Positions 1-64,000 of a stretch of DNA of 64,000 nucleotides are shown one piece after another. The notes beneath the pieces were generated by a model. The model did no database searches. It was not told the DNA's origin and worked only from the letters and a program-made list of their open reading frames with translations. The DNA is taken from positions 15,714 through 79,713 of the forward strand of contig JBATJK010000235.1 in assembly GCA_049668445.1 (NCBI GenBank), written 5' to 3'. This stretch comes from Gemmatimonadota bacterium (GTDB taxonomy: Bacteria > Gemmatimonadota > Gemmatimonadetes > Palauibacterales > Palauibacteraceae). The translations under genes were made by a program, and so were the position numbers. Numbering within the stretch: position 1 is the stretch's first letter; every line of letters begins with the position of its first letter.

Positions 1-563
1 CGGGCGGCTGGCTGGGAGGGGACGGAGACTACGACAAGTGGGACTTCGACAGCGAGTGGTTCTCCAGGATCGCCCAGATTGGTGGTGGCCCGGGCAAGGT
101 GCCGATCGAAGTCGTGGCGATGCTGAACTTCAAGGCCGGACTCGTTTTCGGCAACAATCCGTTCTATGTCGAGCGCTACTTTGTAGGTGGCACGCAAGTC
201 GGCCAGCGCGTCCGTGGCTACGAGGAAGCGACCATCACTCCGCTGGGCCACGTACCCAGGAACGCACCGGTCAACAGCCTGGCTCGTGTCGGAGAGTCGT
301 ACTTCACGACCTCGGCGGCCATCGGCATCAAGCTGACGGACAACATTTTCGCGAGTACGTTCGTGGACGCGGGGAACCTGTGGGCCAACGCCGCAGAGTT
401 CAATCCGACGGACCTCCTGGTCGGCGCCGGAGTAGGGTTGAGCTTGGTGACACCGTTTGGCCCCGTGGGCCTCGATTACGCCTACGGTTTCGACAGAAGG
501 GACGTGGTGGGAAGGCCGGACCCTGGTTGGCAGTTACATTTCCGGTTCGGGCAGTTGTTCTGA
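1..563 (+). CDS. bamA: Outer membrane protein assembly factor BamA, C-terminal beta-barrel fragment (5' end outside window)
   Basis: Open frame from position 3 running to the stop at 561-563. Translation ends ...GLDYAYGFDRRDVVGRPDPGWQLHFRFGQLF, an Omp85/BamA-type C-terminal beta-signature. Followed by skp and lpxD as in the canonical bamA-skp-lpxD-fabZ-lpxA-lpxB cluster. Confidence 0.8.
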   Translation, partial: GGWLGGDGDYDKWDFDSEWFSRIAQIGGGPGKVPIEVVAMLNFKAGLVFGNNPFYVERYFVGGTQVGQRVRGYEEATITPLGHVPRNAPVNSLARVGESYFTTSAAIGIKLTDNIFASTFVDAGNLWANAAEFNPTDLLVGAGVGLSLVTPFGPVGLDYAYGFDRRDVVGRPDPGWQLHFRFGQLF

Positions 564-618
564 TCCGGATGACATATGAGAATTCTGACTCCAAATTGAT
601 CGGAAGGAGAAGCACGAT

Positions 619-1185
619 ATGGCTCTGACACGTTGGTTCGCCCTGGCCGCAGTTGCCCTGGCGTTCGGTGCGGAAAACGCGCAGGCGCAGGGGAATCCGG
701 CCGCAGGCTCGCCGGTCGTATACGTGCGCGGTCAGGTGATTCTGCAAGCTGCCCCCGGTGCCGCAGAAGCAGCGCGCACTTTCGAACGTGAACTGGCGGA
801 CATGCGCACGCAGCTCCAGGAGCAGGCCGCCGTCGTGGACTCGATGCTGCAGGACTATCAGCGCCAGGAGGTACTCCTGAGCCCTCAGGCCAAGGAACAG
901 AAGCAGCAGGAGATTCTGAACCTGCGCAACCAGTTGCAGCAGCGGCAGGGGGAGATGGACACCCAGGCGCAGCAACGGCAGCAGGAGCTTCTTGGCCCCA
1001 TCCTGGAGCAGGTCGGCGCCGTGATCGAGACTCTACGCTCGGAGGGCAACTACTCGATCGTGCTCGACGCGTCGAAGGAAGGGCTGGTGGCAGCCGACAC
1101 CACGCTCGACATTACTGACGCCGTTCTCGCCAGGCTCGGAGTTGAGCCTCCACCGCCTGCCCCGGCGGGTGGTGCGACTCCGTAG
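619..1185 (+). CDS. skp: OmpH/Skp periplasmic chaperone
   Basis: 188 aa with signal peptide ([23 protein letters not shown]), a Q/E-rich coiled-coil body and a Pro/Ala-rich tail. GGAAGGAG RBS 8 nt upstream. Sits between bamA and lpxD. Confidence 0.75.
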
Positions 1186-1204
1186 CAGTAGTGATAGAAG
1201 CAGA

Positions 1205-1237
1205 GCTGTGGGAGGGTGCGGCGGCCCCTCCCACAGC
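1205..1237 (+). promoter_or_regulatory. Perfect 12-bp GC-rich stem-loop (gctgtgggaggg-9nt-ccctcccacagc) in the skp-lpxD spacer; possible attenuator or partial terminator
   Basis: Read directly from the sequence. Stem1 1205-1216, loop 1217-1225, stem2 1226-1237. No clean T-tract follows (tcgttctcc), so termination would be partial at best. Confidence 0.4.
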
Positions 1238-1294
1238 TCGTTCTCCAACCTCGCATGTCCTGTTGCAGGTGGGCAGCCGGCGGGGGAAAGTCAT

Positions 1295-2319
1295 ATGACC
1301 GCATTTACCGTGCAGCAACTGGCGGAGCTCGTGGCCGGCGAGGTCGAGGGCGACGCATCCCGCAGGGTTGAGGGTGTCGCCTCCGTGGACCGGGCGGGTC
1401 CAACGGACCTGACGTTCGTCGTCGACGAACGGTACGCGCAGCGGTTGGGGGCACGGTCGGTGGGAGCCTGCCTGGTCGCCCCTGGCATGCATCTGGAGGC
1501 CAACGGTACCTCGTACATCAGGGTCGAGAGTCCTGAGCTGGCCTTCAGCAAGCTTCTGGGTGTATTCCATCCCGAGCACCGGCCGGCCCCGGGGGTGCAC
1601 CCCACGGCGATCGTCGGACGGGGCACGCGAATCGGCGCCGGTGCTTCGATCGGGCCGTACGTGACGATCGGCGACAATACGGCGATCGGAAGCGGTACGC
1701 TCGTCGGCCCACACACGCACATCGACGACGACGTGGTCATCGGCAACGATTGTCGGATCGGCCCCGGGTGCACGATCCTGCATGATACCGCGGTGGGCAA
1801 CCGAGTTCGAATCTACACCGGCGTGCGGCTGGGAGTGGACGGCTTTGGCTATACGCCTGGAGCCGACGGACTGACCCGGATTCCCCAGGTCGGTCGGTGC
1901 ATCGTTCACGACGATGTCGAGATCGGTGCCAACTGTACGGTGGACCGTGGCGCACTGGGCGACACGGTGATCGGCCAGGGAACCAAGATCGACAACCTGG
2001 TACACGTGGGACACAACGTGAGGGTCGAGGATAACTGTATCATCGTTGCGCAGGCGGGAATCGCGGGAAGCGTCGATATCGGGGCCGGGACGCATATCGG
2101 TGGTCAGGTAGGCGTAGCGGGCCACCTCACCATCGGCGCGGGGGCTCGAATCGCAGGCCAGGCTGGCGTCTTCGGAGACGTTCCGGCCGGTGCAACCTAC
2201 TCAGGCTATCCCGCCCGACCGCACCGTGAGTCGCTGCGAGCCAGCGCCCTCACTTTGCGTCTCCCGGAGCTGTTTCGCCGGCTGGTCCGCCTGGAGCGTC
2301 GACTCGACGGGGAGGGCGA

Positions 2320-2323
<4 letters not shown>
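1295..2323 (+). CDS. lpxD: UDP-3-O-(3-hydroxyacyl)glucosamine N-acyltransferase
   Basis: ATG at 1295 preceded by GGGGGAAAG. N-terminal LpxD domain plus long hexapeptide left-handed beta-helix repeats ([22 protein letters not shown]...). The larger ORF from 1142 is an N-terminal over-extension. Confidence 0.9.
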
Positions 2324-3617
<1,294 letters not shown>

Positions 3618-3621
<4 letters not shown>

Positions 3622-4415
3622 GCGACCCTCAGACCGCAGCTTCCGCAGCAATCCACCCGACCGCGATCATCGATCCAGGCGCCACGATACCCCAATCCGC
3701 TTCCGTGGGCCCCTATTCGATCATCGGACCCGGCGTCGTGATCGGGGAGAGGGTAATCATCGACTCGCATGTCCTGATCGAGCGGGACACGACCGTCGGG
3801 GATGACTGCCGCATCTGCAAGGGCGCGGTTCTTGGGACTGACCCTCAGGACCTCAAGTACGCCGGCGAGCCGACCACCCTGACGGTGGGAAATCGCACTA
3901 CGATCCGGGAGTACGCTACGCTGAATCGGGGAACGATCGATGCCGGGGTCACAACGGTGGGTGATGATTGCCTGATCATGGCATACGCCCACGTCTCGCA
4001 CGATTCGCGCGTGGGCAACCACGTGATCCTCGCGAATGCGGTCAACATGGGCGGACACGTGCTCATCGAGGACTGGGCCATCGTCGGGGGCGTGACCGCG
4101 GTTCACCAGTTCGTTCGAATCGGGTGCCATTCGTTCGTAGGAGGCGGCTCCAGGTTGCCTCAGGACGTGGCTCCGTATGTGATGGCCGCCGGCAGTCCGT
4201 GCGCCGCCTACGGACTCAACATCGTCGGCCTGAGGCGCAGAGGGTTCAAGAGGGAGACGATTCGCCAGATCAAGGACGCCTACCGGCTGGTCTTCCAGTC
4301 TGATCTGAACGTGTCGCAGGCCCTCGATCAAATCGTGGCCCGCGATGACCTGGTGCCGGAGGTCGAGCATATGGTGTCGTTCATCCGGTCCAGCGATCGT
4401 GGCATCACCACATGA
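3618..4415 (+). CDS. lpxA: Acyl-ACP--UDP-GlcNAc O-acyltransferase
   Basis: ATG at 3618 overlaps the lpxC/fabZ stop (ATGA). Hexapeptide repeats plus LpxA C-terminal helical domain (AYGLNIVGLRRRGF...IRQIKDAYRLVF). Confidence 0.9.
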
Positions 4416-5416
4416 GCGGCATGAAGGTCGGGGTTGTCGGCGTGGGTCGCCTTGGATCGGCCCACGCGCGAATTCTGGGAGAGATACCCGACTGCGAGCT
4501 CGTCGGGGTAGCCGACAACGACGGCAATCGCGCGCAGGAGGTGGCGAGCCGCCTGTCCGTGGAGGCTCTCGATGCCGCGTCTCTTGCCTCCCGTTGTGAC
4601 GCCCTGATCGTCGCGGTCACCACATCCGATCATCACCCCGTTGCGAGGATGGCCCTTGAGTCGGGCTGCCACGTTCTCGTCGAGAAGCCGCTCACTCCAA
4701 CGCTGGCCGAGGCCGACGACCTCGTGGATACGGCCGATCGGCTGGGTCTGTTCCTCGCCGTGGGGCACGTGGAGCGGTTCAATGCCGCCATTCGGGAGGT
4801 CCGACCGCTCCTCCGTGACCCGAGGTACATCTCCTCCCAGAGGCTCTCGATATTTCAGCCGCGCGGCACCGATGTTCCCGTGATGCTAGACCTCATGATT
4901 CATGACATCGATCTGGTCCTGGGCCTCGTGGACAGTCCGGTCGAGTCGGTTGACGCGGTGGGGATACCGGTTCTTACCGACTCGGTTGACATGGCCAGTG
5001 CGCGAATTCGGTTCGTCAACGGTGCCTGCGCCGATATCAGTGCCAGCCGAGTGTCGGCCGAACGGACCCGTGAATTGAGGCTGTTTCAACCGTCCGGCTA
5101 CTTCAGCCTGGACCTTGCGAAGGGGGAGGGGGAGTACCTCCGACGGCGAGAAGGAGTCGAACTGGCGGGGATCTCGCGCACACGGGATGTCGGAGAACTC
5201 TCCCTGGCCGACATCGTCGAGCGAGTCCCGATCAAGGGGGATGCCTCAGAACCGCTCCGGTTGGAGTTGGAGGCGTTCCTCGCCGCGGCAAGTGGCAAGG
5301 GAGACGACAGCGTAAGTGCCTCTGAAGGTAGAGCGGCACTGGAGATCGCCCTCCGAATCGAGAACGAAATCGAGGCATCGGCCAATGTCCCTGCACAAGA
5401 TCCGCGAGGAACGTAA
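4412..5416 (+). CDS. Gfo/Idh/MocA-family NAD(P)-dependent oxidoreductase (GnnA-like candidate)
   Basis: N-terminal Rossmann motif MKVGVVGVGRLGSAHAR, plus EKP motif (HVLVEKPL) typical of Gfo/Idh/MocA. ATGA overlap with lpxA stop. Located between lpxA and lpxB. Confidence 0.8.
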   Translation: MSGMKVGVVGVGRLGSAHARILGEIPDCELVGVADNDGNRAQEVASRLSVEALDAASLASRCDALIVAVTTSDHHPVARMALESGCHVLVEKPLTPTLAEADDLVDTADRLGLFLAVGHVERFNAAIREVRPLLRDPRYISSQRLSIFQPRGTDVPVMLDLMIHDIDLVLGLVDSPVESVDAVGIPVLTDSVDMASARIRFVNGACADISASRVSAERTRELRLFQPSGYFSLDLAKGEGEYLRRREGVELAGISRTRDVGELSLADIVERVPIKGDASEPLRLELEAFLAAASGKGDDSVSASEGRAALEIALRIENEIEASANVPAQDPRGT

Positions 5417-5519
5417 GAAGCTGGGCGTCGGCGCCAAGCGCGGCCCGCGAACCCTGACCCTGATTGCCCTCCTTGTCCTGGTCGTCCTGCTCATGGTCTA
5501 CCTGAACCGGCTTGGCTGA
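5385..5519 (+). CDS. Possible 44-aa single-pass membrane protein wedged between the oxidoreductase and lpxB (speculative)
   Basis: ATG at 5385. Lys/Arg-rich N-terminus (MSLHKIREERKKLGVGAKRGPR) followed by one hydrophobic helix (TLTLIALLVLVVLLMVYL). Overlaps the 3' end of the upstream gene by 32 nt in another frame, and its stop overlaps the lpxB start. No recognisable homology. Confidence 0.25.
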   Translation: MSLHKIREERKKLGVGAKRGPRTLTLIALLVLVVLLMVYLNRLG

Positions 5520-6627
5520 CCCGGCGATCTTCCTGGCTGCGGGCGAACAGTCAGGTGACCTGCACGGCGCCGAGCTTGCCCGCGAGCTGAAGATTCGAAT
5601 TCCGGGCGTGCGCCTCTACGGTCTGGGCGGAAGCCGGATGGCCGCCGAGGGAGTGGAGCTGCTTGCCGATCTCGATCGCACGGCCATACTGGGCTTTGCG
5701 GAAGTCGTCCGCCACCTGCCTGATCTCGCTGGCCTGCGCCGAGAGGTGAGGCGATTCCTCCTCGAGCGGAAGATCGACCTCCTGGTTCCCATCGATTATC
5801 CGGGCTTCAACCTTCCGCTCGCGAGGTATGCCAGGCGGAACGGAATATCCGTTCTGTACTATATCGCCCCGCAGGTGTGGGCATGGCATGAGTCCAGAGC
5901 AAGAAAGCTGGCGCAGGACACGGATCTCGTATGCGTGGTCCTTCCGTTCGAAGAAGATCGACTGAAGCGCTGGGGCGTGCGGACGCGGTTCGTCGGCCAC
6001 CCTCTCCTGGACCGTCAATCGTTGAGAGCCGATGTCGGTGGCGACCCCGACGCCGCCACCCGGATCGGCATCTTCCCGGGGTCGCGCTTGCAGGAAGTGA
6101 GTCGCCTTCTTCCCACCTTTCTCGAGGCGGGCCGGCAACTCGCGTCCCGTTTGCCGGACCTCGAGATCCTGGTGGCCCGCGCCCGCGATCTACCCGATTC
6201 AGCGTACGAGGGTCTCGGTGAGGCCACCCTCGTCGATGCCGAGTCAGCCATTCTCTCCGCGAGTGCTGCGATTACCAAGTCCGGCACCATCACCCTGCAA
6301 CTGGCACTGGCCGGCGTGCCGATGGTCGTGGGTTACCGGGTGAATACGCTGACGTATTCGATCGCCAGGCGTCTCGTGAAGGTAGACCACATCGCACTGG
6401 TCAACCTGGTGGCAGGACGCAGGGTGGTTCCGGAGTTCATCCAGGGAGAGGTAACTGCAGCGACTATCGCCGAGGCGGCTCTCCCTCTCCTGGATCGAGA
6501 CGCTCCGGCCCGGCGAGATCAGATCGCGGGTTTGCGTAAGGTGGTGGATCGCCTCGGTGATCCGGGAGCGGCCGGAAGAGTTGCGGATGAGTGCTCCGGG
6601 CTGCTGGCCGTTCGGGCGAAGTCATGA
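5512..6627 (+). CDS. lpxB: Lipid-A-disaccharide synthase
   Basis: IFLAAGEQSGDLHGAELARELK... matches the LpxB N-terminus (GE.SGD motif). GT19 fold throughout. Apparent TTG start at 5512 (start uncertain by a few codons). Confidence 0.88.
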   Translation: MADPAIFLAAGEQSGDLHGAELARELKIRIPGVRLYGLGGSRMAAEGVELLADLDRTAILGFAEVVRHLPDLAGLRREVRRFLLERKIDLLVPIDYPGFNLPLARYARRNGISVLYYIAPQVWAWHESRARKLAQDTDLVCVVLPFEEDRLKRWGVRTRFVGHPLLDRQSLRADVGGDPDAATRIGIFPGSRLQEVSRLLPTFLEAGRQLASRLPDLEILVARARDLPDSAYEGLGEATLVDAESAILSASAAITKSGTITLQLALAGVPMVVGYRVNTLTYSIARRLVKVDHIALVNLVAGRRVVPEFIQGEVTAATIAEAALPLLDRDAPARRDQIAGLRKVVDRLGDPGAAGRVADECSGLLAVRAKS

Positions 6628-7295
6628 AGGTCGACTTTGCCCTGCTCGCGGCCAGGCACGTCGGGCCCGGCTTCCTCGCGGCCCTCGGTCGCTCGTGGCG
6701 GTTCCGGGAGCTCGACCCCACGGGACAGGCTGCCACCAGCCGCCACAGGGCAGGGGAGGGTGTCTACGCACTGTGGCACGCCCAGCAGCTTCCTCTTACG
6801 CTCAGGCACCGGACGGAAAACGTCGCGGTGATCATCAGTCAGCATCGAGATGGCGAGATCATCTCCCGGATGGTCGAGGGAATCGGCTACCGAACCATTC
6901 GGGGCTCCAGCACGCGCGGAGGATCAGAGGCGCTGCGCGAGCTGACACAGGCGGCCTCCGAGGGGCATTCGCTGGCGATCACGACCGACGGCCCGCAGGG
7001 TCCTCCCAGGCAGTGCAAGCCGGGCGCGGTTCTCGCCGCCGCTCGGACCGGATTTCCTATCATTCCGGCCGCGGCGGCAGCGGTCCACGCGTGGACGTTC
7101 AGCAGTTGGGATCGATTCTTCGTTCCGAAGCCCGGCTCGGTCGTCTACGTGAGCTACGGCGATCCCATCCATGTCCCTGCAGATCTGGAAACCGCTACCA
7201 CCGCCGAATGGCAGGCCAGGGTGACAGAGGCTCAGAACGAGGCCACAGCGGTCTGTGAGAGGGCCGTTGCCCGAGTGGGGGGTAGGACAGCATGA
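6624..7295 (+). CDS. DUF374-domain protein (lysophospholipid-acyltransferase-like; lipid A cluster-associated)
   Basis: ATG at 6624 overlapping the lpxB stop (ATGA). Sequence resembles the DUF374 family, which is frequently fused to or adjacent to KdtA/WaaA or sits between lpxB and lpxK. The downstream lpxK start overlaps its stop. Confidence 0.7.
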   Translation: MKVDFALLAARHVGPGFLAALGRSWRFRELDPTGQAATSRHRAGEGVYALWHAQQLPLTLRHRTENVAVIISQHRDGEIISRMVEGIGYRTIRGSSTRGGSEALRELTQAASEGHSLAITTDGPQGPPRQCKPGAVLAAARTGFPIIPAAAAAVHAWTFSSWDRFFVPKPGSVVYVSYGDPIHVPADLETATTAEWQARVTEAQNEATAVCERAVARVGGRTA

Positions 7296-8380
7296 AGTCT
7301 GGCCTGGGGTTGGATGAGCGTGTGGAGGCGCGGATTCGAGGGGCGTGGAATGGCCGGCCCGGGGGCGCCCTGCGACTGTCAGCGGCCGCCTATCGCGCCG
7401 TGACCGGGGCGAGGAATCTCCTCTACGAGTCCGGCGTTCTTGCCAGCCGGCGCGCCCCCATACCCGTCGTGTCCGTCGGAGGGCTCACGGTCGGCGGGTC
7501 CGGCAAGACCCCGATCACGGCCGATCTCGCGGCGCGCCTTGGACGAGCCGGAGTGCGGACGGCGATCCTGACGCATGGTTTCGACGACGAGATGGACGTG
7601 CACCGCAGGTTGGCCCCTGGAGCGCTGGTGTATGGAGGTCGCGACCGAGCGAGCCTGGCCGGCATGGCTGCGGGCGAGGGCGTGCAGCTCGCGCTCCTGG
7701 ACTCCGGCTTTCAGCACCGGAAACTGCATCGCGATCTCGATATCGTGACCGTCGACGAGACCACAGCTGGCGGAAGCCTGGCACGCCTGCCGGCCGGCCC
7801 TTTTCGAGAGGGCCTGGCCGCCATCACGAGGGCGGACCTGGTGGTCGTGGTGAGCAGGCCTCCGGCAGGTGAGGGCTCAGCCGGCCAGGAGGATCGTCGG
7901 GAGTTGGTCGCCCGGGGTCGTTCGCGGCTGCGCGAGTTGGAGGAGGCTTCGGTCGCCCCACCGTTCTTGTCAGCCCGAATTCTCCCCGGTCCTCTGGTGG
8001 CCGCCAACGAGCCCGCCAGGGCGGTGAACGAGCCCCGTCCGAGCGTTGCGGTTGCCGGCATCATGTGGCCCGAGATCTTCTTCGACCAGGTGCGCCCCCT
8101 GGCCGCGCCCGAACTCGAGATTGTGCGCCTTCGCGACCACGCCCGCATCGATGACGCTCTGGCGGATCGACTTCGAGACGGGGCTCGCGACGCGGGCGTC
8201 GTTTGCACTCTGAAGGACTCGATGAAGCTGGTCCGCGTCCTGGAAGACTCGGTTCCGGTATGGTATCTCTCAGAGAGCGTAATCTGGGACGAACCCGGGA
8301 CCTTGCCCACTGTCTTTCGGGCGGCTCTGTCCCTCCTTGACCCGCCCGACCCTGACTCGAACGAAAGTCTGGCCCCATGA
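7292..8380 (+). CDS. lpxK: Tetraacyldisaccharide 4'-kinase
   Basis: P-loop SVGGLTVGGSGKTP, characteristic of LpxK. Size 362 aa. Position after lpxB. Confidence 0.85.
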   Translation: MKSGLGLDERVEARIRGAWNGRPGGALRLSAAAYRAVTGARNLLYESGVLASRRAPIPVVSVGGLTVGGSGKTPITADLAARLGRAGVRTAILTHGFDDEMDVHRRLAPGALVYGGRDRASLAGMAAGEGVQLALLDSGFQHRKLHRDLDIVTVDETTAGGSLARLPAGPFREGLAAITRADLVVVVSRPPAGEGSAGQEDRRELVARGRSRLRELEEASVAPPFLSARILPGPLVAANEPARAVNEPRPSVAVAGIMWPEIFFDQVRPLAAPELEIVRLRDHARIDDALADRLRDGARDAGVVCTLKDSMKLVRVLEDSVPVWYLSESVIWDEPGTLPTVFRAALSLLDPPDPDSNESLAP

Positions 8381-9957
8381 GCACTCCGGAGAGAATCTGC
8401 ACCGATCTCCTGGTCGTGGGATCGGGCATTGCCGGGCTGAGCTTCTCGCTCAAGGCATGCCGCTACGCCGATGTGGTCGTCGTCACGAAGAAGGAACGGA
8501 TCGAGTCGAACACGAACTACGCCCAGGGGGGAGTGGCTGCCGTGTTCGACCCGGACGACTCGCACGAGATTCATGTGGCAGATACCCTCGTCGCCGGAGC
8601 CGGGCTGTGCCACCGGAGGGCCGTGGAAGAACTGGTTCGAGAAGGGCCGAAACGGGTCCGTGAACTGATGGACTGGGGCGTGCGGTTCAGCCGGGAAGGT
8701 GGCAGGGTCTCTCTCGGGCGGGAGGCTGGACACAGTGAACGGAGGATTCTTCACGCCGCGGATCTCACGGGGCAGGAGATCGAGCGCGCGCTCCTCGAGG
8801 CGGTCGCGGCCGAGCCGAGGATCACCCTGCTGGAGGACCATTTCGTATGGTCGCTGGCCACCGTCATGGATCCGACCTGGAACCGCGTGCGGTGTGCTGG
8901 CGCTCTCGTACTGGACGTACATGGCGGACGTTTCAAGGCGGTCGACGCCCGGGCTGTAATGTTGGCAGCGGGTGGAACGGGTTTTCTGTATCGCCACACG
9001 ACGAATCCCGATATCGCGACGGGCGACGGAATCGCTCTGGGCCACGCGGCGGGAGCCGCCGTGGCGAACCTGGAATTCGTGCAGTTCCACCCCACCGCGA
9101 TGTACCCGGCGGAGGAGCGGGCCCAACTCATCTCCGAAGCCGTCAGAGGAGAGGGCGCCGTACTCCGCCGCCGGGACGGGGTCGAGTTCATGACCGCCTA
9201 CCATCCCGACGGATCTCTGGCCCCTCGGGATGTCGTGGCACGCGCGTGCGACGCTGAGATGAAGAAGACGGGAGACGAGTTCGTCCTCCTCGACCTCTCA
9301 GCGATCGATCCTCTCGTCGTCGCTGAACGCTTCCCGAACATCGCACGCGAGTGCGCGGAGCGCGGTATCGACTTGCCCCGGGACCCCATCCCGGTCGTCC
9401 CCGCAGCACACTACCAGTGCGGCGGACTTCTGACCGACTGGGACGGGAGAACGTCTCTGACCGGGCTTTATGCATCGGGTGAGATTGCCTGCACCGGCGT
9501 TCATGGCGCCAACAGGCTCGCCTCGAACTCTCTCCTCGAGGCCGTCGTGTTCTCTCATAGAGCTTCGATCCGACTTGCCGCCGATCTGCACGCCCTTCCA
9601 GAGGTGCCGGGAGTCGCTTGGGTGTTGCCCGATCTCGAGGCACCCGGGAGCGCCGCTGGAGATTTGGAGCGGACGATCAGGGACCTGATGTGGGACAAGG
9701 TAGGAATCGTCAGATCCGATGAACGTCTCGAGGCGGCCCGCGCCGAGATTGATGGGCTGTCAGGGGACGCCATCGCCAGGGATGGCACCGGACCCGGCGC
9801 CATGCGCGCCCGGCAGGCAGAGTTCATGCGCGAAGTCGCGGCTCTCGTCGTCCGCTCCGCACAACGTCGTCGGGAGAGCAGGGGACTGCATTTCACGGAG
9901 AGTCACCCGCGACGGGACAACGAGCACTTTCTGCGGGATACGGTCCTGGCGCGATGA
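8377..9957 (+). CDS. nadB: L-aspartate oxidase
   Basis: FAD-binding N-terminus DLLVVGSGIAGLS, plus a succinate dehydrogenase/fumarate reductase flavoprotein-like core (YAQGGVAA, HYQCGGL, VHGANRLASNSLLEA). ATGA overlap with lpxK. Confidence 0.9.
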   Translation: MSTPERICTDLLVVGSGIAGLSFSLKACRYADVVVVTKKERIESNTNYAQGGVAAVFDPDDSHEIHVADTLVAGAGLCHRRAVEELVREGPKRVRELMDWGVRFSREGGRVSLGREAGHSERRILHAADLTGQEIERALLEAVAAEPRITLLEDHFVWSLATVMDPTWNRVRCAGALVLDVHGGRFKAVDARAVMLAAGGTGFLYRHTTNPDIATGDGIALGHAAGAAVANLEFVQFHPTAMYPAEERAQLISEAVRGEGAVLRRRDGVEFMTAYHPDGSLAPRDVVARACDAEMKKTGDEFVLLDLSAIDPLVVAERFPNIARECAERGIDLPRDPIPVVPAAHYQCGGLLTDWDGRTSLTGLYASGEIACTGVHGANRLASNSLLEAVVFSHRASIRLAADLHALPEVPGVAWVLPDLEAPGSAAGDLERTIRDLMWDKVGIVRSDERLEAARAEIDGLSGDAIARDGTGPGAMRARQAEFMREVAALVVRSAQRRRESRGLHFTESHPRRDNEHFLRDTVLAR

Positions 9958-9973
9958 TCGGAGCTCGGGTTCG

Positions 9974-10453
9974 ATGAGATTGGTCGTCCTTGCCGTCGGA
10001 TCGCCCCGCGATCGGCACATGGCCGGCTTGATCCACGAGTACGAGGCTCGCGCCGGCCGCTACTTCCGCCTGGAGGTGATGGAGGTCGCCGCAGCCACCG
10101 GCGTGGGCGGCTTCCCCCAACAGGCACGGGCGCGCGAGGCCCAGAATCTGAGCAAGCGGATTCCTGCCGGCCTCCACACGTGGGCTTTGACGCGTGGCGG
10201 AGCGGAAATCAGTTCCGACGAGTTAGCCGGATCGCTGTCCGACCTGGCTACCTACGGTCACCCCGGAGTCGCCTTCCTCATAGGTGGAGCCTTCGGCCTG
10301 GACGAGGATCTCGTGCAGGGATCGTCCCGAGCCCTCTCCCTATCGCGAATGACGTTGCCACACGACATGGCTCGACTCGTTCTTGCCGAGCAGCTCTACC
10401 GGGCCGGCACCATCGCACGCGGCGAGCCGTACCATAAGGGGAGACCGCGGTGA
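9974..10453 (+). CDS. rlmH: 23S rRNA (pseudouridine1915-N3)-methyltransferase RlmH (SPOUT)
   Basis: ATG at 9974. 159 aa, MRLVVLAVGSPRD...HPGVAFLIGGAFGLDED...LSLSRMTLPHDMARLVLAEQLYRA, typical of RlmH. The longer ORF from 9719 is an over-extension. Confidence 0.85.
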   Translation: MRLVVLAVGSPRDRHMAGLIHEYEARAGRYFRLEVMEVAAATGVGGFPQQARAREAQNLSKRIPAGLHTWALTRGGAEISSDELAGSLSDLATYGHPGVAFLIGGAFGLDEDLVQGSSRALSLSRMTLPHDMARLVLAEQLYRAGTIARGEPYHKGRPR

Positions 10454-11217
10454 CCTCCTCGAAGCCGACACGGGAGTGGTTTCGTGACTGGTTCGGCGAG
10501 GAGTACCTGGCCCTCTACCCGCACCGGGACGAGCGAGAGGCACGCGAAGCCGTGGACCTCTATCGCGACGTTGCCTCTCCTGAGCCGGGCTCCCGGCTCC
10601 TCGACCTGGCTTGCGGGGCGGGCCGGCATCTACGCGAGCTGCGGGCCGCCGGCCTCGATGCGACGGGCCTCGACCTGTCGCCGACCCTGCTGCGATCCGC
10701 CAGATCCAGCGCCGGAGCGGATCCCCTGGTGCGTGGAGACATGCGCCAGCTCCCGTTCTGTTCCGGGTCATTCGGCGGACTGACCAGCTTCTTCACGTCG
10801 TTCGGATACTTTGCGGAGACGGCCGACGATCGGCGGGTCCTACGCGAAATGGCCCGGGTGCTGGCTCCGGGAGGCACGTTCATGCTGGACTTCTTGAACG
10901 CTGCGCGCGTTCGAGAGGACCTCGTCCCGGAGGATTGCCGTGAGGTCGAGGACCGGCGAGTGGTACAGGTCCGGGAGATCATCGACGGCGTCGTCGTGAA
11001 GCGGATACGGATCGAGCCCGTTGCCGGGGGCCCGGCCCGCCACTTCGAAGAGCGCGTGCGCCTGTATTCCTGCGAGGAACTGGTGTCACTGCTGGCCGGA
11101 GTGGGACTCGCGACCACGGCACGTTTCGGCGACTATGTGGGAGCCTCGTACTTCGACCGATCGCCCCGGCTCATACTGGCCGGGCGACTGGATCCGGCAG
11201 GGGAGGAGACGGTGTGA
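10450..11217 (+). CDS. Class I SAM-dependent methyltransferase (candidate bacillithiol N-methyltransferase, NmbA-like, by context)
   Basis: GTG start overlapping the rlmH stop (GTGA). Motif I LLDLACGAGRH and a post-I acidic residue. Methyltransf_11/25-like. Its stop overlaps the bshC GTG start (GTGA), with GGAGGAGA RBS for bshC inside its 3' end. Confidence 0.8.
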   Translation: MTSSKPTREWFRDWFGEEYLALYPHRDEREAREAVDLYRDVASPEPGSRLLDLACGAGRHLRELRAAGLDATGLDLSPTLLRSARSSAGADPLVRGDMRQLPFCSGSFGGLTSFFTSFGYFAETADDRRVLREMARVLAPGGTFMLDFLNAARVREDLVPEDCREVEDRRVVQVREIIDGVVVKRIRIEPVAGGPARHFEERVRLYSCEELVSLLAGVGLATTARFGDYVGASYFDRSPRLILAGRLDPAGEETV

Positions 11218-12842
11218 GCGACCTGCACTTCGAGCCCGAGAGGATTTCCGGTCCCGGGGGTCTCGTTTCGGGTATCCTGGCGGGCGACCAGGGGGCCCGA
11301 GCCCTGTTCCCGCCCGGGGTGTTCGGGCCCGAGGAGACGCCGGTTGCGCGCCCGAGTCTCGAATACAGCCTCGATCCGGCGTCCTTCCATTGCACGGAGC
11401 CAGCCGCGCGCGACCGTCTCGAAGCGGCGCTCGCCGGAGAGGGGCTCGTGGTCACGACGGGGCAGCAGCCCCAACTGTTTGGCGGGCCGCTCTACGTCTT
11501 GTACAAGGCGCTGTCCGCCGTGCGCTGCGCTGCCCGGATCGAGCGAGAGTTCGACACGCCCTGCGTGGCCGTCTTCTGGGTCGCCGCCGATGACCACGAC
11601 TGGCCCGAGGTGGCTTCGGTCAGCTACCTGGACCGGGAAGAACAGCTTCGCCGACTCAAGCTGACGGCTCCGGCTAATCGAGCCGGCCGGCCCGTAGGCC
11701 CATCATTGCTCCCGGTCGAGGTCGAAAGACTGACGCGTGAGTTTCTCGACTCACTCGAGACTCGCGAAGCGGGAAGTCGGTGGCTCCAGGTCCTGCGGGA
11801 TCAGTATTCAGCAGGCCGCTCTTTCACTGAAGCGTTCATAGGAGTGGCCTCCGCCTGGATGGACGGACTTCCGATCGCCTTCCTCGACTCGGCTCAACCC
11901 GGGGTCCGCGACGCAGCGAGTCCCTTCGTGCAACGGGTCCTCGAGCAGCGCGACCTGGTGAACCAGGCGCTCGAGCGTGGAACCGCGGCGGTCACGGAGC
12001 TTGGATACCGCCCACAGCTGACACAGATTCCGGGGGCGATACCCCTGTTCCGTGAAGGAGCGGGTGGGCGGTACCGGCTGCGGGAAGCGTCCGGCCGCAT
12101 TCAGATCGACCGGGACGACAACTTCCAGGACGTCTCCCAGCTGGTCGCTGAGGCGACGGCAGAGAGCGATCGATTCAGTCCCTCCGCTGCGTTGCGGCCG
12201 GTCCTCGAGTCCTGGCTGCTTCCCGTGCAGGCTACGGTCTTGGGACCTGGCGAGGTCGCCTACTGGTCCCAGCTGCCCCCCCTGTTCCGCGCTCTCGATG
12301 TGCCGATGCCAGCGATCCTCCCGCGGGATTCCTGGCGCGTGATCGAGCCGCGCACGGAGAGGCTGCTTCGCAAAACCGGCGTCTCGGCCGACGAGCTGAG
12401 GGACGGAGGTGCAACCGCATCCGCTGGCCTCATCGAGCGCAGTCGCCCACGGGGGGTTGAAGAAGCCCTCCTGCGGCTCGAGGGCCGCCTGGACGAGGAG
12501 TTCAGCTCCCTGGAGTCCACGGTAACCTCAGACCTGCCGGGACTTCGGTCAGCGGTCGGAAAGAGCCGCAGCCAGGCATTCTCGGCACTGGCAGCTCTGC
12601 GCAAGACCCTCGACAACGTGACTCGAGACCGGGAGGAGTCGACGCTCGGGCAACTGCGCCGGGCAGCGGCCAATCTATTCCCTGAAGGAGTCCCCCAGGA
12701 GCGGGCCCTGGCCGTCTGGGTGTACCTGGCCCGCTACGGAGATGAATTCATCGACGCGGCGCGATCCGCGGCTCTGGAGTCACCCTCAGAGCACTCCGCG
12801 TCCCGTGCCGACGGCGTTGCTGGGGGTGCAACGGCGGAGTAG
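11214..12842 (+). CDS. bshC: Bacillithiol biosynthesis cysteine-adding enzyme BshC
   Basis: 542 aa. N-terminal signature VVTTGQQPQLFGGPLYVLYKALS and CVAVFWVAADDHDW match the BshC/YllA hallmark (VITGQQAGLLTGPLY...VFWIAGEDHD). Size typical of BshC. Confidence 0.8.
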   Translation: MSDLHFEPERISGPGGLVSGILAGDQGARALFPPGVFGPEETPVARPSLEYSLDPASFHCTEPAARDRLEAALAGEGLVVTTGQQPQLFGGPLYVLYKALSAVRCAARIEREFDTPCVAVFWVAADDHDWPEVASVSYLDREEQLRRLKLTAPANRAGRPVGPSLLPVEVERLTREFLDSLETREAGSRWLQVLRDQYSAGRSFTEAFIGVASAWMDGLPIAFLDSAQPGVRDAASPFVQRVLEQRDLVNQALERGTAAVTELGYRPQLTQIPGAIPLFREGAGGRYRLREASGRIQIDRDDNFQDVSQLVAEATAESDRFSPSAALRPVLESWLLPVQATVLGPGEVAYWSQLPPLFRALDVPMPAILPRDSWRVIEPRTERLLRKTGVSADELRDGGATASAGLIERSRPRGVEEALLRLEGRLDEEFSSLESTVTSDLPGLRSAVGKSRSQAFSALAALRKTLDNVTRDREESTLGQLRRAAANLFPEGVPQERALAVWVYLARYGDEFIDAARSAALESPSEHSASRADGVAGGATAE

Positions 12843-12910
12843 GTTAGCCAGCGTTCCCGGCGCCGTGAGCTGCTCGCGGCCCTTCGACTGACTCTCGACA
12901 GGCGGTAGGC

Positions 12911-13186
12911 GTGCACTGGGCCGTTATCATCGGTCTCGTCCTCATGATTCCGATCCTCGCGATCGTTCTGGACTCGCCTGTGGGACAGGCGTGGGCCAAT
13001 CGTATCGCCAGGGGCAGTGATGACCGGAAGTCTCCCGAACTCGACTCACAGGTCGAGGAGCTGGCGGCCGAGGTCAAGTACCTGACCGAGAGCATGGAGA
13101 GTCTTCGGGAAGAAACGGAGTTCGTGCGCCGGCTGGTAGAGGGAACCGGCGACGGCGACGCTTCCCGCCTCGAGCCGGGTGAGTGA
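12911..13186 (+). CDS. Small hypothetical membrane protein (N-terminal TM helix plus acidic coiled-coil)
   Basis: GTG start. MHWAVIIGLVLMIPILAIVLDSP (TM) followed by a predicted amphipathic helix ELDSQVEELAAEVKYLTESMESLREETEFVRRL. No family assignment possible. Occupies the only gap between bshC and murJ. Confidence 0.4.
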   Translation: MHWAVIIGLVLMIPILAIVLDSPVGQAWANRIARGSDDRKSPELDSQVEELAAEVKYLTESMESLREETEFVRRLVEGTGDGDASRLEPGE

Positions 13187-14813
13187 CGCGGCCCCTGTCA
13201 CTGACGGATCTCCCGGTGTCCCGATCGCGGAACGCCGGCTGAATCCGTTTCGCCGCCGGCCGGCCACGGCCGTCGGAGCCGGGATCTTCCTCAGTCGACT
13301 CACGGGCCTCGCCCGAGACTCAGCCCTGGCGGCTTTCCTGGGAACCGGTTTGCTCGCCGATGCCTACTGGGCAGCCATCAAGATCCCCAACATCATTCGC
13401 AATCTCCTCGGAGAAGGCACCCTGTCCGCGGCGTTCGTGCCGGTCTATTCGGAAACGTTGGAAAAGCACGGTGCCTCGTCGGAGGAATCGACCCTCCTCG
13501 CCTCCTCCGTGCTGGGCATCGTTCTGACCGCTGCGGTGCTCCTGAGCGCCCTCGGCGTGATCCTCGCCCCATGGATCACCAGCGTGGTCATGGTGGGGGC
13601 AGGGGAGGAAACCCGCAGGGTCACCACGGAGCTGGTGAGAATCCTGTTTCCCATGTCCGGGGCCCTCATCGTGGGCGCGTGGTTCCTGGGAGTTCTCAAC
13701 AGTCACGGGAAGTTCTTCCTCCCATTCGTAGCCCCGACCGTCTGGAACGTGTCCCAGATCGTCGGGTTGTTCGTGGCGCAGGCGGCCGGGAGTCAGAAGT
13801 TCGCGCACGCGTTGGCGTGGTCGGCCCTGGTGGGGAGCCTGCTGCAGGTGGCTGTCCAGGTACCCGCGGCCCGTAGACTGACCGGGTCCCTGCGTCCCAG
13901 GGTCTCGTGGAGCTGGGAGCCCGTCCGTCGAGTCGCCCGCAATACCCTTCCCGTGATCTCGAGCCAGGGGATCTTCCAGATTTCGACGCTGGTCGACATT
14001 ACCCTGGCCACGCTCGTAGGAACGAGTGCCATGTCGGCGCTCGGCTACTCACAGAGGCTGATCTACCTGCCCATCAGCCTCTTCGGGATCGCCGTGGCCG
14101 CGGCGTCCCTCCCCAACATGTCGAGAGACGCCACGGCAGCCCGACTCAGGCCCCGCCTGGTCAATGGCTTCTTTCAGATCCTGTTCTTCGTGCTTCCAGC
14201 AGCGGTCTTCTACCTGCTGTTCGGAGACCTCGTGATTCGGCTGATCTACGAGCGCCGGGCCTTCACTGAGGCGAGCACGGTACTCGTGGCGGCAGTGCTG
14301 GGCACGTACTCCCTCGGCCTGGTCGCGTCGAGCTCTCTGAAGCTGTTCGCGAGCGGATTTCATGCGTTGCAGGACACGCGCACTCCCATGATGCTCGCGG
14401 CGGTCTCCGTAACCATTGGGATCGGGATCGCCATTCTCCTCACCCTGCTCGGCCGGGCCCGGCTCCCGGATCCATACCGACCGTACGCGGCAATGGGAAT
14501 CGCGCTCGGAGGAGCGGCGGGAGCCTGGATCAACCTCCTCCTTCTGTGGACCATGCTGGGCCGTAGGATCGGTCCACTGTTCGATCGCACGGCAGCCAGG
14601 GCGACGCTCCGGCTGGTGGCGGGCGCCGGGGCAGCGGCCGTCGCGGCCAGCGCCGTCCGCGGATGGTTGCAGCCTCAGTTGTCCGGTGGCGGCTTCTTCT
14701 CCGTCCTCGCTCTCCTGTTGGCGGTTGGCGCCGCCGGAGCGGCGCCGTATCTCCTGATCGCGAGGCGTCCGCCGGTCATCCTCCCCGAAGTGGGCCAGCA
14801 GGGTGCTCGCTGA
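13179..14813 (+). CDS. murJ: Lipid II flippase MurJ
   Basis: 544 aa polytopic. N-terminal LSRLTGLARDSALAAFLGTG...DAYWAAIKIPNIIRNLLGEGTLSAAFVPVYSE matches the MurJ/MviN consensus. Confidence 0.9.
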   Translation: MSDAAPVTDGSPGVPIAERRLNPFRRRPATAVGAGIFLSRLTGLARDSALAAFLGTGLLADAYWAAIKIPNIIRNLLGEGTLSAAFVPVYSETLEKHGASSEESTLLASSVLGIVLTAAVLLSALGVILAPWITSVVMVGAGEETRRVTTELVRILFPMSGALIVGAWFLGVLNSHGKFFLPFVAPTVWNVSQIVGLFVAQAAGSQKFAHALAWSALVGSLLQVAVQVPAARRLTGSLRPRVSWSWEPVRRVARNTLPVISSQGIFQISTLVDITLATLVGTSAMSALGYSQRLIYLPISLFGIAVAAASLPNMSRDATAARLRPRLVNGFFQILFFVLPAAVFYLLFGDLVIRLIYERRAFTEASTVLVAAVLGTYSLGLVASSSLKLFASGFHALQDTRTPMMLAAVSVTIGIGIAILLTLLGRARLPDPYRPYAAMGIALGGAAGAWINLLLLWTMLGRRIGPLFDRTAARATLRLVAGAGAAAVAASAVRGWLQPQLSGGGFFSVLALLLAVGAAGAAPYLLIARRPPVILPEVGQQGAR

Positions 14814-16647
14814 GCGGCTGCAGGAGCAGCTGAAGACCCTCCCGAACCGGCCCGGCGTGTACCTGTTCCGCGGCGCGGATGGCGAGATCCTGTATATCGG
14901 GAAGGCCACCTCACTGCGCAGCCGGGTGCGCAGCTACTTCGGCGGATCGGCGGATCGGTCTTTCAAGCTTCGAGAGCTCTCGCGGCGTACGGCGTCGGTG
15001 GAAACCTTCGTCGTCGCGTCTCCCACCGAGGCGCTGCTGCTCGAATCGAATCTGATCAAGGAGCACGCGCCCAGGTTCAACATCCAGTTGCGGGACGACA
15101 AGTCCTTTCCGTACGTGAAAGTGACCGTGCACGAGCCGTTTCCCAGGGTCCTGGTCACCCGGCGTCTGGTCCGGGACGGCTCTCGTTACTTCGGTCCGTT
15201 CACGGACGTCGGTGCCATGCGCCGGGCCCTCAGGATGATCCGGCAGATGTTCTTCGTACGCAGCTGCCACTATGACCTTCCGCGCGACGCACCGGAACGA
15301 CCTTGCCTGGACTACTTCATCGACCGCTGCCGCGCCCCGTGTGTTGGCAAACAGGTGCAGGCCGACTACCGCGAGATGATCGACCAGATCCTGGATATCC
15401 TGTCCGGACACACAGGCCGGCTCAAGCGAGATGTACGACGCCAGATGGATGAGGCTGCCGAGAGCCTGGACTTCGAGCGCGCGGCCGACCTACGCGACAT
15501 TCTCCGCGGTCTGGGGTCGATGGAGAAGCGGCAGACATCCATCGACTTCCGTGGCGGCGATCGCGACGTCCTGGGCATTTCGAGAAGCGGAGATACGGCG
15601 TGCTGCCTGTTTCTGCGTGTACGCGAGGGGAAGCTCCTCGGCCGCTACGTACATTTCCTCCAGATCGGCGAGGGAACGGACGACCTCTCGGCGCTGACCT
15701 CGGCGGCGATCAAGGGAGCATACCTGCGGCAGGACGATCTGCCGCCCGAGCTTCTGGTCCCCGCAGAGTTCGAGGATCGCGCGCTGATCGTGTCCATGCT
15801 CTCCGAGCGCCGGGAGGGGTCCTTTCATATCCGGGTGCCACAACGTGGGACGAAGCGCCGGCTTCTCGAGCTTGCGCAGGGAAATGCCGCACACATACTT
15901 GCGGAAAGGGCAGAGCTCGAATCAAGCCCGTCGGGAGAAACCACGGCCCCGCCGGGAGCCCGTGAGCTCGCCGCCGCACTGGGCCTTGAATCTCCCCCCC
16001 GCGACATCGCCTGTTTCGACATTTCGACCCTCAGTGGTCGCGACTCGGTTGGGAGCTCCGTGTGGCTGCGCGACGGGGCTCCACGGAAGAAGGAGTACAG
16101 GCGCTTCCGGATACGGGAGACGGCCGATGGCAAGACCGACGACTTCTCGATGATGCAGGAAGTCGTGGGACGGTACTTCGCCCGCCGGGTGATGAAGGGA
16201 GAGGCGATCCCCGATCTGGTCGTGATCGATGGAGGCAAGGGGCAGCTCGGTGCGGCGTTGCACGCCATGGAGAGCGCCGGGGTGTCGGATATCCCGGTGG
16301 TGGCCCTCGCGAAGCGGCTCGAAGAAGTATTCGTGCCTGGCTTGAGTGAACCTCTCGTCCTCGATCGCCGAAACCATGGCCTGCGCTGGCTTCAGCGAGC
16401 CAGGGACGAGGCCCATCGCTTCGCCGTCGATTACAACCGGAAGCTGCGCAGGCGCCGCACCCTGCGGTCGGGACTCTCAGAGGTACCGGGGGTGGGCCCC
16501 ACTCGAGAGAAGGACCTTCTGCGGGCGTTCGGGAGCCTCGCGGAGATCCGGAAGGCCAGCGTGGAAGAGCTGACTCGAGTGCCCGGAGTTGGGCCCGCTA
16601 CGGCTCGACGCATCCTCGCCGAGCTCTCAAAGACATCGGGGCAATGA
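14803..16647 (+). CDS. uvrC: Excinuclease ABC subunit C
   Basis: GIY-YIG N-terminus (PGVYLFRGADGEILYIGKATSLRSRVRSYF), UvrC homology region, and C-terminal HhH (VPGVGPATARRILAEL). GTG start overlapping the murJ 3' end. Confidence 0.95.
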   Translation: MLAERLQEQLKTLPNRPGVYLFRGADGEILYIGKATSLRSRVRSYFGGSADRSFKLRELSRRTASVETFVVASPTEALLLESNLIKEHAPRFNIQLRDDKSFPYVKVTVHEPFPRVLVTRRLVRDGSRYFGPFTDVGAMRRALRMIRQMFFVRSCHYDLPRDAPERPCLDYFIDRCRAPCVGKQVQADYREMIDQILDILSGHTGRLKRDVRRQMDEAAESLDFERAADLRDILRGLGSMEKRQTSIDFRGGDRDVLGISRSGDTACCLFLRVREGKLLGRYVHFLQIGEGTDDLSALTSAAIKGAYLRQDDLPPELLVPAEFEDRALIVSMLSERREGSFHIRVPQRGTKRRLLELAQGNAAHILAERAELESSPSGETTAPPGARELAAALGLESPPRDIACFDISTLSGRDSVGSSVWLRDGAPRKKEYRRFRIRETADGKTDDFSMMQEVVGRYFARRVMKGEAIPDLVVIDGGKGQLGAALHAMESAGVSDIPVVALAKRLEEVFVPGLSEPLVLDRRNHGLRWLQRARDEAHRFAVDYNRKLRRRRTLRSGLSEVPGVGPTREKDLLRAFGSLAEIRKASVEELTRVPGVGPATARRILAELSKTSGQ

Positions 16648-16860
16648 CCTGGAGGCTTGCGCAGTTCAGCGGAACCATCTTCAGGCAGGCAGCGTACAAA
16701 CAAAGTCGGGACTTGCACCCGGAGGCATGGGGTGGCAGGATGGCCCCGAACTTCTTGTCGGGCCGCCCGGGCGGGGCGGCGCCACGACTCGATAGCGGGC
16801 AAGAGGGCGGCACTCGTTCAGTATCGTTAGCGCATTGCAATTATGAGACTTGAGGTAACT

Positions 16861-18204
16861 ATGCTCAGAAATTCGTTTAAGTACGGCATGGCGGCGGGCC
16901 TCGTCGCGCTCTTCGGTTCGCCGGCGATCCTGTTGGCCCAGGAATGCGCCGATAAGGGGAACCAGCATACGCGAGGCGCTGACGTCGAACTCAGCTATGC
17001 GGCGCGTCGAGACGATCCTCAGCCGAAGGAAGACCGGTACGCGAGGGCGATCCGGACGCTCGAGCCGGCTCTGACAGACGACGATCCGCTGCCGCGGGCC
17101 TACCTGCTCGCCGGATCGGCATACCTCGGATTGCGCGACTACGCCGGCGCCGACTCGATGTTCAAGAAGCTCAGCAGTTCGGACCCGGCGTGCGCCGACC
17201 TGGTCAATGAGCTTCGCTTCAACGCCTGGGTTCCGCTCTACAACTCGGGCATCAACTCGCTTCGAGCCGCTGACCAGGACGCCGCACTGGCGACCTTCCT
17301 GCAGGCCAACGTGATCTACGAGGATTCCCGCTCGCTGACCAACGCCGCCAACATCTATCAGCAGCGGGGCGACAACGCGAAAGCCATGGATCTGTACGCG
17401 CGAGCACTCGAGGTCGGCGGCGATCCGGACATGGCCCGTGCCGCCAGCATCAACATGGCCGAGCTGCTGAGGATGGAGGGGCGCACGGAGGAGGCTCTCG
17501 CGATCTACTCCGACTACGCCGCCGACAACCCTGACGACGTGCTCGGATTGCTGAACTACGCAGTCGCTCTGATGGACGCGGGGGATGCCGAGGGAGCTGA
17601 ACAGCTCTTCACCGAGCTCCTCCAGCGGGACGACTTGAGCTTCAGGCAGTGGTCCCAGGTGGGAATCGGGCTGTATCGAGCCCAGGACTTTACCCAGGCA
17701 GCCATCGCTTTCGAGCGGGCTCACGACATGAACCCGCTCAACAAGGAAACGACGGAGAACCTGGCGAACACGTACTACCACGCCGAGCGCTTCGAGGAAC
17801 TCATTCCGCTAGCGGGTGAGCTGGTTGACCGCTATCCGTACGAGTCGGTCAACTACAACCTCCTGGCCAACGCTCACCGCGAGATGCAAGACGCGGACGC
17901 GGCCCTGGAAGTACTCCAACGGCGGGATGCCCTGACGTTCGAGTTCCTGCGATCCCAGCTGGCCCCAGTGTCTGAGGGAGTCTACAGTGTCGAGGGCCAG
18001 GTGATGAACAAGAGTGCCGCCGCCGGCCTCGAAGTCACAGTGCCGATCGACCTGCTGGGAGAGAGTGGAGAAGTGATCACGAGCGAGGACTTGTTGATCG
18101 TACTTCCGCCCGAGGGAGAAGCGACGTCGTTCCTCCTTCAGTTCGAAAGCGAGGAAGTCATTTCAGGCTTCCAGTACACCGGGGGCGGATCGACCGGCGA
18201 CTGA
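16861..18204 (+). CDS. Secreted tetratricopeptide-repeat (TPR) protein
   Basis: ATG at 16861 with GAGGTAA RBS. Signal peptide MLRNSFKYGMAAGLVALFGSPAILLAQE. Multiple TPR-like helical repeats (AYLLAGSAYLGLRDYAGA, NAANIYQQRGDNAKAMDLYARALE, ...). Confidence 0.75.
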   Translation: MLRNSFKYGMAAGLVALFGSPAILLAQECADKGNQHTRGADVELSYAARRDDPQPKEDRYARAIRTLEPALTDDDPLPRAYLLAGSAYLGLRDYAGADSMFKKLSSSDPACADLVNELRFNAWVPLYNSGINSLRAADQDAALATFLQANVIYEDSRSLTNAANIYQQRGDNAKAMDLYARALEVGGDPDMARAASINMAELLRMEGRTEEALAIYSDYAADNPDDVLGLLNYAVALMDAGDAEGAEQLFTELLQRDDLSFRQWSQVGIGLYRAQDFTQAAIAFERAHDMNPLNKETTENLANTYYHAERFEELIPLAGELVDRYPYESVNYNLLANAHREMQDADAALEVLQRRDALTFEFLRSQLAPVSEGVYSVEGQVMNKSAAAGLEVTVPIDLLGESGEVITSEDLLIVLPPEGEATSFLLQFESEEVISGFQYTGGGSTGD

Positions 18205-18221
18205 GGTCTGCATTCGTCGAA

Positions 18222-18264
18222 GGGCGGGCGGGAATCCGACGTTGGATTCCCGCCCGCTTTTTTT
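18222..18264 (+). terminator. Rho-independent terminator after the TPR gene
   Basis: gggcgggcgggaatcc-gacgtt-ggattcccgcccgc followed by TTTTTTT (18258-18264). ~14-bp GC-rich stem plus a 7-T tract. Confidence 0.7.
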
Positions 18265-18290
18265 CATCTGTATAGCCGGCCTCCGGTCGG

Positions 18291-18319
18291 TTGGAGGCGC
18301 TGCTCGGCGCGGATATATT
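18291..18319 (+). promoter_or_regulatory. Candidate sigma70-type promoter for the DUF512-der operon (TTGGAG-17nt-TATATT)
   Basis: TTGGAG at 18291-18296, 17-nt spacer, TATATT at 18314-18319. ~48 nt upstream of the 18367 start, immediately after the terminator. Pattern match only. Confidence 0.35.
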
Positions 18320-18366
18320 CCGCGGGGCCCACTTGGAGGCCCATGTCCTGTAACCTGGAATACTGA

Positions 18367-19644
18367 ATGGTCCGCGTCGCGCGGGTAAGGCGTAATTCGA
18401 TTGGCGCCGACCTGGAGATACCTCCCGGTGCAACGCTGATTTCGATCAACGGACGGGATCTCAGAGATTCCCTCGACCTCCGCTTCTTCGAGGCCGACGC
18501 CGAGGTCCACCTGGAGACTCGCCTGCCTTCCGGCGAGTCTATCGTCTACGAGATCGAGAAACACCCGGATGAAACCCTTGGACTGATTCCCGAGGTGGAC
18601 AAGGTGCGCCGCTGCACCAACGCGTGTCCGTTCTGCTTCGTGAAGGGAAACCCCAAGGCCAGCCGGTTGAGGCAGCCCCTGTACGTCAAGGACGACGACT
18701 ACCGACTTTCGTTCATGTTCGGGCACTACGTGACTCTGACGAACCTCCGGGATGACGATTGGGAGAGGATTTTCGAGCAGCGTCTCAGCCCGTTGTATGT
18801 CAGCGTGCACGCGACCGACCCAGAGGCCCGCCTTCGAATGCTCATCAATCCGAAGGCGGCGATGATCGGAGAGCACCTGGACCGGTTGGACGCGGGCTCG
18901 ATCCAGGTGCACGCCCAGGTCGTGCTGTGCCCGGGAATCAACGACGGGAGCATCCTCGAAGGTACGATCGCTGACCTGTACCAGCGCGAACGCCAGGTGC
19001 TGTCGCTCTCGATCGTTCCGGTCGGACTGACCGAGTTCAACTCCGACCGGGGCGTTCGGGCGCTGACTCCCGGGGAGTGCGCCCAGGCCCTGGAGGCGAT
19101 CGACTCGATACGTGAGCGTGCCCTGGCGGAGCGGGGTCGAGCCTGGTGCTACGCGGCTGACGAGATGTTCCTGCAGGCCGGTCGTGAACTCCCGGACCCT
19201 GGCTACTTCGATGACCACGAACTGGTCGCGAACGGAGTGGGAGCGGTATCGGCCCTTTCTTCGGCCGTTCGGGCGGATCTCGGCGACCTTCCGTCCCTGC
19301 AGGGCAAGAAGGTGGTGCTCGTCACCGGGACTTCGATGAAGCCGTACCTGTCTGATCTGGCCGACGAGGTCTCGTCCTCCTCGGGCGCTGTCGTCACGAC
19401 AGTAGCGGCTCATAACTCCCTGTACGGTCCGATGGTCACGACCGCTGGTCTGCTGGCTGGCGCCGACTACGCCCGTGCGCTCGATTCGTACCGCGACTTC
19501 GACCTGGCTCTGTTCAGTCGCACCGCTCTGAACGACCAGGATCTGTTCCTGGACGACGTGTCCCTCGCCGAGTTGAGGCGGGATTTCCCACAGCTGAGGA
19601 TACATCCATCGGAGCACGTGACGGACACCCTGCTGGCGCTGTAG
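18367..19644 (+). CDS. DUF512-family PDZ / radical-SAM-like protein (uncharacterised; conserved neighbour of der)
   Basis: 425 aa. N-terminal PDZ-like segment, CxxxCxxC cluster (CTNACPFC), and a long DUF512-like C-terminal region. Stop at 19642-19644 immediately precedes der. Confidence 0.8.
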   Translation: MVRVARVRRNSIGADLEIPPGATLISINGRDLRDSLDLRFFEADAEVHLETRLPSGESIVYEIEKHPDETLGLIPEVDKVRRCTNACPFCFVKGNPKASRLRQPLYVKDDDYRLSFMFGHYVTLTNLRDDDWERIFEQRLSPLYVSVHATDPEARLRMLINPKAAMIGEHLDRLDAGSIQVHAQVVLCPGINDGSILEGTIADLYQRERQVLSLSIVPVGLTEFNSDRGVRALTPGECAQALEAIDSIRERALAERGRAWCYAADEMFLQAGRELPDPGYFDDHELVANGVGAVSALSSAVRADLGDLPSLQGKKVVLVTGTSMKPYLSDLADEVSSSSGAVVTTVAAHNSLYGPMVTTAGLLAGADYARALDSYRDFDLALFSRTALNDQDLFLDDVSLAELRRDFPQLRIHPSEHVTDTLLAL

Positions 19645-19664
19645 GCCTTCCGACCGTTGCCATC

Positions 19665-20975
19665 GTGGGTCGGCCCAACGTGGGCAAGTCCACGCTGTTC
19701 AATCGAATCCTGGGCCGTCGCATTGCCATTGTGGCCGAGCGCAGCGGAGTCACTCGCGACCGGCAGTTCGCCGAGGCTGAATGGGCGGGACGGGACTTCC
19801 TGCTCGTGGATACTGGCGGAATCAGTGACGTCCCGGAACGCCCGCTCGACCGAGAAGTCAGGCAACAGGTCCTGGCGGCAATCGAGCGTTCTCAGGCCAT
19901 CGTGCTCGTCACCGACGGGCGCGCCGGACCTCACCCGGTCGACGAGCACGTCGCAGATCTACTTCGCCGCTCGGGCCGCCCCGTGGTTCTGGCCGTCAAC
20001 AAGCTCGACGAACCCGCTTCGGCCGTGGCGCAGCACGAGTTCCATGCCCTGGGGCTTGGCGAGCCCGTGCCGGTCTCGGCTCTCAGCGGGAAGGGAAGTG
20101 GTGACCTCCTGGATCGAGTGGTCGCGGCCCTGCCCGGTCCAGAGGAGACCGACAGCACCCCGGTCGGCCTCAGGCTGGCCGTGATCGGGAAGCCCAACGT
20201 CGGGAAGTCCAGCTTCGTCAATCGCCTGCTCGGGGAGGACCGGGTCCTGGTTCATGATGAGGCCGGAACCACCCGAGACGCGATCGACACCTACCTGGAG
20301 TTCGAGAACGAGAGGATCTGCCTGATCGATACGGCTGGCCTGCGCCGCCGTTCTCGAGTCGATGATGATGTCGAGTTCTACAGTCGGCTGCGAGCCACGT
20401 CCGCCATCCAGAGGTCGGATGTCTGTCTGCTCGTGGTCGATTGCGCGGCCGGTGTGACGAACCAGGATTTCCGCATCGGAGAGGAGGCCTGGGAAGCGGG
20501 GCGGGGGCTCGTCCTGGTGGCAAACAAGTGGGACCTGATCGACGATCGAGGCCCCGATACGCTCGCCCTGTTCGAGAGGGAACTCCGCGAAAGAGCTCAC
20601 TACCTGAGGTGGGTGCCCATCGTGACGACATCGGCCCTTTCCGGAAAGCGGGTGCAGAGGGTCATCGAACTGGCGCGCGAAGTCCAGCACGAGCGGTCCC
20701 GGAGAATCCCGACGGCAGAGGTGAATCGAGTGATCCGGAGCCTCGTGGCACGCAAGCAGCCCCCTCAGGGCGCACGGGGCGATGTCAGGATATACTACGG
20801 CAGCCAGGTGGCCGTTGAGCCGCCTGTCTTCGTCCTGTGGTCGAACCGTCCCAAGGATCTGAAGACCTCCTATGTGCGCTACGTGTCGAACGGGTTCCGG
20901 AGAGAGTGGGGCTTCGTGGGCTCACCACTCAGGATCTCGGCTCGCCAACGAACTGAAAGCGATCGCGACTCGTGA
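19665..20975 (+). CDS. der: Ribosome-associated GTPase Der/EngA (tandem GTPase domains plus KH-like domain)
   Basis: VAIVGRPNVGKSTLFN (G1 of GD1), DTGG, NKLD. Second G domain LAVIGKPNVGKSSFVN...DTAG...NKWD. GTG start at the V of IVGRP (no upstream in-frame ATG after the stop of the previous gene). Confidence 0.9.
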   Translation: MGRPNVGKSTLFNRILGRRIAIVAERSGVTRDRQFAEAEWAGRDFLLVDTGGISDVPERPLDREVRQQVLAAIERSQAIVLVTDGRAGPHPVDEHVADLLRRSGRPVVLAVNKLDEPASAVAQHEFHALGLGEPVPVSALSGKGSGDLLDRVVAALPGPEETDSTPVGLRLAVIGKPNVGKSSFVNRLLGEDRVLVHDEAGTTRDAIDTYLEFENERICLIDTAGLRRRSRVDDDVEFYSRLRATSAIQRSDVCLLVVDCAAGVTNQDFRIGEEAWEAGRGLVLVANKWDLIDDRGPDTLALFERELRERAHYLRWVPIVTTSALSGKRVQRVIELAREVQHERSRRIPTAEVNRVIRSLVARKQPPQGARGDVRIYYGSQVAVEPPVFVLWSNRPKDLKTSYVRYVSNGFRREWGFVGSPLRISARQRTESDRDS

Positions 20976-21002
20976 CCCGTTCGCGAGGCCGGTGAGCAAG
21001 CC

Positions 21003-21638
21003 GTGACGGTCCTCCTGCTGACCCTGGCCGCTTATGTGATGGGCTCCATCCCCACGAGCTACCTGGTGGGGCGCCTGCACGGAATCGACCTTCGTGAACA
21101 CGGAAGCGGCAACCTGGGTGGAACCAACGCCTACCGGGTCATGGGCCTGGGCGCCGGGGTGCCGGTGGTGCTCGTAGACGTCGCCAAGGGCTTCATCCCC
21201 GCCTACTTCTTTCCGTCCTGGGACGGCTCCGCGGTCGGCGACCTGGCGCTCCTCTACGGCCTCGCGGCGATCACAGGCCACGTGTGGTCCATCTTCATGC
21301 GCTTCCGCGGCGGCAAGGGCGTTGCGACGGGAGCAGGTGTCCTGGTTGCCCTGGCTCCGACATCGGCCCTGATCGGGCTTCTCGTATGGATCGGCATCGT
21401 CTCGATCACGCGCTACGTGTCCGTGGCATCCATGGCTGCCGCCACCCTCGTCCCCCTATCGGCCTGGCTGACGGACGAGGCGGCCTCCACCGTGTTGTTC
21501 TGTGCGGCCATCGCGATCTTCGTCTGGTGGACCCATCGCGACAACCTGAGGAAATTGGCCCGCGGGCAGGAGAACCGGTTCGGCCGGGAGCGGAAGGCTT
21601 CGGGATCTCCGATGGAGGAAGGTGAACGTGCAGAATGA
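21003..21638 (+). CDS. plsY: Glycerol-3-phosphate acyltransferase PlsY
   Basis: 211 aa membrane protein. GSIPTSYLVGR..GIDLREHGSGNLGGTNAYRV...KGVATGAG motifs are diagnostic of PlsY. Confidence 0.9.
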   Translation: MTVLLLTLAAYVMGSIPTSYLVGRLHGIDLREHGSGNLGGTNAYRVMGLGAGVPVVLVDVAKGFIPAYFFPSWDGSAVGDLALLYGLAAITGHVWSIFMRFRGGKGVATGAGVLVALAPTSALIGLLVWIGIVSITRYVSVASMAAATLVPLSAWLTDEAASTVLFCAAIAIFVWWTHRDNLRKLARGQENRFGRERKASGSPMEEGERAE

Positions 21639-22644
21639 GCGGATAGCGGTCCTCGGCGCCGGCAGCTGGGGAACGGCGTTGGCCAACGTGCTGGCCTCGA
21701 ACGGGCACACCACGCGGCTCTGGGCCTACGAGGCGCAGGTCGCCGACGATGTGAAGGCAAACCATCGTAACGAGAAGTACCTGCCGGGGGTGGATCTGGA
21801 GCCTGCCCTGGGAGCGACGGCAGCGATGGCCGAGGCCCTGGACGGCGCAACCGTGGTCGTGTCCGTCAGTCCCTCGCACGTGGTCCGGCCCGTCATGCAG
21901 GAGGCGGGCACGCTGCTGGCCAGATCTCACCCGCTGATCGTGAGTGCGTCGAAGGGGATCGAGATCCATAGCGATCTGCGGATGAGCCAGGTGCTGCTGG
22001 AGGTCCTGGGGGACGAGACGGCGGGTGGCTGTGTGGTCCTCTCCGGTCCCAGTTTCGCCGCGGAGCTCGCTCGCCGGCTCCCGACAGCGGTTACCCTCGC
22101 GTCAGACGACGAAGAAAACGCTCAGCGAGTCCAGGGACTGTTCCAGAATGATCACTTTCGCCTGTATACGCAGTCCGACCTCATCGGCACGGAGCTCGGC
22201 GGGGCGCTGAAGAACGTGATCGCTCTCGCAGCCGGGATCAGCGATGGACTTGGCCTGGGGACGAATGCCCGCGCGGCGCTCATGACCCGAGGACTCGCCG
22301 AAATCGGCCGCCTGGCGGAACGACTGGGTGGCGAGGGAGCCACCCTCGCCGGGCTGGCGGGAGTTGGAGATCTCATCCTGACATGCACCGGCGACCTGAG
22401 CCGCAACCGCACCGTGGGCCTCGCCGTCGGACGCGGTGAGAAACTGGACGACGTGCTCGCGGGGATGACGGCTGTTGCCGAGGGAGTGCGCACGACAGAG
22501 GCCGCCAGGGACCTGGCCGGGCGCCATGGGGTGGAAATGCCCATCGTAGGTGCCGTATACTCCATTCTGTACGAAAGCGTGGACCCGAGGCGGGCGCTGG
22601 CCCTCCTCATGTCCAGAGAGCCTAAGCCCGAGCGCTGGAGTTGA
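21622..22644 (+). CDS. gpsA: NAD(P)H-dependent glycerol-3-phosphate dehydrogenase
   Basis: IAVLGAGSWGTALA Rossmann motif. GpsA core (LKNVIALAAGISDGLGLGTNARAAL). GTG start overlapping the plsY 3' end. Confidence 0.9.
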   Translation: MNVQNERIAVLGAGSWGTALANVLASNGHTTRLWAYEAQVADDVKANHRNEKYLPGVDLEPALGATAAMAEALDGATVVVSVSPSHVVRPVMQEAGTLLARSHPLIVSASKGIEIHSDLRMSQVLLEVLGDETAGGCVVLSGPSFAAELARRLPTAVTLASDDEENAQRVQGLFQNDHFRLYTQSDLIGTELGGALKNVIALAAGISDGLGLGTNARAALMTRGLAEIGRLAERLGGEGATLAGLAGVGDLILTCTGDLSRNRTVGLAVGRGEKLDDVLAGMTAVAEGVRTTEAARDLAGRHGVEMPIVGAVYSILYESVDPRRALALLMSREPKPERWS

Positions 22645-23006
22645 GTTCGGTGGAAGACCGCATCGCCCCGAAGGAGTACTACTCGATTGGTGAAGTGTGC
22701 GAGCTCACCGGACTGAAGCCGCACGTGCTGCGTTATTGGGAGACCCAGTTCCCGGCACTGCGACCGTCCAAGAACCGCGCGGGCAACCGGGTCTACCGGC
22801 GCAAGGAAATCAAGCTTGTACACCTGCTCCGTCATCTTCTCTACGCCGAGAAGTACACCATCGAGGGAGCCCGCCACAAGCTCGAACAGCTGCGCAAGGA
22901 AGGAAAGTTGACGCGGGCAGCCCGAGTGGCATGGGACCGGGAGACGGTCCGGGACCTGAGGCGCGAGGCTGACGGCCTCCTGGAGCTGTTGACGCTCGGC
23001 GAATGA
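22641..23006 (+). CDS. MerR-family transcriptional regulator (short, HspR-like; no effector domain)
   Basis: 121 aa. HTH YSIGEVCELTGLKPHVLRYWETQF, then a coiled-coil. ATGA overlaps both the gpsA stop and the surE start. Confidence 0.8.
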   Translation: MSSVEDRIAPKEYYSIGEVCELTGLKPHVLRYWETQFPALRPSKNRAGNRVYRRKEIKLVHLLRHLLYAEKYTIEGARHKLEQLRKEGKLTRAARVAWDRETVRDLRREADGLLELLTLGE

Positions 23007-23797
23007 CCGAAGACAGCGAAGACAGCCAGACCGATTCCGTGAACCGCCCGACGATTCTCTGCACCAACGACGATGGTATCCACGCGGTCGGCCTGCAGAC
23101 CCTCATCGAGATCGCTTCCGGACTCGGCGAAGTCCAGGTCGTAGCGCCGGATCGCGAACAGAGCGCCACCAGTCACTCGCTCACGGTCCACAGGCCTCTT
23201 CGGGCGACGCGCACCGCCGAGGGGCATCACGTGATCGACGGCACTCCGACCGATTGCGTACTGATCGGCATCAACCAGCTCCTGGAGACTCCACCCGACT
23301 TCGTCCTTTCGGGCGTCAACCATGGTCCCAACATGGGAGAGGATGTCCTGTACTCGGGCACGGTGGCCGCAGCCATGGAAGGCACGATTCTCGGGATCCC
23401 GGCGATCGCCGTCTCCTATTCGAGTCGGGCGGCGGATCGGATCCCGGGCTACTCGGGGGTTCTCACCGACCTCATCGGGAGCTTGATTCGGCGGAAGGAT
23501 TTTCCCGAGGAGACCTTCTTCAACGTGAACCTTCCGGACATTCCGGCGGACGAGATGAAGGGGATACGTGTGACCACGCTGGGGCGCCGCGTCTACTCCG
23601 ACTCTCTTACCCGTCGCGAAGACCCGTCGGGGCGCGAGTACTTCTGGATCGGGGGCGGCGTTTCGAGCTGGACCGGCCGGGATGATTCCGACTTCCGGGC
23701 CGTGCAGGCCGGCTACGTGTCGGTTACTCCGCTGCACCTCGACCTGACCAACTACCGCCTGATCAGCGAGGTCCGCTCTTGGATGCTGGGAGGATAG
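23003..23797 (+). CDS. surE: 5'/3'-nucleotidase SurE
   Basis: [14 protein letters not shown]...[14 protein letters not shown]...[24 protein letters not shown] matches SurE. Confidence 0.9.
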   Translation: [264 protein letters not shown]

Positions 23798-24435
23798 ACC
23801 CCGCCTACTGGCGCGACCGGCGACGCCTGATCGAGGGCCTCCAGGCGGGCGGAGTCAACGACCTTGCCATACTGCACGCCTTCGACGCCATCCCCAGGCA
23901 CATGTTCGTTCCGGATGCGGTCCGTCACCGATCGTACGACGATGTCGCCCTCCCGCTTGGCCATGGGCAGACCATTTCGCGGCCTGGAGCGCACGCTCTG
24001 CACCTGGGACTGGCCGGCCTCACGGGAGAGGAGAAGGTGCTCGAGATCGGTACAGGCTCGGGATACCAGACAGCTCTCCTGAGCCAGCTGGCAGCGCACG
24101 TGTACTCGGTGGAGACGGTTCAGGAACTCGCGGATCTCGCCGAGGCCCGCTTGCGGGACCTGGGTGTCGAGAACGTGACCACCCGGGCGGGGGATGGGAG
24201 CGCCGGCTGGCCGGAGTTCGCTCCCTACGACGTGATCCTGTGCGGGGCCGCGGCTCCTCGAGTTCCGCAGCCTCTGATCGACCAACTCGTCCCCGGCGGC
24301 CGACTGATCATCCCGGTGGGGGACGATTCCGGACAGCGCCTTGTCCGTGTCACCCTGGAGACGGACGGCCGGCTCAGTGAGGAGACCGTGGACAGCGCCC
24401 GCTTCGTACCACTCACAGGGGAAGAGGGATGGTGA
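23779..24435 (+). CDS. pcm: Protein-L-isoaspartate O-methyltransferase
   Basis: AIPRHMFVPD, VLEIGTGSGYQTALLSQLA (SAM motif I), and PYDVILCGAAAPRVPQPLIDQLVPGGRLIIPVG match Pcm. surE-pcm pairing is conserved. Apparent TTG start overlapping surE. Confidence 0.85.
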   Translation: MDAGRIDPAYWRDRRRLIEGLQAGGVNDLAILHAFDAIPRHMFVPDAVRHRSYDDVALPLGHGQTISRPGAHALHLGLAGLTGEEKVLEIGTGSGYQTALLSQLAAHVYSVETVQELADLAEARLRDLGVENVTTRAGDGSAGWPEFAPYDVILCGAAAPRVPQPLIDQLVPGGRLIIPVGDDSGQRLVRVTLETDGRLSEETVDSARFVPLTGEEGW

Positions 24436-24466
24436 TACTGGAGACAACCCTTTCCGAGAATGGCCG

Positions 24467-25138
24467 ATGACCGAAATCCTGATCGAATACGTTCAGCTCG
24501 GCGCCGAACTCGGCCGCACCTGGGGCCCTCTCATCGTGCTCGTGCTGATGGCGGTCGAGAGTTCGTTCATACCCTTCCCGTCGGAAGTGGTCATGATCCC
24601 GGCCGGATTCATGGCCGCGCGAGGAGAGTTTCTCCCACCGGATCCGGTGGCGGGACTCGTCGTAGCCGTGGTCGCGGGGATCCTCGGCTCACTCCTCGGA
24701 GCGTTCCTGAACTACGGGCTTTCCTTGAAGCTCGGGAGACCCTTCCTCTATCGCTACGGGCGCTACTTCTTCCTCTCCGCCGCAAGCCTGGAGCGCGCCG
24801 AGGAGTTGTTCAGGCGCCACGGTGAGATCACGACCTTCGTCTGCCGCCTCATCCCGGCAATCCGCCAGCTCATCTCCATTCCGGCGGGTCTCTCCCGGAT
24901 GCGTTTCGGACGGTTCGCGCTCTTCACCGGACTCGGAGCGGGGATCTGGGTGATCATCCTCAGCATCGCCGGATTCGCGCTGGGGAAGGGCACGCGCGAT
25001 ATGAGTTACGAGGAACTGGTCCCCGCCGGTGAGGCCATGATCCGGGGGAACCTCGGATGGATCTTCTGGGGTCTCGTGCTCGTCATCGTCATGTACATAT
25101 GGGTACATCGCCGGGTCATGCACGGAGGCTCGCATTGA
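24467..25138 (+). CDS. DedA/TVP38-family membrane protein
   Basis: ATG at 24467 with a GGAG-like RBS. Polytopic. DedA core (ESSFIPFPSEVVMIPAGF...FVCRLIPAIRQLISIPAGLSRM). Confidence 0.85.
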   Translation: MTEILIEYVQLGAELGRTWGPLIVLVLMAVESSFIPFPSEVVMIPAGFMAARGEFLPPDPVAGLVVAVVAGILGSLLGAFLNYGLSLKLGRPFLYRYGRYFFLSAASLERAEELFRRHGEITTFVCRLIPAIRQLISIPAGLSRMRFGRFALFTGLGAGIWVIILSIAGFALGKGTRDMSYEELVPAGEAMIRGNLGWIFWGLVLVIVMYIWVHRRVMHGGSH

Positions 25139-25218
25139 CTGACCCGCGACTCTGACCCTAGTTTTGCGTGCTTCGCCCCAGGTGGGGCAGGGGGTTCGCG
25201 ACGCGCAAGGCGCATCCG

Positions 25219-25233
25219 CGCTTCTGAAGCGCA
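25219..25233 (+). promoter_or_regulatory. 7-1-7 inverted repeat GCGCTTCtGAAGCGC in the dedA / TPR-gene spacer (possible operator)
   Basis: Perfect palindrome read from the sequence. Lies ~95 nt upstream of the 25329 ATG in a 190-nt lower-GC spacer. A second small hairpin gcccc-aggt-ggggc sits at 25176-25189. Confidence 0.25.
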
Positions 25234-25328
25234 TGCGCCGATGTACCGTAACTCGTTTTACTGCAACAACTTACGACAGTATTGCTCAGTGCAGGCGTTG
25301 TCCATACAGAAAGGCGTTGTGGCAAGAC

Positions 25329-26150
25329 ATGGCTAAGCAAATAGCCCGCGAGAAGCGGCCGGGACATATCGATACCGAAGATCACGTCACCGAGCGGGTC
25401 CTCGAGGCCGCGGCGTGGGCGGAAAACCACCGCCGGGCGGTGATCGCTGGAGGAATCGCGCTGGCACTCGTGGTCGCCGCGGCGTTCTACTACCAGGACT
25501 ACCGGAGCAAGCTCGTCGACAGGGCATCCGTGCGACTCCAGGAGATCCAGATGTCGGCCCAGTCAGCCGACATGGAAACGATTCGATCGGAGTTGCGGAT
25601 CTTCATCGATCAGTACTCCAGCACCCCCTACGCCAGCCAGGCACGCGTGGCGCTGGGTGACCTGGAACTGCGCAGGGACAGTCTCGGCCTGGCGATCCAG
25701 GCGCTCCAGCCGGTCGCCGATCTGGGCGCCGACAACCCTCTGTCGTTCACGGCCATGAAGATGATCGCCGCGGCGTATGAGCAGGGTGGCGAGACGGATC
25801 AGGCCATCCAGTGGTACGAGCGGATTTCCTCGGGCGCCATGTTCGACTACCAGCGCCATCTGGGCATGGCGGAGCAGGCCCGTCTCCATACGGCCGCCGG
25901 GCGCTATTCCGATGCCGAATCCCTGTACGAGCAGCTCGTAGCGGAGGCCGAGGAAGACCCGGCCGGGCAGCAGGTGTACGGAGTCAGACTCGGAGAAGTG
26001 CGCGCGCTGGCCCAGTTCGGTGCCGCACCGCCGGCTGCGCTTCCAACCGTGCAGTTGGATCCTCCCGCGGCGAGCGAGGCGGACGAGTCGAGCGAGGCGG
26101 GGGCGGACGAAGGAATCCCGGCGGAAGAGGCACCGGAAGAGGGAGAGTAG
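25329..26150 (+). CDS. Membrane-anchored TPR-like protein (YfgM/UPF0070-like architecture) with acidic C-terminal tail
   Basis: ATG at 25329. Charged N-terminus (MAKQIAREKRPGHIDTEDH). One TM helix (IAGGIALALVVAAAFYY). TPR-like helical region. C-terminal low-complexity acidic tail (EADESSEAGADEGIPAEEAPEEGE). Upstream part of ORF 25164.. rejected. Confidence 0.65.
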   Translation: MAKQIAREKRPGHIDTEDHVTERVLEAAAWAENHRRAVIAGGIALALVVAAAFYYQDYRSKLVDRASVRLQEIQMSAQSADMETIRSELRIFIDQYSSTPYASQARVALGDLELRRDSLGLAIQALQPVADLGADNPLSFTAMKMIAAAYEQGGETDQAIQWYERISSGAMFDYQRHLGMAEQARLHTAAGRYSDAESLYEQLVAEAEEDPAGQQVYGVRLGEVRALAQFGAAPPAALPTVQLDPPAASEADESSEAGADEGIPAEEAPEEGE

Positions 26151-26271
26151 ATAGATCTTCGCAGTTGAGGGCTGCGGGGGGCCTTGCAGGTCGTGAGCGC
26201 CACCCGCCCCTTAATGGCGCATAAGATATCTTATGTAAACTAGCGATCTGCGGTATGTACCCTGCCGACAC

Positions 26272-27033
26272 TCAGAGGCGTCCGAACAGAGAGCGGAAGC
26301 GCAGGGCCCACACTCTCCACACCGCCTCGCGTACGATGGCTCCCGACATCTTGCTCTCGCCTTCCGTGCGGTCCACGAACACGATGGGTACCTCCCCGAC
26401 GCGGAACCCCTTCTTCCAGGCCCGGAAGTCCATCTCGATCTGGAACGTGTAGCCGGTCGATCCCACCTTCGAGAAGTCGATCGCTTCCAGCACCTCGCGG
26501 CGGAAACACTTGAACCCTGCCGTGGCATCCGACAGGGGGAGTCCTGTCACCACACGGGCGTACTTGTTCGCGAACCAGGACAACAGGAGGCGGCTCATGG
26601 GCCAGTTGATGACGTTGACCCCGCTCACGTAGCGAGAGCCGATCACCAGGTCGAGGTCTCCCTCGGCGGCCTCGAGCAGCGCGGGAAGATACTTCGGGTC
26701 GTGCGAGTGATCCGAGTCCATTTCCAGAAGGAACTCGTATCCGTTCTCCAGGCCCCAGGTGAAACCCCTCAAATAGGCGCTCCCGAGCCCCTGCTTGCCC
26801 TCCCGATGTACCACGTGAACGCGAGGGTTGTCGGACGCCATCAGATCGGCGACTTCACCCGTACCGTCAGGTGACGCGTCGTCCACGACCAGCACGTCGA
26901 TCCTCGGGTCCTGATCCAGCACCACGGGGACGATCGAGGCCAGGTTGCCGGCCTCGTTGTAGGTCGGCATGACGACGAGCGCCCTGCCCCGTCCGATCGG
27001 CTCCGCTCCCGGAACGTTCGGATTCTCGTTCAA
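26272..27033 (-). CDS. GT2 polyprenyl-monophosphate sugar synthase (DPM1/Ppm1-like, soluble type)
   Basis: ALVVMPTYNEAGNL...VLVVDDASPDGT...DSDHSHDP (DxD/ED motifs of DPM synthases). No C-terminal TM helices. Probable TTG start at 27033-27031 overlapping the stop of the upstream gene (TTGA); an internal ATG start (26970) is an alternative. Confidence 0.78.
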   Translation of the reverse strand: MNENPNVPGAEPIGRGRALVVMPTYNEAGNLASIVPVVLDQDPRIDVLVVDDASPDGTGEVADLMASDNPRVHVVHREGKQGLGSAYLRGFTWGLENGYEFLLEMDSDHSHDPKYLPALLEAAEGDLDLVIGSRYVSGVNVINWPMSRLLLSWFANKYARVVTGLPLSDATAGFKCFRREVLEAIDFSKVGSTGYTFQIEMDFRAWKKGFRVGEVPIVFVDRTEGESKMSGAIVREAVWRVWALRFRSLFGRL

Positions 27034-27989
27034 GCCACTCTCTCCTCTTCCTCTACCGTTCTGGGCCAGGCCAGCACCAGAGCCAGCGCGGCGAGTTCGG
27101 TCACCAGCATCCATATCCGGGCCATGATCGCGACCGCAGCCGCCACACCCACCGCCAGCCCCACCAGGTCGGCGAGCAATGCCGTCATCGCGCCCTCGCG
27201 CACGACCAGACCGCCCGGGGCCACCAGCACAAGGTAGCCGACCACATAGCTGGCCGCGAAAATGCCCGTAAGTACCGGCAGATGGCTGACTTCAACTGCG
27301 ATACCGACACCTCGCAAGAGCAGGAAGAGTCCGACCCCATACAGGCACCAGGCCAGGAGCATCCCGGCGGCGGCCCGCACGATGTGTCCCGAGTCCAGCT
27401 CCACCCTCAGGTCGTCTTCTCCGAGCCAGCGGCCAAGCCGACTCGCGACCCAGCGAATCACACGAGGGTGCAATCCCAGCACGAGGATCCCCCCGAGCGT
27501 GATCACGACAGGTACCCAGCTCCCCTCGGCTCCAGCCCACGCGACGCCGATGGTGGATGCGGCGACGGCGCCCCCCGTGACCAGCGTGACAATCTGGAAA
27601 GCCAGCGCGGAGACGAGAGCCGCGGCTCCCGAGTCGCCACGTCCCTTCATGTACGCGGCCAGGCCTCCCAGCTGCCAGACCTTTCCCGGTATGTAACGGC
27701 CGAAGTTGGTGACCACCCAGACTCTGACGGCTTCGGTCCGCCGGACGTTGCCCCCGGTCCCCCTGAAGAGGCTGGCCCAGACACTGCCCATGAGCAGAAG
27801 GTTCGCGACACCAACCACGATCGCCAGCACCAGAAGCCAGGGGCTGAAAGACCAGTCGAAAGCGCGGGTCGCGGCCATGACCTCGTCCAGCGAGGTCCAC
27901 TGCCCTCTCAGCAGCATCCCCACGAAGGTGAGTGCGACGACAAGAAACACCACCGTCACCACGCGACGTGGCTCGCGACCCGAGGTCAC
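27030..27989 (-). CDS. Flippase-like polytopic membrane protein (lysyl-PG-synthase TM-region / TIGR00374-like)
   Basis: ~320 aa, 8 predicted TM helices. GK-rich loop NFGRYIPGKVWQLGGLAAY, typical of the UPF0104 / LPG synthase TM domain. GTG start at 27989-27987 overlapping the YfhO stop (GTGA). Confidence 0.65.
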   Translation of the reverse strand: MTSGREPRRVVTVVFLVVALTFVGMLLRGQWTSLDEVMAATRAFDWSFSPWLLVLAIVVGVANLLLMGSVWASLFRGTGGNVRRTEAVRVWVVTNFGRYIPGKVWQLGGLAAYMKGRGDSGAAALVSALAFQIVTLVTGGAVAASTIGVAWAGAEGSWVPVVITLGGILVLGLHPRVIRWVASRLGRWLGEDDLRVELDSGHIVRAAAGMLLAWCLYGVGLFLLLRGVGIAVEVSHLPVLTGIFAASYVVGYLVLVAPGGLVVREGAMTALLADLVGLAVGVAAAVAIMARIWMLVTELAALALVLAWPRTVEEEERVA

Positions 27990-30316
27990 GATTCCTCCGG
28001 CTCCTTCCCTGACCGGCTCATGCCGGGGAATCGCCAGGGCAAGAACCCGATCAGGAGCCACACGAGAGCGCCGGCCGCCGAGATCCCAGAGACCATGAAC
28101 CCGATCCGGAACTCGGCCGCGGAATAGCGGAAGGTCACCTCGTGAGTGCCCGCCGGCACGACGACGCCCCGGAACGCAGTATTGGTCCGCAGGATCTCGG
28201 TGGGCTGTCCGTCGATTCGGGCCCGCCAGGCCGGATAGTAGACTTCACTGAGAAACAGGAGCCCGGCCTGGCTGGCCTCCACCTGCAGGACGAGCTCGTT
28301 GGGCTCGTATCGCATGATCGTCGCCACCCCCGAGCCCGCCGCCGGAGCCACGTCACCCTCTACGATGGCAAGCTCGAGCGGATCGGCCTCGAGAATCCGG
28401 CGCAGGGCCTCAGCCGTGTCCGGTGTGGCCTCGACTCTTCGCGGGAAGAACGCGTGCGGAACGTCGCCCAGCACCCGGTAAGCCGAGCCTCGCGACCCCG
28501 TAGCCTCCAGAGCGAGAATCTCGGCTGACACGCCTGGCCCGGCCACGATGAAGCCCACATCGAGCAGCCCCAGGGCCGCCACCGTGCCCACGTTCTGCAT
28601 CCCCAATCCGCCCGTGAAGCGCTCGTACCATTCGAGTCGGAACTTCTGGATGCCGGTAACCGTGGGGATTCCATGGACGCTGAGCTCACTGGGCCCGTAG
28701 CCCGCCATTCCCGCCGGAGGGAAGGCCCTCTCGGCCAGGACGAGTTCCGAGCGCAGGTGCTCGATCACCGTATCGGAGGGAAAGACGGTCTCTGGATCCA
28801 CCGTCCGGAGGTAGCGGTCGTTCACGCGCCAGCCATCAGCGACCATGACAAGGAGGAGGAGGGCAACCACCCACTCCGGAGCGCGACGCATTCCCACCCC
28901 CCAGGCCGCGCCCAGGCCGCCTCCGACGCCCAGCAGGAGCATCCAGCCGTTCATCCGGAGCGGTCCCCCTGGATCCGCCGCCGCGGATCGGGTCCAGCCC
29001 ACCGGATACCATGCCGTTCGCACCCAGCGGAGCAGGCCCTCGGGTGAGAAGGCCGCGGCAAGACCGAGAAGGAGCAACGGCGAGGCCAGCAAGAAGACCC
29101 AGACCCACGGGATGCTGCCCACTCCCCTGCGAGCCTCCAGCACCTTCTGCCACCCCAGGCCGGCCAGGAGCGCGATCATGAGGCTCGCGGGACCCAGCAT
29201 CATCGATGGTGCTCGGAATTGCTTGACGAACGGAATGACCGAGTACGCCAGTCGATGCAGCGGCGTGGCCGCGCCCAGGGCGAAGAGAACGCAGGTGAGA
29301 GCGGTAATCGCGACGAAGGTCACCCTGCGATCGCTGCGGATCGCTGTCAGGGCGACGAGGGCCAGGGCCACTGGCACGGCGCCCAGGTACTCGGTGTGGA
29401 GCTTGAACGGGTTGCTTCCCCAATATGTCCCGAGCGATCCGATCAGGTCCGGAAGGATGAGGGCGGAAACCTCCTGCGGGGGAAGCGCCCACGACGATGC
29501 GAAGGCGTAGCCCGACTCCCCTGCCCCACCGCGCACGGCCACGTCCAGGATCTGGACGGTGGGCAGGAGCTGAGCCAACCCGACCAGACCCGCCACCGCG
29601 AAGCCCAGCGCCCACATGCCGACCAGGGGAACCGCTGTTCGCGCCCCCTCGTTCCTGGCTCGCTGCCCGATCCTCATCGCCGCGTACAGCGTGAGAGCGA
29701 GCGAGGAGTAGTACATGAGCTGGATATGGGGCGTAAAGATCTGCAGGGCGATCACGAGGCCAAGGGCGACGAACCACCGAGTGCGGCTCGACTCGAGGCC
29801 CCGTTCGAGACACATGAACGCCAGTGGAATCAGCGCCATCGCGAACATGCGGCCGTCGTGTCCCCCGTACAGTGTCGACACGACGAACCCCGTAAGCATG
29901 AACGCCAATCCGGTCACCGCTGACGGCATGCGCTCCAGTCGAATCGACCGGGCTGCCAGGTAGGCGAAAACACCCGAAAGGAACGTGTGCAATACGAATG
30001 TCCAGCCGATGGCCCGGTGCAGGGGCATGATCAGGTAGAGAAGACTCGTCGGATAGAACACCGGGCCGGGCAGGATCGCGAGGTAGGGTTGTCCCCCATA
30101 CACAAACGGATTCCACAACGGAAACCCTCGGCCGGACCGAATTTCGCCTACTCCGAACGAGCGCAGCTGGAAGCCCTCGTTGATCATGTCGTCGCCGTAC
30201 AGCATCGCGCCGGGATCGAAGATGAACCCGCGGTAGAACACCAGGGTCAGAAATCCGGCGACTGCAGCCGCAATCCATACGAATTGCCGTGTGCTCCAGC
30301 GCCCACCGCCGGTCAT
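27986..30316 (-). CDS. YfhO-family membrane glycosyltransferase (GT-C fold)
   Basis: ~776 aa polytopic. YfhO-like N-terminal region (FYRGFIFDPGAMLYGDDMINEGFQLRSF...FPLWNPFVYGGQPYLAILPG...) and a C-terminal periplasmic domain. ATG at 30316-30314 overlaps the stop of the upstream methyltransferase (ATGA). The longer ORF to 30439 is an over-extension. Confidence 0.72.
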   Translation of the reverse strand: MTGGGRWSTRQFVWIAAAVAGFLTLVFYRGFIFDPGAMLYGDDMINEGFQLRSFGVGEIRSGRGFPLWNPFVYGGQPYLAILPGPVFYPTSLLYLIMPLHRAIGWTFVLHTFLSGVFAYLAARSIRLERMPSAVTGLAFMLTGFVVSTLYGGHDGRMFAMALIPLAFMCLERGLESSRTRWFVALGLVIALQIFTPHIQLMYYSSLALTLYAAMRIGQRARNEGARTAVPLVGMWALGFAVAGLVGLAQLLPTVQILDVAVRGGAGESGYAFASSWALPPQEVSALILPDLIGSLGTYWGSNPFKLHTEYLGAVPVALALVALTAIRSDRRVTFVAITALTCVLFALGAATPLHRLAYSVIPFVKQFRAPSMMLGPASLMIALLAGLGWQKVLEARRGVGSIPWVWVFLLASPLLLLGLAAAFSPEGLLRWVRTAWYPVGWTRSAAADPGGPLRMNGWMLLLGVGGGLGAAWGVGMRRAPEWVVALLLLVMVADGWRVNDRYLRTVDPETVFPSDTVIEHLRSELVLAERAFPPAGMAGYGPSELSVHGIPTVTGIQKFRLEWYERFTGGLGMQNVGTVAALGLLDVGFIVAGPGVSAEILALEATGSRGSAYRVLGDVPHAFFPRRVEATPDTAEALRRILEADPLELAIVEGDVAPAAGSGVATIMRYEPNELVLQVEASQAGLLFLSEVYYPAWRARIDGQPTEILRTNTAFRGVVVPAGTHEVTFRYSAAEFRIGFMVSGISAAGALVWLLIGFLPWRFPGMSRSGKEPEES

Positions 30317-31077
30317 TCGCTGATCTCCAGGGCGTCGGACGGACGTGCCGGCCGCTCGAGGAAGAAGAACCACTGCGGCGATCCGGTTCTGAGGAAGCTC
30401 CGGCGCACCCCAGCAGGCATTCTGCGCATGGCTCCCCACACGGCACCCCAGCGCTCGCCCCAGGCCATGCGGATCAGGTCGTCAATGGCACGCTCTGTCA
30501 CGTCGTGGATGATAAAGCCCGCTGATCGCATGAGTCTCGTCAAGGGTCGATAGGTGAGGAACCGGATGTCGTCGTACGACCGCCCCCGGCGCGTGATGCG
30601 AAGGTAGGCCCCGGCTGACCCCTTCGGTAGCCAACTGAGAAACGGCAGCCGGTAGTGAGGCTCCACGATCGCGAAGCGGCTGCCCGCCGTAACGTAGGCC
30701 CGCCCACCCGGCCTCAGTACCCGATAGGTCTCGCGGAACAGTTCTCCCGCATCGGGAACGTGCTCGTACAGGTGGTTCAACATCACGAAGTCCAGGCTCT
30801 CCGAGGCGAAGGGGATGCGCAGAACATCTCCCCGGACCATGCGTTCCTTCTCGACTATGAATTCGCTGTCTATTTCCAGTCCATATATCGGGTTACCAGA
30901 CTCCACTTCAAGTGCCTTGCGAATAATTCCGGTTCCCGCGCCGAGGTCCGCCGCGCGGGCCGAGCCCGTCAGGTAGGGCGCGCACAGGTGGGCGATGACA
31001 CGGGCCTTTCGGAGGCGTCCCTCCCGATAGGCCTCGGTGGCCGTGAACCTTTCGTATCGATCAGTCCCGGCGCTCAC
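30313..31077 (-). CDS. Class I SAM-dependent methyltransferase
   Basis: Motif I DLGAGTGI; acidic post-I; Methyltransf_11/23-like (VMLNHLYEHVPD...VLRPGGRAYV). GTG start at 31077 is 14 nt after the GT4 stop. The longer ORF to 31191 would overlap GT4 by 130 nt. Confidence 0.72.
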   Translation of the reverse strand: MSAGTDRYERFTATEAYREGRLRKARVIAHLCAPYLTGSARAADLGAGTGIIRKALEVESGNPIYGLEIDSEFIVEKERMVRGDVLRIPFASESLDFVMLNHLYEHVPDAGELFRETYRVLRPGGRAYVTAGSRFAIVEPHYRLPFLSWLPKGSAGAYLRITRRGRSYDDIRFLTYRPLTRLMRSAGFIIHDVTERAIDDLIRMAWGERWGAVWGAMRRMPAGVRRSFLRTGSPQWFFFLERPARPSDALEISE

Positions 31078-32281
31078 GGCGTGCCTCCACGGCGGACGAA
31101 TACACGGCAGTCGTCTCCTCCAGGATTCGCTCCCACGAGAAGCGTGCCTCGGCTCGCCGTTTGCCCTGAGCCGCCACGCGGCGGGCTTCATCCGGATCGG
31201 AGATCACATCGAGAATTCGCCGCGCGAGGACCTCCGAATCCCCTGGATCCGATAACCACCCGGTCTCCCCGTCGATCACGATGTCGGGAATGCCCCCTGC
31301 TCGAGAGGCGACGACGGGGCGCTCATACGCCAGCGCCTCCAGAAGGACGACGCCAAGGCCCTCGGTGTCGCCACGCGAATCCACCACCGCGGGAAGGACG
31401 AAGATGTCCGACTCCGCATACTCCTGCGCGAGCCGCTCCGCCGTCACGAATCCGCGCATGTGGACATGATCCGCGACGCCCTCCAGCGCCGCCGTCCGCC
31501 GCACGCTGTCCTCTCGATTCCCCGAGCCGACGATCACCAGTTCCGCGTCCCGCGTGTGCCGGAGTCTGGCGAGGGCTCGAACCAGCACTTCGACACCTTT
31601 CCTCTCCACGAGCCGGCCGACGAACAGCAGCCGGACGGGATCAGTGGCACTGGAGAGGGCCGGGCGAATGCGGTCCGGTGACACGTCCGGGATCACCGCT
31701 GCATAGGGGACAACGGCCACGGAGCGATCCCACAGGCCCTGTACGGACCTCGCCGTCGAGGTGGAGATGGCCGTCACCGCGTCCGCGGACCGGATGCTCC
31801 ACTCGAGAAACGGACGGAGCCACGGGAGGCGCTGATCTACCCAATTCACCTCCACGCTGTAGAAGCTGCAGACCATCGCGGTCCGTCCCCTCGACGCCCG
31901 GCGCATGGAGGCCCCGAACAGGGCATGCGGCATGGGCCAGTGAACGTGCACCAGATCTGGTCCACCGCGCCCCAGGTCCGCGGCCGCGGCGCACCCTGCC
32001 GCGAGGTAGGACGGCACGAGCGCCGCCGATGCGGGGCGGTCGCGGATCCGATCAGGGACGGCCTGATCGTGTGTGAGTGTTTCCAGGAAACGGGGCGCGT
32101 ACCGGAAACGTCGCACGGGAACGCCTGAGGATTCCTCGTCCGGTCCACCTTTGTACGCGGGCGCCAGGACGCTGGCATCGATTCCAGCCTGGCGCTGACG
32201 TCGGACCAGCTCGACCAGCCAGGGGGTGATCGGATCATCACGATGCCTGGGAAAGGCCGTGGCTACATGAATGACCTTCAT
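31061..32281 (-). CDS. Glycosyltransferase family 4 (retaining, GT-B)
   Basis: 406 aa. N-terminal Glyco_transf_4-like domain (MKVIHVATAFP...) and C-terminal Glycos_transf_1 (EX7E: GDTEGLGVVLLEALAYERPVVASRAGGIPDIV). ATGA overlap with the upstream GT39 gene. Confidence 0.85.
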   Translation of the reverse strand: MKVIHVATAFPRHRDDPITPWLVELVRRQRQAGIDASVLAPAYKGGPDEESSGVPVRRFRYAPRFLETLTHDQAVPDRIRDRPASAALVPSYLAAGCAAAADLGRGGPDLVHVHWPMPHALFGASMRRASRGRTAMVCSFYSVEVNWVDQRLPWLRPFLEWSIRSADAVTAISTSTARSVQGLWDRSVAVVPYAAVIPDVSPDRIRPALSSATDPVRLLFVGRLVERKGVEVLVRALARLRHTRDAELVIVGSGNREDSVRRTAALEGVADHVHMRGFVTAERLAQEYAESDIFVLPAVVDSRGDTEGLGVVLLEALAYERPVVASRAGGIPDIVIDGETGWLSDPGDSEVLARRILDVISDPDEARRVAAQGKRRAEARFSWERILEETTAVYSSAVEARRERRD

Positions 32282-33882
32282 GGTTCGCCGGGCGCTGAAG
32301 CGGTCCGCGGGGCCGATAGCAGACGCAGGAGCGCCGTGCCTTCTTCTCCTCCCACCGTGTGTACGACCTCGAAGCGCTCCAGGTTGGCCGCGATGGCCGG
32401 AATCAGGTACATGGCCGTGGTGGCGCTCAGCCGGTCGACCAGCACGTAGTCCGCCCCCATCTCCTCGAGCCCCCGCAGCACGACGGAAGGATCCTGGGAG
32501 TAGGGATACAGGTCTCCCTGTCGACGAGAAAACAGGTAGAAGGTGGCGGGGCTGCGGTTGGCGATGACCGACCCCTCAGGGGTGTTCTCCGAGGCCCACC
32601 AGCCCATGGCATAGAACTCCCGGTACTGTGGACGGTCACACGGATGACCGTCCCGGTACGCGAACTGGCAGGCTACCCGGTACGACACGACAGATCCTGC
32701 CGAGTACAGGGCCATCGTGGCGACTCCGGCCACGACGAGTCCTATCGTCGCGTACCCGATCCTCCGCCCCATGGATTCGACGCCAGCCGCCGCTCCCGCC
32801 GCGCCGAACACAACGAGGAGTGGCAGGATGGGAAGGAGAAACCGACGGTCGGTCCACACCGGCGGCCACAGCAGGATGAGACCGACGTAGAACGCCACGA
32901 GGAGGTGGGCCACACTCACCCGATTGGCGGCCGACCGAAGCCAGCCGTAAAGGACCAGCGAACTCAAGAAGACTCCGGCGATGGCCGTGCCAGTGACCGT
33001 CGCCCTCCGAACGGTTGGGAACCCGAATGAGCCAGGCAACTCTGAGCTGACGTAGCGCCAGAGGTTCGTCGCCGCCCGCGCCGGAAAGTCCATCAAGCTG
33101 ACGGTTCCAGCGGCCGGGACGTAGGGGTTCTGCTGGATGAGCTGCTGCAGGTAACCCGGCTGCGAGGGCTGGGCCACGTGCTGATAGACGGCCCAACCTG
33201 CGACACAGAAGAGGGCCACCAGCAAGGCCGCCACGGCCCGCCGGCGATCCCGCGACAGGAGGGCCCACACCACCAGGGTGAGAAGCACGGACAGCCCGGC
33301 CGTGCGGGTGAAGAAGGCCGCGGCCGCAGCTGCCAGGGCCGCGGCTCCGACACGTCTGTCTCCCAGGGTGGCCGCGACGACGGCCAACAGGAGGAAAGTG
33401 AACGCCGCTTCGGACAACACCCGGTGGGAGAAATCCAACAGAACCGGCGCCATGGCAAACAGGCCGGCCGCCACGAACGCGGCCCGCTTTCCGACGAGCG
33501 ATTCGGCGATTCGATAGGTCAGCCACACCGAACCCGCGGCGAACGCCATCGAGGCCGCCTTGAACAGCTGCAGGCCACCGAACCAGCCTGCGATCGCCAG
33601 GATCAGGGGGTAGCCAGGCGGGAACTTCGCGTGCAGCGGCGAACCCGGCAGCTGGATGTCCCGGAAGCCCATCCCGCTGCGCAGCGACTCGCCGAGGACC
33701 ATGTAATGGCCCGCATCCGCCCCCGGGAAGAGCGTCGGCTCGAACACCAGTACGGCCAGGAGCACGTGGGCGGCGACGAGCACCGTTGGTGCGAGGATTC
33801 CCTCCGCTCCCGAGAGAGACGCAGCGTCCTCAGCCTTGAGATCCTTAGAGTCGGGCCCTCCGGCGGTGCCCCGGCCGATCAC
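32278..33882 (-). CDS. GT-C glycosyltransferase, family 39/83 type (PMT / ArnT-like; polyprenyl-phosphate-sugar dependent)
   Basis: 534 aa, ~11 TM helices then a ~150-aa C-terminal soluble domain. N-terminal loop with acidic/aromatic residues (HYMVLGESLRSGMGFRDIQLPGSPLHAKFPPGYPLILA), typical of PMT_2/ArnT. ATGA overlap with the GT2 upstream. Confidence 0.72.
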   Translation of the reverse strand: MIGRGTAGGPDSKDLKAEDAASLSGAEGILAPTVLVAAHVLLAVLVFEPTLFPGADAGHYMVLGESLRSGMGFRDIQLPGSPLHAKFPPGYPLILAIAGWFGGLQLFKAASMAFAAGSVWLTYRIAESLVGKRAAFVAAGLFAMAPVLLDFSHRVLSEAAFTFLLLAVVAATLGDRRVGAAALAAAAAAFFTRTAGLSVLLTLVVWALLSRDRRRAVAALLVALFCVAGWAVYQHVAQPSQPGYLQQLIQQNPYVPAAGTVSLMDFPARAATNLWRYVSSELPGSFGFPTVRRATVTGTAIAGVFLSSLVLYGWLRSAANRVSVAHLLVAFYVGLILLWPPVWTDRRFLLPILPLLVVFGAAGAAAGVESMGRRIGYATIGLVVAGVATMALYSAGSVVSYRVACQFAYRDGHPCDRPQYREFYAMGWWASENTPEGSVIANRSPATFYLFSRRQGDLYPYSQDPSVVLRGLEEMGADYVLVDRLSATTAMYLIPAIAANLERFEVVHTVGGEEGTALLRLLSAPRTASAPGEP

Positions 33883-34844
33883 CTTCTGAGCTCTCGGCGG
33901 AGATCCTCCACCTCGGCCCGGAGCCCCGCGATCAGTTCAGCCAGCAAACCTGCCACGAACAGCAAGCCTCCCAGAAGAACCAGAAAGACGACAAGGGTGA
34001 GAAGCGGTCTGAACCCCGTGCCCAACGCGTAGCGCAGAATCAGGGCCACGATTCCAACGAGCACCCCCACTCCAGCCACGAACAGACCGGTGAGTCCGAA
34101 GAAGAGCATCGGTTTGCGGCTGAACACCAGCTGGAACCACACGGAGATCAGGTCGAGCAGCCCGACCACCACCCTGCCCTGCCCGCTGTACTTGGACACG
34201 CCGTGGCGCCTGGGAAGCAGATCGATGTCGATCTCGCCGATCCGAAATCCCCGATCGTGCGCCAGGACAACGAGATAGCGGTGCCAATCCTCGCGGAGGT
34301 GAATCTCGTCCACCACCTCCCGCCGGAACGCCTTCATGGAGTTCAGGTCACGGACCGGCACCCGGAAGATCATGCGTGACAGGCCATTGTAGGCCCCCGA
34401 CACCATGCGCTTCGGGTAGTCTCCCACCTTGCGCCCCACCACCACATCGTGGTCCTCATCCAGCGCATCCAGGAAGCGGGGGATCTCGTCCGTGGCGTGC
34501 TGGAGATCGGCATCGAACAGCACGAATACGGGCGCGTCGGTGGACCTCACGGCCGTCACCAGGGCCGCCGTCTTCCCCCTGTTCACGCGATGTCGCAGGA
34601 AGAGGGTCCGATCCTCGATGCCCGAAGCGCTGGCCGCCGTTCGTGCCGCCTCGAGCGTCCCATCAGTCGAACCGTCGTCGACCAGGACGATTCTACCGTT
34701 CAGCTGAAAGCGTGAGAACGTCCCCGCCAGATCCTGAAACAGATCCGGCATGTTCTCCGCTTCGTTATAGGCCGGAACGATTACCGAGAAGCGTATGGAG
34801 GTCGGCGGGAGGGGGTCGGCGGGAGACAACCCGGACTCGGTCAT
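33879..34844 (-). CDS. GT2 polyprenyl-phosphate sugar synthase, GtrB/ArnC/CsbB type (two C-terminal TM helices)
   Basis: FSVIVPAYNEAENM...IVLVDDGSTDGT...DADLQH (DxD...D). C-terminal TM pair (MLFFGLTGLFVAGVGVLV...LLGGLLFVAGLL). ATG at 34844-34842 overlaps the rpoN stop 34843-34841 (ATGA). Confidence 0.85.
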   Translation of the reverse strand: MTESGLSPADPLPPTSIRFSVIVPAYNEAENMPDLFQDLAGTFSRFQLNGRIVLVDDGSTDGTLEAARTAASASGIEDRTLFLRHRVNRGKTAALVTAVRSTDAPVFVLFDADLQHATDEIPRFLDALDEDHDVVVGRKVGDYPKRMVSGAYNGLSRMIFRVPVRDLNSMKAFRREVVDEIHLREDWHRYLVVLAHDRGFRIGEIDIDLLPRRHGVSKYSGQGRVVVGLLDLISVWFQLVFSRKPMLFFGLTGLFVAGVGVLVGIVALILRYALGTGFRPLLTLVVFLVLLGGLLFVAGLLAELIAGLRAEVEDLRRELRR

Positions 34845-36280
34845 ACTCGCTTACGCATCCTCGCCGAGAGGATTCCGAGTTGATCCCTGTACTTCGCGAC
34901 TGTCCGCCGCGCGATCTGGACGCCCTCCTGCTTCAGGACGTCCACGATGGCCTGGTCGGTCAGGGGTTTCTTCGGATCTTCGTCGGCCACCAGCTTCTGA
35001 ATCCGGGCCCGGATACCCCGGGCGGATACGTCCTCGCCGTAGTCAGTCGACAGCCCGGAGGAGAAGAAGAACTTCAGAGGGAGCACCCCGCGTGGCGTCT
35101 GCACGAACTTGTCGTTCGTCACTCGCGACACGGTGGACTCGTGCATGTCGATGTGCTCCGCCACCTCGCGAAGGGTCAGGGGCCTCAGGTGCTCCACGCC
35201 CTTCTCGAAGAACTCGCGCTGACGGTCTACGATGAAGCCCATGACCTTGAGCATCGTCTGCCGTCGCTGCTCGATCGCCTGGATCATCCACTGAGCGCTG
35301 TTGAGCTTCTTGGAGATGAAGGCCTTGTTCTCTCCCTGGTACTGGTTCCGGTCCTGGGCCACCTCCCGGTAGGATCGCGAGAGCTTGAGGCGCGGCAACG
35401 ACGAGTCGTTGTGAAACACGAAGTACTCGCCATCGACCTTCTCGACCGCCAGGTCGGGAATGACGTAGTTGTCGCTCATGTCCGCGTACTTCAGACCGGG
35501 CTTCGGATCGAGCTTGGCGATCGAATCGGCAGCGCTCTGGACGTCCAGGGGAGAGATCCCGTGTTCCTTGGAAAGCTCGCTCCACCTGTGGTTCACCAGC
35601 TGCTCGAAATGGTCCTGGATGATTCGATAGGCCAGGCTATCGTCTTCCTTCCGCTCCCGCAGCTGGATCAGAAGCGTCTCGCGTAGATTCCGGGCACCGA
35701 CGCCCGAAGGATAGAAGCCCTGAATGACCCGGAGAACCGCTTCCGCCTCCTCGAGCGTGAAGGGCTCCATCTCCGCCCACAGTTCGGGCTCGCTCTCGGC
35801 CAACCACGTGTTGGCCGCTTCGACGACTTCCTCGAGGCTGCAGGCGAGAAACCCCTCGCGATCGATGTTGCCGATGATCTCCTCACCAAGGGCGAACTCA
35901 CGCGGTCCGAGCGTGAGGAGATTGAGCTGCTCGCGCAGGTGCTCCCAGAGATCGGGCGGAGCAGCCGGAGTGGGCATGTAGTGCTCTTTGTCTTCGAACT
36001 GGCTCCGTCTACCGCCTGCATCGAAGCCGTTCAGGAGGATCTCTTCCCAATCGACCTCGTCCTCGTCTTCTTCCTCTTCCTGCTTCTCTTCAGGAAGTTC
36101 CTCTTCCGCCATCTCGGTGAACTCGAGGAACGGATTGACCAGCACCTCCAGCTTCAGGTGCGCCTGCAGGTCCAGCAGAGGCATGTAGAGCAGATCCATC
36201 GCCTGGTAAAGGCGGGGATTGATCTTCAGCTCCTGCCGCATTCCGAGGCTCTGCGAGAGCCCTCGTCTAAAATCCGCCAT
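34841..36280 (-). CDS. rpoN: RNA polymerase sigma-54 factor
   Basis: 479 aa. Q/L-rich region I (MRQELKINPRLYQAMDLL), acidic region II, and C-terminal RpoN box (ARRTVAKYRDQLGI). Downstream of lptB as in most Gram-negatives. Confidence 0.9.
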   Translation of the reverse strand: MADFRRGLSQSLGMRQELKINPRLYQAMDLLYMPLLDLQAHLKLEVLVNPFLEFTEMAEEELPEEKQEEEEDEDEVDWEEILLNGFDAGGRRSQFEDKEHYMPTPAAPPDLWEHLREQLNLLTLGPREFALGEEIIGNIDREGFLACSLEEVVEAANTWLAESEPELWAEMEPFTLEEAEAVLRVIQGFYPSGVGARNLRETLLIQLRERKEDDSLAYRIIQDHFEQLVNHRWSELSKEHGISPLDVQSAADSIAKLDPKPGLKYADMSDNYVIPDLAVEKVDGEYFVFHNDSSLPRLKLSRSYREVAQDRNQYQGENKAFISKKLNSAQWMIQAIEQRRQTMLKVMGFIVDRQREFFEKGVEHLRPLTLREVAEHIDMHESTVSRVTNDKFVQTPRGVLPLKFFFSSGLSTDYGEDVSARGIRARIQKLVADEDPKKPLTDQAIVDVLKQEGVQIARRTVAKYRDQLGILSARMRKRV

Positions 36281-36413
36281 CTGCTACTCGACCACTCCGT
36301 TCAATCCGGTTCTGCGGCCGCACGGGCCGCACGCTGCATGTAAGATAGCGTACGCGGTACACACGGCACACCCCTTGCAGGACGGGCCGAGCGCCGCACC
36401 CCTGGTGTGGAGT

Positions 36414-37145
36414 TTAGAGCTCGAAATCGAGCCCCAGATACATCTTGCGGGCTTCCGGATCGTCAACGAGGGTTTGAGCCGGTCCCTCGATATGAATCTG
36501 GCCGTTGAACATCAGGTAGGCCCGGTCCGTGATCGAGAGAGTCTCGCGCACGTTGTGGTCCGTGATCAGCACGCCGAGGCCACGTTCCCTGAGCTCTGCG
36601 ACGATGCGCTGGATGTCATCCACCGCAATGGGGTCAACGCCGGCGAATGGCTCGTCGAGCAGCATGAACTTGGGGCGAGTGACCAGGGCCCGTGTGATCT
36701 CGAGTCTGCGTCGCTCACCACCTGACAACGAATCCGCCTTGCTCTTCCGCAGGTGGCCGATCGACAACTCGCCGAGCAGCTCGTCCAACCGGCTCTGACG
36801 CTCCGCGCGCGTCATGTCGAGCGTCTGCAGAATGGCCATGACATTCTGCTCGACCGTGAGACGCCGGAAGATCGAGGGCTCCTGGGAGAGGTAGCCGATA
36901 CCAGCTCGGGCACGGCGATACATGGGGACCCTGGTCAGTTCCTGCTGGTCGAGGTACACCCGGCCCGCGTTTGCGCCGAGCAATCCCACGATCATGTAGA
37001 AGGTGGTGGTCTTCCCCGCCCCGTTGGGTCCAAGCAACCCTACGATTTCACCCTGGTGGACCTCGAGGTCGACACCATCCACCACACGCCGTTTGCCGAA
37101 CGCCTTCACCAGCCCCTCGGCCCTCAAGACGCTCCTGGTGCTCAA
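36414..37145 (-). CDS. lptB: LPS export ABC transporter ATP-binding protein LptB
   Basis: Walker [10 protein letters not shown], signature [11 protein letters not shown], Walker B LLDEP. 243 aa. Adjacent to lptA/lptC and rpoN. Confidence 0.9.
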
Positions 37146-38509
37146 CCGCCTTCTCCTTCCGTTGAGGGCTCGAGGTAGATCCCTATGGCATCCCTGGCGA
37201 TCACCTCGGACGGCTCCCCGTCCTCGAACAGCACCTCGATCCGGTTCCCGAGCAGGTAGTTACGGGATGGCTCCTCGGACCGAATGGAATCACGCACGGA
37301 GGCGTAGAACGACCTCGCGCTGCCGAGGGCCATGATACGTTCGGGCTTGGGGTTCGACTCCGCCGGTGCGAGAAGTGAGTCGGCGGGAGCGGGACTGAAG
37401 AAGGCCCGGATCGTGTCCCCCGTGAGCCAGTTCGAACCGGGATCGAGGTCCTTGGCCGCCTCGACCAATGTCTCTCCAGGTATGTGCGGCACGGTCTCCA
37501 CGGAAGAGGCATCTCCCACCGAGGCGATGGAATCGATCCGGCCTGCCGTCAGGAAAAACTCGATCGAGTCACCCGCGAGTTGAAAGCTACCCGAGACAGC
37601 GATCGACCGTCCCTCGCCGAATGCCCACAAGCGCTCGACTTCACCTCCGCTGAACGCGGCCGTCACCAGATCGGACTGGAGCTCGAAGTCCTCGCCGGTC
37701 GCCGCCGCCTCACCGAACGACTCTACCTCTCGAAGCTCGTCGTCGGCGAAGCGAGCCACGACGCTGTCCCCCGTGAGCTCGAATCCCTCCCCCCGAATGA
37801 TCGGGCGCCCGTAAAGGACTCCTACCCCGCTCGCATCGAAGCGCGCACTCTCGGCGGTCGCGTCCAGGTCCGACCTGTGGATCTCGACGTTCCCGCGCGC
37901 GAATGCCTGCTCTTCTCCCTGGAATTCAGCCTCGTCGGCGTCCACGAGGAAGGGCTCCGTCCCCGGCCCGCCGGTCGGCAACTCCATGTGCGGCCTTCCG
38001 GTGGCGATCGTGCGGTTTCCCTGAAACGGAGTGCGCATGAAGTCGACCCGCGGCCCCTCCAGCGTCGCACCGGATCGCAGGCGCTCGAGCCGCACATCAC
38101 CCACCGCGATGACACGGTCGGTCAATCCGTAGTATGTCACCGTGTCCGCATCCAGCACCCGCGTCGTGTCCCTGTAGCGAACACTCCCGATCATCCGGGC
38201 TTCAGAGCGGTGTTCCAGGTGCACCGCGCTATCTCCGGTCATGGAAGCATCGCCACACTGGCCGATGACCAGCCCACCACCAAGGTGCATGGCATAACGG
38301 CCCTCGGAACCGGGGATCGCCAGCATGTTGCTTCTGGGCTGATCAGCGGACCCGGACGCCGCGACCACCCGGACCCTGAGCTGGCAGCTTGGAGCGCCCT
38401 GCGCCTCGGCCGACCCGGGAGCTGCCAGCGCCGCCAGAATGACGAACGCGGAGCCGGCACAGAGAGAACGCATGGACGTGAAACCCGTTGGCTGCAGGCT
38501 CGTGGTCAT
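37142..38509 (-). CDS. lptA: LptA/OstA-family periplasmic LPS transport protein (unusually long, ~440-455 aa)
   Basis: Signal peptide ([24 protein letters not shown]; internal ATG at 38473 is an alternative start). Repeated OstA-like beta-jellyroll segments. Its stop overlaps the lptB start, and ATGA overlaps the lptC stop at 38509. Confidence 0.72.
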
Positions 38510-39102
38510 TCAGGCAGCGTGCGCCGGCCAGCGGTGGGGTCTCCTTCCGACACGAAGCTGGGATTGAGGCTCTGAACGTTCTCGAGCTGCGCGTCGCTGA
38601 CGAAACTGGCCCCCCTCATCTCCAGACCTGGCCGGTACAATACGAAAGCCGTGTCCCCGTAGAGAGAATCCGCCGCCGCGACGTAACGAAGCCTCTCGGT
38701 CACCAGGCGCTTGGACCCCACGGCCTCGGTGACCTCGACCCCGCCTCTGACCTCGACGTCGCCCGTTTCGAACTGGTACTCACCCTCCCGCCCGGTCAGC
38801 ACCCCCTCTTCGAGTCCCGTACTGCCGTAGAACGTAATGACCAGATTGCGCAACTCGAGCAGGCCCTCCTCCTGGAAACTGAAGGCCGTGTCTGCCACCA
38901 GTATCCCATTCCGCACGCCTGCTCTGGTGAGGTTCATCTCGACCCCGACCAGCACCTGATCGGCCTCGAGACCCAGCAACGTGTCCGAGGCCAAGGGCTT
39001 CTGGCTCTCCTTCTCGCAGCCGCCCATTGCCGGAAGACAGATCAGAACGAGGGCAGCCCCGCTCAACCTGGCCCTGGCGGGCCGACTCCATGGCCTGCTC
39101 AC
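38506..39102 (-). CDS. lptC: LptC-like periplasmic LPS transport protein (lipoprotein form)
   Basis: 198 aa. Lipobox LVLICLPAMGGC. LptC-like beta-jellyroll. ATGA overlap with the kdsD stop. Confidence 0.68.
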   Translation of the reverse strand: MSRPWSRPARARLSGAALVLICLPAMGGCEKESQKPLASDTLLGLEADQVLVGVEMNLTRAGVRNGILVADTAFSFQEEGLLELRNLVITFYGSTGLEEGVLTGREGEYQFETGDVEVRGGVEVTEAVGSKRLVTERLRYVAAADSLYGDTAFVLYRPGLEMRGASFVSDAQLENVQSLNPSFVSEGDPTAGRRTLPE

Positions 39103-40094
39103 GTCAATCCGGCCCGCAGCAGGTCGTGCAGGTGGACCATGCCCAGCAATCCGTCGTCGGGTCCCACCACGGGCATCGCCATGATGCCATATTCCTGCAT
39201 CTGAGACAGTGCTCGGGTGGCCATCTCTCCCGGCCCGATCGTCTTCGGAGTCGGGTTCATGGCCCGGTCGACCGAGTGCGAGAGGAAGTCCGCGTGCCCG
39301 TCCGCGTAACGGGTGAGATCGCCCGCCGTGATGACGCCCACGACCCGCGATGCGTCATCGAGAATCGGTACCGTACCCTGCCGGTGCGCGATTTCGTGCA
39401 TGGCGGCAGCGAGATTGCCGTCGGCCGGCAGCCTCGGAACGCGATCATCGTCCGTGACCATCACGTCCCGGACGGTGAGGGTCAGGCGCCGCCCGAGGTC
39501 CCCGCCCGGGTGCAAACGCGCGAAGTCCTCCGGCCCGAATCCCCGCACCTCGGATACCGCCATGGCCAGGGCATCGCCCATGGCCAGCGCGGCCGTGCTG
39601 CTGGCTGTAGGGGCCAGGTCGTGCGGACATGCCTCCACCTGCACGCTGACGTCCAGGACCAGATCCGCCCTGCTCGCGAGCTTCGACTGCGGTTCAGCGG
39701 TCAGCGCGATGACGGGGATGTCCAGCCGCCCGAGAACGGGCATCAGGCTCTCCAGCTCTGCGGACTCTCCGCTCTTCGAGATAGCCAGCAGGAGGTCCCC
39801 CCGGACGAGCATACCGACGTCGCCGTGAGCAGCTTCCACCGGGTGCAGGAAGATCGCCGGTGTGCCGGTGGACGAGAAGGTCGAGGCAAGCTTGCGGGCG
39901 ACGATCCCCGACTTCCCAATACCCGTGACAACGACGCGGCCCGAAATCGATCCTATCGTCTCTACGGCCTTGACGAAGGGCGCTCCGAGGCGTCCCGCCA
40001 TAGACGCCACGCTCTCGCTCTCGATGCGCAGAACCTCACGGCCACGCTCGATGATCCGCGACGCGTGCGTCTGATCGCCGCCGCCGTCACTCAC
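39099..40094 (-). CDS. kdsD: Arabinose-5-phosphate isomerase (KdsD/KpsF; SIS plus tandem CBS)
   Basis: SIS motif VVVTGIGKSGIVARKLASTFSSTGTPAIFLHP..EAAHGDLGM, plus a C-terminal CBS pair. GTG start at 40094-40092, 2 nt after the kdsC stop. The ORF to 40226 is an over-extension. Confidence 0.85.
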   Translation of the reverse strand: MSDGGGDQTHASRIIERGREVLRIESESVASMAGRLGAPFVKAVETIGSISGRVVVTGIGKSGIVARKLASTFSSTGTPAIFLHPVEAAHGDVGMLVRGDLLLAISKSGESAELESLMPVLGRLDIPVIALTAEPQSKLASRADLVLDVSVQVEACPHDLAPTASSTAALAMGDALAMAVSEVRGFGPEDFARLHPGGDLGRRLTLTVRDVMVTDDDRVPRLPADGNLAAAMHEIAHRQGTVPILDDASRVVGVITAGDLTRYADGHADFLSHSVDRAMNPTPKTIGPGEMATRALSQMQEYGIMAMPVVGPDDGLLGMVHLHDLLRAGLT

Positions 40095-40661
40095 TCTTGC
40101 TCGACCTCCAGTGCTCAAAGCACTCAGCAACGTACCCTTCGACGAGCGAATCCCATTCCCCTCGCGCCCTGAGAAGGGCCTCGGTGAACTCTCGAACAGC
40201 ACCCGCCCCCCCACACACGTCACCAACCCAGTCCGCGGCCTCCTTGACCTCGGGCACGGCGTTGGCCACAGCCGCTGGTAGCCCTACCTCACGAAGCACC
40301 GGAAGGTCCGCCAGATCGTCAGCGAGGAATGCCGCCTCGTCCCAACCCGCACCGGCACGTCGAAGGATCCCGTCTACGGTTGCGAGCTTGCCGAACGGTG
40401 AGACCTGGTGGATCTCCTTGATGCCCAGAGTCTCGGCTCGCTTGCGCACGGGCAGCGATACCTTGCCCGAGACGATGGCCACCTCCAGACCCGCCCGACT
40501 GAGCATGTGAATGCCGAGCCCGTCATGCACGTGAAACCGCCGTGCCTCGGTCACCCGATCCTCGTCCGCGGACACGTACAGTCCACCATCGGTCATCACG
40601 CCATCCGCATCCAGGAGGACCACTCGGACCCTGCGACCCTGCTCCGGGGACACGGAACTCA

Positions 40662-40665
<4 letters not shown>
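40087..40665 (-). CDS. kdsC: 3-deoxy-D-manno-octulosonate 8-phosphate phosphatase (HAD)
   Basis: HAD motif I VLLDADGVMTDG. KdsC core (FHVHDGLGIHMLSRAGLEVAIVSG). ATG at 40665 overlaps the kdsA stop (ATGA). The long upstream ORF extension is rejected. Confidence 0.8.
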
Positions 40666-43165
<2,500 letters not shown>

Positions 43166-43361
43166 TCACTTTCGGGTGTATATGGCGTTGCCCCGGCAAA
43201 GCTGGTCCTGGATGGGGAACACGGCTTCAGGAGAAGCGTCGACGCACGGTTTCTGGCCGGAGGCAGAGGCGACCGCGAGGGGCCGAAAGCGGATGCGTGA
43301 CGACGGTAAATTCACGCTCCGTAAACTAATCCGTGCCGGAAGGCGCTGTCAAAGGGTCCGC

Positions 43362-44852
43362 TCAGAGATCCCCCGGGAACCTGAAGATGGCATAGCCTCT
43401 CGCATCGCCCGCGTCGGGATCCCATGCAACGCCCCCTTCGAGAACCCAGAATCGAAGCCCTGCCACGACGTTGACTCGCCAGTCGGCCGACTGCCCCTCC
43501 GCCCAGGCTCGCCCGGTACCCACCCGGGCGAAGACCCCCGGGGCCCCCAGCATACCGGCCGTCAACGCTTCGATCGGAATGGCGTACCCGACGTGCCCGT
43601 ACACCACGCGCGGTCCCCGGAACGCCATCACATCGAAGGTCGGAAGGGTCGCGCGACCGCCGAAGCCGGTCCATCTCTGTCCGGGGAGCGAGCCCGCCAG
43701 ATCACCTCTGACCAGAGCGAAGAGATCCAGCTCGTGGCTCCCGAAGCCAGGCGTAAGCCATCGAGCCGTCACCTCGCCGAGGAGATACGAGAAGTCACCG
43801 GCCAGGGTGGAATCCGCTCCCTCAAGGAGGACCTTCCCCACCAGCAGTCCGTTCTCGCCGGTGCTTCGATCCGCGGAGACGGACAGTGCGGCACTCCACG
43901 CGCTGCCGTCATCGATCGGCGGGTTGTCCCGCACCGTGTCCGACCCGAACAACGTGAAGTGATCCCCTGCCCTTCGACTCCAGGCATCCTCCCATTCCAC
44001 CCGGAACATCGGAGTCCACCACCGCTCCCCACTTCCACGCAGAACGAACGCGACCCGATCGGCACCGTAGTAGTCCCTGAAGTCGTCGCCGAGGAAGAGA
44101 TAGGAGAGTGAATTGGACACGCCTCCCCGGATCCAGTCCTCGTTGGTCCGCGTGATGCGCTCGGCCTCGATACCGAATTCCACGGGACCCGGGTGCCAGA
44201 ACTGACGTACCGTGCCCTCCACCTCGCCCTGCCCGGAGCGGTACCTGCCCACCAGCTCGAGAGTCGGCTGCCACGCCCAGGTCACCGCTCGCAGCGTGAT
44301 ACCCCAGGCCGCGGTCATGGCACTCGAGCGATCGTAGGTGGGAGCCCCAAAGCCGTACAGCCCGTGCAGATCGACGACATCGGGCACGTCCACGACCGGG
44401 TGGATCTCGAAGCCTCCCCCGGATGGCATTACCGTGTAGCGCTCTGCCGGTCGCCACATCACCTCGCCATCCACCGTGGCCATTCCGGATCCGTGATAGC
44501 CACCGCTCAGGACCACGATGTCACCCGACACGTGCGCCCCCGGTCTCAGGAACAGGTCGCCGTCGACGACGTAGATGTCGCCCGCTACCGATCCGGCCAG
44601 CCGTACCTGGGCCTCGAGCACGAGAAGATCGCCGGATACCTGTCCCTCGGAAGAGACGACCGTGTCCCGTGTCCACACCTGCGCGTCCCCGCGCGCCAGG
44701 AAGTCTGCGAGCTTCGAATCGAGGTCGTTGCCTTTCCGGGGCTCGAAAGCGACGTCCTGGGCAACGAGAGGCGGTGCCAGGAGCGCCATCGCCAGGGACA
44801 GCCACAGGGCAGACCGAACCGGGCGGCGACCCGACGCTCGCAGGGCCTTCAC
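43362..44852 (-). CDS. Secreted hypothetical protein: N-terminal beta-helix-like G-D-V/I repeat region plus large C-terminal domain (possible outer-membrane / surface protein)
   Basis: GTG start at 44852 overlapping the nitroreductase stop (GTGA). Signal peptide MKALRASGRRPVRSALWLSLAMALLAPPLVAQD. Repeats SGDLLVLEAQVRLAGSVAGDIYVVDGDLFLRPGAHVSGDIVVLSGG reminiscent of bactofilin/DUF4097-type beta-helices. C-terminal ~330 aa rich in Gly/aromatic alternations. No confident family. Confidence 0.55.
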   Translation of the reverse strand: MKALRASGRRPVRSALWLSLAMALLAPPLVAQDVAFEPRKGNDLDSKLADFLARGDAQVWTRDTVVSSEGQVSGDLLVLEAQVRLAGSVAGDIYVVDGDLFLRPGAHVSGDIVVLSGGYHGSGMATVDGEVMWRPAERYTVMPSGGGFEIHPVVDVPDVVDLHGLYGFGAPTYDRSSAMTAAWGITLRAVTWAWQPTLELVGRYRSGQGEVEGTVRQFWHPGPVEFGIEAERITRTNEDWIRGGVSNSLSYLFLGDDFRDYYGADRVAFVLRGSGERWWTPMFRVEWEDAWSRRAGDHFTLFGSDTVRDNPPIDDGSAWSAALSVSADRSTGENGLLVGKVLLEGADSTLAGDFSYLLGEVTARWLTPGFGSHELDLFALVRGDLAGSLPGQRWTGFGGRATLPTFDVMAFRGPRVVYGHVGYAIPIEALTAGMLGAPGVFARVGTGRAWAEGQSADWRVNVVAGLRFWVLEGGVAWDPDAGDARGYAIFRFPGDL

Positions 44853-45397
44853 TGTTCCCCGCCCCCACCGGTGGCGTTCCAACGATCCCACGCAATGCTC
44901 TCGTCCTCGGATCGGCGGGCCGCCAGGCGCTGGAAACCATCGGGGTACCCGAGTGCCAGCAGGGTCACGACCGGCACATCGGCCGGAATGCCCACGGCCT
45001 CCCGTACCGCTCCCTCACGAAATCCCGTGATCCAGGCGGTGGCGAGGCTCATGTCCGCCGCCCCCAGGACCATCGCTTCCGTGGCAGCGGCCAGGTCGAT
45101 CGGATGGCTCGGCCGACCACTTCCGGCGATGTTGGAATGAACCCTCGCGCATCCGACGATCAGGGCGGGAGCCGTGCGGATCAGGTCACCCTGGAACACC
45201 GCCCGAGCGATCTGGTGGCGCGTCAGAGCGTCCTGGACCACCACGAATCGCCACGGCTGGTCTTCGCGGGCCGATGGCGCGCAGCGCGCGCACTCCAGCA
45301 CCCGGAGAAGGATCTCCGGTGGTATGCGTCGATCGGCGAACCGGCGCACGGATTGCCGGTTGCGGGACAGGTTGAGTACACGGGAAACGGCGCTCAC
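44849..45397 (-). CDS. Nitroreductase-family protein
   Basis: 182 aa. RSVRRFADRRIPPEILLRVLECARCAPSAREDQPWRFVVV is a typical nitroreductase N-terminus. Confidence 0.8.
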   Translation of the reverse strand: MSAVSRVLNLSRNRQSVRRFADRRIPPEILLRVLECARCAPSAREDQPWRFVVVQDALTRHQIARAVFQGDLIRTAPALIVGCARVHSNIAGSGRPSHPIDLAAATEAMVLGAADMSLATAWITGFREGAVREAVGIPADVPVVTLLALGYPDGFQRLAARRSEDESIAWDRWNATGGGGEQ

Positions 45398-45403
45398 CCG
45401 GAG

Positions 45404-46357
45404 CTACCCCCGCGGATGGTGCTGGCGATGTTCGTCCTGAAGATATCGGCGGTCAACATGCGTGTATATCTGGGTCGTAGAGATGTCAGCGTGCCCCAAC
45501 ATTTCCTGCACGGCAACCAGATCGGCCCCTCCCTCAAGCAAGTGCGTCGCGAAGCTGTGCCGGAAGGTGTGCGGCGTGACCTTCTTGTCGATTCCAGCGT
45601 TGCGCACGTGCTTGTCGATGATCTTCCAGGCCCCCATGCGACTCAGTGGCCGCCCGTGCTGATTCAGGAAGACCACTCCCTCCGACTGCCCCCGGTCGAG
45701 CCTCGGTCGTCGTTCTCGAAGGTAGCGCTGCAGCACCCGTACCGCACGACCTCCCAGTGGCACGATTCGTCGCTTGTCGCCCTTGCCCAGGACGGACACC
45801 AGGCCCTCATCCAAAGACAGGTCCCGAAGCCGCAGGCCAATCAACTCCGAGATGCGAAGACCAGCGCCATACAGCGTCTCGAGCATCGCGGCGTCGCGCG
45901 AGCCGTTGGCGTACGCCTCGGGAGCCAGGGCACCCACGGTGTCCAGTATGACCTCGACTTCGGAATAGCTCAGTACGTCTGGAAGAGCGCGGTTGACCCG
46001 CGGACTCTCGAGCTTCTCCGTAGGGTCTTCCGACAGGTGTCCCTCTTCGACCAGGAAGCCGAAATAGGTACGGAGCGCCGACCGGCTGCGAGCCACACTG
46101 CGCGCCGAAAGACCACGATCCCCGAGGTCCGCCAGGTGCGCCCTCAAGTCGTCGTAACCCACGGCCTCGGGTTGGCCGATACCCCGCTGGGACACATAGG
46201 CGACCAGCGACCCACAATCCGCCAGGTACGCCCGGACTGTACTCCTGGCCAGGCCTCGTTCGTACAGCAGAAAATCAGAAAATTCCTCGAGCCGGAACCG
46301 ACGGCGCAGTGCATCCGGGAGCACTCCCGCCGGTCCAGCGGAGGCCCCGTCAGCCAT
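45404..46357 (-). CDS. xerD: Tyrosine recombinase XerD/XerC-type
   Basis: N-terminal SAM-like domain (FLLYERGLARSTVRAYLADC). Catalytic R...HxxR...Y: TFRHSFATHLLEGGADLVAVQEMLGHADISTTQIYTHV. No flanking repeats seen, so treated as the chromosomal dimer-resolution recombinase. Confidence 0.85.
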   Translation of the reverse strand: MADGASAGPAGVLPDALRRRFRLEEFSDFLLYERGLARSTVRAYLADCGSLVAYVSQRGIGQPEAVGYDDLRAHLADLGDRGLSARSVARSRSALRTYFGFLVEEGHLSEDPTEKLESPRVNRALPDVLSYSEVEVILDTVGALAPEAYANGSRDAAMLETLYGAGLRISELIGLRLRDLSLDEGLVSVLGKGDKRRIVPLGGRAVRVLQRYLRERRPRLDRGQSEGVVFLNQHGRPLSRMGAWKIIDKHVRNAGIDKKVTPHTFRHSFATHLLEGGADLVAVQEMLGHADISTTQIYTHVDRRYLQDEHRQHHPRG

Positions 46358-46991
46358 CTCGCGGTCCCCTCGGAACGTCGCCGTGCCGTGAGCGCCACCA
46401 TAGCCAGGCCAACACCACCGCCACGAGCAGCGCCAGCAGACCCGCCGTTGTGTTCACCGCAGTGAGGGCGCTCACGATGCGCGGGACGTTGCGTGACGCG
46501 AACACTCCTCCGACCACCAGAGCCGCGTACCAGACCGCCGATGCGATCGCCAGGGGGATCGCCGTGCGCCAGAAGGCAAGCCGGCTGATTCCTGCAAAGG
46601 CGGGCACGAGCACACGAAACACAGGGAAGAAGCGGCTCACGAGGATCGTGAGGGCACCATAGTCCTCGTAGAACAACGACATCCGCTCGAGCTGAGCCGG
46701 CCTGAGAAGCCAGCGCCCCCACCTCGTCGAGAAGATGCCTCCACCGAAGTGACGGGCCGCCAGATAGACGCACAGGGCGAGAACGAGGTTGCTTGTCCAC
46801 GCCACCAGGAAGACGAGCCGAACGTCGAGAATACCTCGATCCGCCAGGATCCCACCGGCCACGACGACCACGTCCGACGGAACGGGTGGAAAGAGGTTCT
46901 CCACCGCGGCGCCGACGCCGACGAGCAGGTAGACCATCTCGACCGGAACTTCGCCGACGAGGCGAAGGAAGGCCTCGAGTTGCTCCTGCAC
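46350..46991 (-). CDS. DedA/TVP38-family membrane protein (second paralog)
   Basis: 213 aa polytopic. DedA core (VENLFPPVPSDVVVVAGG...RFFPVFRVLVPAFAGISRL). Stop overlaps the xerD start by 8 nt. Confidence 0.8.
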   Translation of the reverse strand: MQEQLEAFLRLVGEVPVEMVYLLVGVGAAVENLFPPVPSDVVVVAGGILADRGILDVRLVFLVAWTSNLVLALCVYLAARHFGGGIFSTRWGRWLLRPAQLERMSLFYEDYGALTILVSRFFPVFRVLVPAFAGISRLAFWRTAIPLAIASAVWYAALVVGGVFASRNVPRIVSALTAVNTTAGLLALLVAVVLAWLWWRSRHGDVPRGPRDG

Positions 46992-47000
46992 GGCCCCGAC

Positions 47001-47516
47001 CTATCCGCCCGTGCGGATCGAGGCATGCAGCGTGTCGATATCTCCGATCTGATCGAGCAGAACGACTGCCATCACGGCGAGTCCTTCGCCACGACCGATC
47101 CACCCCATGCCCTCGTTCGTCTTCCCCTTGATGGAGATGCACGACCTGGCGATGCGCAGCAGTTCGGCGATGCGCTCGGCCATCTCATCGACCCACGGAC
47201 CGATTCGAGGAGACTCGGTGACTATGGTCACATCGGCATTCACCACCTGGTAGTTCCGCTCCTCGATCGCGCGTACCGTGGCGGCGAGGAGTCCCATCGA
47301 ATCCGCCCCCTCCCAGCGGGGGTCGGTATCCGGGAAATGTTGACCGATGTCTCCGAGAGCCGACGCGCCGAGGAGGGCGTCGATCAGAGCGTGGGCGACC
47401 GCGTCTCCGTCAGAGTGTCCCTTGAGACCGGCGTGGTCAGGCAGCCGAACTCCGCCAAGGACGAGGGGCCGCCCGGACTCAAAGCGATGTGAATCATAGC
47501 CGATACCGACGCGCAC
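47001..47516 (-). CDS. ispF: 2-C-methyl-D-erythritol 2,4-cyclodiphosphate synthase
   Basis: MRVGIGYDSHRF...GHSDGDAVAHALIDALLGA...GDIG is the IspF signature. Confidence 0.9.
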   Translation of the reverse strand: MRVGIGYDSHRFESGRPLVLGGVRLPDHAGLKGHSDGDAVAHALIDALLGASALGDIGQHFPDTDPRWEGADSMGLLAATVRAIEERNYQVVNADVTIVTESPRIGPWVDEMAERIAELLRIARSCISIKGKTNEGMGWIGRGEGLAVMAVVLLDQIGDIDTLHASIRTGG

Positions 47517-47543
47517 AGGGCCTCCTATCGGCCAGCTTCCGGG

Positions 47544-47954
47544 TCAGGCCTCGCGACCGACCCCGAGCAGGCGGAGCGCCAGGTAGGCCGCGTTCCGCGA
47601 GTTGTCGATGCCGACCGCGGCCACAGGGACGCCGGGAGGCATCTGAACGATGGACAGAAGGGCGTCAAGACCCCCGAGCGTGCCTGCCGAGATCGGAACT
47701 CCAATCACGGGTAGCCGCGTGTGTGCGGCGACCACGCCCGGGAGCGCCGCGGACAGACCCGCTCCACAGATGATGGTCCCAAAGCCCTCCGCCTCGGCCG
47801 AAGTCGCCACCTCAGCCGTACGAACCGGGTCCCGATGGGCGCTGCTCACGACCACCTCGACCTCCACGCCAGCCTCGGCGAGCACGTCGACTCCCTTCTG
47901 CATCACGGGTCGGTCGGATTCAGACCCCATCATGACGAGCACTCGTCCACCCAT
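47544..47954 (-). CDS. purE: 5-(carboxyamino)imidazole ribonucleotide mutase
   Basis: VLVMMGSESDRPVM...VVSSAHRDP...IICGAGLSAALPGVVAAHTRLPVIGVP matches PurE. ATG at 47954-47952 overlaps the upstream stop by 1 nt. Confidence 0.85.
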   Translation of the reverse strand: MGGRVLVMMGSESDRPVMQKGVDVLAEAGVEVEVVVSSAHRDPVRTAEVATSAEAEGFGTIICGAGLSAALPGVVAAHTRLPVIGVPISAGTLGGLDALLSIVQMPPGVPVAAVGIDNSRNAAYLALRLLGVGREA

Positions 47955-49072
47955 CAGACACCTCTCCTGTCCAGGCAAACCGCACAACCACAATACCAAT
48001 CCAGGTCGTCTCGGACCGAGGAGTAGTCCTGGTATCTGGGCACGGCCTTGAAGCCCGCTTCTTCAATGAATCGTACCAGCATCGGACGGGGCATGATGAA
48101 GTCCGTCCCCGTAGCCGACACCACGTTCTCCTCCATCATCAGTGAGCCGAAGTCATTGCACCCGAAGTGCAGGGCCACCTGCGCCACCTTCGGCCCCTGG
48201 GTGACGTAGCTCACCTGGAGGTTGCGAACATTGTCAATCACCAGGCGCGAGATCGCCACGGTCTTCAGGTACTCGGCTGCTGTCGCCTCCGGCGTGCCGT
48301 CCATCTCCGTACCGTCTGACTGGAGAGTCCACGGAATGAACGCGGTGAAGCCACCGGTCTCCCGCTGCAGATCGCGCACCCGGATCATGTGCTCGACCCT
48401 GTCCTCCCGGCTCTCCCCTGCCCCGAACATCATCGTCGCCGAACTCAGCAAACCCCGGCCGTGCACCGCCCGGTGGATATCCAGCCACCGTCCAGTATCG
48501 ATCTTTTTCTTCGCGATGCGATCCCGCACACCGTCCACCAGTATCTCCGCACCGGCCCCCGGTACCGAGTCGAGTCCGGCGTCCATCAATTCGCCGACGA
48601 CCGTATCCACGTCCAGCTTGTGGACTCGAGCGATGATGTCGAGCTCGGACGCCGAGAACCCGTGCACGTGGATGGGGTGATGCGTCTTGATGTAGTCGAG
48701 CAGACCCGTGTAGTAGTCCAGTTTCAGATACGGATTGTGCCCGCCCTGCATGAGGATCTGTACCGCGCCGATCGCTTTCGCTTCATCGATTTTGGCCCCG
48801 ATCTGCTCGTTCGTAAGGACATAACCCTCTTCGTGACCCGGTCGTCGATAGAAGGCGCAGAACGAGCAGTCCGTGACACACACGTTGGTATAATTGATGT
48901 TGCGGTCCGCGATGTACGAGACAACCCCACCCGGCACAGCCGCCCTGGCCCGCTCACGGGCCATGGCCCCCAGTTCCAGCAGCGGCCGATCGTAAAGGGA
49001 AGCGTACTCGGCCCGTTCCGCGGCATCCACCGGTTCAAGGGCGGTCGACGGACCGCTCACACCCGTGGTCAT
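47954..49072 (-). CDS. Radical SAM enzyme of the MqnC/MqnE (CofH-like) family, futalosine menaquinone pathway
   Basis: CVTDCSFCAF (CxxxCxxC). 372 aa. Strong family resemblance to cyclic dehypoxanthinyl futalosine synthase / aminofutalosine synthase. Which of the two it is cannot be decided by eye. Confidence 0.78.
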   Translation of the reverse strand: MTTGVSGPSTALEPVDAAERAEYASLYDRPLLELGAMARERARAAVPGGVVSYIADRNINYTNVCVTDCSFCAFYRRPGHEEGYVLTNEQIGAKIDEAKAIGAVQILMQGGHNPYLKLDYYTGLLDYIKTHHPIHVHGFSASELDIIARVHKLDVDTVVGELMDAGLDSVPGAGAEILVDGVRDRIAKKKIDTGRWLDIHRAVHGRGLLSSATMMFGAGESREDRVEHMIRVRDLQRETGGFTAFIPWTLQSDGTEMDGTPEATAAEYLKTVAISRLVIDNVRNLQVSYVTQGPKVAQVALHFGCNDFGSLMMEENVVSATGTDFIMPRPMLVRFIEEAGFKAVPRYQDYSSVRDDLDWYCGCAVCLDRRGV

Positions 49073-50220
49073 ACGGCCGCCGGCTCCCCGACCGCGTTGT
49101 AGAGAGAATCACGCTCGACGGGCGTCTTACCGGCATCCCGGATAAGCCTCACGATCTCGTCGAGGTCGAGTCCGATGGGGGTATCGGCTCCAGCCGTGTG
49201 CGTGATTTTCTCGAGCACCACCGTGCCTTCCAGATCGTCGACTCCGAACGAAAGTGCGATCTGGGAGACCTTGGTGGTCACCATGATCCAGTGCGTCTTG
49301 ATGTGCGGAACGTTGTCCAGGAGAATGCGGCCTACCGCCAGGGCTTTCAGATCGTCCAGCCCGCCCGTCCGGTTCCCCTCCAGTCCCATCTCGCGTCCCA
49401 GGGCCGTGTTGTCAGGATGCCAGGCCAGCGGAATGAAAGTGCTGAAACCCCCGGTCTCATCCTGCAGGTCGCGCAACATGAGCATGTGGTCGACCCGGTC
49501 GGCCGACGACTCGACATGACCGTAAAGAAGCGTGCAGTTCGTCGGAATCGACAGTTCGTGGGCTTCCCGGTGCACCTGAAGCCACTCTTCCGCGGCCAGT
49601 TTCCTGTCCGCAATCGTCGAACGAACCGCGGGGCTGAACACTTCCGCACCCCCGCCAGGCATGGCGTCGAGCCCGGCGTCCTTCAACTCGCGGATCACAT
49701 CCTTCGTCGTCACTCCCTCGATACGGGCCAGGTGAGCGATCTCGACCGCGGTCAGGGCCTTTACGTGCACGTGCGGGTGTCGCTCCTTCAGCCCCCTGAC
49801 CATGTCCGTGTAGTAGGACAGCGGCAGTTTCGGATGCAGCCCACCCACGATATGGAACTCCCGCGTCGGGGAGTGCCGGGCCGCATCGGCTTCCGCGTAG
49901 ACCTCTTCAAGGCTCATGGTGTATGCGTCCTCAGCCACCGGACGCACTCCATATGAGCAGAACACGCAGACCTTGTTGAGGATGCAGACGTTGGTGGGGT
50001 TGATGTGCTGGTTGGCGACATAATACACCCGGTCCCCGTTCAGGCGCCGGTTCACCAGATCAGCCATGCTGCCGACCGCAAGGAGGTCGTCCGTCTCGAA
50101 CAGCGCGATCGCATCCGCGCGAGAAATCCGTTCGCCGGCCTCGACCTTCTCCGCGATCGAGATCAACTCCGGTGCCTGTGGCCTGACGCTCAACTCACCT
50201 TCGATCCGGGGGTAGATCAC
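49069..50220 (-). CDS. Radical SAM enzyme of the MqnC/MqnE (CofH-like) family, second paralog
   Basis: 383 aa. Cys cluster CILNKVCVFCSY. Homologous along its length to the adjacent gene. ATGA overlaps with both the fabF stop (50217-50220) and the downstream paralog (49069-49072). Confidence 0.78.
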   Translation of the reverse strand: MIYPRIEGELSVRPQAPELISIAEKVEAGERISRADAIALFETDDLLAVGSMADLVNRRLNGDRVYYVANQHINPTNVCILNKVCVFCSYGVRPVAEDAYTMSLEEVYAEADAARHSPTREFHIVGGLHPKLPLSYYTDMVRGLKERHPHVHVKALTAVEIAHLARIEGVTTKDVIRELKDAGLDAMPGGGAEVFSPAVRSTIADRKLAAEEWLQVHREAHELSIPTNCTLLYGHVESSADRVDHMLMLRDLQDETGGFSTFIPLAWHPDNTALGREMGLEGNRTGGLDDLKALAVGRILLDNVPHIKTHWIMVTTKVSQIALSFGVDDLEGTVVLEKITHTAGADTPIGLDLDEIVRLIRDAGKTPVERDSLYNAVGEPAAV

Positions 50221-51473
50221 GATCCCTCCCAGGCCCGAACGGCCAGGGACACGTTGTGACCTCCGAAACCGAACGAGTTACTGAGTGCGGCGCGGACAGG
50301 CCCCTCGGTCGGGCCGTCGACACCATAGTTCAAATCGCACTCCGGATCGGGCGTCTCGTAGTTAATCGTCGGAGGGATCAGACCACGCTCGCATACGAGC
50401 AGCGAAACTCCGGCCTCAATGGCCCCCGCGGCCCCCAGCGTGTGTCCCGTCATGGACTTCGTGGAGCCGACGACGATCTCCCTCGCCCGGTCCCCCAGGA
50501 CAGCCTTGATTGCGGCCGTCTCAGAAGCGTCGTTGGCCGGTGTAGATGTGCCATGGGCGTTGATGTAGTCCACATCCGCCGCCTGCAACCCGGCGTCCTT
50601 CATGGCGAGGCGCATGGCCATCTGCGCTCCGGCGCCTCCAGGCGCCGGAGAAGTCATGTGATAGGCGTCCGCGGTCTGACCGAATCCCGCGATTTCTCCC
50701 AGGATGGTCGCGCCACGGGCCACCGCGTGCTCCATCGCCTCCAGGACGAGGATTCCTGCCCCTTCACCCAGCACGAATCCGTCGCGTGTCGCATCGAACG
50801 GCCGGGATGCGGTTTCGGGCGAATCGTTTCGAGCGGACAGGGCCTTCATGGACGCGAAGCCGGCGATACACAGAGGCGTGACGGTCGCTTCGGTGCCGCC
50901 CGTGATCATCAGGTCACTCTCACCCGTGCGGATGGACCGGAACGCCGCCCCCACCGCGTGACCGCTCGACGCGCACGCCGACACGGTGGCGTAGTTCGGC
51001 CCCTGGGCGCCGTACTTCATCGAGATCATGCCCGCGGCCATGTCGCCGATGAACATGGGGATGAAGAACGGAGAAACCCGGCCGGGGCCCTGACTCAACA
51101 GCTTCGCGTGCTGAGTTTCCATCGTCGTGAGCCCACCGATACCGCTGCCCACGATGACGCCGAATCGCTCGGGGGAAACGGAGTCGACGGCAGACTCGAT
51201 ATCCGCCTGCTCCGCGGCTTGATGGGCGGCGCCCATCGCCAGCTGCAGGAAGCGGTCGGCCCTCCGAACCTCCTTGCGGTCCATGTACTGCTCGGGGTCG
51301 AAGTCCTTGACCTCGCACGCGAACCGGACGGACTGATCGGAGGCGTCGAACTGCGTGATCGGCGCCCCACCGGAGCGACCCTCGATCAGCGCATCCCACG
51401 TCCCCTCGACATCAAGCCCAACCGGCGTGACAAGACCGAGGCCCGTGACGACCACGCGCCGTTGTTCCGACAT
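50217..51473 (-). CDS. fabF: 3-oxoacyl-ACP synthase II
   Basis: RRVVVTGLGLVTPVG, active-site C (ATVSACASSGHAVG), and His-His (HGTSTPANDASE...GHTLGAAG). 418 aa. Confidence 0.95.
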   Translation of the reverse strand: MSEQRRVVVTGLGLVTPVGLDVEGTWDALIEGRSGGAPITQFDASDQSVRFACEVKDFDPEQYMDRKEVRRADRFLQLAMGAAHQAAEQADIESAVDSVSPERFGVIVGSGIGGLTTMETQHAKLLSQGPGRVSPFFIPMFIGDMAAGMISMKYGAQGPNYATVSACASSGHAVGAAFRSIRTGESDLMITGGTEATVTPLCIAGFASMKALSARNDSPETASRPFDATRDGFVLGEGAGILVLEAMEHAVARGATILGEIAGFGQTADAYHMTSPAPGGAGAQMAMRLAMKDAGLQAADVDYINAHGTSTPANDASETAAIKAVLGDRAREIVVGSTKSMTGHTLGAAGAIEAGVSLLVCERGLIPPTINYETPDPECDLNYGVDGPTEGPVRAALSNSFGFGGHNVSLAVRAWEGS

Positions 51474-51502
51474 CCGAATCTCCTCCTCCTTGGGGTGGGA
51501 GG

Positions 51503-51736
51503 TTACTCCTTGTCCTGGAGATAGCGGATGGCGTCACCCACCGTCTGCATCTGCTCGGCGTCCTCGTCGGGGATCTCTACCCCGAACTCCTCCTCGAACG
51601 CCATCACCAGCTCGACCGTGTCGAGCGAGTCCGCTCCGAGGTCCTCAACGAAAGAGGCCTCGTCGGTCACTTTTTCCATCTCCACGCCAAGCTCGTTGGC
51701 GATGATCTCTCTGACTTTGTCAGCAGCGTCGGACAT
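51503..51736 (-). CDS. acpP: Acyl carrier protein
   Basis: 77 aa. [21 protein letters not shown], the phosphopantetheine-attachment serine motif. Confidence 0.95.
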
Positions 51737-51791
51737 AATCCAAACCTCTGTGTTGTTGTTTTGACTCTCCGGCGTCCTCTCGGGATGCCAG

Positions 51792-52526
51792 CTACATCAC
51801 CATGCCACCGTCTACCACCAGAACCTGTCCGGTTATGTAGGAGGCGGTCGGTCCCGCCAGGAAGCGTACCGCTCCCGCTATGTCCTCAGGGTTTCCGAAC
51901 CGTCCAAGCGGAATTCGCTCGAACAGCGCGTCGCGCGCCTCCTCGGGTAGAGATGCCGTCATGTCGGTCTCGATGAAGCCCGGCGCCACCACGTTCGCGA
52001 GCACTCCTCGGCCCGCAAGTTCCTGCGCCACCGACTTCGTGAACCCGATCAGGCCTGCCTTGGATGCCGCATAGTTGGCCTGTCCGCTGTTCCCCGTCAA
52101 GCCTACCACGCTGCTGATATTGATGATGCGGCCGCTCCGCCGCTTCATCATTCCTCGCGCGACGGCGCGGGTCGTGTTGAACGCCCCCCGGAGGTTTGTC
52201 TCCAGCACCGCTTCCCAGTCCTCGTCCTTCAAGCGGACGAGGATATTGTCTCTCGTGATGCCCGCGTTGTTCACCAGCACTTCGATCGGACCGAGTTCGT
52301 CCTGCACTGTGGCGAGGACGTCAGAACACTGCCCCGGGTTCGCCACGTCGCATGCCAGAGCAATTGCAGGTCCTTCGATGAGCGCTACGGTTTCGCGTGC
52401 CCTGTCCTCGGACCTGGCAACAACGGCTACGGAAGCCCCTGCCTGACCGAGCTCACAGGCGATGGCCCTACCGATTCCTCTAGAGCCTCCCGTGACGACG
52501 GCCACCTGACCTTCGAGTTCACGCAT
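51792..52526 (-). CDS. fabG: 3-oxoacyl-ACP reductase
   Basis: ATG at 52526 ([23 protein letters not shown]). SDR catalytic NAG...YAASKAG. The ORF to 52586 is an over-extension. Confidence 0.9.
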
Positions 52527-53472
52527 CGTCGCCCTCCTCCACGAGTGCTTGCACGGCGTCGAGTTCCTCGGGACCCCCGATCGCACGAACGTCCGCTCCC
52601 CGATCGATGCGGCGCATCAATCCGGTGAGCACCTTGCCCGGGCCCACCTCGATCCACCTGTCCGGCCGGGTTCCCTTCATCGCCTCGACGCATTCTACCC
52701 AGCGGACCGGTGACGTCAACTGCTCGATGAGCAACTCTCGAGCCTGAGCCGGTTCAGTGACTGGAACCGCCGCCGCGTTGGCCACGACCGGGAACCGGGC
52801 CTCCCGCACCTCCACCCCCTCGAGGGACAGGGCCAGGCCCTCGCGAGCCTCTTCCATCAGGGGAGAGTGGAACGCCCCACTCACATTGAGCGGGACCGCT
52901 CGCTTGGCCCCGGCCTCGAGAGCCCGCTCCCTGGCCACAGCGACCGCTTCAATGTCCCCACTGATCACGATCTGGCCCGGAGCGTTGTAATTCGCGGGCA
53001 CTACGGTGCCGTCCTGGACGCTCTCGCAGACCTCCCGAACCGCGTCCGGATCCAGGCCGATGACGGCCGCCATCGTACCGGGCCGGACCGTACCCGCCCT
53101 CCCCATGAGTTCGCCGCGCCTGCGAACCAGCCGAATCGCGTCCTCGAACGCCAGGGCACCCGCGGCGAGGTAAGCGGAGAACTCGCCCAGCGAATGGCCG
53201 GCGCCAACTGTCACACGCTCGCGCACTTCCTCCGGAAGGCAGACCCACACGGCGTAGCTGTGCAGCAGAATCGCCGGCTGGGCGTTCTCGGTGCGCGTCA
53301 GTTCTTCCTCGGGGCCCTCCCAACAGATCCGCCTGAGGTCGGTGCCCAGTACTTCGTTGGCCCGCTCGAACACATCAGCCGCACGGGCGTGGCTCTCGGC
53401 AAGCTCCCTGCCCATACCCACGAATTGAGAGCCCTGACCCGGCATCAGAAGAGCGATGCTGTTCCCACCCAC
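52519..53472 (-). CDS. fabD: Malonyl-CoA:ACP transacylase
   Basis: LLMPGQGSQFVGMG and GHSLGEFSA are the active-site motifs. GTG start at 53472 preceded by AGGGAG. The upstream 200-nt ORF extension is rejected. Its stop overlaps the fabG start. Confidence 0.85.
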   Translation of the reverse strand: MGGNSIALLMPGQGSQFVGMGRELAESHARAADVFERANEVLGTDLRRICWEGPEEELTRTENAQPAILLHSYAVWVCLPEEVRERVTVGAGHSLGEFSAYLAAGALAFEDAIRLVRRRGELMGRAGTVRPGTMAAVIGLDPDAVREVCESVQDGTVVPANYNAPGQIVISGDIEAVAVARERALEAGAKRAVPLNVSGAFHSPLMEEAREGLALSLEGVEVREARFPVVANAAAVPVTEPAQARELLIEQLTSPVRWVECVEAMKGTRPDRWIEVGPGKVLTGLMRRIDRGADVRAIGGPEELDAVQALVEEGDDA

Positions 53473-53528
53473 TGCCGTCTCCCTCGTTGAAGTGGAGCGA
53501 TACACGGGCGCCGATGGCGACCTGTCGG

Positions 53529-54539
53529 TCAGCGGCGGCGGATCCGTCTCCATACCCTCGCGCGCCTCGTGCTCGGCCCGAACTCTGACGCCATGTCCTC
53601 GACCATATCGGCCTCGAGGCAGACGCCCGCAACCCGGATGGCGTTCTTGATCGCCCGGGCGGAGGACCCGCCGTGACATATGATCGACACTCCGTTGACC
53701 CCGAGCAGCGGCGCTCCACCATACTCGGCGTAGTCGATCGTCCTGAACACTTCCTTGAAGCCCACCCCGTGCACCTCGGGGTCGAGCTGCGCTTTCATTA
53801 CTCCGGCTATGAAACCGGCCACCGATTCGTAGAACTTCAGCAGTACGTTCCCGACGAATCCGTCACACACCAGAACATCGCAGGCTCCCTGGACGATCCT
53901 GTGACCTTCGATGTTCCCGACGAAATTCAGGTCTTCGTCCTCCTGCAGCAGCCTGTGCGTCGCCACCGCCCGGGCTCCGCCCTTTGACGACTCCTCTCCC
54001 ACGTTCAACAGACCGACCCTGGGGCTCTCCAGCCCGAGCAGGTCTTTCATGTAGACCGAACCGAGCTGTGCGAACTGGAGCAAGTGCGAGGGGCGGGCGT
54101 CGATGTTGGCTCCCGAATCCACAACCAGGACCGGCGATCCAGACGTTGGGAACATCGTGCCCACGGTGGGTCGTTCCACACCCGGAAGCATCCCGAGAAG
54201 GAGGCGGGAAGCCGCCATCACGGCCCCGGTGGACCCGGCACTGATGAAGGCATCGACCTCGCCGGCCCGGAGCAGCCCGAGTCCGACCACGATCGAGCTG
54301 TCCGGCTTCCGCCGGATGGCGCGAACGGGAGATTCGTGCCCCTCGACTACCTCAGTGGCCGGAACGATCTGGATGGCGTCGGGGATCTCCGGGGGAAGGA
54401 CCTCCCGGATACTCTCGGGAATGCCCACGAGAGACATAGCGAACCTGTCGGGCCACTCCTGAACGGCAGACAGCGCGCCCTCGATGATGACTCGGGGCGC
54501 GCCGTCTCCTCCCATGGCGTCCAGCGCAATGCGCCACAT
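53529..54539 (-). CDS. plsX: Phosphate:acyl-ACP acyltransferase PlsX
   Basis: MWRIALDAMGGDGAP...ISAGSTGA... matches PlsX. rpmF-plsX-fabD-fabG-acpP-fabF order. Confidence 0.9.
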   Translation of the reverse strand: MWRIALDAMGGDGAPRVIIEGALSAVQEWPDRFAMSLVGIPESIREVLPPEIPDAIQIVPATEVVEGHESPVRAIRRKPDSSIVVGLGLLRAGEVDAFISAGSTGAVMAASRLLLGMLPGVERPTVGTMFPTSGSPVLVVDSGANIDARPSHLLQFAQLGSVYMKDLLGLESPRVGLLNVGEESSKGGARAVATHRLLQEDEDLNFVGNIEGHRIVQGACDVLVCDGFVGNVLLKFYESVAGFIAGVMKAQLDPEVHGVGFKEVFRTIDYAEYGGAPLLGVNGVSIICHGGSSARAIKNAIRVAGVCLEADMVEDMASEFGPSTRRARVWRRIRRR

Positions 54540-54566
54540 GTCGGACCACGCTCGGCTGCGGGTCGG

Positions 54567-54749
54567 TTAGAACTCTTCGGTTCGGACGATCTCCCGGTCA
54601 CCGTAGTGGCCGCACGTCGGGCACACGCGGTGAGGTCGTCGAGGATCTCCGCACTTCGGACACGCCTGGTGAGCCGTAGGCGCCGCGACGTGATGTGTGC
54701 GCCGCTTCCGCTTGCGCTGTTTCGAGGTCCGTCTCTTGGGTACTGCCAT
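54567..54749 (-). CDS. rpmF: 50S ribosomal protein L32
   Basis: MAVPKRRTSKQRKRKRRTHH...CPKCG....CPTCGHY. 60 aa. Confidence 0.9.
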   Translation of the reverse strand: MAVPKRRTSKQRKRKRRTHHVAAPTAHQACPKCGDPRRPHRVCPTCGHYGDREIVRTEEF

Positions 54750-54776
54750 GATACGACTCCCTATCCTTCGTTGCCG

Positions 54777-55337
54777 TCAATCTTCGCTATCTGGTTTGGC
54801 AGCCTCGGGCTGCCCATCCCACACCATCTGTTTCAGAACCGCCCAGCGATCGTCCCCCTGCTGCCGGGTACATCCGCAATCGGACTCGTTCAGGTCCGCT
54901 CCGCAGACCGGGCACAGTCCGCGGCAACCCTCCTGGCACACCGGATAATCGGGCATGGCCAGAACCCACTCCTCCCGGAGGGGGCGAACCAGGTCAACCG
55001 AGGCGGCGTTCGGGTCCAGAGTGAACACCCCGCCTTCTTCCTCCCACTCCCGCACCGCAGGGTCGAACCGGAAGTCGAAAGCGACCTCAATCGGCCACTC
55101 GATTTGCTCGAGACACCGCCGGCAGGTGAGCTTGAGCGTCGCCGTCAGGCGACCCGCCACCCGCACGCTACCACGCCCGCCCGCCTCGGCCCGATACTCG
55201 AGCAAAGGCTCGTCCACGGCCCCCAGCTCGTCGAGTCCCCAGGCACCCGGCTCAGCCGGCAGGTTTCCCGACCACTTCACCGGCCCGGCGCGAAGATCAT
55301 TCAGATCGACCCGTCCTGCCGGGAAGCCGCTATTCAT
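54777..55337 (-). CDS. yceD: YceD/DUF177 family protein (large-subunit rRNA accumulation)
   Basis: 186 aa. Two C-terminal Cys pairs (CRRCLE...CQEGCRGLCPVCGADLN..CGC). Conserved partner immediately upstream of rpmF. Confidence 0.8.
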   Translation of the reverse strand: MNSGFPAGRVDLNDLRAGPVKWSGNLPAEPGAWGLDELGAVDEPLLEYRAEAGGRGSVRVAGRLTATLKLTCRRCLEQIEWPIEVAFDFRFDPAVREWEEEGGVFTLDPNAASVDLVRPLREEWVLAMPDYPVCQEGCRGLCPVCGADLNESDCGCTRQQGDDRWAVLKQMVWDGQPEAAKPDSED

Positions 55338-55377
55338 AGCCCTTCATGTCTGCCTTGTCAATCATGACCATGCTCCT

Positions 55378-55803
55378 TCAACCGCGAAGTCGCTCCGTGC
55401 CTGCGAAGAAGAAGGAGATCTCGATTTCAGCGTTCTCCACCGAGTCCGAGGCGTGGATCGCGTTGCGCTCCTTACTCTCCGCATACAGGGCCCGAACCGT
55501 ACCCTCGTCGGCTTCCGCCGGGTCCGTCGCTCCGATCACGGCGCGGAGTTCGGGAACCGCGTTCTTGCGCCGAAGCAGGATCGGCATACACGGCCCCGAG
55601 GTCATGAACTCGACGAGCGAAGAGAAGAAGGGCCGCTCGCGGTGCACGGCATAGAAAGCCTGCGCCTCGGCAAGGGTCAGATGCTTCACGGCAGCCGCCA
55701 CCACCCGAAACCCGGCGTCCTCCAGGTGTGCGATGATGTGGCCCGCTTTTCCCGACCCGAACGCGTCCGGCTTGATGATCGTGAGAGTGTCCGTCTCGTT
55801 CAT
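55378..55803 (-). CDS. ndk: Nucleoside diphosphate kinase
   Basis: ATG at 55803. [10 protein letters not shown]...RPFF..L..FM.SGP...NAIHASDS (active-site H). The ORF to 55890 is an over-extension. Confidence 0.9.
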
Positions 55804-55826
55804 ATTGAAGGTGCCTCCAGTTGTGG

Positions 55827-56696
55827 CTAGAGTCTCGCCTCGATGAGACCCACCAGATCTGCCGGTCGTTCGGCCACCGCGATATCGCACTCACGAAACG
55901 CGCTCATCTTCTCGGCCGCCGTACCCTCGGATCCGGAAATGATCGCTCCCGCGTGCCCCATGCGCCGACCCGGCGGCGCCGTCTGACCCGCGATGAAGCC
56001 GACCACCGGCTTCGACATGTGGTCCCTGACGAATTCCGCGGCCACCTGCTCGTCCGTCCCGCCGATCTCCCCGATCATGGCAACGGCGCTGGTGTCCGGA
56101 TCCGCTTCGAACGCCCTGAGGCAATCCACGAAATCCGTACCGATCAACGGATCGCCTCCGATGCCGACGCACGTCGACTGGCCGATGCCGTGCCGGGTGA
56201 GCTGGAAGATGACCTCGTAGGTCAGCGTACCCGATCGACTCACGATTCCCACGGGTCCCGGAGTCACGATCTGGCCCGGGAGGATTCCGATCTTGCCAAT
56301 CCCCGGCGCAATCAGGCCAGGACAATTCGGACCGATCAGCCGGGCCCCCTTCTCGTGGACATAGGGAAGCGCGGTCATCATGTCAGCCACCGGGACTCCC
56401 TCGGTAATGCACACGATGAGGTCGACTCCCGCATCGGCCGCCTCGAAGATCGCGCTGGAGGCAAAGGCCGCGGGCACGTAGATCACGCTGGCATTGGCCC
56501 CCGTCTCCGATACGGCCGCGGCCACCGTGTCGAACACCGGGACCGTATCGTCGAAGACCTGACCACCCTTCCCCGGCGTCACTCCCGCGACGACGTTGGT
56601 TCCGTACTCGATCATCTGGCGCGTGTGAAAGGAACCGTCCCGTCCGGTGATCCCCTGCACGACCAGTCTGGTATCGCCATCAATGAATATGCTCAT
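55827..56696 (-). CDS. sucD: Succinyl-CoA synthetase alpha subunit
   Basis: [14 protein letters not shown]...SRSGTLTYE...GHAGAII(SG) matches SucD. Confidence 0.95.
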
Positions 56697-56737
56697 GCCT
56701 GAAAATCCTCTACGGTCTAATGCCGATTCCCGGTTGG

Positions 56738-57880
56738 CTAGCTCGACGTGCCCGCCGCCAGCGCGACGGCCCTCTTCACCACCTCGTCCATGTCCGTCAT
56801 GGCCTCGAACCCGTTCTCCTTCAGGATGTCGACGGCCAGGTCTTCGTTGGTGCCCGTCAGGCGGATCGCGATCGGAAGCTCCACGTCGATTCGGCGTGTG
56901 GCCTCGACTATCCCGTTGGCCACATCGTCACACCTCGTGATCCCGCCGAAGATATTGAACAGAATCGACTTGACGTTCGGGTCCGAGGTAATGATCTCGA
57001 AGGCCGTGACGACCTTGTCGGGATTGGATGAGCCCCCGATGTCCAGGAAGTTGGCCGGATCGCCGCCGTAGTGCTTCACGAGATCCATGGTAGCCATCGC
57101 CAGCCCCGCCCCGTTCACACAGCAACCGACATCCCCGTCCAGCTGGATGTAGCTCAGGCCCGCCTCACGGGCCTTGCGCTCGGCCGGATCCTCGGCCGCT
57201 TCGTCGCGCATCGCCGCCACATCCGGGAGCCTGAACAGGGCGTTGTCATCGATGTTCATCTTGGCGTCGATCGCCTTCACCTCACCACCGGGGGTCGAGA
57301 TCAGTGGGTTGATCTCCGCCAGCGTGCAACCGGCAGCCCGATACGCCTCGTAGAGTTGCATGATGATTCGGGCGGCCTGCCTGGCCAGCTTCGCGTCAGA
57401 ATACAGGCCATAGGCGAGCGCTGAGGCCTGGTGCGGCAGGAGACCGTAGCGGGCGTCCACCGCCAGCTTCTGAATCGCATCCGGATTGGTCGCGGCCACT
57501 TCTTCGATGTCGATCCCGCCTTCGGACGAGACCATGATGACGTCACTCTGGGATCCGCGGTCCATGACGATACCCAGGTAGGCCTCCGTCGCGATGTCCT
57601 CTGCGGGTGCGACCAGGACCTTCTCAACCGTGAGCCCCTTGATCTCGATCCCCAGGATGGCCTCCGCCTTTTCCCGCGCGTCGGCCGGATCAACGGCCAA
57701 CTTGACGCCGCCGGCCTTGCCGCGGCCTCCGGCGTGCACCTGAGCCTTCACCACGACCATTCCCCCGAACTCGGCCGCGATGCGCTCCGCTTCTTCCGGA
57801 GTCGTCGCGATCTCGCCCGGCGGAACCGGAACTCCATGAGCCCTGAGTATTTCCCTGGCTTGATACTCGTGAATGTTCAT
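56738..57880 (-). CDS. sucC: Succinyl-CoA synthetase beta subunit
   Basis: ATG at 57880 ([12 protein letters not shown]). ATP-grasp domain plus CoA-ligase C-terminal domain ([13 protein letters not shown]). The longer ORF to 58003 is rejected. Confidence 0.9.
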
Positions 57881-57902
57881 GACTGCCTTTGCCGTATCGT
57901 GT

Positions 57903-58877
57903 TCACTCAAACCCGCCGGAAGGAATACGGTCCGGCGTAACGGTCGTTCCCGATGTTCCGGCCAGGCCGGCCGGCCCCTCATGAAGAGCCGCGATGATCG
58001 CACGCTCTCCCCCGCCTTCGACGAAGTGCAGGGCCGCTTCGACTTTCGGCCCCATGCTCCCGGACCCGAGAGTCCCGGAGTCCATGAGAGCCCGAGCCTC
58101 CGAAGCCGTCATCCGGGACAACAGCCGGGCATCCGGCGTTCCCCAGTTCTCGTACACACCGTCCACGTCCGTCAGGATCAGCAGCACGGACGCTCCGATC
58201 TCATGCCCCAGAAGGGCGGCCGCCCGGTCCTTGTCGACCACCGCGTCCACACCCTCCAGGCCCAACTGCGGATCCAGGTATACCGGGATCCCTCCCCCAC
58301 CGGCAGCGATGACGATGTCCCCCCGGGCCACGAGTTCCGTCACCATCCGGGACTCGCATATCGCGACCGGAACGGGACTCGGCACGCGCCGTCTCAGATT
58401 TCCCCGTGAATCCGCCTCGATCCAGATGCCTTCTTCTCGCAGCTCTTCCGCCACCCCGGGTCGAATGCCCCGGCCGATGAACTTCGTCGGCTCGCGCATC
58501 GAAGGATCCTCGGGGTCGACCAGAGACTGGGTGATCAGGGTCACGACTCGCCGATCGCTTCCCGCGGCCTCCAGCGCATTCTGCAGTGACTGCTGAATCA
58601 TGTAGCCGATCCAGCCCGCGGTGGCGGCGACCAGCACCCCGAGAGGCAGCTGCTCCACCTTCGAACGCGCGACCTCATTGCGTTGCAGCTCGTCCCCTAC
58701 CTGCGGCCCGTTTCCATGAACGACCGCGATGTTCCATCCCTGCATGGCCAGGTCGACGATGGGCTCCATGCTGTCCCGGGTATGCCGGAACTGGTTGGCC
58801 ACCGAGGCCAGCTCCCCGGCCGGCGACAGGGCGTTCCCCCCAATGGCGACAACGACCGACCGTCCCTTTGCGCTCAC
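57903..58877 (-). CDS. arcC: Carbamate kinase
   Basis: GTG start at 58877, 8 nt after the upstream stop. VVVAIGGNAL...VVHGNGPQVG...IAAGGGGIPV (amino-acid kinase family, carbamate kinase-like). Confidence 0.78.
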   Translation of the reverse strand: MSAKGRSVVVAIGGNALSPAGELASVANQFRHTRDSMEPIVDLAMQGWNIAVVHGNGPQVGDELQRNEVARSKVEQLPLGVLVAATAGWIGYMIQQSLQNALEAAGSDRRVVTLITQSLVDPEDPSMREPTKFIGRGIRPGVAEELREEGIWIEADSRGNLRRRVPSPVPVAICESRMVTELVARGDIVIAAGGGGIPVYLDPQLGLEGVDAVVDKDRAAALLGHEIGASVLLILTDVDGVYENWGTPDARLLSRMTASEARALMDSGTLGSGSMGPKVEAALHFVEGGGERAIIAALHEGPAGLAGTSGTTVTPDRIPSGGFE

Positions 58878-58884
58878 GGACGCA

Positions 58885-60264
58885 TCAGCTCCCGGCAAGC
58901 TCGGGGACGGACACCCCTTCGCCCCCCAGGTATCCGGCCACATCGTCGCGAATGCTCCTCAGTCCAGCGACCGAGTCCGCCTCGAACCGAATGACGATGA
59001 CCGGCTGCGTATTGCTCGCCCTGATCAGGGCCCAGCCGTCCTCGAACTCGATGCGAGCCCCGTCGATGTCGTTCACCGGATGGCTGGCTCGATAATGCTC
59101 CACCGCCCGGGCAACGACCGCGAACTTCAGGTCCTCCGCACAGTCCACACGCAACTCAGGGGTGGACGGATACGCCGGTATGGAGTCGGCCAGCTCCGAG
59201 AACGGCCGGCCGCTCCTCTGGACGAGTCCGGCCAGCCGGGCAGCCGCATAGATCGCATCGTCAAATCCGAAATAGTTGTCAGCAAAACAGATATGCCCGC
59301 TCATTTCACCTGCAATAGGAGATCCGGACTCCTTCATCCGCTCCTTGATCAATGAGTGCCCCGTCTTCCACATCACGGGTACGCCACCCGCCCGGGCAAT
59401 CAGCTCGGGCAGGGCCTTGGAGCACTTCACGTCGAAGACGATCTCCGCACCCGGGTACCGGGGCAGCGCGTCCAGCGCGTAGAGCAGCAACAGGTGATCA
59501 CCGCGGACGATCCCACCTTTCTCGGTCACCGCGCCAATCCGGTCGGCATCGCCGTCCAGCCCCACACCGAGATCCGCGCCCGTGGCCTTCACTCGAGCGA
59601 TGAGGTCGACCACGTTCTCGTCGACCGTGGGATCGGGATGGTGGTTGGGAAACGTGCCGTCAGACTCGCAGTACAGGCAGTCGACCTCTACGCCGGCCAG
59701 CGCGAGCGCCTGCGGAGCGATCACCGATCCAGTGCCGTTGCCGCAGTCGAGCACCATCCGCACCGGGCCCTCTACTCCGGCCCGACGGCCGATCTCCTCC
59801 GCGTAGCGCTCCAGAATCTCGTGACGTTCCGTTCGCCCCGAGCCGTCCGAGAACTGATCCGACTCCACGAGCTCTCTCAGTTCCTGGATCGCGGCTCCGT
59901 ACAGAGCCCGGTCCCTCACAATCATCTTGATTCCATTGTACTCGGGCGGATTATGGGAGCCGGTAATCTGAATTCCCCCGTCCGTGGCCCATACATCAGC
60001 CGCGTAGTACAACGCCGGCGTCGGCACCGTACCGACGAGGCGGACGTCGGCGCCGGCGGCGTTCAGCCCGGCCGAGAGGGCATCGGCCAGCCCGGGCGAA
60101 CTCGGCCGGTTGTCGTACCCGACCGCGACAACGGGTCGGTCCACGGTCCTCCTGAGCCGCGTGGCGTACGCCCTTCCCACGGCCTCGGTGACCTCCACCG
60201 TCAGGTCGTCCCCGACGATCCCGCGGATATCGTATTCTCTGAAAATGGTACTCGATACGTTCAT
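58885..60264 (-). CDS. Phosphomannomutase/phosphoglucomutase
   Basis: Active-site TGSHNPPEYNGIK, Mg loop GLDGDADR, sugar-binding GEMSGH. ATG at 60264 (MNVSSTIFREYDIRG). An alternative GTG at 60291 would add 9 aa. Confidence 0.85.
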   Translation of the reverse strand: MNVSSTIFREYDIRGIVGDDLTVEVTEAVGRAYATRLRRTVDRPVVAVGYDNRPSSPGLADALSAGLNAAGADVRLVGTVPTPALYYAADVWATDGGIQITGSHNPPEYNGIKMIVRDRALYGAAIQELRELVESDQFSDGSGRTERHEILERYAEEIGRRAGVEGPVRMVLDCGNGTGSVIAPQALALAGVEVDCLYCESDGTFPNHHPDPTVDENVVDLIARVKATGADLGVGLDGDADRIGAVTEKGGIVRGDHLLLLYALDALPRYPGAEIVFDVKCSKALPELIARAGGVPVMWKTGHSLIKERMKESGSPIAGEMSGHICFADNYFGFDDAIYAAARLAGLVQRSGRPFSELADSIPAYPSTPELRVDCAEDLKFAVVARAVEHYRASHPVNDIDGARIEFEDGWALIRASNTQPVIVIRFEADSVAGLRSIRDDVAGYLGGEGVSVPELAGS

Positions 60265-60302
60265 TGGGACCTGCAAGTAAGAGGATTCCACCCTTCCAAC
60301 GG

Positions 60303-60340
60303 ACGCCCCGTCAGCCGCCTGTGACGGCGGGACGGGGCGT
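60303..60340 (-). terminator. GC-rich interrupted hairpin 24 nt downstream of the nuoN stop (possible nuo 3' stem-loop / terminator; no U-tract)
   Basis: acgccccgtc(60303-12) ... gacggggcgt(60331-40), with inner ccgcc/ggcgg sub-stem. Read from the sequence. No T-run follows on the minus strand. Confidence 0.3.
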
Positions 60341-60363
60341 GGTCCGAGACGACTACCGGGGGG

Positions 60364-61905
60364 TCAGTCCGTGCTCGTCTCGGTTACTCCTACCGGGGCA
60401 GCGGGTTGCGAAAGTGGGGCGACCTGGCGTGGGGCAAGGTCTTCGCCCGCGTACTCAGCCATCCGGATGGCCCTCCCCGGGAACAGGCCGGCGACCAGAA
60501 TCACGACCGCTGCCGCCACGGCGGCCAGACGGAACGCGGCGCCCGCAGGTGCGGGAAGGGCAGCATCTTCTGGAGCCTCCTCGAAGTACATCTTCCAGAT
60601 GACCCGGAGGTAGTAATAGTAGGACACGAAACTGGTAAGGACGAGAATGACGGCCAGCGTTACATGGCCGGCCTCCACGGCCGCCAGCAGCAGATACAGC
60701 TTGCCGATGAATCCACCGGTCGGCGGAAATCCGGCCAGAGAAAGCAGAAACAGGACCAGCAAAGCCCCGAGCAGAGGCCGACGCCATCCCAGGCCCCTGA
60801 AGTCGGCAAGACCGCCTCTCGATCCCTCCGCGCTGGACACGACCCCCACGAGGGCAAAAGCGCCGAGCGTCATCACTGCGTAGACGGCCAGGTACAGCAG
60901 CGCCGCGGATCGGCCCGCCGAGCTGCCCGCTACCACTCCGACCAGCAGATAGCCGGCGTGCGCTATGGAGGAATAGGCCAGCATCCGCTTGACGTTGTCC
61001 TGCGCCAGCGCGATCAGATTGGGGATGACCATGGTCAATACGGCCAGCCACCAGAAAATGGGGGTCCAGATCGATGCCGCGGGCGCGAGTTCGACCGTGA
61101 CGATCCGCAGAATGGCGGCAAATCCGGCCGCCTTCACTCCGGCCGCCATGAATCCGGTAACCGGCGTCGGCGCGCCCTCGTACGCGTCGGGCGTCCACAT
61201 GTGAAACGGGACGGCCGAGATCTTGAAGGCGAAGCCAACCACCAGCAGGGCCACACCCGCGTACAGAAGGAAATTGCCCTCTGCAGCGCCGCGGGCCACT
61301 TCAGATGTCACGAGGGCCAGGTTGGTGCTTCCCGTGGCGCCGAACAGCAGGGCGATCCCATACAGCAGGAAGCCGCTCGCGAAAGCCCCCATGAGGAAGT
61401 ACTTGAGAGCTCCCTCGGCCGACCTCGGATCTCTTCGGTTGAATCCCGTCAGAACATAGACAGCCAGGGACATCAGTTCGACCGAGACGAAAACCACGAT
61501 GAGGTCGCGGGAGCCCGCCAGAAGCATCATCCCGATAGCGGCCATCAGGATCAGGAAGTAGAACTCGCCGACATCCATGCCTTCACGGCGCAGATAGTCG
61601 AAGGAGAACAGAAGAGCGAGGACCGTCGCTCCGAGGATCACGAAGTTGGTCGCGACCCGGAACGTGTCCATGGCGATCATACCGCTACGTAACGGCGCCT
61701 CGAGTTCCAACAGGTACCCGTTGGCCAGAAGAGCGGCCAGCACGCCGGCCACCGCGGTCCAACGAACCCAGGCGCGACTCGGTCCCGAGCGATCTCCACG
61801 CTGGAACACGTCGAGGGTCAGCACCAGGAGACCCGTCACAGCGAGGATCACTTCAGGCAGGAGCGCCCACAGGTAGTCGATCGGAGAGCTGAAGTCCAGG
61901 ATCAC
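60364..61905 (-). CDS. nuoN: NADH-quinone oxidoreductase subunit N
   Basis: 513 aa, 14 TM. NuoN/ND2 family features. Follows nuoM. Confidence 0.9.
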   Translation of the reverse strand: MILDFSSPIDYLWALLPEVILAVTGLLVLTLDVFQRGDRSGPSRAWVRWTAVAGVLAALLANGYLLELEAPLRSGMIAMDTFRVATNFVILGATVLALLFSFDYLRREGMDVGEFYFLILMAAIGMMLLAGSRDLIVVFVSVELMSLAVYVLTGFNRRDPRSAEGALKYFLMGAFASGFLLYGIALLFGATGSTNLALVTSEVARGAAEGNFLLYAGVALLVVGFAFKISAVPFHMWTPDAYEGAPTPVTGFMAAGVKAAGFAAILRIVTVELAPAASIWTPIFWWLAVLTMVIPNLIALAQDNVKRMLAYSSIAHAGYLLVGVVAGSSAGRSAALLYLAVYAVMTLGAFALVGVVSSAEGSRGGLADFRGLGWRRPLLGALLVLFLLSLAGFPPTGGFIGKLYLLLAAVEAGHVTLAVILVLTSFVSYYYYLRVIWKMYFEEAPEDAALPAPAGAAFRLAAVAAAVVILVAGLFPGRAIRMAEYAGEDLAPRQVAPLSQPAAPVGVTETSTD

Positions 61906-61922
61906 CTATCTATCCCCTCTGT

Positions 61923-63494
61923 CTACTCGTCGAGTCCGAGAATCGGCATGCGGTCGAATCGTACGTCCGACGCACCCATCACCGCCGGCGCAGAGACGGC
62001 CCGCGTCTCGATCTGATCGACCAGCGCCTCGACCGACGCTGCCGTGCGCGACAGGAACGGCTGCGGGTAGACTCCGATCAGCACGATCATGATGAGTGCG
62101 GGTGCCAGGACCAGACGCTCTCGAGTTCCGATGTCCTTGAGGCTCCGGTTCTCTTCCCTGTCGATCTCGCCGTAGAGCACCCGTTGCACCATGGGAAGCA
62201 TGTACGCCGCAGCGAAAATCACCCCCGTCGCCGCGATGAACGCTGCCACGGGGTACTTCTGGAACGTACCGATCAGGATCAGGAACTCACCGATGAAACC
62301 GTTCGTCCCCGGAAGACCGATCGAGCTCAGGGCGACGAGCAGGAAGGCTGCCGCGAACACCGGCATCACCTTCGCCACTCCGCCAAAGTCCTCGATCATG
62401 CGAGTATGGCGCCGTTCGTAGAGCATCCCGATCAGGAGGAACAGCGCTCCCGTGGAGATGCCATGGTTCACCATCTGCAGGATTCCGCCCTGAATCCCCA
62501 GGGTGGTAAGGGAAAACAGTCCCATCATGACGAAGCCGAGGTGAGCGATCGACGTGTACGCCACCAGCTTCTTGGCGTCGGGTTGCACGGCGGCGACCCA
62601 GGCTCCATACGTAATCCCGATCAGGCTCAGCACCAGAATCGTTCCCACGACCACCTGGCTGGTGGCCGCATGCGAGAAGAACGGCATCGCGAACCGGAGG
62701 AATCCGTAGGTGCCCATCTTCAGCAGTACGCCGGCGAGGATCACGGAGCCGGCGGTCGGGGCCTCGACGTGTGCATCCGGAAGCCAGGTGTGGAACGGGA
62801 ACAGAGGCACCTTGATCGCGAAGGCCAGCGCGAAGGCGAAGAACAGCACGAACTGCAGGTCCCTGGCGATCGGGAGCTGTACCAGGTCGTTGTACGCGAA
62901 GGTGATCACCCCGAATTGGCGGTAGTACAGGAACACGATCACCACGATCGCGACCAGCATGAGCAGTGAGCCGATGGCCGTAAACAGGAAGAACTTCACC
63001 GCCGCGTAGATCTTACGCTTGCCCCCCCACACCCCGATGATGAAGTACATCGGGATGAGCATGATCTCCCAGAACAGGAAGAACAGGAACAGGTCCAGGG
63101 ATACAAAGACACCGATCATGGCGGCCAGCAGAACGAGCAACATGGCGTAGTACGCCTTTTGATTCCGCTGGATGTAGGTGTACGAACCGAGGATCGCGAG
63201 AGGCGTGACGAACGTCGTCAGAAGCACCATGAGGATGGAGATGCCATCGATGCCGATGGTGTATCCGATGCCCCACGCCTCGATCCACGGAATCGAGACG
63301 TAATTCTGTATGGCGGCCGTTCCGGAACGGAACGTCCAGAAGAGTGGCAGCGATACCAGGAACGCGACCACGCTCGTGAGCATCGCCACGTGCCGGGACT
63401 GCTCCTCCCGCACGATCAAACACGCAGCCGAACCCACCAATGGCAGGATCAGCAGCACGCTCAGGACCCAGTGGCTCTCGAAGAAATCGTTCAA
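61923..63494 (-). CDS. nuoM: NADH-quinone oxidoreductase subunit M
   Basis: 523 aa, NuoM/ND4 antiporter-like subunit (WLPDAHVEAPT motif). Confidence 0.9.
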   Translation of the reverse strand: MNDFFESHWVLSVLLILPLVGSAACLIVREEQSRHVAMLTSVVAFLVSLPLFWTFRSGTAAIQNYVSIPWIEAWGIGYTIGIDGISILMVLLTTFVTPLAILGSYTYIQRNQKAYYAMLLVLLAAMIGVFVSLDLFLFFLFWEIMLIPMYFIIGVWGGKRKIYAAVKFFLFTAIGSLLMLVAIVVIVFLYYRQFGVITFAYNDLVQLPIARDLQFVLFFAFALAFAIKVPLFPFHTWLPDAHVEAPTAGSVILAGVLLKMGTYGFLRFAMPFFSHAATSQVVVGTILVLSLIGITYGAWVAAVQPDAKKLVAYTSIAHLGFVMMGLFSLTTLGIQGGILQMVNHGISTGALFLLIGMLYERRHTRMIEDFGGVAKVMPVFAAAFLLVALSSIGLPGTNGFIGEFLILIGTFQKYPVAAFIAATGVIFAAAYMLPMVQRVLYGEIDREENRSLKDIGTRERLVLAPALIMIVLIGVYPQPFLSRTAASVEALVDQIETRAVSAPAVMGASDVRFDRMPILGLDE

Positions 63495-63519
63495 GGCTCT
63501 ATTTCGCTTGCTGGGTTCG

Positions 63520-64000
63520 TCACAGCAGGAGCAGGGCCAGGATCAGCACCACGCCCGAGACGAACCAGAACATGTAGCCGGCTACTCGACCCGTCTGGAA
63601 CAGGCTTCCAACCCATCCGACCATTCGGGTCCCGGAGGCCAGCGCATTCAACGAACCGTCGATAATGCCGTCGTCCACGATCCTCCAGCAGCCCCGCCAC
63701 ATGGCGAGGAGTGGACGGATGATCACTCGATCATACAGCTCGTCGACGTACCACTTGTTGTAGAGAACGCCCGCAATACCCGTCGGCGCTTCGGACTCCG
63801 CCGCCGGACTGTAGCGCCGGTGCACGAGCGCCCGGAACGTCAGGATCACCACGAACAGGGCCAGGACCGTCGAAATGATGGCCCACGCCGCCTCGCCGCC
63901 GCCGAGCGGCGCCTCGTGTGCCTGGTGGAATCCGTGCTCCATCATGACGTGCCTGGCAGGCTCCATCACCGGTTCCAGCCAGTGGTGGAGCGCATCCACC
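63520..64000 (-). CDS. nuoL: NADH-quinone oxidoreductase subunit L, C-terminal part (5' end beyond window)
   Basis: C-terminal NuoL/ND5 region (VLYNKWYVDELYD...), upstream of nuoM. The frame is open to the window edge. Confidence 0.85.
   Translation of the reverse strand, partial: VDALHHWLEPVMEPARHVMMEHGFHQAHEAPLGGGEAAWAIISTVLALFVVILTFRALVHRRYSPAAESEAPTGIAGVLYNKWYVDELYDRVIIRPLLAMWRGCWRIVDDGIIDGSLNALASGTRMVGWVGSLFQTGRVAGYMFWFVSGVVLILALLLL

Follow-up and report, generated by a model that had tools for sequence, protein, structure and literature searches.

The window, by which we mean the whole stretch of 64,000 nucleotides analysed here, carries on its minus strand a cluster of 15 genes that includes rpoN, the gene for sigma-54. 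A chain of overlapping genes assigned by profile matches and gene calls lies upstream of rpoN, and a chain of genes for predicted glycosyltransferases and membrane proteins follows downstream. The features are listed below.

36414-43159, minus strand: upstream chain of overlapping genes, pyrG to lptB, composed of the next seven
41480-43159, minus strand: pyrG
40662-41483, minus strand: kdsA
40087-40665, minus strand: kdsC
39099-40094, minus strand: kdsD
38506-39102, minus strand: lptC
37142-38509, minus strand: gene in the lptA position
36414-37145, minus strand: lptB
36281-36413, minus strand: lptB-rpoN intergenic region, 133 nt, putative rpoN regulatory region and 5' UTR (sequence, gene calls)
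36364-36379, plus strand: candidate sigma-54 -24/-12 motif CGGCACACCCCTTGCA, pointing from rpoN to the lptB 3' end (motif search, related loci)
36342-36347, minus strand: TATCTT, -10-like hexamer, putative -10 of a housekeeping rpoN promoter, 17 nt from the sigma-54 motif
36314-36330, no strand assigned: GC-rich inverted repeat GCGGCC-N5-GGCCGC in the putative rpoN 5' UTR (sequence reading)
34841-36280, minus strand: rpoN (sigma-54), 479 aa, first cistron of the downstream overlap chain (Pfam, TIGR02395, RpoN box)
34841-34844, minus strand: rpoN/GT2a stop/start overlap ATGA (direct sequence reading)
33879-34844, minus strand: GT2a, ArnC/GtrB/DPMS-type polyprenyl-phosphate sugar synthase, 321 aa (Pfam Glycos_transf_2, PDB sequence matches)
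32278-33882, minus strand: GT-C superfamily membrane glycosyltransferase (PMT_2/ArnT-like), 534 aa, GTGA overlap onto GT2a (Pfam matches of orthologues)
31061-32281, minus strand: GT4 (GT-B) glycosyltransferase, 406 aa, ATGA overlap onto the GT-C gene (Pfam Glycos_transf_1, 6e-42; Glyco_transf_4)
30313-31077, minus strand: SAM-dependent methyltransferase, 254 aa, GTG start, 17-nt overlap with GT4 (Pfam Methyltransf_11; start according to public gene calls)
27986-30316, minus strand: YfhO-like membrane protein, candidate second GT-C, 776 aa, ATGA overlap (Pfam YfhO, C-terminal part, E 9e-14)
27030-27989, minus strand: LPG_synthase_TM (flippase-like) membrane protein, 319 aa, GTGA overlap (Pfam PF03706, E 5e-12)
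26272-27033, minus strand: GT2b, polyprenyl/dolichyl-phosphate hexose-transferase-like GT2 (Pfam Glycos_transf_2, 8e-31)

The rpoN product shows the three-part architecture of sigma-54, with matches to the Pfam domains Sigma54_AID (9e-12), CBD (9e-53) and DBD (6e-64) and the RpoN box ARRTVAKYR in its translation, and it scores 434 bits against the TIGR02395 equivalog (cutoff 277). As an earlier note on this DNA had implied, the gene lies in the lptB-rpoN context: kds, lptC, lptA and lptB are found directly upstream, and the order kdsA-kdsC-kdsD-lptC-lptA-lptB-rpoN matches that in E. coli K-12 (b3197-b3206, kdsD-kdsC-lptC-lptA-lptB-rpoN-hpf-ptsN-rapZ-npr), with which Kdo synthesis, lptC, lptA, lptB and rpoN are shared. 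The embedding of rpoN among LPS genes is general in diderm bacteria; its neighbourhood is among the most conserved around any diderm regulator and has served as an argument for control of the cell exterior by sigma-54 (PMC3162934). Downstream of rpoN the two loci differ. Where the proteobacterial locus has hpf, ptsN, rapZ and npr, the window has a seven-gene glycosylation chain, and the 22-nt spacer that follows rpoN in E. coli is a 4-nt overlap here. This replacement, also claimed in the note, was borne out by tblastn searches: with E. coli Hpf, PtsN, RapZ and NPr as queries, 0 matches were obtained in the window or within 10 kb of rpoN in 80 relatives, whereas the controls rpoN, lptB and kdsC did match. 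The small ORFs of the window belong to other families.

The gene after rpoN had been described as a GtrB-like GT2, and GT2a indeed aligns over its full length with ArnC, DPMS and GtrB sll0501. Full-length PDB sequence matches were obtained to ArnC (9hwj, 9bhc and 8vxh, E about 2e-23), DPMS (5mlz) and GtrB (5ekp), with residues 18-312 of GT2a aligning to residues 9-302 of ArnC, and residues 16-312 aligning to GtrB. The protein combines the features of a polyprenyl-phosphate GT2, namely a GT-A domain (Pfam GT2 domain, residues 20-141), a DxD motif (FDAD), a C-terminal helix pair (two hydrophobic segments, read by eye in the translation) and alignability over the full length. An assignment as ArnC orthologue proper was rejected (NF007986, 97 bits against a cutoff of 529), and the scanned window ORFs yielded no further arn gene. 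A weak NCBIfam match links GT2a to PgfS; no glycosyltransferase of the chain, GT2a included, reaches an NCBIfam equivalog cutoff.

GT2a is followed by the genes for the GT-C, GT4, methyltransferase, YfhO-like, flippase-like and GT2b proteins, which together with rpoN make up a run of eight overlapping genes. The GT-C protein of the window matches PMT_2 weakly (E 7e-4, 20.3 bits against a Pfam cutoff of 26.1), and PDB sequence and profile searches with it gave no matches. Its predicted class rests on the Pfam matches of its orthologues, 20 of 25 of which match PMT_2 (best 6e-11), with others matching GT22, GT87, STT3, PMT or GtrII. The YfhO-like protein weakly matches PgfM1. For GT2b, both TTG 27033 (4-nt overlap) and ATG 27114 are candidate starts, and its scores against NCBIfam AglJ, DPhHxTase and PpgS were all below the cutoffs. 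The bacillithiol enzyme BshA was considered for GT4, because it is the best NCBIfam match and a BshC homologue is present in the window, at 11214-12842; with 122 bits against a cutoff of 274 this assignment was rejected.

At the junction of rpoN and GT2a, the plus strand reads tcat at 34841-34844, i.e. ATGA on the minus strand. The overlap of the two genes that had been reported before can thus be read directly: the rpoN stop is TGA (34843-34841, minus strand) and the GT2a start is ATG (34844-34842, minus strand). The A that ends GTA, the Val codon before the rpoN stop, and the TG of the stop together make up this ATG. A GAGGA sequence located 13 nt before the ATG could allow a degree of independent initiation. 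Eleven of the 14 junctions of the cluster are of the ATGA, GTGA or TTGA type, so the form of the overlap alone is not beyond chance, and, such overlaps being the norm in the cluster, the overlap itself is no proof of a special tie between sigma-54 and glycosylation.

The arrangement was therefore judged by its conservation. A scan of a genome collection returned matches solely from Gemmatimonadota, and the survey comprises the best 80 of these 131 matches, hence one phylum, with 75 species-level loci that include the rpoN 3' end. GT2a is the next gene downstream of rpoN in 75/75 of these loci, whose rpoN identity ranges from 98% to 58%. In 72 of the 75 there is a 4-nt overlap between the rpoN stop and the GT2a start (ATGA 66, GTGA 5, TTGA 1). 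Only the adjacency of rpoN and GT2a is never broken among the best 80 of 131, while other neighbour relations differ by clade: 18 loci lack GT-C, 18 lack the kds genes, and in the 60%-identity loci the flippase-like gene and GT4 are rearranged in their order. It is also the tightest junction of the cluster in this sample, the 4-nt overlap occurring in 96% for rpoN/GT2a, 90% for kdsD/lptC, 81% for lptA/lptB and 56% for GT2a/GT-C; lptB and rpoN lie more than 30 nt apart in 54 of 65 loci. In addition, the gene pair is co-directional in the window, and its ATGA stop/start overlap is conserved. The earlier note had called this wiring of rpoN unusual. That holds relative to Proteobacteria only, because the arrangement is present in all 75 informative Gemmatimonadota loci among the best 80 of 131. 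It amounts to a variant of the known lptB-rpoN context that spans the lineage.

The codons at the end of rpoN provide further evidence. In the 75 loci (best 80 of 131) the final codon is GTA in 64, GTG in 7, ATA in 2, GTT in 1 and GTC in 1, and GTA makes up 5.6% of the internal Val codons of the same genes. The stop codon is TGA in 75/75, as compared to 81% for the other genes of the cluster. Over the 167 four-fold sites of rpoN in 74 sequences (best 80 of 131) the mean entropy is 1.40 bits, as compared to 0.67 bits at codon 479, which is the sole site of the 167 with A as the commonest third base. This pattern of codon use shows selection for A at the synonymous third base of the final rpoN codon and, as judged from the loci compared, the conservation of the rpoN/GT2a overlap is beyond chance.

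Within the 15-gene cluster, a real gap occurs only in the 133-nt region upstream of rpoN. Unlike in the E. coli locus, rpoN of the window's clade is separated from lptB by a stretch that contains a sigma-54 motif. Among the best 80 of 131 matches, this gap measures 90-350 nt in marine clades and is absent, or the genes overlap, in the 60%-identity Gemmatimonadales loci. The motif of the window, CGGCACACCCCTTGCA, conforms to the consensus with its GG/GC spacing (TGGCACG-N4-TTGCW), and L018 and L021 carry TGGCACGCCCCTTGCA. By itself the window gives the motif no significance, since TGGCAC-N5-TTGC was found 2 times against 3.0 expected; the putative site acquires its meaning by comparison with related loci. 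In 2.57 Mb from the 80 loci (best 80 of 131, both strands) GGCAC-N5-TTGC occurs 47 times, and 46 of these 47 matches lie no more than 400 nt upstream of rpoN. The motif is limited to clades whose rpoN is at least about 75% identical to that of the window (best 80 of 131), and in a weight-matrix scan for weaker sites in clades without the strict motif the scores stayed within background. In 34 of 39 loci the motif is accompanied by a TATNNT hexamer at a distance of 16-18 nt, and in 4 the distance is 30-31 nt (best 80 of 131). A pattern CGGCC-N3-5-GGCCG, to which the inverted repeat of the window corresponds, recurs in close relatives. The motif of the window faces the lptB 3' end in antisense, where no ORF passed a GC3-based coding filter, and the scan of window ORFs gave no Sigma54_activat domain.

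The conserved motif in the gap suggests a possible autoregulation of rpoN. Sigma-54 is known to repress where its own site overlaps another promoter (PMC4591121), and rpoN of R. leguminosarum is negatively autoregulated (PMC3538637). Similar to these systems, the window has a consensus -24/-12 element immediately upstream of rpoN, over the -35 position of the -10-like hexamer; in contrast to them, it points away from rpoN. This orientation speaks against such a role, as does the finding that sigma-54 sites within genes of E. coli showed no roadblock action (PMC4591121).

Our preferred reading, to which we assign a probability of roughly 0.7, is that of a conserved Gemmatimonadota operon with reinitiation coupling between rpoN and GT2a, glycosylation via a lipid carrier and feedback by sigma-54. 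From the comparative evidence we infer that rpoN and GT2a are co-transcribed as consecutive cistrons and translationally coupled. Transcription of the chain would start in the 133-nt gap at the TATCTT element. Ribosomes that end the synthesis of sigma-54 would reinitiate on GT2a by termination-reinitiation, for which a conserved Shine-Dalgarno site would not be needed. Similar overlaps run on through the GT-C, GT4, methyltransferase, YfhO-like, flippase-like and GT2b genes, and rpoN would therefore be the lead cistron of eight genes. Based on the family assignments, the chain may encode a route of glycosylation that depends on a lipid carrier and acts outside the cytoplasm. At the cytoplasmic face of the membrane, GT2a and GT2b would attach a sugar to polyprenyl phosphate, the flippase-like protein would bring the loaded carrier across, and the GT-C and YfhO-like enzymes would pass the sugar to an acceptor in the envelope. 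This acceptor would most plausibly be LPS, because kds, lpt and lpx genes are adjacent. The sigma-54 element on the opposite strand would span the -35 position of the rpoN promoter, so that bound sigma-54 holoenzyme could compete with the housekeeping polymerase and exert feedback on rpoN and the glycosylation genes together.

Several other explanations have to be weighed against this reading. The GT2a start might be mis-called, with the true start downstream and hence no overlap, and in the window a TTG is indeed available at codon 6. This codon is not conserved, however, while an overlapping ATG, GTG or TTG, which needs a rare final rpoN codon, is present in 72/75 loci (best 80 of 131). The other in-frame start, ATG 34751 at codon 32, would cost GT2a the beginning of its GT2 domain, which starts at residue 20, while the alignment with ArnC starts at residue 18; in L013 just 10 residues precede the conserved core. 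The GT2a frame is closed by a TAA 9 nt upstream of the ATG (GCG TAA GCG AGT ATG), and the independent gene calls of the Logan, JGI and NCBI assemblies (3/3) all give the same 321-aa protein with the same 4-nt overlap. A mis-call is thus highly improbable, and the overlapping ATG can be taken as the real start. The glycosylation genes could also form a separate unit, read from a promoter inside rpoN, in which case the overlap would be incidental and most GT2a would come from transcripts without a complete rpoN. Long operons commonly hold internal promoters, and the sigma-70 scan of 30-44 kb (1 site, inside GT2a, against 1.4 expected) carries limited weight, as the consensus used may not be that of Gemmatimonadota. 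The 3' part of rpoN nevertheless shows no reduced synonymous variation, with 1.38-1.47 bits in windows of eight sites against the gene mean of 1.40 (74 sequences, best 80 of 131), and the last 30 codons vary freely with the exception of the final one (best 80 of 131), so that neither an internal promoter nor a Shine-Dalgarno site stands out as conserved. Furthermore, a strict sigma-54 motif was found inside rpoN or the glycosyltransferase genes in none of the best 80 of 131 loci. A terminator between the two genes, which the earlier note had named as an observation that would speak against co-transcription, did not appear at the junction either; a scan of 30-44 kb gave weak terminator-like matches within coding sequence, and Rfam at a permissive threshold gave no match in 25-44 kb. 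An internal promoter as the main source of GT2a is thus improbable, if less so than a mis-called start.

Unlikely, yet more credible than either of these, is a frozen compaction of the operon that implies no specific functional link. As in Proteobacteria, rpoN would just be part of a supraoperon for envelope biogenesis. The glycosylation cluster would then have replaced hpf-ptsN in an ancestor of the Gemmatimonadota, and the overlap would reflect the usual packing of genes in a GC-rich genome, kept since losing the ATG means losing an essential start and not for a fixed ratio of sigma-54 to GT2a. The prevalence of ATGA-type junctions in the window cluster (11/14) and the conservation of other junctions (kdsD/lptC 90%, lptA/lptB 81%, best 80 of 131) agree with it, and overlapping gene pairs are plentiful in prokaryotes (PMC6728339). 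What it leaves unaccounted for is that rpoN to GT2a never breaks, whereas other neighbour relations vary by clade (best 80 of 131). It is in part the same as the preferred reading, because translation would still be coupled. Among ATGA pairs studied experimentally, which have the same 4-nt stop/start geometry as rpoN/GT2a, 13 of 14 were strictly coupled by termination-reinitiation, with a gene-dependent contribution of the Shine-Dalgarno sequence (Huber et al. 2019, PMC6728339). Overlapping or coupled pairs often encode subunits of one complex (PMC10666635); the rpoN/GT2a pair differs in joining a sigma factor and a membrane enzyme that have no known physical relationship.

The predicted pathway resembles the paired systems ArnC/ArnT, GtrB/GtrC with GtrA, CsbB/YfhO and S. 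mutans PgfS/PgfM1, in which a GT2 synthase and a GT-C transferase work by a two-step logic. GT2a is likewise alignable over its full length to ArnC, GtrB and DPMS, including the C-terminal membrane segments, and its partners are likewise a PMT_2-type GT-C, a YfhO-like and a flippase-like protein. In contrast to these systems, the cluster of the window combines two GT2s with two GT-C-like proteins, one GT4 and a methyltransferase, and we know of no such system that is headed by a sigma factor gene. A literature search on rpoN in Gemmatimonadota, or on rpoN in a glycosyltransferase context, gave nothing relevant, and to our knowledge there is almost no regulatory genetics in this phylum. Its members keep the LPS-transport half of the rpoN neighbourhood and have exchanged the hpf/PTS-Ntr half for a predicted lipid-carrier glycosylation pathway, whose first enzyme is tied to rpoN more tightly than rpoN is to lptB. 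Replacing the final GTA by the synonymous GTC should be enough to uncouple the sigma factor from the envelope pathway, and the conserved site upstream of rpoN provides a candidate autoregulatory circuit. Even if the link were one of operon packing only, it would provide a useful annotation rule for Gemmatimonadota genomes.

In its most far-reaching form, which we consider rather doubtful, sigma-54 would head an envelope-glycosylation operon that regulates itself: sigma-54 holoenzyme would bind the antisense -24/-12 element across the -35 position of the rpoN promoter, the synthesis of GT2a would be restricted to ribosomes coming straight from the end of sigma-54, and one loop would set both the level of sigma-54 and the capacity for glycosylation of the envelope, probably of LPS. 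If true, such an operon would give the link that has been proposed between sigma-54 and the bacterial exterior a direct physical form.

The motif upstream of rpoN also varies between clades. Some carry a second, sense-oriented copy, whereas the clade of the window has one; an interpretation of the paired motifs as a terminator hairpin was rejected on account of imperfect pairing, the missing U-run and the single copy in the window's clade. A candidate sense-oriented TGGCA[CT]-N5-TTGT is present in L039, L043 and L058-L060. In L013 and L014, the outward motif faces a divergent Phosphodiest and VTT/DedA gene pair.

The minus-strand 3' end of rpoN, the sigma-54 gene, reads ...CGT AAG CGA GTA TGA (R K R V stop) in the window, and the last base of the GTA codon together with the first two bases of the TGA forms the ATG of a 321-aa open reading frame. 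This ATGA overlap of the rpoN stop with the start of a "GtrB-like" GT2 gene, proposed in the earlier note, was read directly at 34841-34844 on the minus strand. The two genes are:

34841-36280, minus strand: rpoN, complete sigma-54 with the Pfam domains AID, CBD and DBD
33879-34844, minus strand: GT2a, the GT2 gene directly after rpoN, 321 aa

The rpoN product scores 434 bits against the TIGR02395 equivalog (cutoff 277). Residues 18-312 of GT2a align with solved ArnC structures (E about 2e-23), and archaeal DPMS and GtrB sll0501 can be aligned as well, which agrees with the label of the earlier note; no NCBIfam equivalog cutoff was reached by GT2a. Based on these alignments and on two hydrophobic segments at its C-terminus, GT2a is assigned from its sequence as a polyprenyl-phosphate sugar synthase. 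A mis-called start does not account for the overlap: the GT2a frame is closed by a TAA 9 nt before the overlapping ATG, the sole nearby alternative start, a TTG at codon 6, is not conserved, and the following in-frame ATG at 34751 (codon 32) would cut off the start of the GT2 domain. The identical 321-aa product and the same overlap are present in the gene calls of three public assemblies.

To survey the downstream neighbours of rpoN in relatives, one genome per species was scanned and the best 80 of 131 matching loci (L001-L080) were used, their rpoN identities to the window ranging from 98% down to 58%. On three contigs (L004, L009 and L069), labelled Gammaproteobacteria, Akkermansiaceae and Thermoanaerobaculia, the rpoN or lpt genes share 90-98% identity with those of the Gemmatimonadota window. 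The presence of these contigs in the MAGs is probably due to contamination during binning, and thus all 80 loci appear to be Gemmatimonadota. The same GT2 gene follows rpoN in every one of the 75 loci that reach the rpoN 3' end, and the pair is broken up in none. A 4-nt overlap of its start with the rpoN stop is seen in 72 of the 75 (96%; ATGA 66, GTGA 5, TTGA 1), the exceptions being L048 and L051, with spacers of 35-68 nt, and L065, with a TTG two bases past the stop.

The last rpoN codon is GTA in 64/75 loci and ATA in 2/75, and GTA makes up 5.6% of the internal Val codons in the same rpoN genes (8% in the window). The rpoN stop is TGA in 75/75 loci; among the other genes of the cluster TGA accounts for 81%. 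In rpoN, 167 four-fold sites are conserved, with an average third-base entropy of 1.40 bits. At codon 479 it is 0.67 bits, and this is the sole four-fold site with A as the commonest base. These figures indicate that synonymous sites of rpoN are saturated across the species set, yet that codon 479 is kept by selection on the base which creates the start codon.

The rpoN/GT2a pair lies within a cluster of 15 minus-strand genes, in the following order:

Upstream half, minus strand: pyrG, kdsA, kdsC, kdsD, lptC, lptA-position gene (455 aa), lptB
Gap between lptB and rpoN: 133 nt
Downstream half, minus strand: rpoN, GT2a, GT-C enzyme, GT4, methyltransferase, YfhO-like, LPG_synthase_TM (flippase-like), GT2b

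The rpoN/GT2a junction is the most constant of the cluster; the corresponding rates of 4-nt overlap are 90% for kdsD/lptC, 81% for lptA/lptB, 76% for GT-C/GT4 and 56% for GT2a/GT-C. Spacing between lptB and rpoN exceeds 30 nt in 54/65 loci, and an overlap of these two genes is limited to a 60%-identity Gemmatimonadales group. Genes past GT2a are reshuffled among clades, with changes in the flippase-like/GT4 order. For 18 loci lptC comes directly after pyrG, with kdsA, kdsC and kdsD absent at that position, and for 18 loci GT4 comes after GT2a without an intervening GT-C gene; the loci concerned are L012, L016-L019, L021, L022, L024-L027, L031, L034, L037, L042, L045, L048 and L051. The cluster is modular except for the rpoN-GT2a pair. 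GT2a stays with rpoN throughout. In the window rpoN is thus the first cistron of a chain of eight overlapping genes, and the sole true intergenic space of the 15 genes lies directly upstream of it.

Several further features of the window concern the envelope:

99-16647, plus strand: region dense in envelope and outer-membrane genes (BamA C-terminus, Skp/OmpH, LpxD, LpxA, Gfo/Idh/MocA oxidoreductase, LpxB, LpxK, MurJ)
24341-25138 and 46350-46991: two VTT/DedA genes
37142-38509, minus strand: lptA-position gene, 455 aa versus 185 aa for E. coli LptA

Owing to this richness in envelope genes (BamA fragment, Skp, LpxD/A/B/K, MurJ), the organism very probably makes LPS. The lptA-position gene matches no Pfam or NCBIfam family, and its position is conserved across loci. 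For GT4 (31061-32281, minus strand) the best NCBIfam match is bacillithiol BshA, though at 122 bits this is too low against a cutoff of 274 for GT4 to be counted as BshA. At a distance of 18 kb lies a clear BshC homologue (11214-12842, plus strand). Two open reading frames with coding-like GC3, 43362-44891 (minus strand, 509 aa) and 54084-55367 (plus strand, 427 aa), have no Pfam match.

Upstream of rpoN the window follows the E. coli order kdsD-kdsC-lptC-lptA-lptB-rpoN, a context in agreement with that reported for diderm bacteria generally (PMC3162934), whereas the downstream half is unlike E. coli. The replacement of hpf and ptsN after rpoN is borne out: tblastn with E. coli Hpf, PtsN, RapZ and NPr gave no match in the window or any of the 80 loci, while control queries with rpoN, lptB and kdsC had matches in 81, 76 and 45 subjects, and no gene of the hpf, ptsN, rapZ or npr type was found among the small ORFs of the window. 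The arrangement represents a variant, shared by the whole lineage, of the lptB-rpoN neighbourhood already known, and its coupling geometry is an ordinary one. What is new is the partner, a predicted polyprenyl-phosphate glycosyltransferase at the head of a glycosylation chain, and that GT2a is bound to rpoN more tightly and more constantly than lptB is. No earlier description of an rpoN-glycosyltransferase arrangement was found in the literature searched. Francke et al. proposed a link between sigma-54 and the cell exterior (PMC3162934), with which the arrangement agrees.

Signals that might uncouple the two genes were sought at the junction. Among the 30 terminal rpoN codons, synonymous positions are free to vary in all but the final one, and sliding windows of eight four-fold sites at the 3' end give 1.38-1.47 bits, equal to the gene mean; thus, no conserved nucleotide-level element is embedded there. 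A terminator scan of the junction was negative, and no conserved Shine-Dalgarno site precedes the GT2a start; the window has a GAGGA 13 nt before it, which is non-conserved. Nothing that the earlier note had named as speaking against the coupling was therefore found.

We infer that a single mRNA would run from a promoter in the gap through rpoN to GT2b, the second GT2 gene and last of the chain, possibly with read-through from lptB. By analogy to tested ATGA pairs, 13/14 of which were translated by termination-reinitiation (PMC6728339), GT2a would be translated in this manner after rpoN. The chain may encode a lipid-carrier glycosylation route in which the GT2s would load polyprenyl phosphate, the flippase-like protein would move the loaded carrier across, and the GT-C and YfhO-like enzymes would pass the sugar to an envelope acceptor. 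Since kds, lpt and lpx genes flank the chain, LPS would be the likeliest acceptor. Sigma-54 could in turn feed back on the gap promoter. The main rival explanation is neutral operon packing with no specific relationship between sigma-54 and glycosylation. In the cluster 11/14 junctions are ATGA, GTGA or TTGA, and prokaryotes often have overlaps of this kind (PMC6728339); the junction is therefore not beyond chance in its form, but it is in its conservation.

The possible feedback concerns the following elements in the gap:

36364-36379, plus strand: sigma-54 -24/-12 motif in the lptB-rpoN gap, directed away from rpoN
36342-36347, minus strand: TATCTT, -10-like hexamer (TATNNT)
36314-36330: GC-rich inverted repeat GCGGCC-N5-GGCCGC in the putative rpoN 5' UTR, recurring in close relatives

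When the gap was aligned for 21 loci, the flanks proved unalignable, and the block between them is invariant and reads TGCAAGGGG[T/C]GTGCC on the sense strand of rpoN. Its reverse complement, [C/T]GGCAC[A/G]CCCCTTGCA, corresponds to the sigma-54 -24/-12 consensus, with a perfect TGGCACGCCCCTTGCA in L018 and L021. The homologous motif position is found in L001-L028, L030-L034, L037, L042, L045, L048, L051, L062, L066 and L069, and the motif is confined to clades whose rpoN shares about 75% identity or more with that of the window. Strict GGCAC-N5-TTGC occurs 47 times in 2.57 Mb of locus sequence (both strands), 46 of these at most 400 nt upstream of rpoN, with 38 directed away from rpoN and 8 toward it. 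Seven of the eight rpoN-directed copies face a copy of the outward type located 9-20 nt further on; in L061 the sense copy is the only one. On the rpoN side of the outward motif a TATNNT is located 16-18 nt away in 34/39 loci and 30-31 nt away in 4. TATCTT may thus serve as the -10 element of a housekeeping promoter for rpoN, with the sigma-54 -24 element covering the -35 position of this promoter on the opposite strand. The inverted repeat may form a hairpin in the RNA or act as a palindrome bound by a protein.

The placement of 46 of the 47 motifs suggests either autoregulation or an antisense lptB transcript. Since sigma-54 holoenzyme binds promoters stably without initiation and represses when its site overlaps another promoter (PMC4591121), and since rpoN of R. 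leguminosarum is negatively autoregulated (PMC3538637), negative feedback on rpoN via promoter competition would be the most economical reading. Alternatively, the outward motif may drive a sigma-54-dependent antisense transcript into lptB, or it may be the retained half of a divergent promoter. The latter reading draws on one clade whose lptB and rpoN have an inserted divergent gene pair between them (L013 7733-9864 and L014 1-1416, both minus strand), which encodes a type I phosphodiesterase (PF01663) together with a membrane protein of the VTT/DedA family. The outward motif lies about 40 nt before this pair; the clade carries a second, sense-oriented sigma-54 motif facing rpoN. In clades without the antisense motif (L039, L043, L058-L061), sense sigma-54-like sequences such as TGGCATATATTTTGT and TGGCACGAATATTGT occur upstream of rpoN, with weight-matrix scores within background for the candidates other than L061. 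In L061 a complete TGGCACAAGCCTTGCT precedes the ATG by 89 nt (score 18.5), and these sequences hint at sigma-54-dependent rpoN transcription in the clades concerned.

What the first reader, a model, noticed from the sequence alone, without database searches (positions are those of the whole stretch)
43362..44852. Secreted ~500-aa hypothetical with beta-helix-like GDV/I repeats, coupled to a nitroreductase
A signal-peptide protein has an N-terminal region of G-D-(I/V)-x-V repeats (bactofilin/DUF4097-like beta-helix) and a large C-terminal Gly/aromatic-rich domain that could be a beta-barrel. It has no recognisable family. Its GTG start overlaps the stop of a cytoplasmic nitroreductase (GTGA), and it lies just upstream of pyrG-kds-lpt envelope genes. 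It is a candidate surface or outer-membrane protein of unknown function.
Basis: partly seen in the sequence, partly recalled or inferred. Interest (0 to 1): 0.5.

Follow-up and report, generated by a model that had tools for sequence, protein, structure and literature searches.

The report
Omp85 barrel with beta-helix head
This gene encodes an outer-membrane protein found throughout the phylum Gemmatimonadota: a divergent relative of the BamA/TamA (Omp85) membrane-assembly barrels in which the usual periplasmic POTRA domains are replaced by a short bactofilin-like beta-helix, an architecture not listed among the described Omp85 subfamilies and of untested function.

Summary
Window 43362-44852 (-) encodes a 496-aa protein with a signal peptide, GD(I/L/V)xV repeats and a Gly/aromatic-rich C-terminal part. 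Its GTG start overlaps the nitroreductase stop (GTGA).

Homology is also supported by sequence, but only stepwise. This clade matches a Glassbacteria sister clade with the same architecture (hhalign 99.9%), which Pfam recognises as Omp85. That clade matches canonical Gemmatimonadota BamA (91.6%). Direct comparisons to BamA or TamA are not significant.

This clade has no POTRA domain and has lost both lid-lock residues: loop-6 TLRGY has become TLPTF, and the strand-13 acidic residue is gone. A canonical BamA lies at window 3-560, so this gene is an extra paralogue.

In 80 species loci, 79 labelled Gemmatimonadota or unclassified, the gene sits between xerD and kdsB/pyrG. The upstream nitroreductase is lineage-specific. 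Function is inferred: a periplasm-facing accessory factor in outer-membrane biogenesis. Rating: new variant of a known kind, moderate interest.

The parts
43362..44852 (-). Complete gene 'X' (496 aa plus stop): a POTRA-less Omp85-family outer-membrane protein with an N-terminal beta-helix.
   Evidence: ORF and sequence. Full-length homologues. AF2 model with pLDDT 88.5 and pTM 0.73.
44757..44852 (-). Signal peptide, residues 1-32 (MKALRASGRRPVRSALWLSLAMALLAPPLVAQ). It is SPase-I type with no lipobox Cys.
   Evidence: Sequence and hydropathy. The 'AQ|E/D' end is conserved across alignment A1. The model shows helix 12-24 at low pLDDT. No dedicated predictor was run.
44397..44756 (-). N-terminal domain, residues 33-152: a short helix (43-53), then a right-handed triangular beta-helix of about 3.5-4 turns carrying the GD(I/L/V)xV repeats, then a beta-hairpin. 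It is inferred to be periplasmic.
43365..44375 (-). Omp85-type transmembrane beta-barrel, residues 160-496: 15 regular strands plus an irregular, highly conserved strand-1 segment (160-179).
43611..43691 (-). Loop 6 equivalent, residues 388-414 (SLPGQRWTGFGGRATLPTFDVMAFRGP). It is the most conserved element. R393 is invariant family-wide. TLPTF occupies the place of the Omp85 (V/I/L)RG(Y/F) motif.
   Evidence: Conservation 2.58 bits. Column counts over 291 sequences. It aligns with Glassbacteria-clade LPFQRGYTLG--NTLRGY and with BamA ...GG....LRGY. It is in register with E. coli BamA MPFYENFYAGGSSTVRGF (low probability).
44073..44144 (-). Loop 3, residues 237-260 (NEDWIRGGVSNSLSYLFLGDDFRD), with two short helices. 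It is the second most conserved element; W240 and D257 are invariant and N247 is nearly invariant.
   Evidence: The region from the strand-1 segment through loop 4, which includes this loop, gives sub-threshold Pfam DUF5686 matches in family members.
43503..43538 (-). Strand 13, residues 439-450 (GVFARVGTGRAW). This is the position of the Omp85 (F/G)xDxG wall motif. Only the Gly (G447) is kept, and the Asp position is G445 (Ala in most relatives).
44849..44852 (-). GTGA start/stop overlap with the upstream nitroreductase gene.
   Evidence: Overlaps of 1-4 nt are also seen in relatives.
44849..45397 (-). Upstream nitroreductase-family gene (182 aa). It is a lineage-specific neighbour, not a conserved partner.
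   Evidence: PF00881 E 2e-21. It is replaced by a GATase or is absent in other Gemmatimonadota.
43160..43361 (-). Conserved intergenic region between X and pyrG. It contains a promoter-like CCTTTGACA (43355-43347), then ATTAgTTTAC, then a roughly 150-nt leader with conserved hairpins and a GAAAGTGAGA ribosome-binding site. It marks the 3' boundary of the X transcription unit.
   Evidence: Alignment A4 of 10 species, 82% mean column identity. Consensus fold. No Rfam family matched.

Best explanation
X is an outer-membrane protein of the Omp85 (BamA/TamA/Sam50) superfamily. A Sec signal peptide takes it to the periplasm. The C-terminal ~335 residues form a 16-stranded Omp85-type barrel in the outer membrane. 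The N-terminal ~120 residues, which directly precede strand 1, form a short helix followed by a bactofilin-like right-handed beta-helix that hangs in the periplasm where BamA and TamA carry POTRA domains.

The genome has a canonical BamA (window 3-560), so X is an additional paralogue that is conserved across Gemmatimonadota.

Inferred mechanism: the two long 'extracellular' loops L3 and L6 are the most conserved parts and probably fold into or over the lumen, as L6 does in BamA, which would close the pore. The beta-helix would be the periplasmic docking module for a conserved partner or substrate, binding through its open end or edges much as POTRA binds by beta-augmentation. On this reading X is an accessory outer-membrane biogenesis factor (insertase, translocase or docking site), not a porin and not a cytoskeletal protein. 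This clade has replaced both lid-lock residues (L6 Arg to Pro, strand-13 Asp/Glu to Gly/Ala), so its loop-6 mechanics must differ from BamA.

Supported by computation here: the predicted fold, the homology, the domain order, the motif changes, the conservation pattern and the synteny. Inferred: the topology of the N-domain, the closed lumen and any biogenesis activity.
For: Fold:
- AF2 pLDDT 88.5.
- Foldseek gives the same ranking, E 2e-10 to TamA.

Sequence homology:
- The query matches the Glassbacteria protein P0253 at E 8e-23. P0253 passes the Pfam Omp85 gathering score, 27.5 against 24.
- Most of P0253's relatives are PF01103-positive, and two carry the NCBI name 'BamA/TamA family outer membrane protein'.
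- hhalign A1 vs A3: 99.9%, E 2e-34, over 409 columns including the beta-helix.
- hhalign A3 vs canonical BamA barrels: 91.6%, E 8e-7. The alignment covers the RDTRD/GGD..F.K segment, L6 LRGY and strand-13 F.DAG.

Paralogue status: a canonical BamA C-terminus with VRGY and FVDAG motifs, followed by skp and lpxD, lies at window 3-2320.

Conservation:
- L6, L3, strand 1 and the beta-helix score 2.2-2.6 bits. Periplasmic turns T1-T4 score 0.9-1.3 bits.
- Long loops fall on one side and short turns on the other, as in outer-membrane proteins.
- The N-domain is too conserved for a surface-exposed passenger.

Precedent: Omp85 proteins with non-POTRA N-terminal domains are known (PMC4104836). The PlpD N-domain is periplasmic (PMC11116518).

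Core-gene behaviour: the gene holds the same position in 80 species loci.
Against: - No direct sequence or profile match of this clade to BamA or TamA was found. Pfam PF01103 gives no hit at E<=1. hhalign probabilities against E. coli TamA, E. coli BamA and phylum BamA are below 1%. phmmer found no match better than E 0.8, around 2 bits or less.
- Three features usually taken as defining functional Omp85 insertases and translocases are absent: POTRA, the L6 RG(Y/F) motif and the strand-13 Asp. The scaffold may therefore have been repurposed.
- Model coordinates could not be inspected. The position of the beta-helix, the lumen occupancy and the strand 1-16 seam are all inferred.
- Strand 1 is irregular in the DSSP output.
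- No partner gene is evident. The conserved neighbours are housekeeping genes, and pyrG has its own promoter.
- There is no experimental information on any family member, and no paper combines Omp85 with bactofilin.
Confidence: 0.55

Rival explanations
1. Repurposed Omp85 scaffold. The barrel is only a membrane anchor, or a gated or passive channel, and the beta-helix is a structural periplasmic module, for example for homo-oligomerisation or for tethering the outer membrane to a periplasmic structure. There is no insertase or translocase activity. This would resemble the current view of PlpD.
For: POTRA and both lid-lock residues are lost in this clade. The position of the lid-lock Arg varies across the wider family: P, R, Y, N, E, H and others. 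PlpD shows that the Omp85 scaffold was reused for other functions and forms dimers (PMC11116518). Bactofilin-type helices associate end to end (general knowledge).
Against: L6, L3 and strand 1 are the most conserved elements, which is the pattern of working Omp85 machines, not of passive anchors. R393, P390, Q392 and G398 in L6 are invariant or nearly so across 291 sequences. An N-terminal helix seems to pack on the beta-helix (pLDDT about 92), which might block one polymerisation end. That is inferred, because coordinates were not seen.
Confidence: 0.22
2. A minimal type-V-like self-exporter, in effect a fused two-partner system. The Omp85 barrel translocates its own N-terminal beta-helix to the cell surface, where it acts as an adhesin or surface antigen.
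Against: The helix is only about 4 turns. There is no POTRA domain to recognise a passenger. The linker between the helix domain and strand 1 is under 10 residues. The N-domain is highly conserved across the phylum (2.24 bits), unlike surface-exposed passengers. The best geometric fit is bactofilin (1.4 A against about 4 A). The N-domain of PlpD, formerly thought to be exported, is in fact periplasmic.
Confidence: 0.08
3. An LPS- or lipid-trafficking component. X would be the outer-membrane end of a periplasm-spanning bridge, either Lpt (the unusual 455-aa LptA-like protein encoded nearby) or a TamB/AsmA-like protein, with the beta-helix as the end-on docking site.
For: X is invariably placed next to kdsB/pyrG-kdsA-kdsC-kdsD-lptC-(455 aa)-lptB and downstream of fab genes, ispF and dedA in 80 species loci. 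TamA-TamB provides a precedent for an Omp85 protein paired with a beta-rich bridge (general knowledge).
Against: The synteny lies within one phylum and may be inherited gene order. A conserved promoter and leader separate X from pyrG. The Glassbacteria orthologue has a different neighbourhood. The beta-helix has a closed core and no lipid groove (inferred from the bactofilin fit). No TamB- or LptD-like gene was seen among the ten large window ORFs scanned.
Confidence: 0.1
4. A cytoplasmic, polymer-forming bactofilin cytoskeletal protein, as some NCBI records name members of this family.
For: The NCBI name 'polymer-forming cytoskeletal protein' is given to P0014, P0099, P0112 and P0117. There is a weak Pfam Bactofilin match.
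Against: The protein has a signal peptide. Two thirds of it is an Omp85-type membrane barrel. The Bactofilin score is below the gathering threshold, 19.4 against 27.9.
Confidence: 0.01

Closest known systems
TamA / BamA / Sam50 (Omp85 family proper, Pfam PF01103)
   Different: There are no POTRA domains. L6 RG(Y/F) has become PT(F). The strand-13 Asp is lost. Direct profile similarity is not significant. A canonical BamA exists elsewhere in the same genome, so X is not the BamA orthologue.
Glassbacteria-clade 'BamA/TamA family outer membrane protein' (P0253, P0308, P0313 and relatives)
   Same: The architecture is the same: signal peptide, beta-helix, barrel, about 500 aa. hhalign gives 99.9% over 409 columns.
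   Different: These proteins keep TLRGY in L6 and an acidic residue (YETG) on strand 13, and they pass the Pfam Omp85 threshold. Their genomic neighbourhood differs.
Omp85 subfamilies with alternative or no N-terminal domains (noNterm, WD40-Omp85, Metallo-Omp85, PlpD), as in Heinz & Lithgow 2014 and the Leptospira noNterm Omp85s
   Same: The principle is the same: an Omp85 barrel whose POTRA domains are missing or accompanied by another N-terminal domain, present in addition to BamA, with unknown function (PMC4104836; PMC11358297).
   Different: None of the ten described subfamilies has a beta-helix or bactofilin-like N-domain. The Leptospira noNterm proteins keep the (L/M)RG(W/Y) motif in ECL6, whereas X has lost it.
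Bactofilin (PF04519; T. thermophilus 6ria, C. crescentus BacA 2n3d)
   Same: Right-handed triangular beta-helix: 67-68 residues superpose at 1.4-2.0 A with 21-27% identity. Pfam matches are weak.
   Different: X is secreted and fused to a membrane barrel. The helix has only about 4 turns. Scores are below the Pfam threshold. Polymer formation is untested.
Pfam DUF5686
   Same: The strand-1 to loop-4 part of the barrel in 13 of 64 family members gives weak matches to DUF5686 profile positions ~320-490.
   Different: All matches are below the gathering score (26 bits or less against 39.2), and the query itself gives none. The function of DUF5686 is unknown, and only one paper mentions it.

Membership tests
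Omp85 superfamily | C-terminal 16-stranded transmembrane beta-barrel with the Omp85 fold | tested here: met
Omp85 superfamily | Direct sequence match to the Omp85 profile (PF01103) or to BamA/TamA | tested here: not met
   No PF01103 hit at E<=1. hhalign against E. coli TamA, E. coli BamA and Gemmatimonadota BamA gives probabilities below 1%. phmmer found no match better than E 0.8. PDB sequence search found none.
Omp85 superfamily | Homology demonstrable through intermediate sequences | tested here: met
   A1 vs A3 99.9%, E 2e-34. A3 members pass the PF01103 gathering score. A3 vs canonical BamA 91.6%, E 8e-7. Three of 64 members of the wider family hit PF01103, best E 5e-12.
Omp85 superfamily | One or more periplasmic POTRA domains N-terminal to the barrel | tested here: not met
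Omp85 superfamily | Loop 6 (V/I/L/M)RG(Y/F/W) signature at the loop tip | tested here: not met
   The equivalent pentad is TLPTF. P404 is invariant in the 52-sequence clade alignment. Over 291 family sequences position 404 is P 211, R 36, other 44, and position 405 is T 210, G 25. The loop itself and its GG..T(L) core are retained.
Omp85 superfamily | Strand-13 (F/G)xDxG wall motif, the lid-lock partner of the L6 Arg | tested here: not met
   The sequence is RVGTG, RAAxG in the consensus. The Gly (G447) is kept in 278 of 291 sequences. In the MAFFT column counts the Asp position is A, R, G, V or T as the five commonest residues. An acidic residue (YETG) appears only when the Glassbacteria clade is placed by hhalign.
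Omp85 superfamily | Weak or offset strand 1-16 seam (lateral gate) and insertase or translocase activity | not testable with these tools
DSSP shows only isolated bridges in 160-179. Activity needs experiments.
BamA orthologue | It is the genome's canonical BamA (five POTRA domains, bamA-skp-lpxD context) | tested here: not met
   A canonical BamA C-terminus (PF01103 E 7e-17, with VRGY and FVDAG) followed by skp and lpxD lies at window 3-2320. X lies 43 kb away in a different context.
Bactofilin (PF04519) | Profile match above the Pfam gathering score | tested here: not met
   19.4 bits against 27.9. Nineteen of 64 relatives match at E<0.1, best E 4e-4.
Bactofilin (PF04519) | Right-handed triangular beta-helix fold | tested here: met
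Bactofilin (PF04519) | Cytoplasmic, self-polymerising cytoskeletal protein | tested here: not met
   The location criterion fails: the protein has a signal peptide and is fused to an outer-membrane barrel. Polymerisation itself is not testable here.
Type V secretion (autotransporter / two-partner / PlpD-like) | Beta-helical passenger plus a 12-stranded barrel with a pore-spanning linker (Va), or a POTRA-bearing Omp85 transporter (Vb, Vd) | tested here: not met
DUF5686 (PF18939) | Profile match above the gathering score (39.2 bits) | tested here: not met
   The query gives no hit. Relatives reach 26 bits or less.
   Of 73 loci, the upstream gene is the nitroreductase in 46 and a GATase in 19; xerD is the next detected gene upstream in 6, and 2 are other (examples).

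The most novel reading that the evidence does not exclude
X could define a POTRA-independent class of Omp85 machine. In this reading a bactofilin-like beta-helix replaces POTRA as the periplasmic coupling module. It would dock end-on, as bactofilin subunits stack, to a periplasm-spanning beta-rich bridge. Candidates are a TamB/AsmA-like protein or the unusually long 455-aa LptA-like protein encoded in the adjacent lpt cluster. Together they would form a Gemmatimonadota-specific outer-membrane lipid, LPS or protein insertion device that works without the canonical L6 lid lock.
Probability: 0.1. Interest if true: 0.7.

Novelty: new variant of a known kind. Interest (0 to 1): 0.45.

Why it matters
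Omp85 proteins are the core of outer-membrane biogenesis in diderm bacteria and organelles. POTRA domains and the L6/strand-13 lid lock are treated as their hallmarks.

This family appears in every Gemmatimonadota species locus that was recovered. It keeps the barrel and a highly conserved loop 6, but it swaps POTRA for a bactofilin-type beta-helix. In most of its members both lid-lock residues are replaced. The Glassbacteria sister clade still has them, which gives a natural before-and-after comparison for what those elements are needed for.

The work also corrects annotation. Members of this clade are named 'hypothetical' or, misleadingly, 'polymer-forming cytoskeletal protein'.

The practical impact is limited until a function is shown. 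Precedents for alternative N-domains on Omp85 barrels already exist (WD40, metallophosphatase, patatin, none).

Tried and rejected
- Direct family assignment failed. Pfam and NCBIfam scans of the protein gave only a sub-threshold Bactofilin hit. Profile searches of PDB sequences with A1 and A2 gave only noise: TbpB, carbonic anhydrase, RecA and a weak bactofilin match.
- phmmer of E. coli BamA and TamA against 291 family proteins found no match better than E 0.8.
- hhalign of the family against single E. coli TamA and BamA sequences, against the window's own BamA fragment, and against a 27-sequence Gemmatimonadota BamA profile gave probabilities below 1%.
- The alignment (X loop 3 against BamA T4/L5) is rejected as spurious. 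It contradicts the register fixed by the significant comparisons.
- The afdb50 fold library was not available.
A1 was used instead.
- Model coordinates are not exposed. Domain placement, lumen occupancy and the strand 1-16 seam could not be measured.
- The idea of a functional nitroreductase-X pair is rejected on synteny.
- The idea that X is the BamA of this genome is rejected.
- The genes flanking the Glassbacteria orthologue (169 aa, 483 aa, Metallophos) have no homologues in the window.
- No TamB-, AsmA- or LptD-like gene was found among ten large window ORFs.
- The consensus promoter/terminator scan and Rfam found nothing relevant around the gene.
- Literature searches for Omp85 with bactofilin, Omp85 with Gemmatimonadetes, and DUF5686 found no description of this architecture.
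Full report
**1. Observation**

The minus-strand ORF 43362..44852 encodes 496 aa. The GTG start and the TGA stop of the upstream nitroreductase gene (44849..45397) overlap in the four bases GTGA at 44849-44852. A G-rich ribosome-binding stretch precedes it.

The N-terminus is MKALRASGRRPVRSALWLSLAMALLAPPLVAQ|DV, a typical SPase-I signal peptide without a lipobox Cys. This is read from the sequence and its hydropathy; no dedicated predictor was available.

Residues 73-133 carry GDLLV, GDIYV, GDLFL, GDIVV and GEVMW. The rest of the protein is rich in Gly (13.3% overall) and aromatic residues (W 3.8%). Every descriptive element of the finding is therefore present.

The ORF is strongly conserved:
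- 246 full-length homologues of about 490-510 aa.
- 590 clusters at 50% identity with E<=1e-3.
- Relatives found by tblastn in 80 species-representative genomes.

**2. Structure**

AlphaFold2 was run on a 52-sequence alignment (A1). It gave mean pLDDT 88.5 and pTM 0.73. The model has these parts:
- a short helix (43-53);
- about eleven 3-4-residue strands (58-134), i.e. a beta-helix of about 3.5-4 turns;
- a hairpin (139-152);
- a large barrel from about residue 160 to 490.

- the best non-Omp85 barrel, a porin, reaches only 13.9.

Foldseek agrees. Its top 41 hits are all Omp85 proteins, starting at E 2e-10.

**3. Homology at sequence level**

Direct tests fail:
- Pfam gives only a sub-threshold Bactofilin hit (19.4 bits against 27.9), and NCBIfam gives nothing.
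- Profile searches of PDB sequences give nothing.
- phmmer with E. coli BamA and TamA finds no match better than E 0.8.
- hhalign against E. coli TamA, E. coli BamA and a Gemmatimonadota BamA profile gives probabilities below 1%.

Stepwise tests succeed:
- In a 64-member alignment of the wider family (A2), 3 members hit PF01103 (best E 5e-12), 13 hit DUF5686 weakly and 19 hit Bactofilin weakly.
- P0253 from Candidatus Glassbacteria matches the query at E 8e-23 over residues 42-427. It passes the Omp85 gathering score, 27.5 against 24.
- Most relatives of P0253 are PF01103-positive, and two carry the NCBI name 'BamA/TamA family outer membrane protein'.
- Profile-profile comparison of the query's clade (A1) with this clade (A3) gives 99.9%, E 2e-34, over 409 columns, including the beta-helix.
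- A3 against 27 canonical Gemmatimonadota BamA barrels (A6) gives 91.6%, E 8e-7, over 210 columns.

The A3-A6 alignment puts the classical Omp85 landmarks in register: RDTRD...G, GGD..F.K, loop-6 LRGY and strand-13 F.DAG. This fixes the strand numbering of X:
- L5 and strand 10 at AGDFSY (351-356);
- L6 at 388-414, between strands 11 and 12;
- strand 13 at 439-450.

**4. What differs from canonical Omp85**

(a) There is no POTRA domain.

(b) Loop 6 is retained and is the most conserved element, at 2.58 bits. R393 is invariant in 291 sequences, and P390, Q392 and G398 are nearly so. The signature pentad, however, reads TLPTF where the Glassbacteria clade has TLRGY and BamA has (V/L)RG(Y/F). E. 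coli BamA MPFYENFYAGGSSTVRGF aligns in register. Across the family the Arg position is P in 211 sequences, R in 36 and something else in 44. The Gly position is T in 210.

(c) On strand 13 only the Gly of (F/G)xDxG survives, as G447. The Asp position is G445, and Ala in most relatives. The Glassbacteria clade keeps an acidic residue there (YETG aligned to F.DAG).

Both partners of the 'lid lock' described for Omp85 proteins (PMC4490367 abstract; PMC11358297) are therefore lost together in this clade.

(d) Loop 3 (NEDWIRGGVSNSLSYLFLGDDFRD, 2.55 bits) and the strand-1 segment (VDLHGLYGFGAPTYDR, 2.54 bits) are also highly conserved. Periplasmic turns T1-T4 are the least conserved, at 0.9-1.3 bits.

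**5. Genomic context**

The same window starts with the C-terminal 185 aa of a canonical BamA (PF01103 E 7e-17). It carries QRVRGYEE and FVDAGNLW and ends in FRFGQLF. It is followed by skp and lpxD. X is therefore an additional paralogue, not the BamA of this organism.

Around X the gene order on the minus strand is:
ispF - dedA (VTT) - xerD - nitroreductase - X - pyrG - kdsA - kdsC - kdsD - lptC - 455-aa protein - lptB - rpoN - GT2.

In 80 species loci the frame IspF-DedA-XerD-[..]-X-[KdsB]-PyrG-...-LptC-...-LptB is maintained. All are labelled Gemmatimonadota or unclassified, apart from one MAG labelled Akkermansiaceae. Counts, over 73 loci each:
- Between xerD and X: the nitroreductase in 46 loci; a class-I glutamine amidotransferase in 19, mostly labelled Gemmatimonadaceae (example); no gene detected in 6; something else in 2.
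- Downstream of X: kdsB in 47 loci and pyrG directly in 26.

The 206-209-nt spacer between X and pyrG is conserved in ten species, at 82% column identity. It begins 7 nt after the X stop codon with an invariant CCTTTGACA. About 17 nt further on comes ATTAnTTTAC, and then a leader of about 150 nt with conserved hairpins and a GAAAGTGAGA ribosome-binding site. pyrG thus very probably has its own promoter.

The Glassbacteria orthologue lies in an unrelated neighbourhood. Synteny therefore shows that X is a vertically inherited core gene of the phylum. It does not identify a functional partner, and it argues against a specific link to the nitroreductase.

**6. Mechanism**

Supported by the computations above: a secreted protein whose N-terminal bactofilin-like beta-helix directly precedes a 16-stranded Omp85-type barrel.

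Inferred topology: the barrel has an even number of strands with strand 1 starting on the periplasmic side. Long, conserved loops (L3, L4, L6) fall on one face and short, variable turns on the other. The beta-helix should therefore be periplasmic, in the position of POTRA. Three observations are consistent with this:
- Full-length TamA aligns over about 70 more residues than its barrel alone (340 against 271).
- The N-domain is very highly conserved (2.24 bits).
- The non-POTRA N-domain of PlpD is experimentally periplasmic (PMC11116518).

Inferred function: the conservation pattern (L6, L3, strand 1) is that of a working Omp85 machine with a loop-occupied lumen, not a porin. I therefore favour an accessory outer-membrane biogenesis role in which the beta-helix docks a conserved periplasmic partner or substrate. 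Loss of the lid lock means that loop-6 dynamics differ from BamA.

Rivals are a repurposed scaffold or tether (0.22), an LPS- or lipid-bridge terminus (0.10), a type-V-like self-exporter (0.08) and a cytoskeletal bactofilin (0.01). Their evidence is listed in the rivals section.

**7. Comparison with the known, and novelty**

Heinz & Lithgow (PMC4104836) defined ten bacterial Omp85/TpsB subfamilies, including ones with WD40, metallophosphatase, patatin or no N-terminal domain. None has a beta-helix. Leptospira noNterm paralogues keep the (L/M)RG(W/Y) motif in ECL6 (PMC11358297). No paper in the library combines Omp85 with bactofilin, and none describes this Gemmatimonadota protein.

Database names for this clade are 'hypothetical protein' or 'polymer-forming cytoskeletal protein'. 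The second is misleading.

I rate the finding a new variant of a known kind: a divergent Omp85 subfamily with a new N-terminal module and a degenerate lid lock. Interest is moderate (0.45). It is a clear, phylum-wide structural variant with a built-in natural comparison, the Glassbacteria clade that retains the lid lock. Against that, alternative N-domains on Omp85 barrels have precedents, and the function is unknown.

Noticed in passing
window 3-560 (+), 589-1182 (+), 1142-2323 (+): The window opens with the C-terminal 185 aa of a canonical BamA (PF01103 E 7e-17, with VRGY and FVDAG motifs, ending FRFGQLF). It is followed by skp/OmpH and lpxD, the classical bamA-skp-lpxD cluster. It served as the internal control showing that X is an extra Omp85 paralogue.
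   Followed up: yes
window 43160-43361 (-): The 206-209-nt X-pyrG spacer is conserved in length and sequence in ten species, at 82% column identity. It has an invariant CCTTTGACA 7 nt after the X stop, then ATTAnTTTAC (a TAnnTTT-type -10?), then a leader of about 150 nt with conserved hairpins, one of which shows compensatory changes. No Rfam family matches. It may be a pyrG promoter plus a regulatory leader.
   Followed up: partly
window 37142-38509 (-): A 455-aa ORF between lptC (38506-39102) and lptB (36414-37145) has no Pfam hit. Its orthologue in L001 has only a faint LptD_N/OstA hit. It occupies the position of LptA but is about 2.5 times longer, and it is conserved at that position (447-476 aa) in three related loci.
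   Followed up: partly
L006 7429-8007; loci L067-L087: In loci mostly labelled Gemmatimonadaceae, the gene immediately upstream of X, overlapping its start by 7 nt in L006, is a 192-aa class-I glutamine amidotransferase (PF00117/Peptidase_C26) instead of the nitroreductase. In six loci xerD is the next detected gene upstream of X.
   Followed up: yes
L007 9636-10562 (Glassbacteria contig): The Glassbacteria orthologue of X is followed by a Metallophos (PF00149) gene. Heinz & Lithgow describe an Omp85 subfamily with that domain fused to the barrel, so this could be a split version of that architecture. Two uncharacterised genes (169 and 483 aa) lie just upstream of it.
   Followed up: no
P0198 (963 aa, 3.5-kb Logan contig): One family member carries an N-terminal amidohydrolase domain (PF01979, residues 97-440) fused in front of the beta-helix and barrel part (495-955). 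It is either a real fusion or a gene-calling artefact.
   Followed up: no
L015 (CAXMRU010000224.1): A contig binned as 'Akkermansiaceae bacterium' carries X (72% identity) with the full Gemmatimonadota synteny. The contig is probably mis-binned.
   Followed up: no
window 47954-51473 (-): Upstream of purE/ispF are ORFs of 372, 383 and 418 aa. In the related locus L006 the corresponding position holds radical-SAM/CofH_C and VitK2_biosynth genes (futalosine-type menaquinone synthesis). The window ORFs themselves were not scanned.
   Followed up: no
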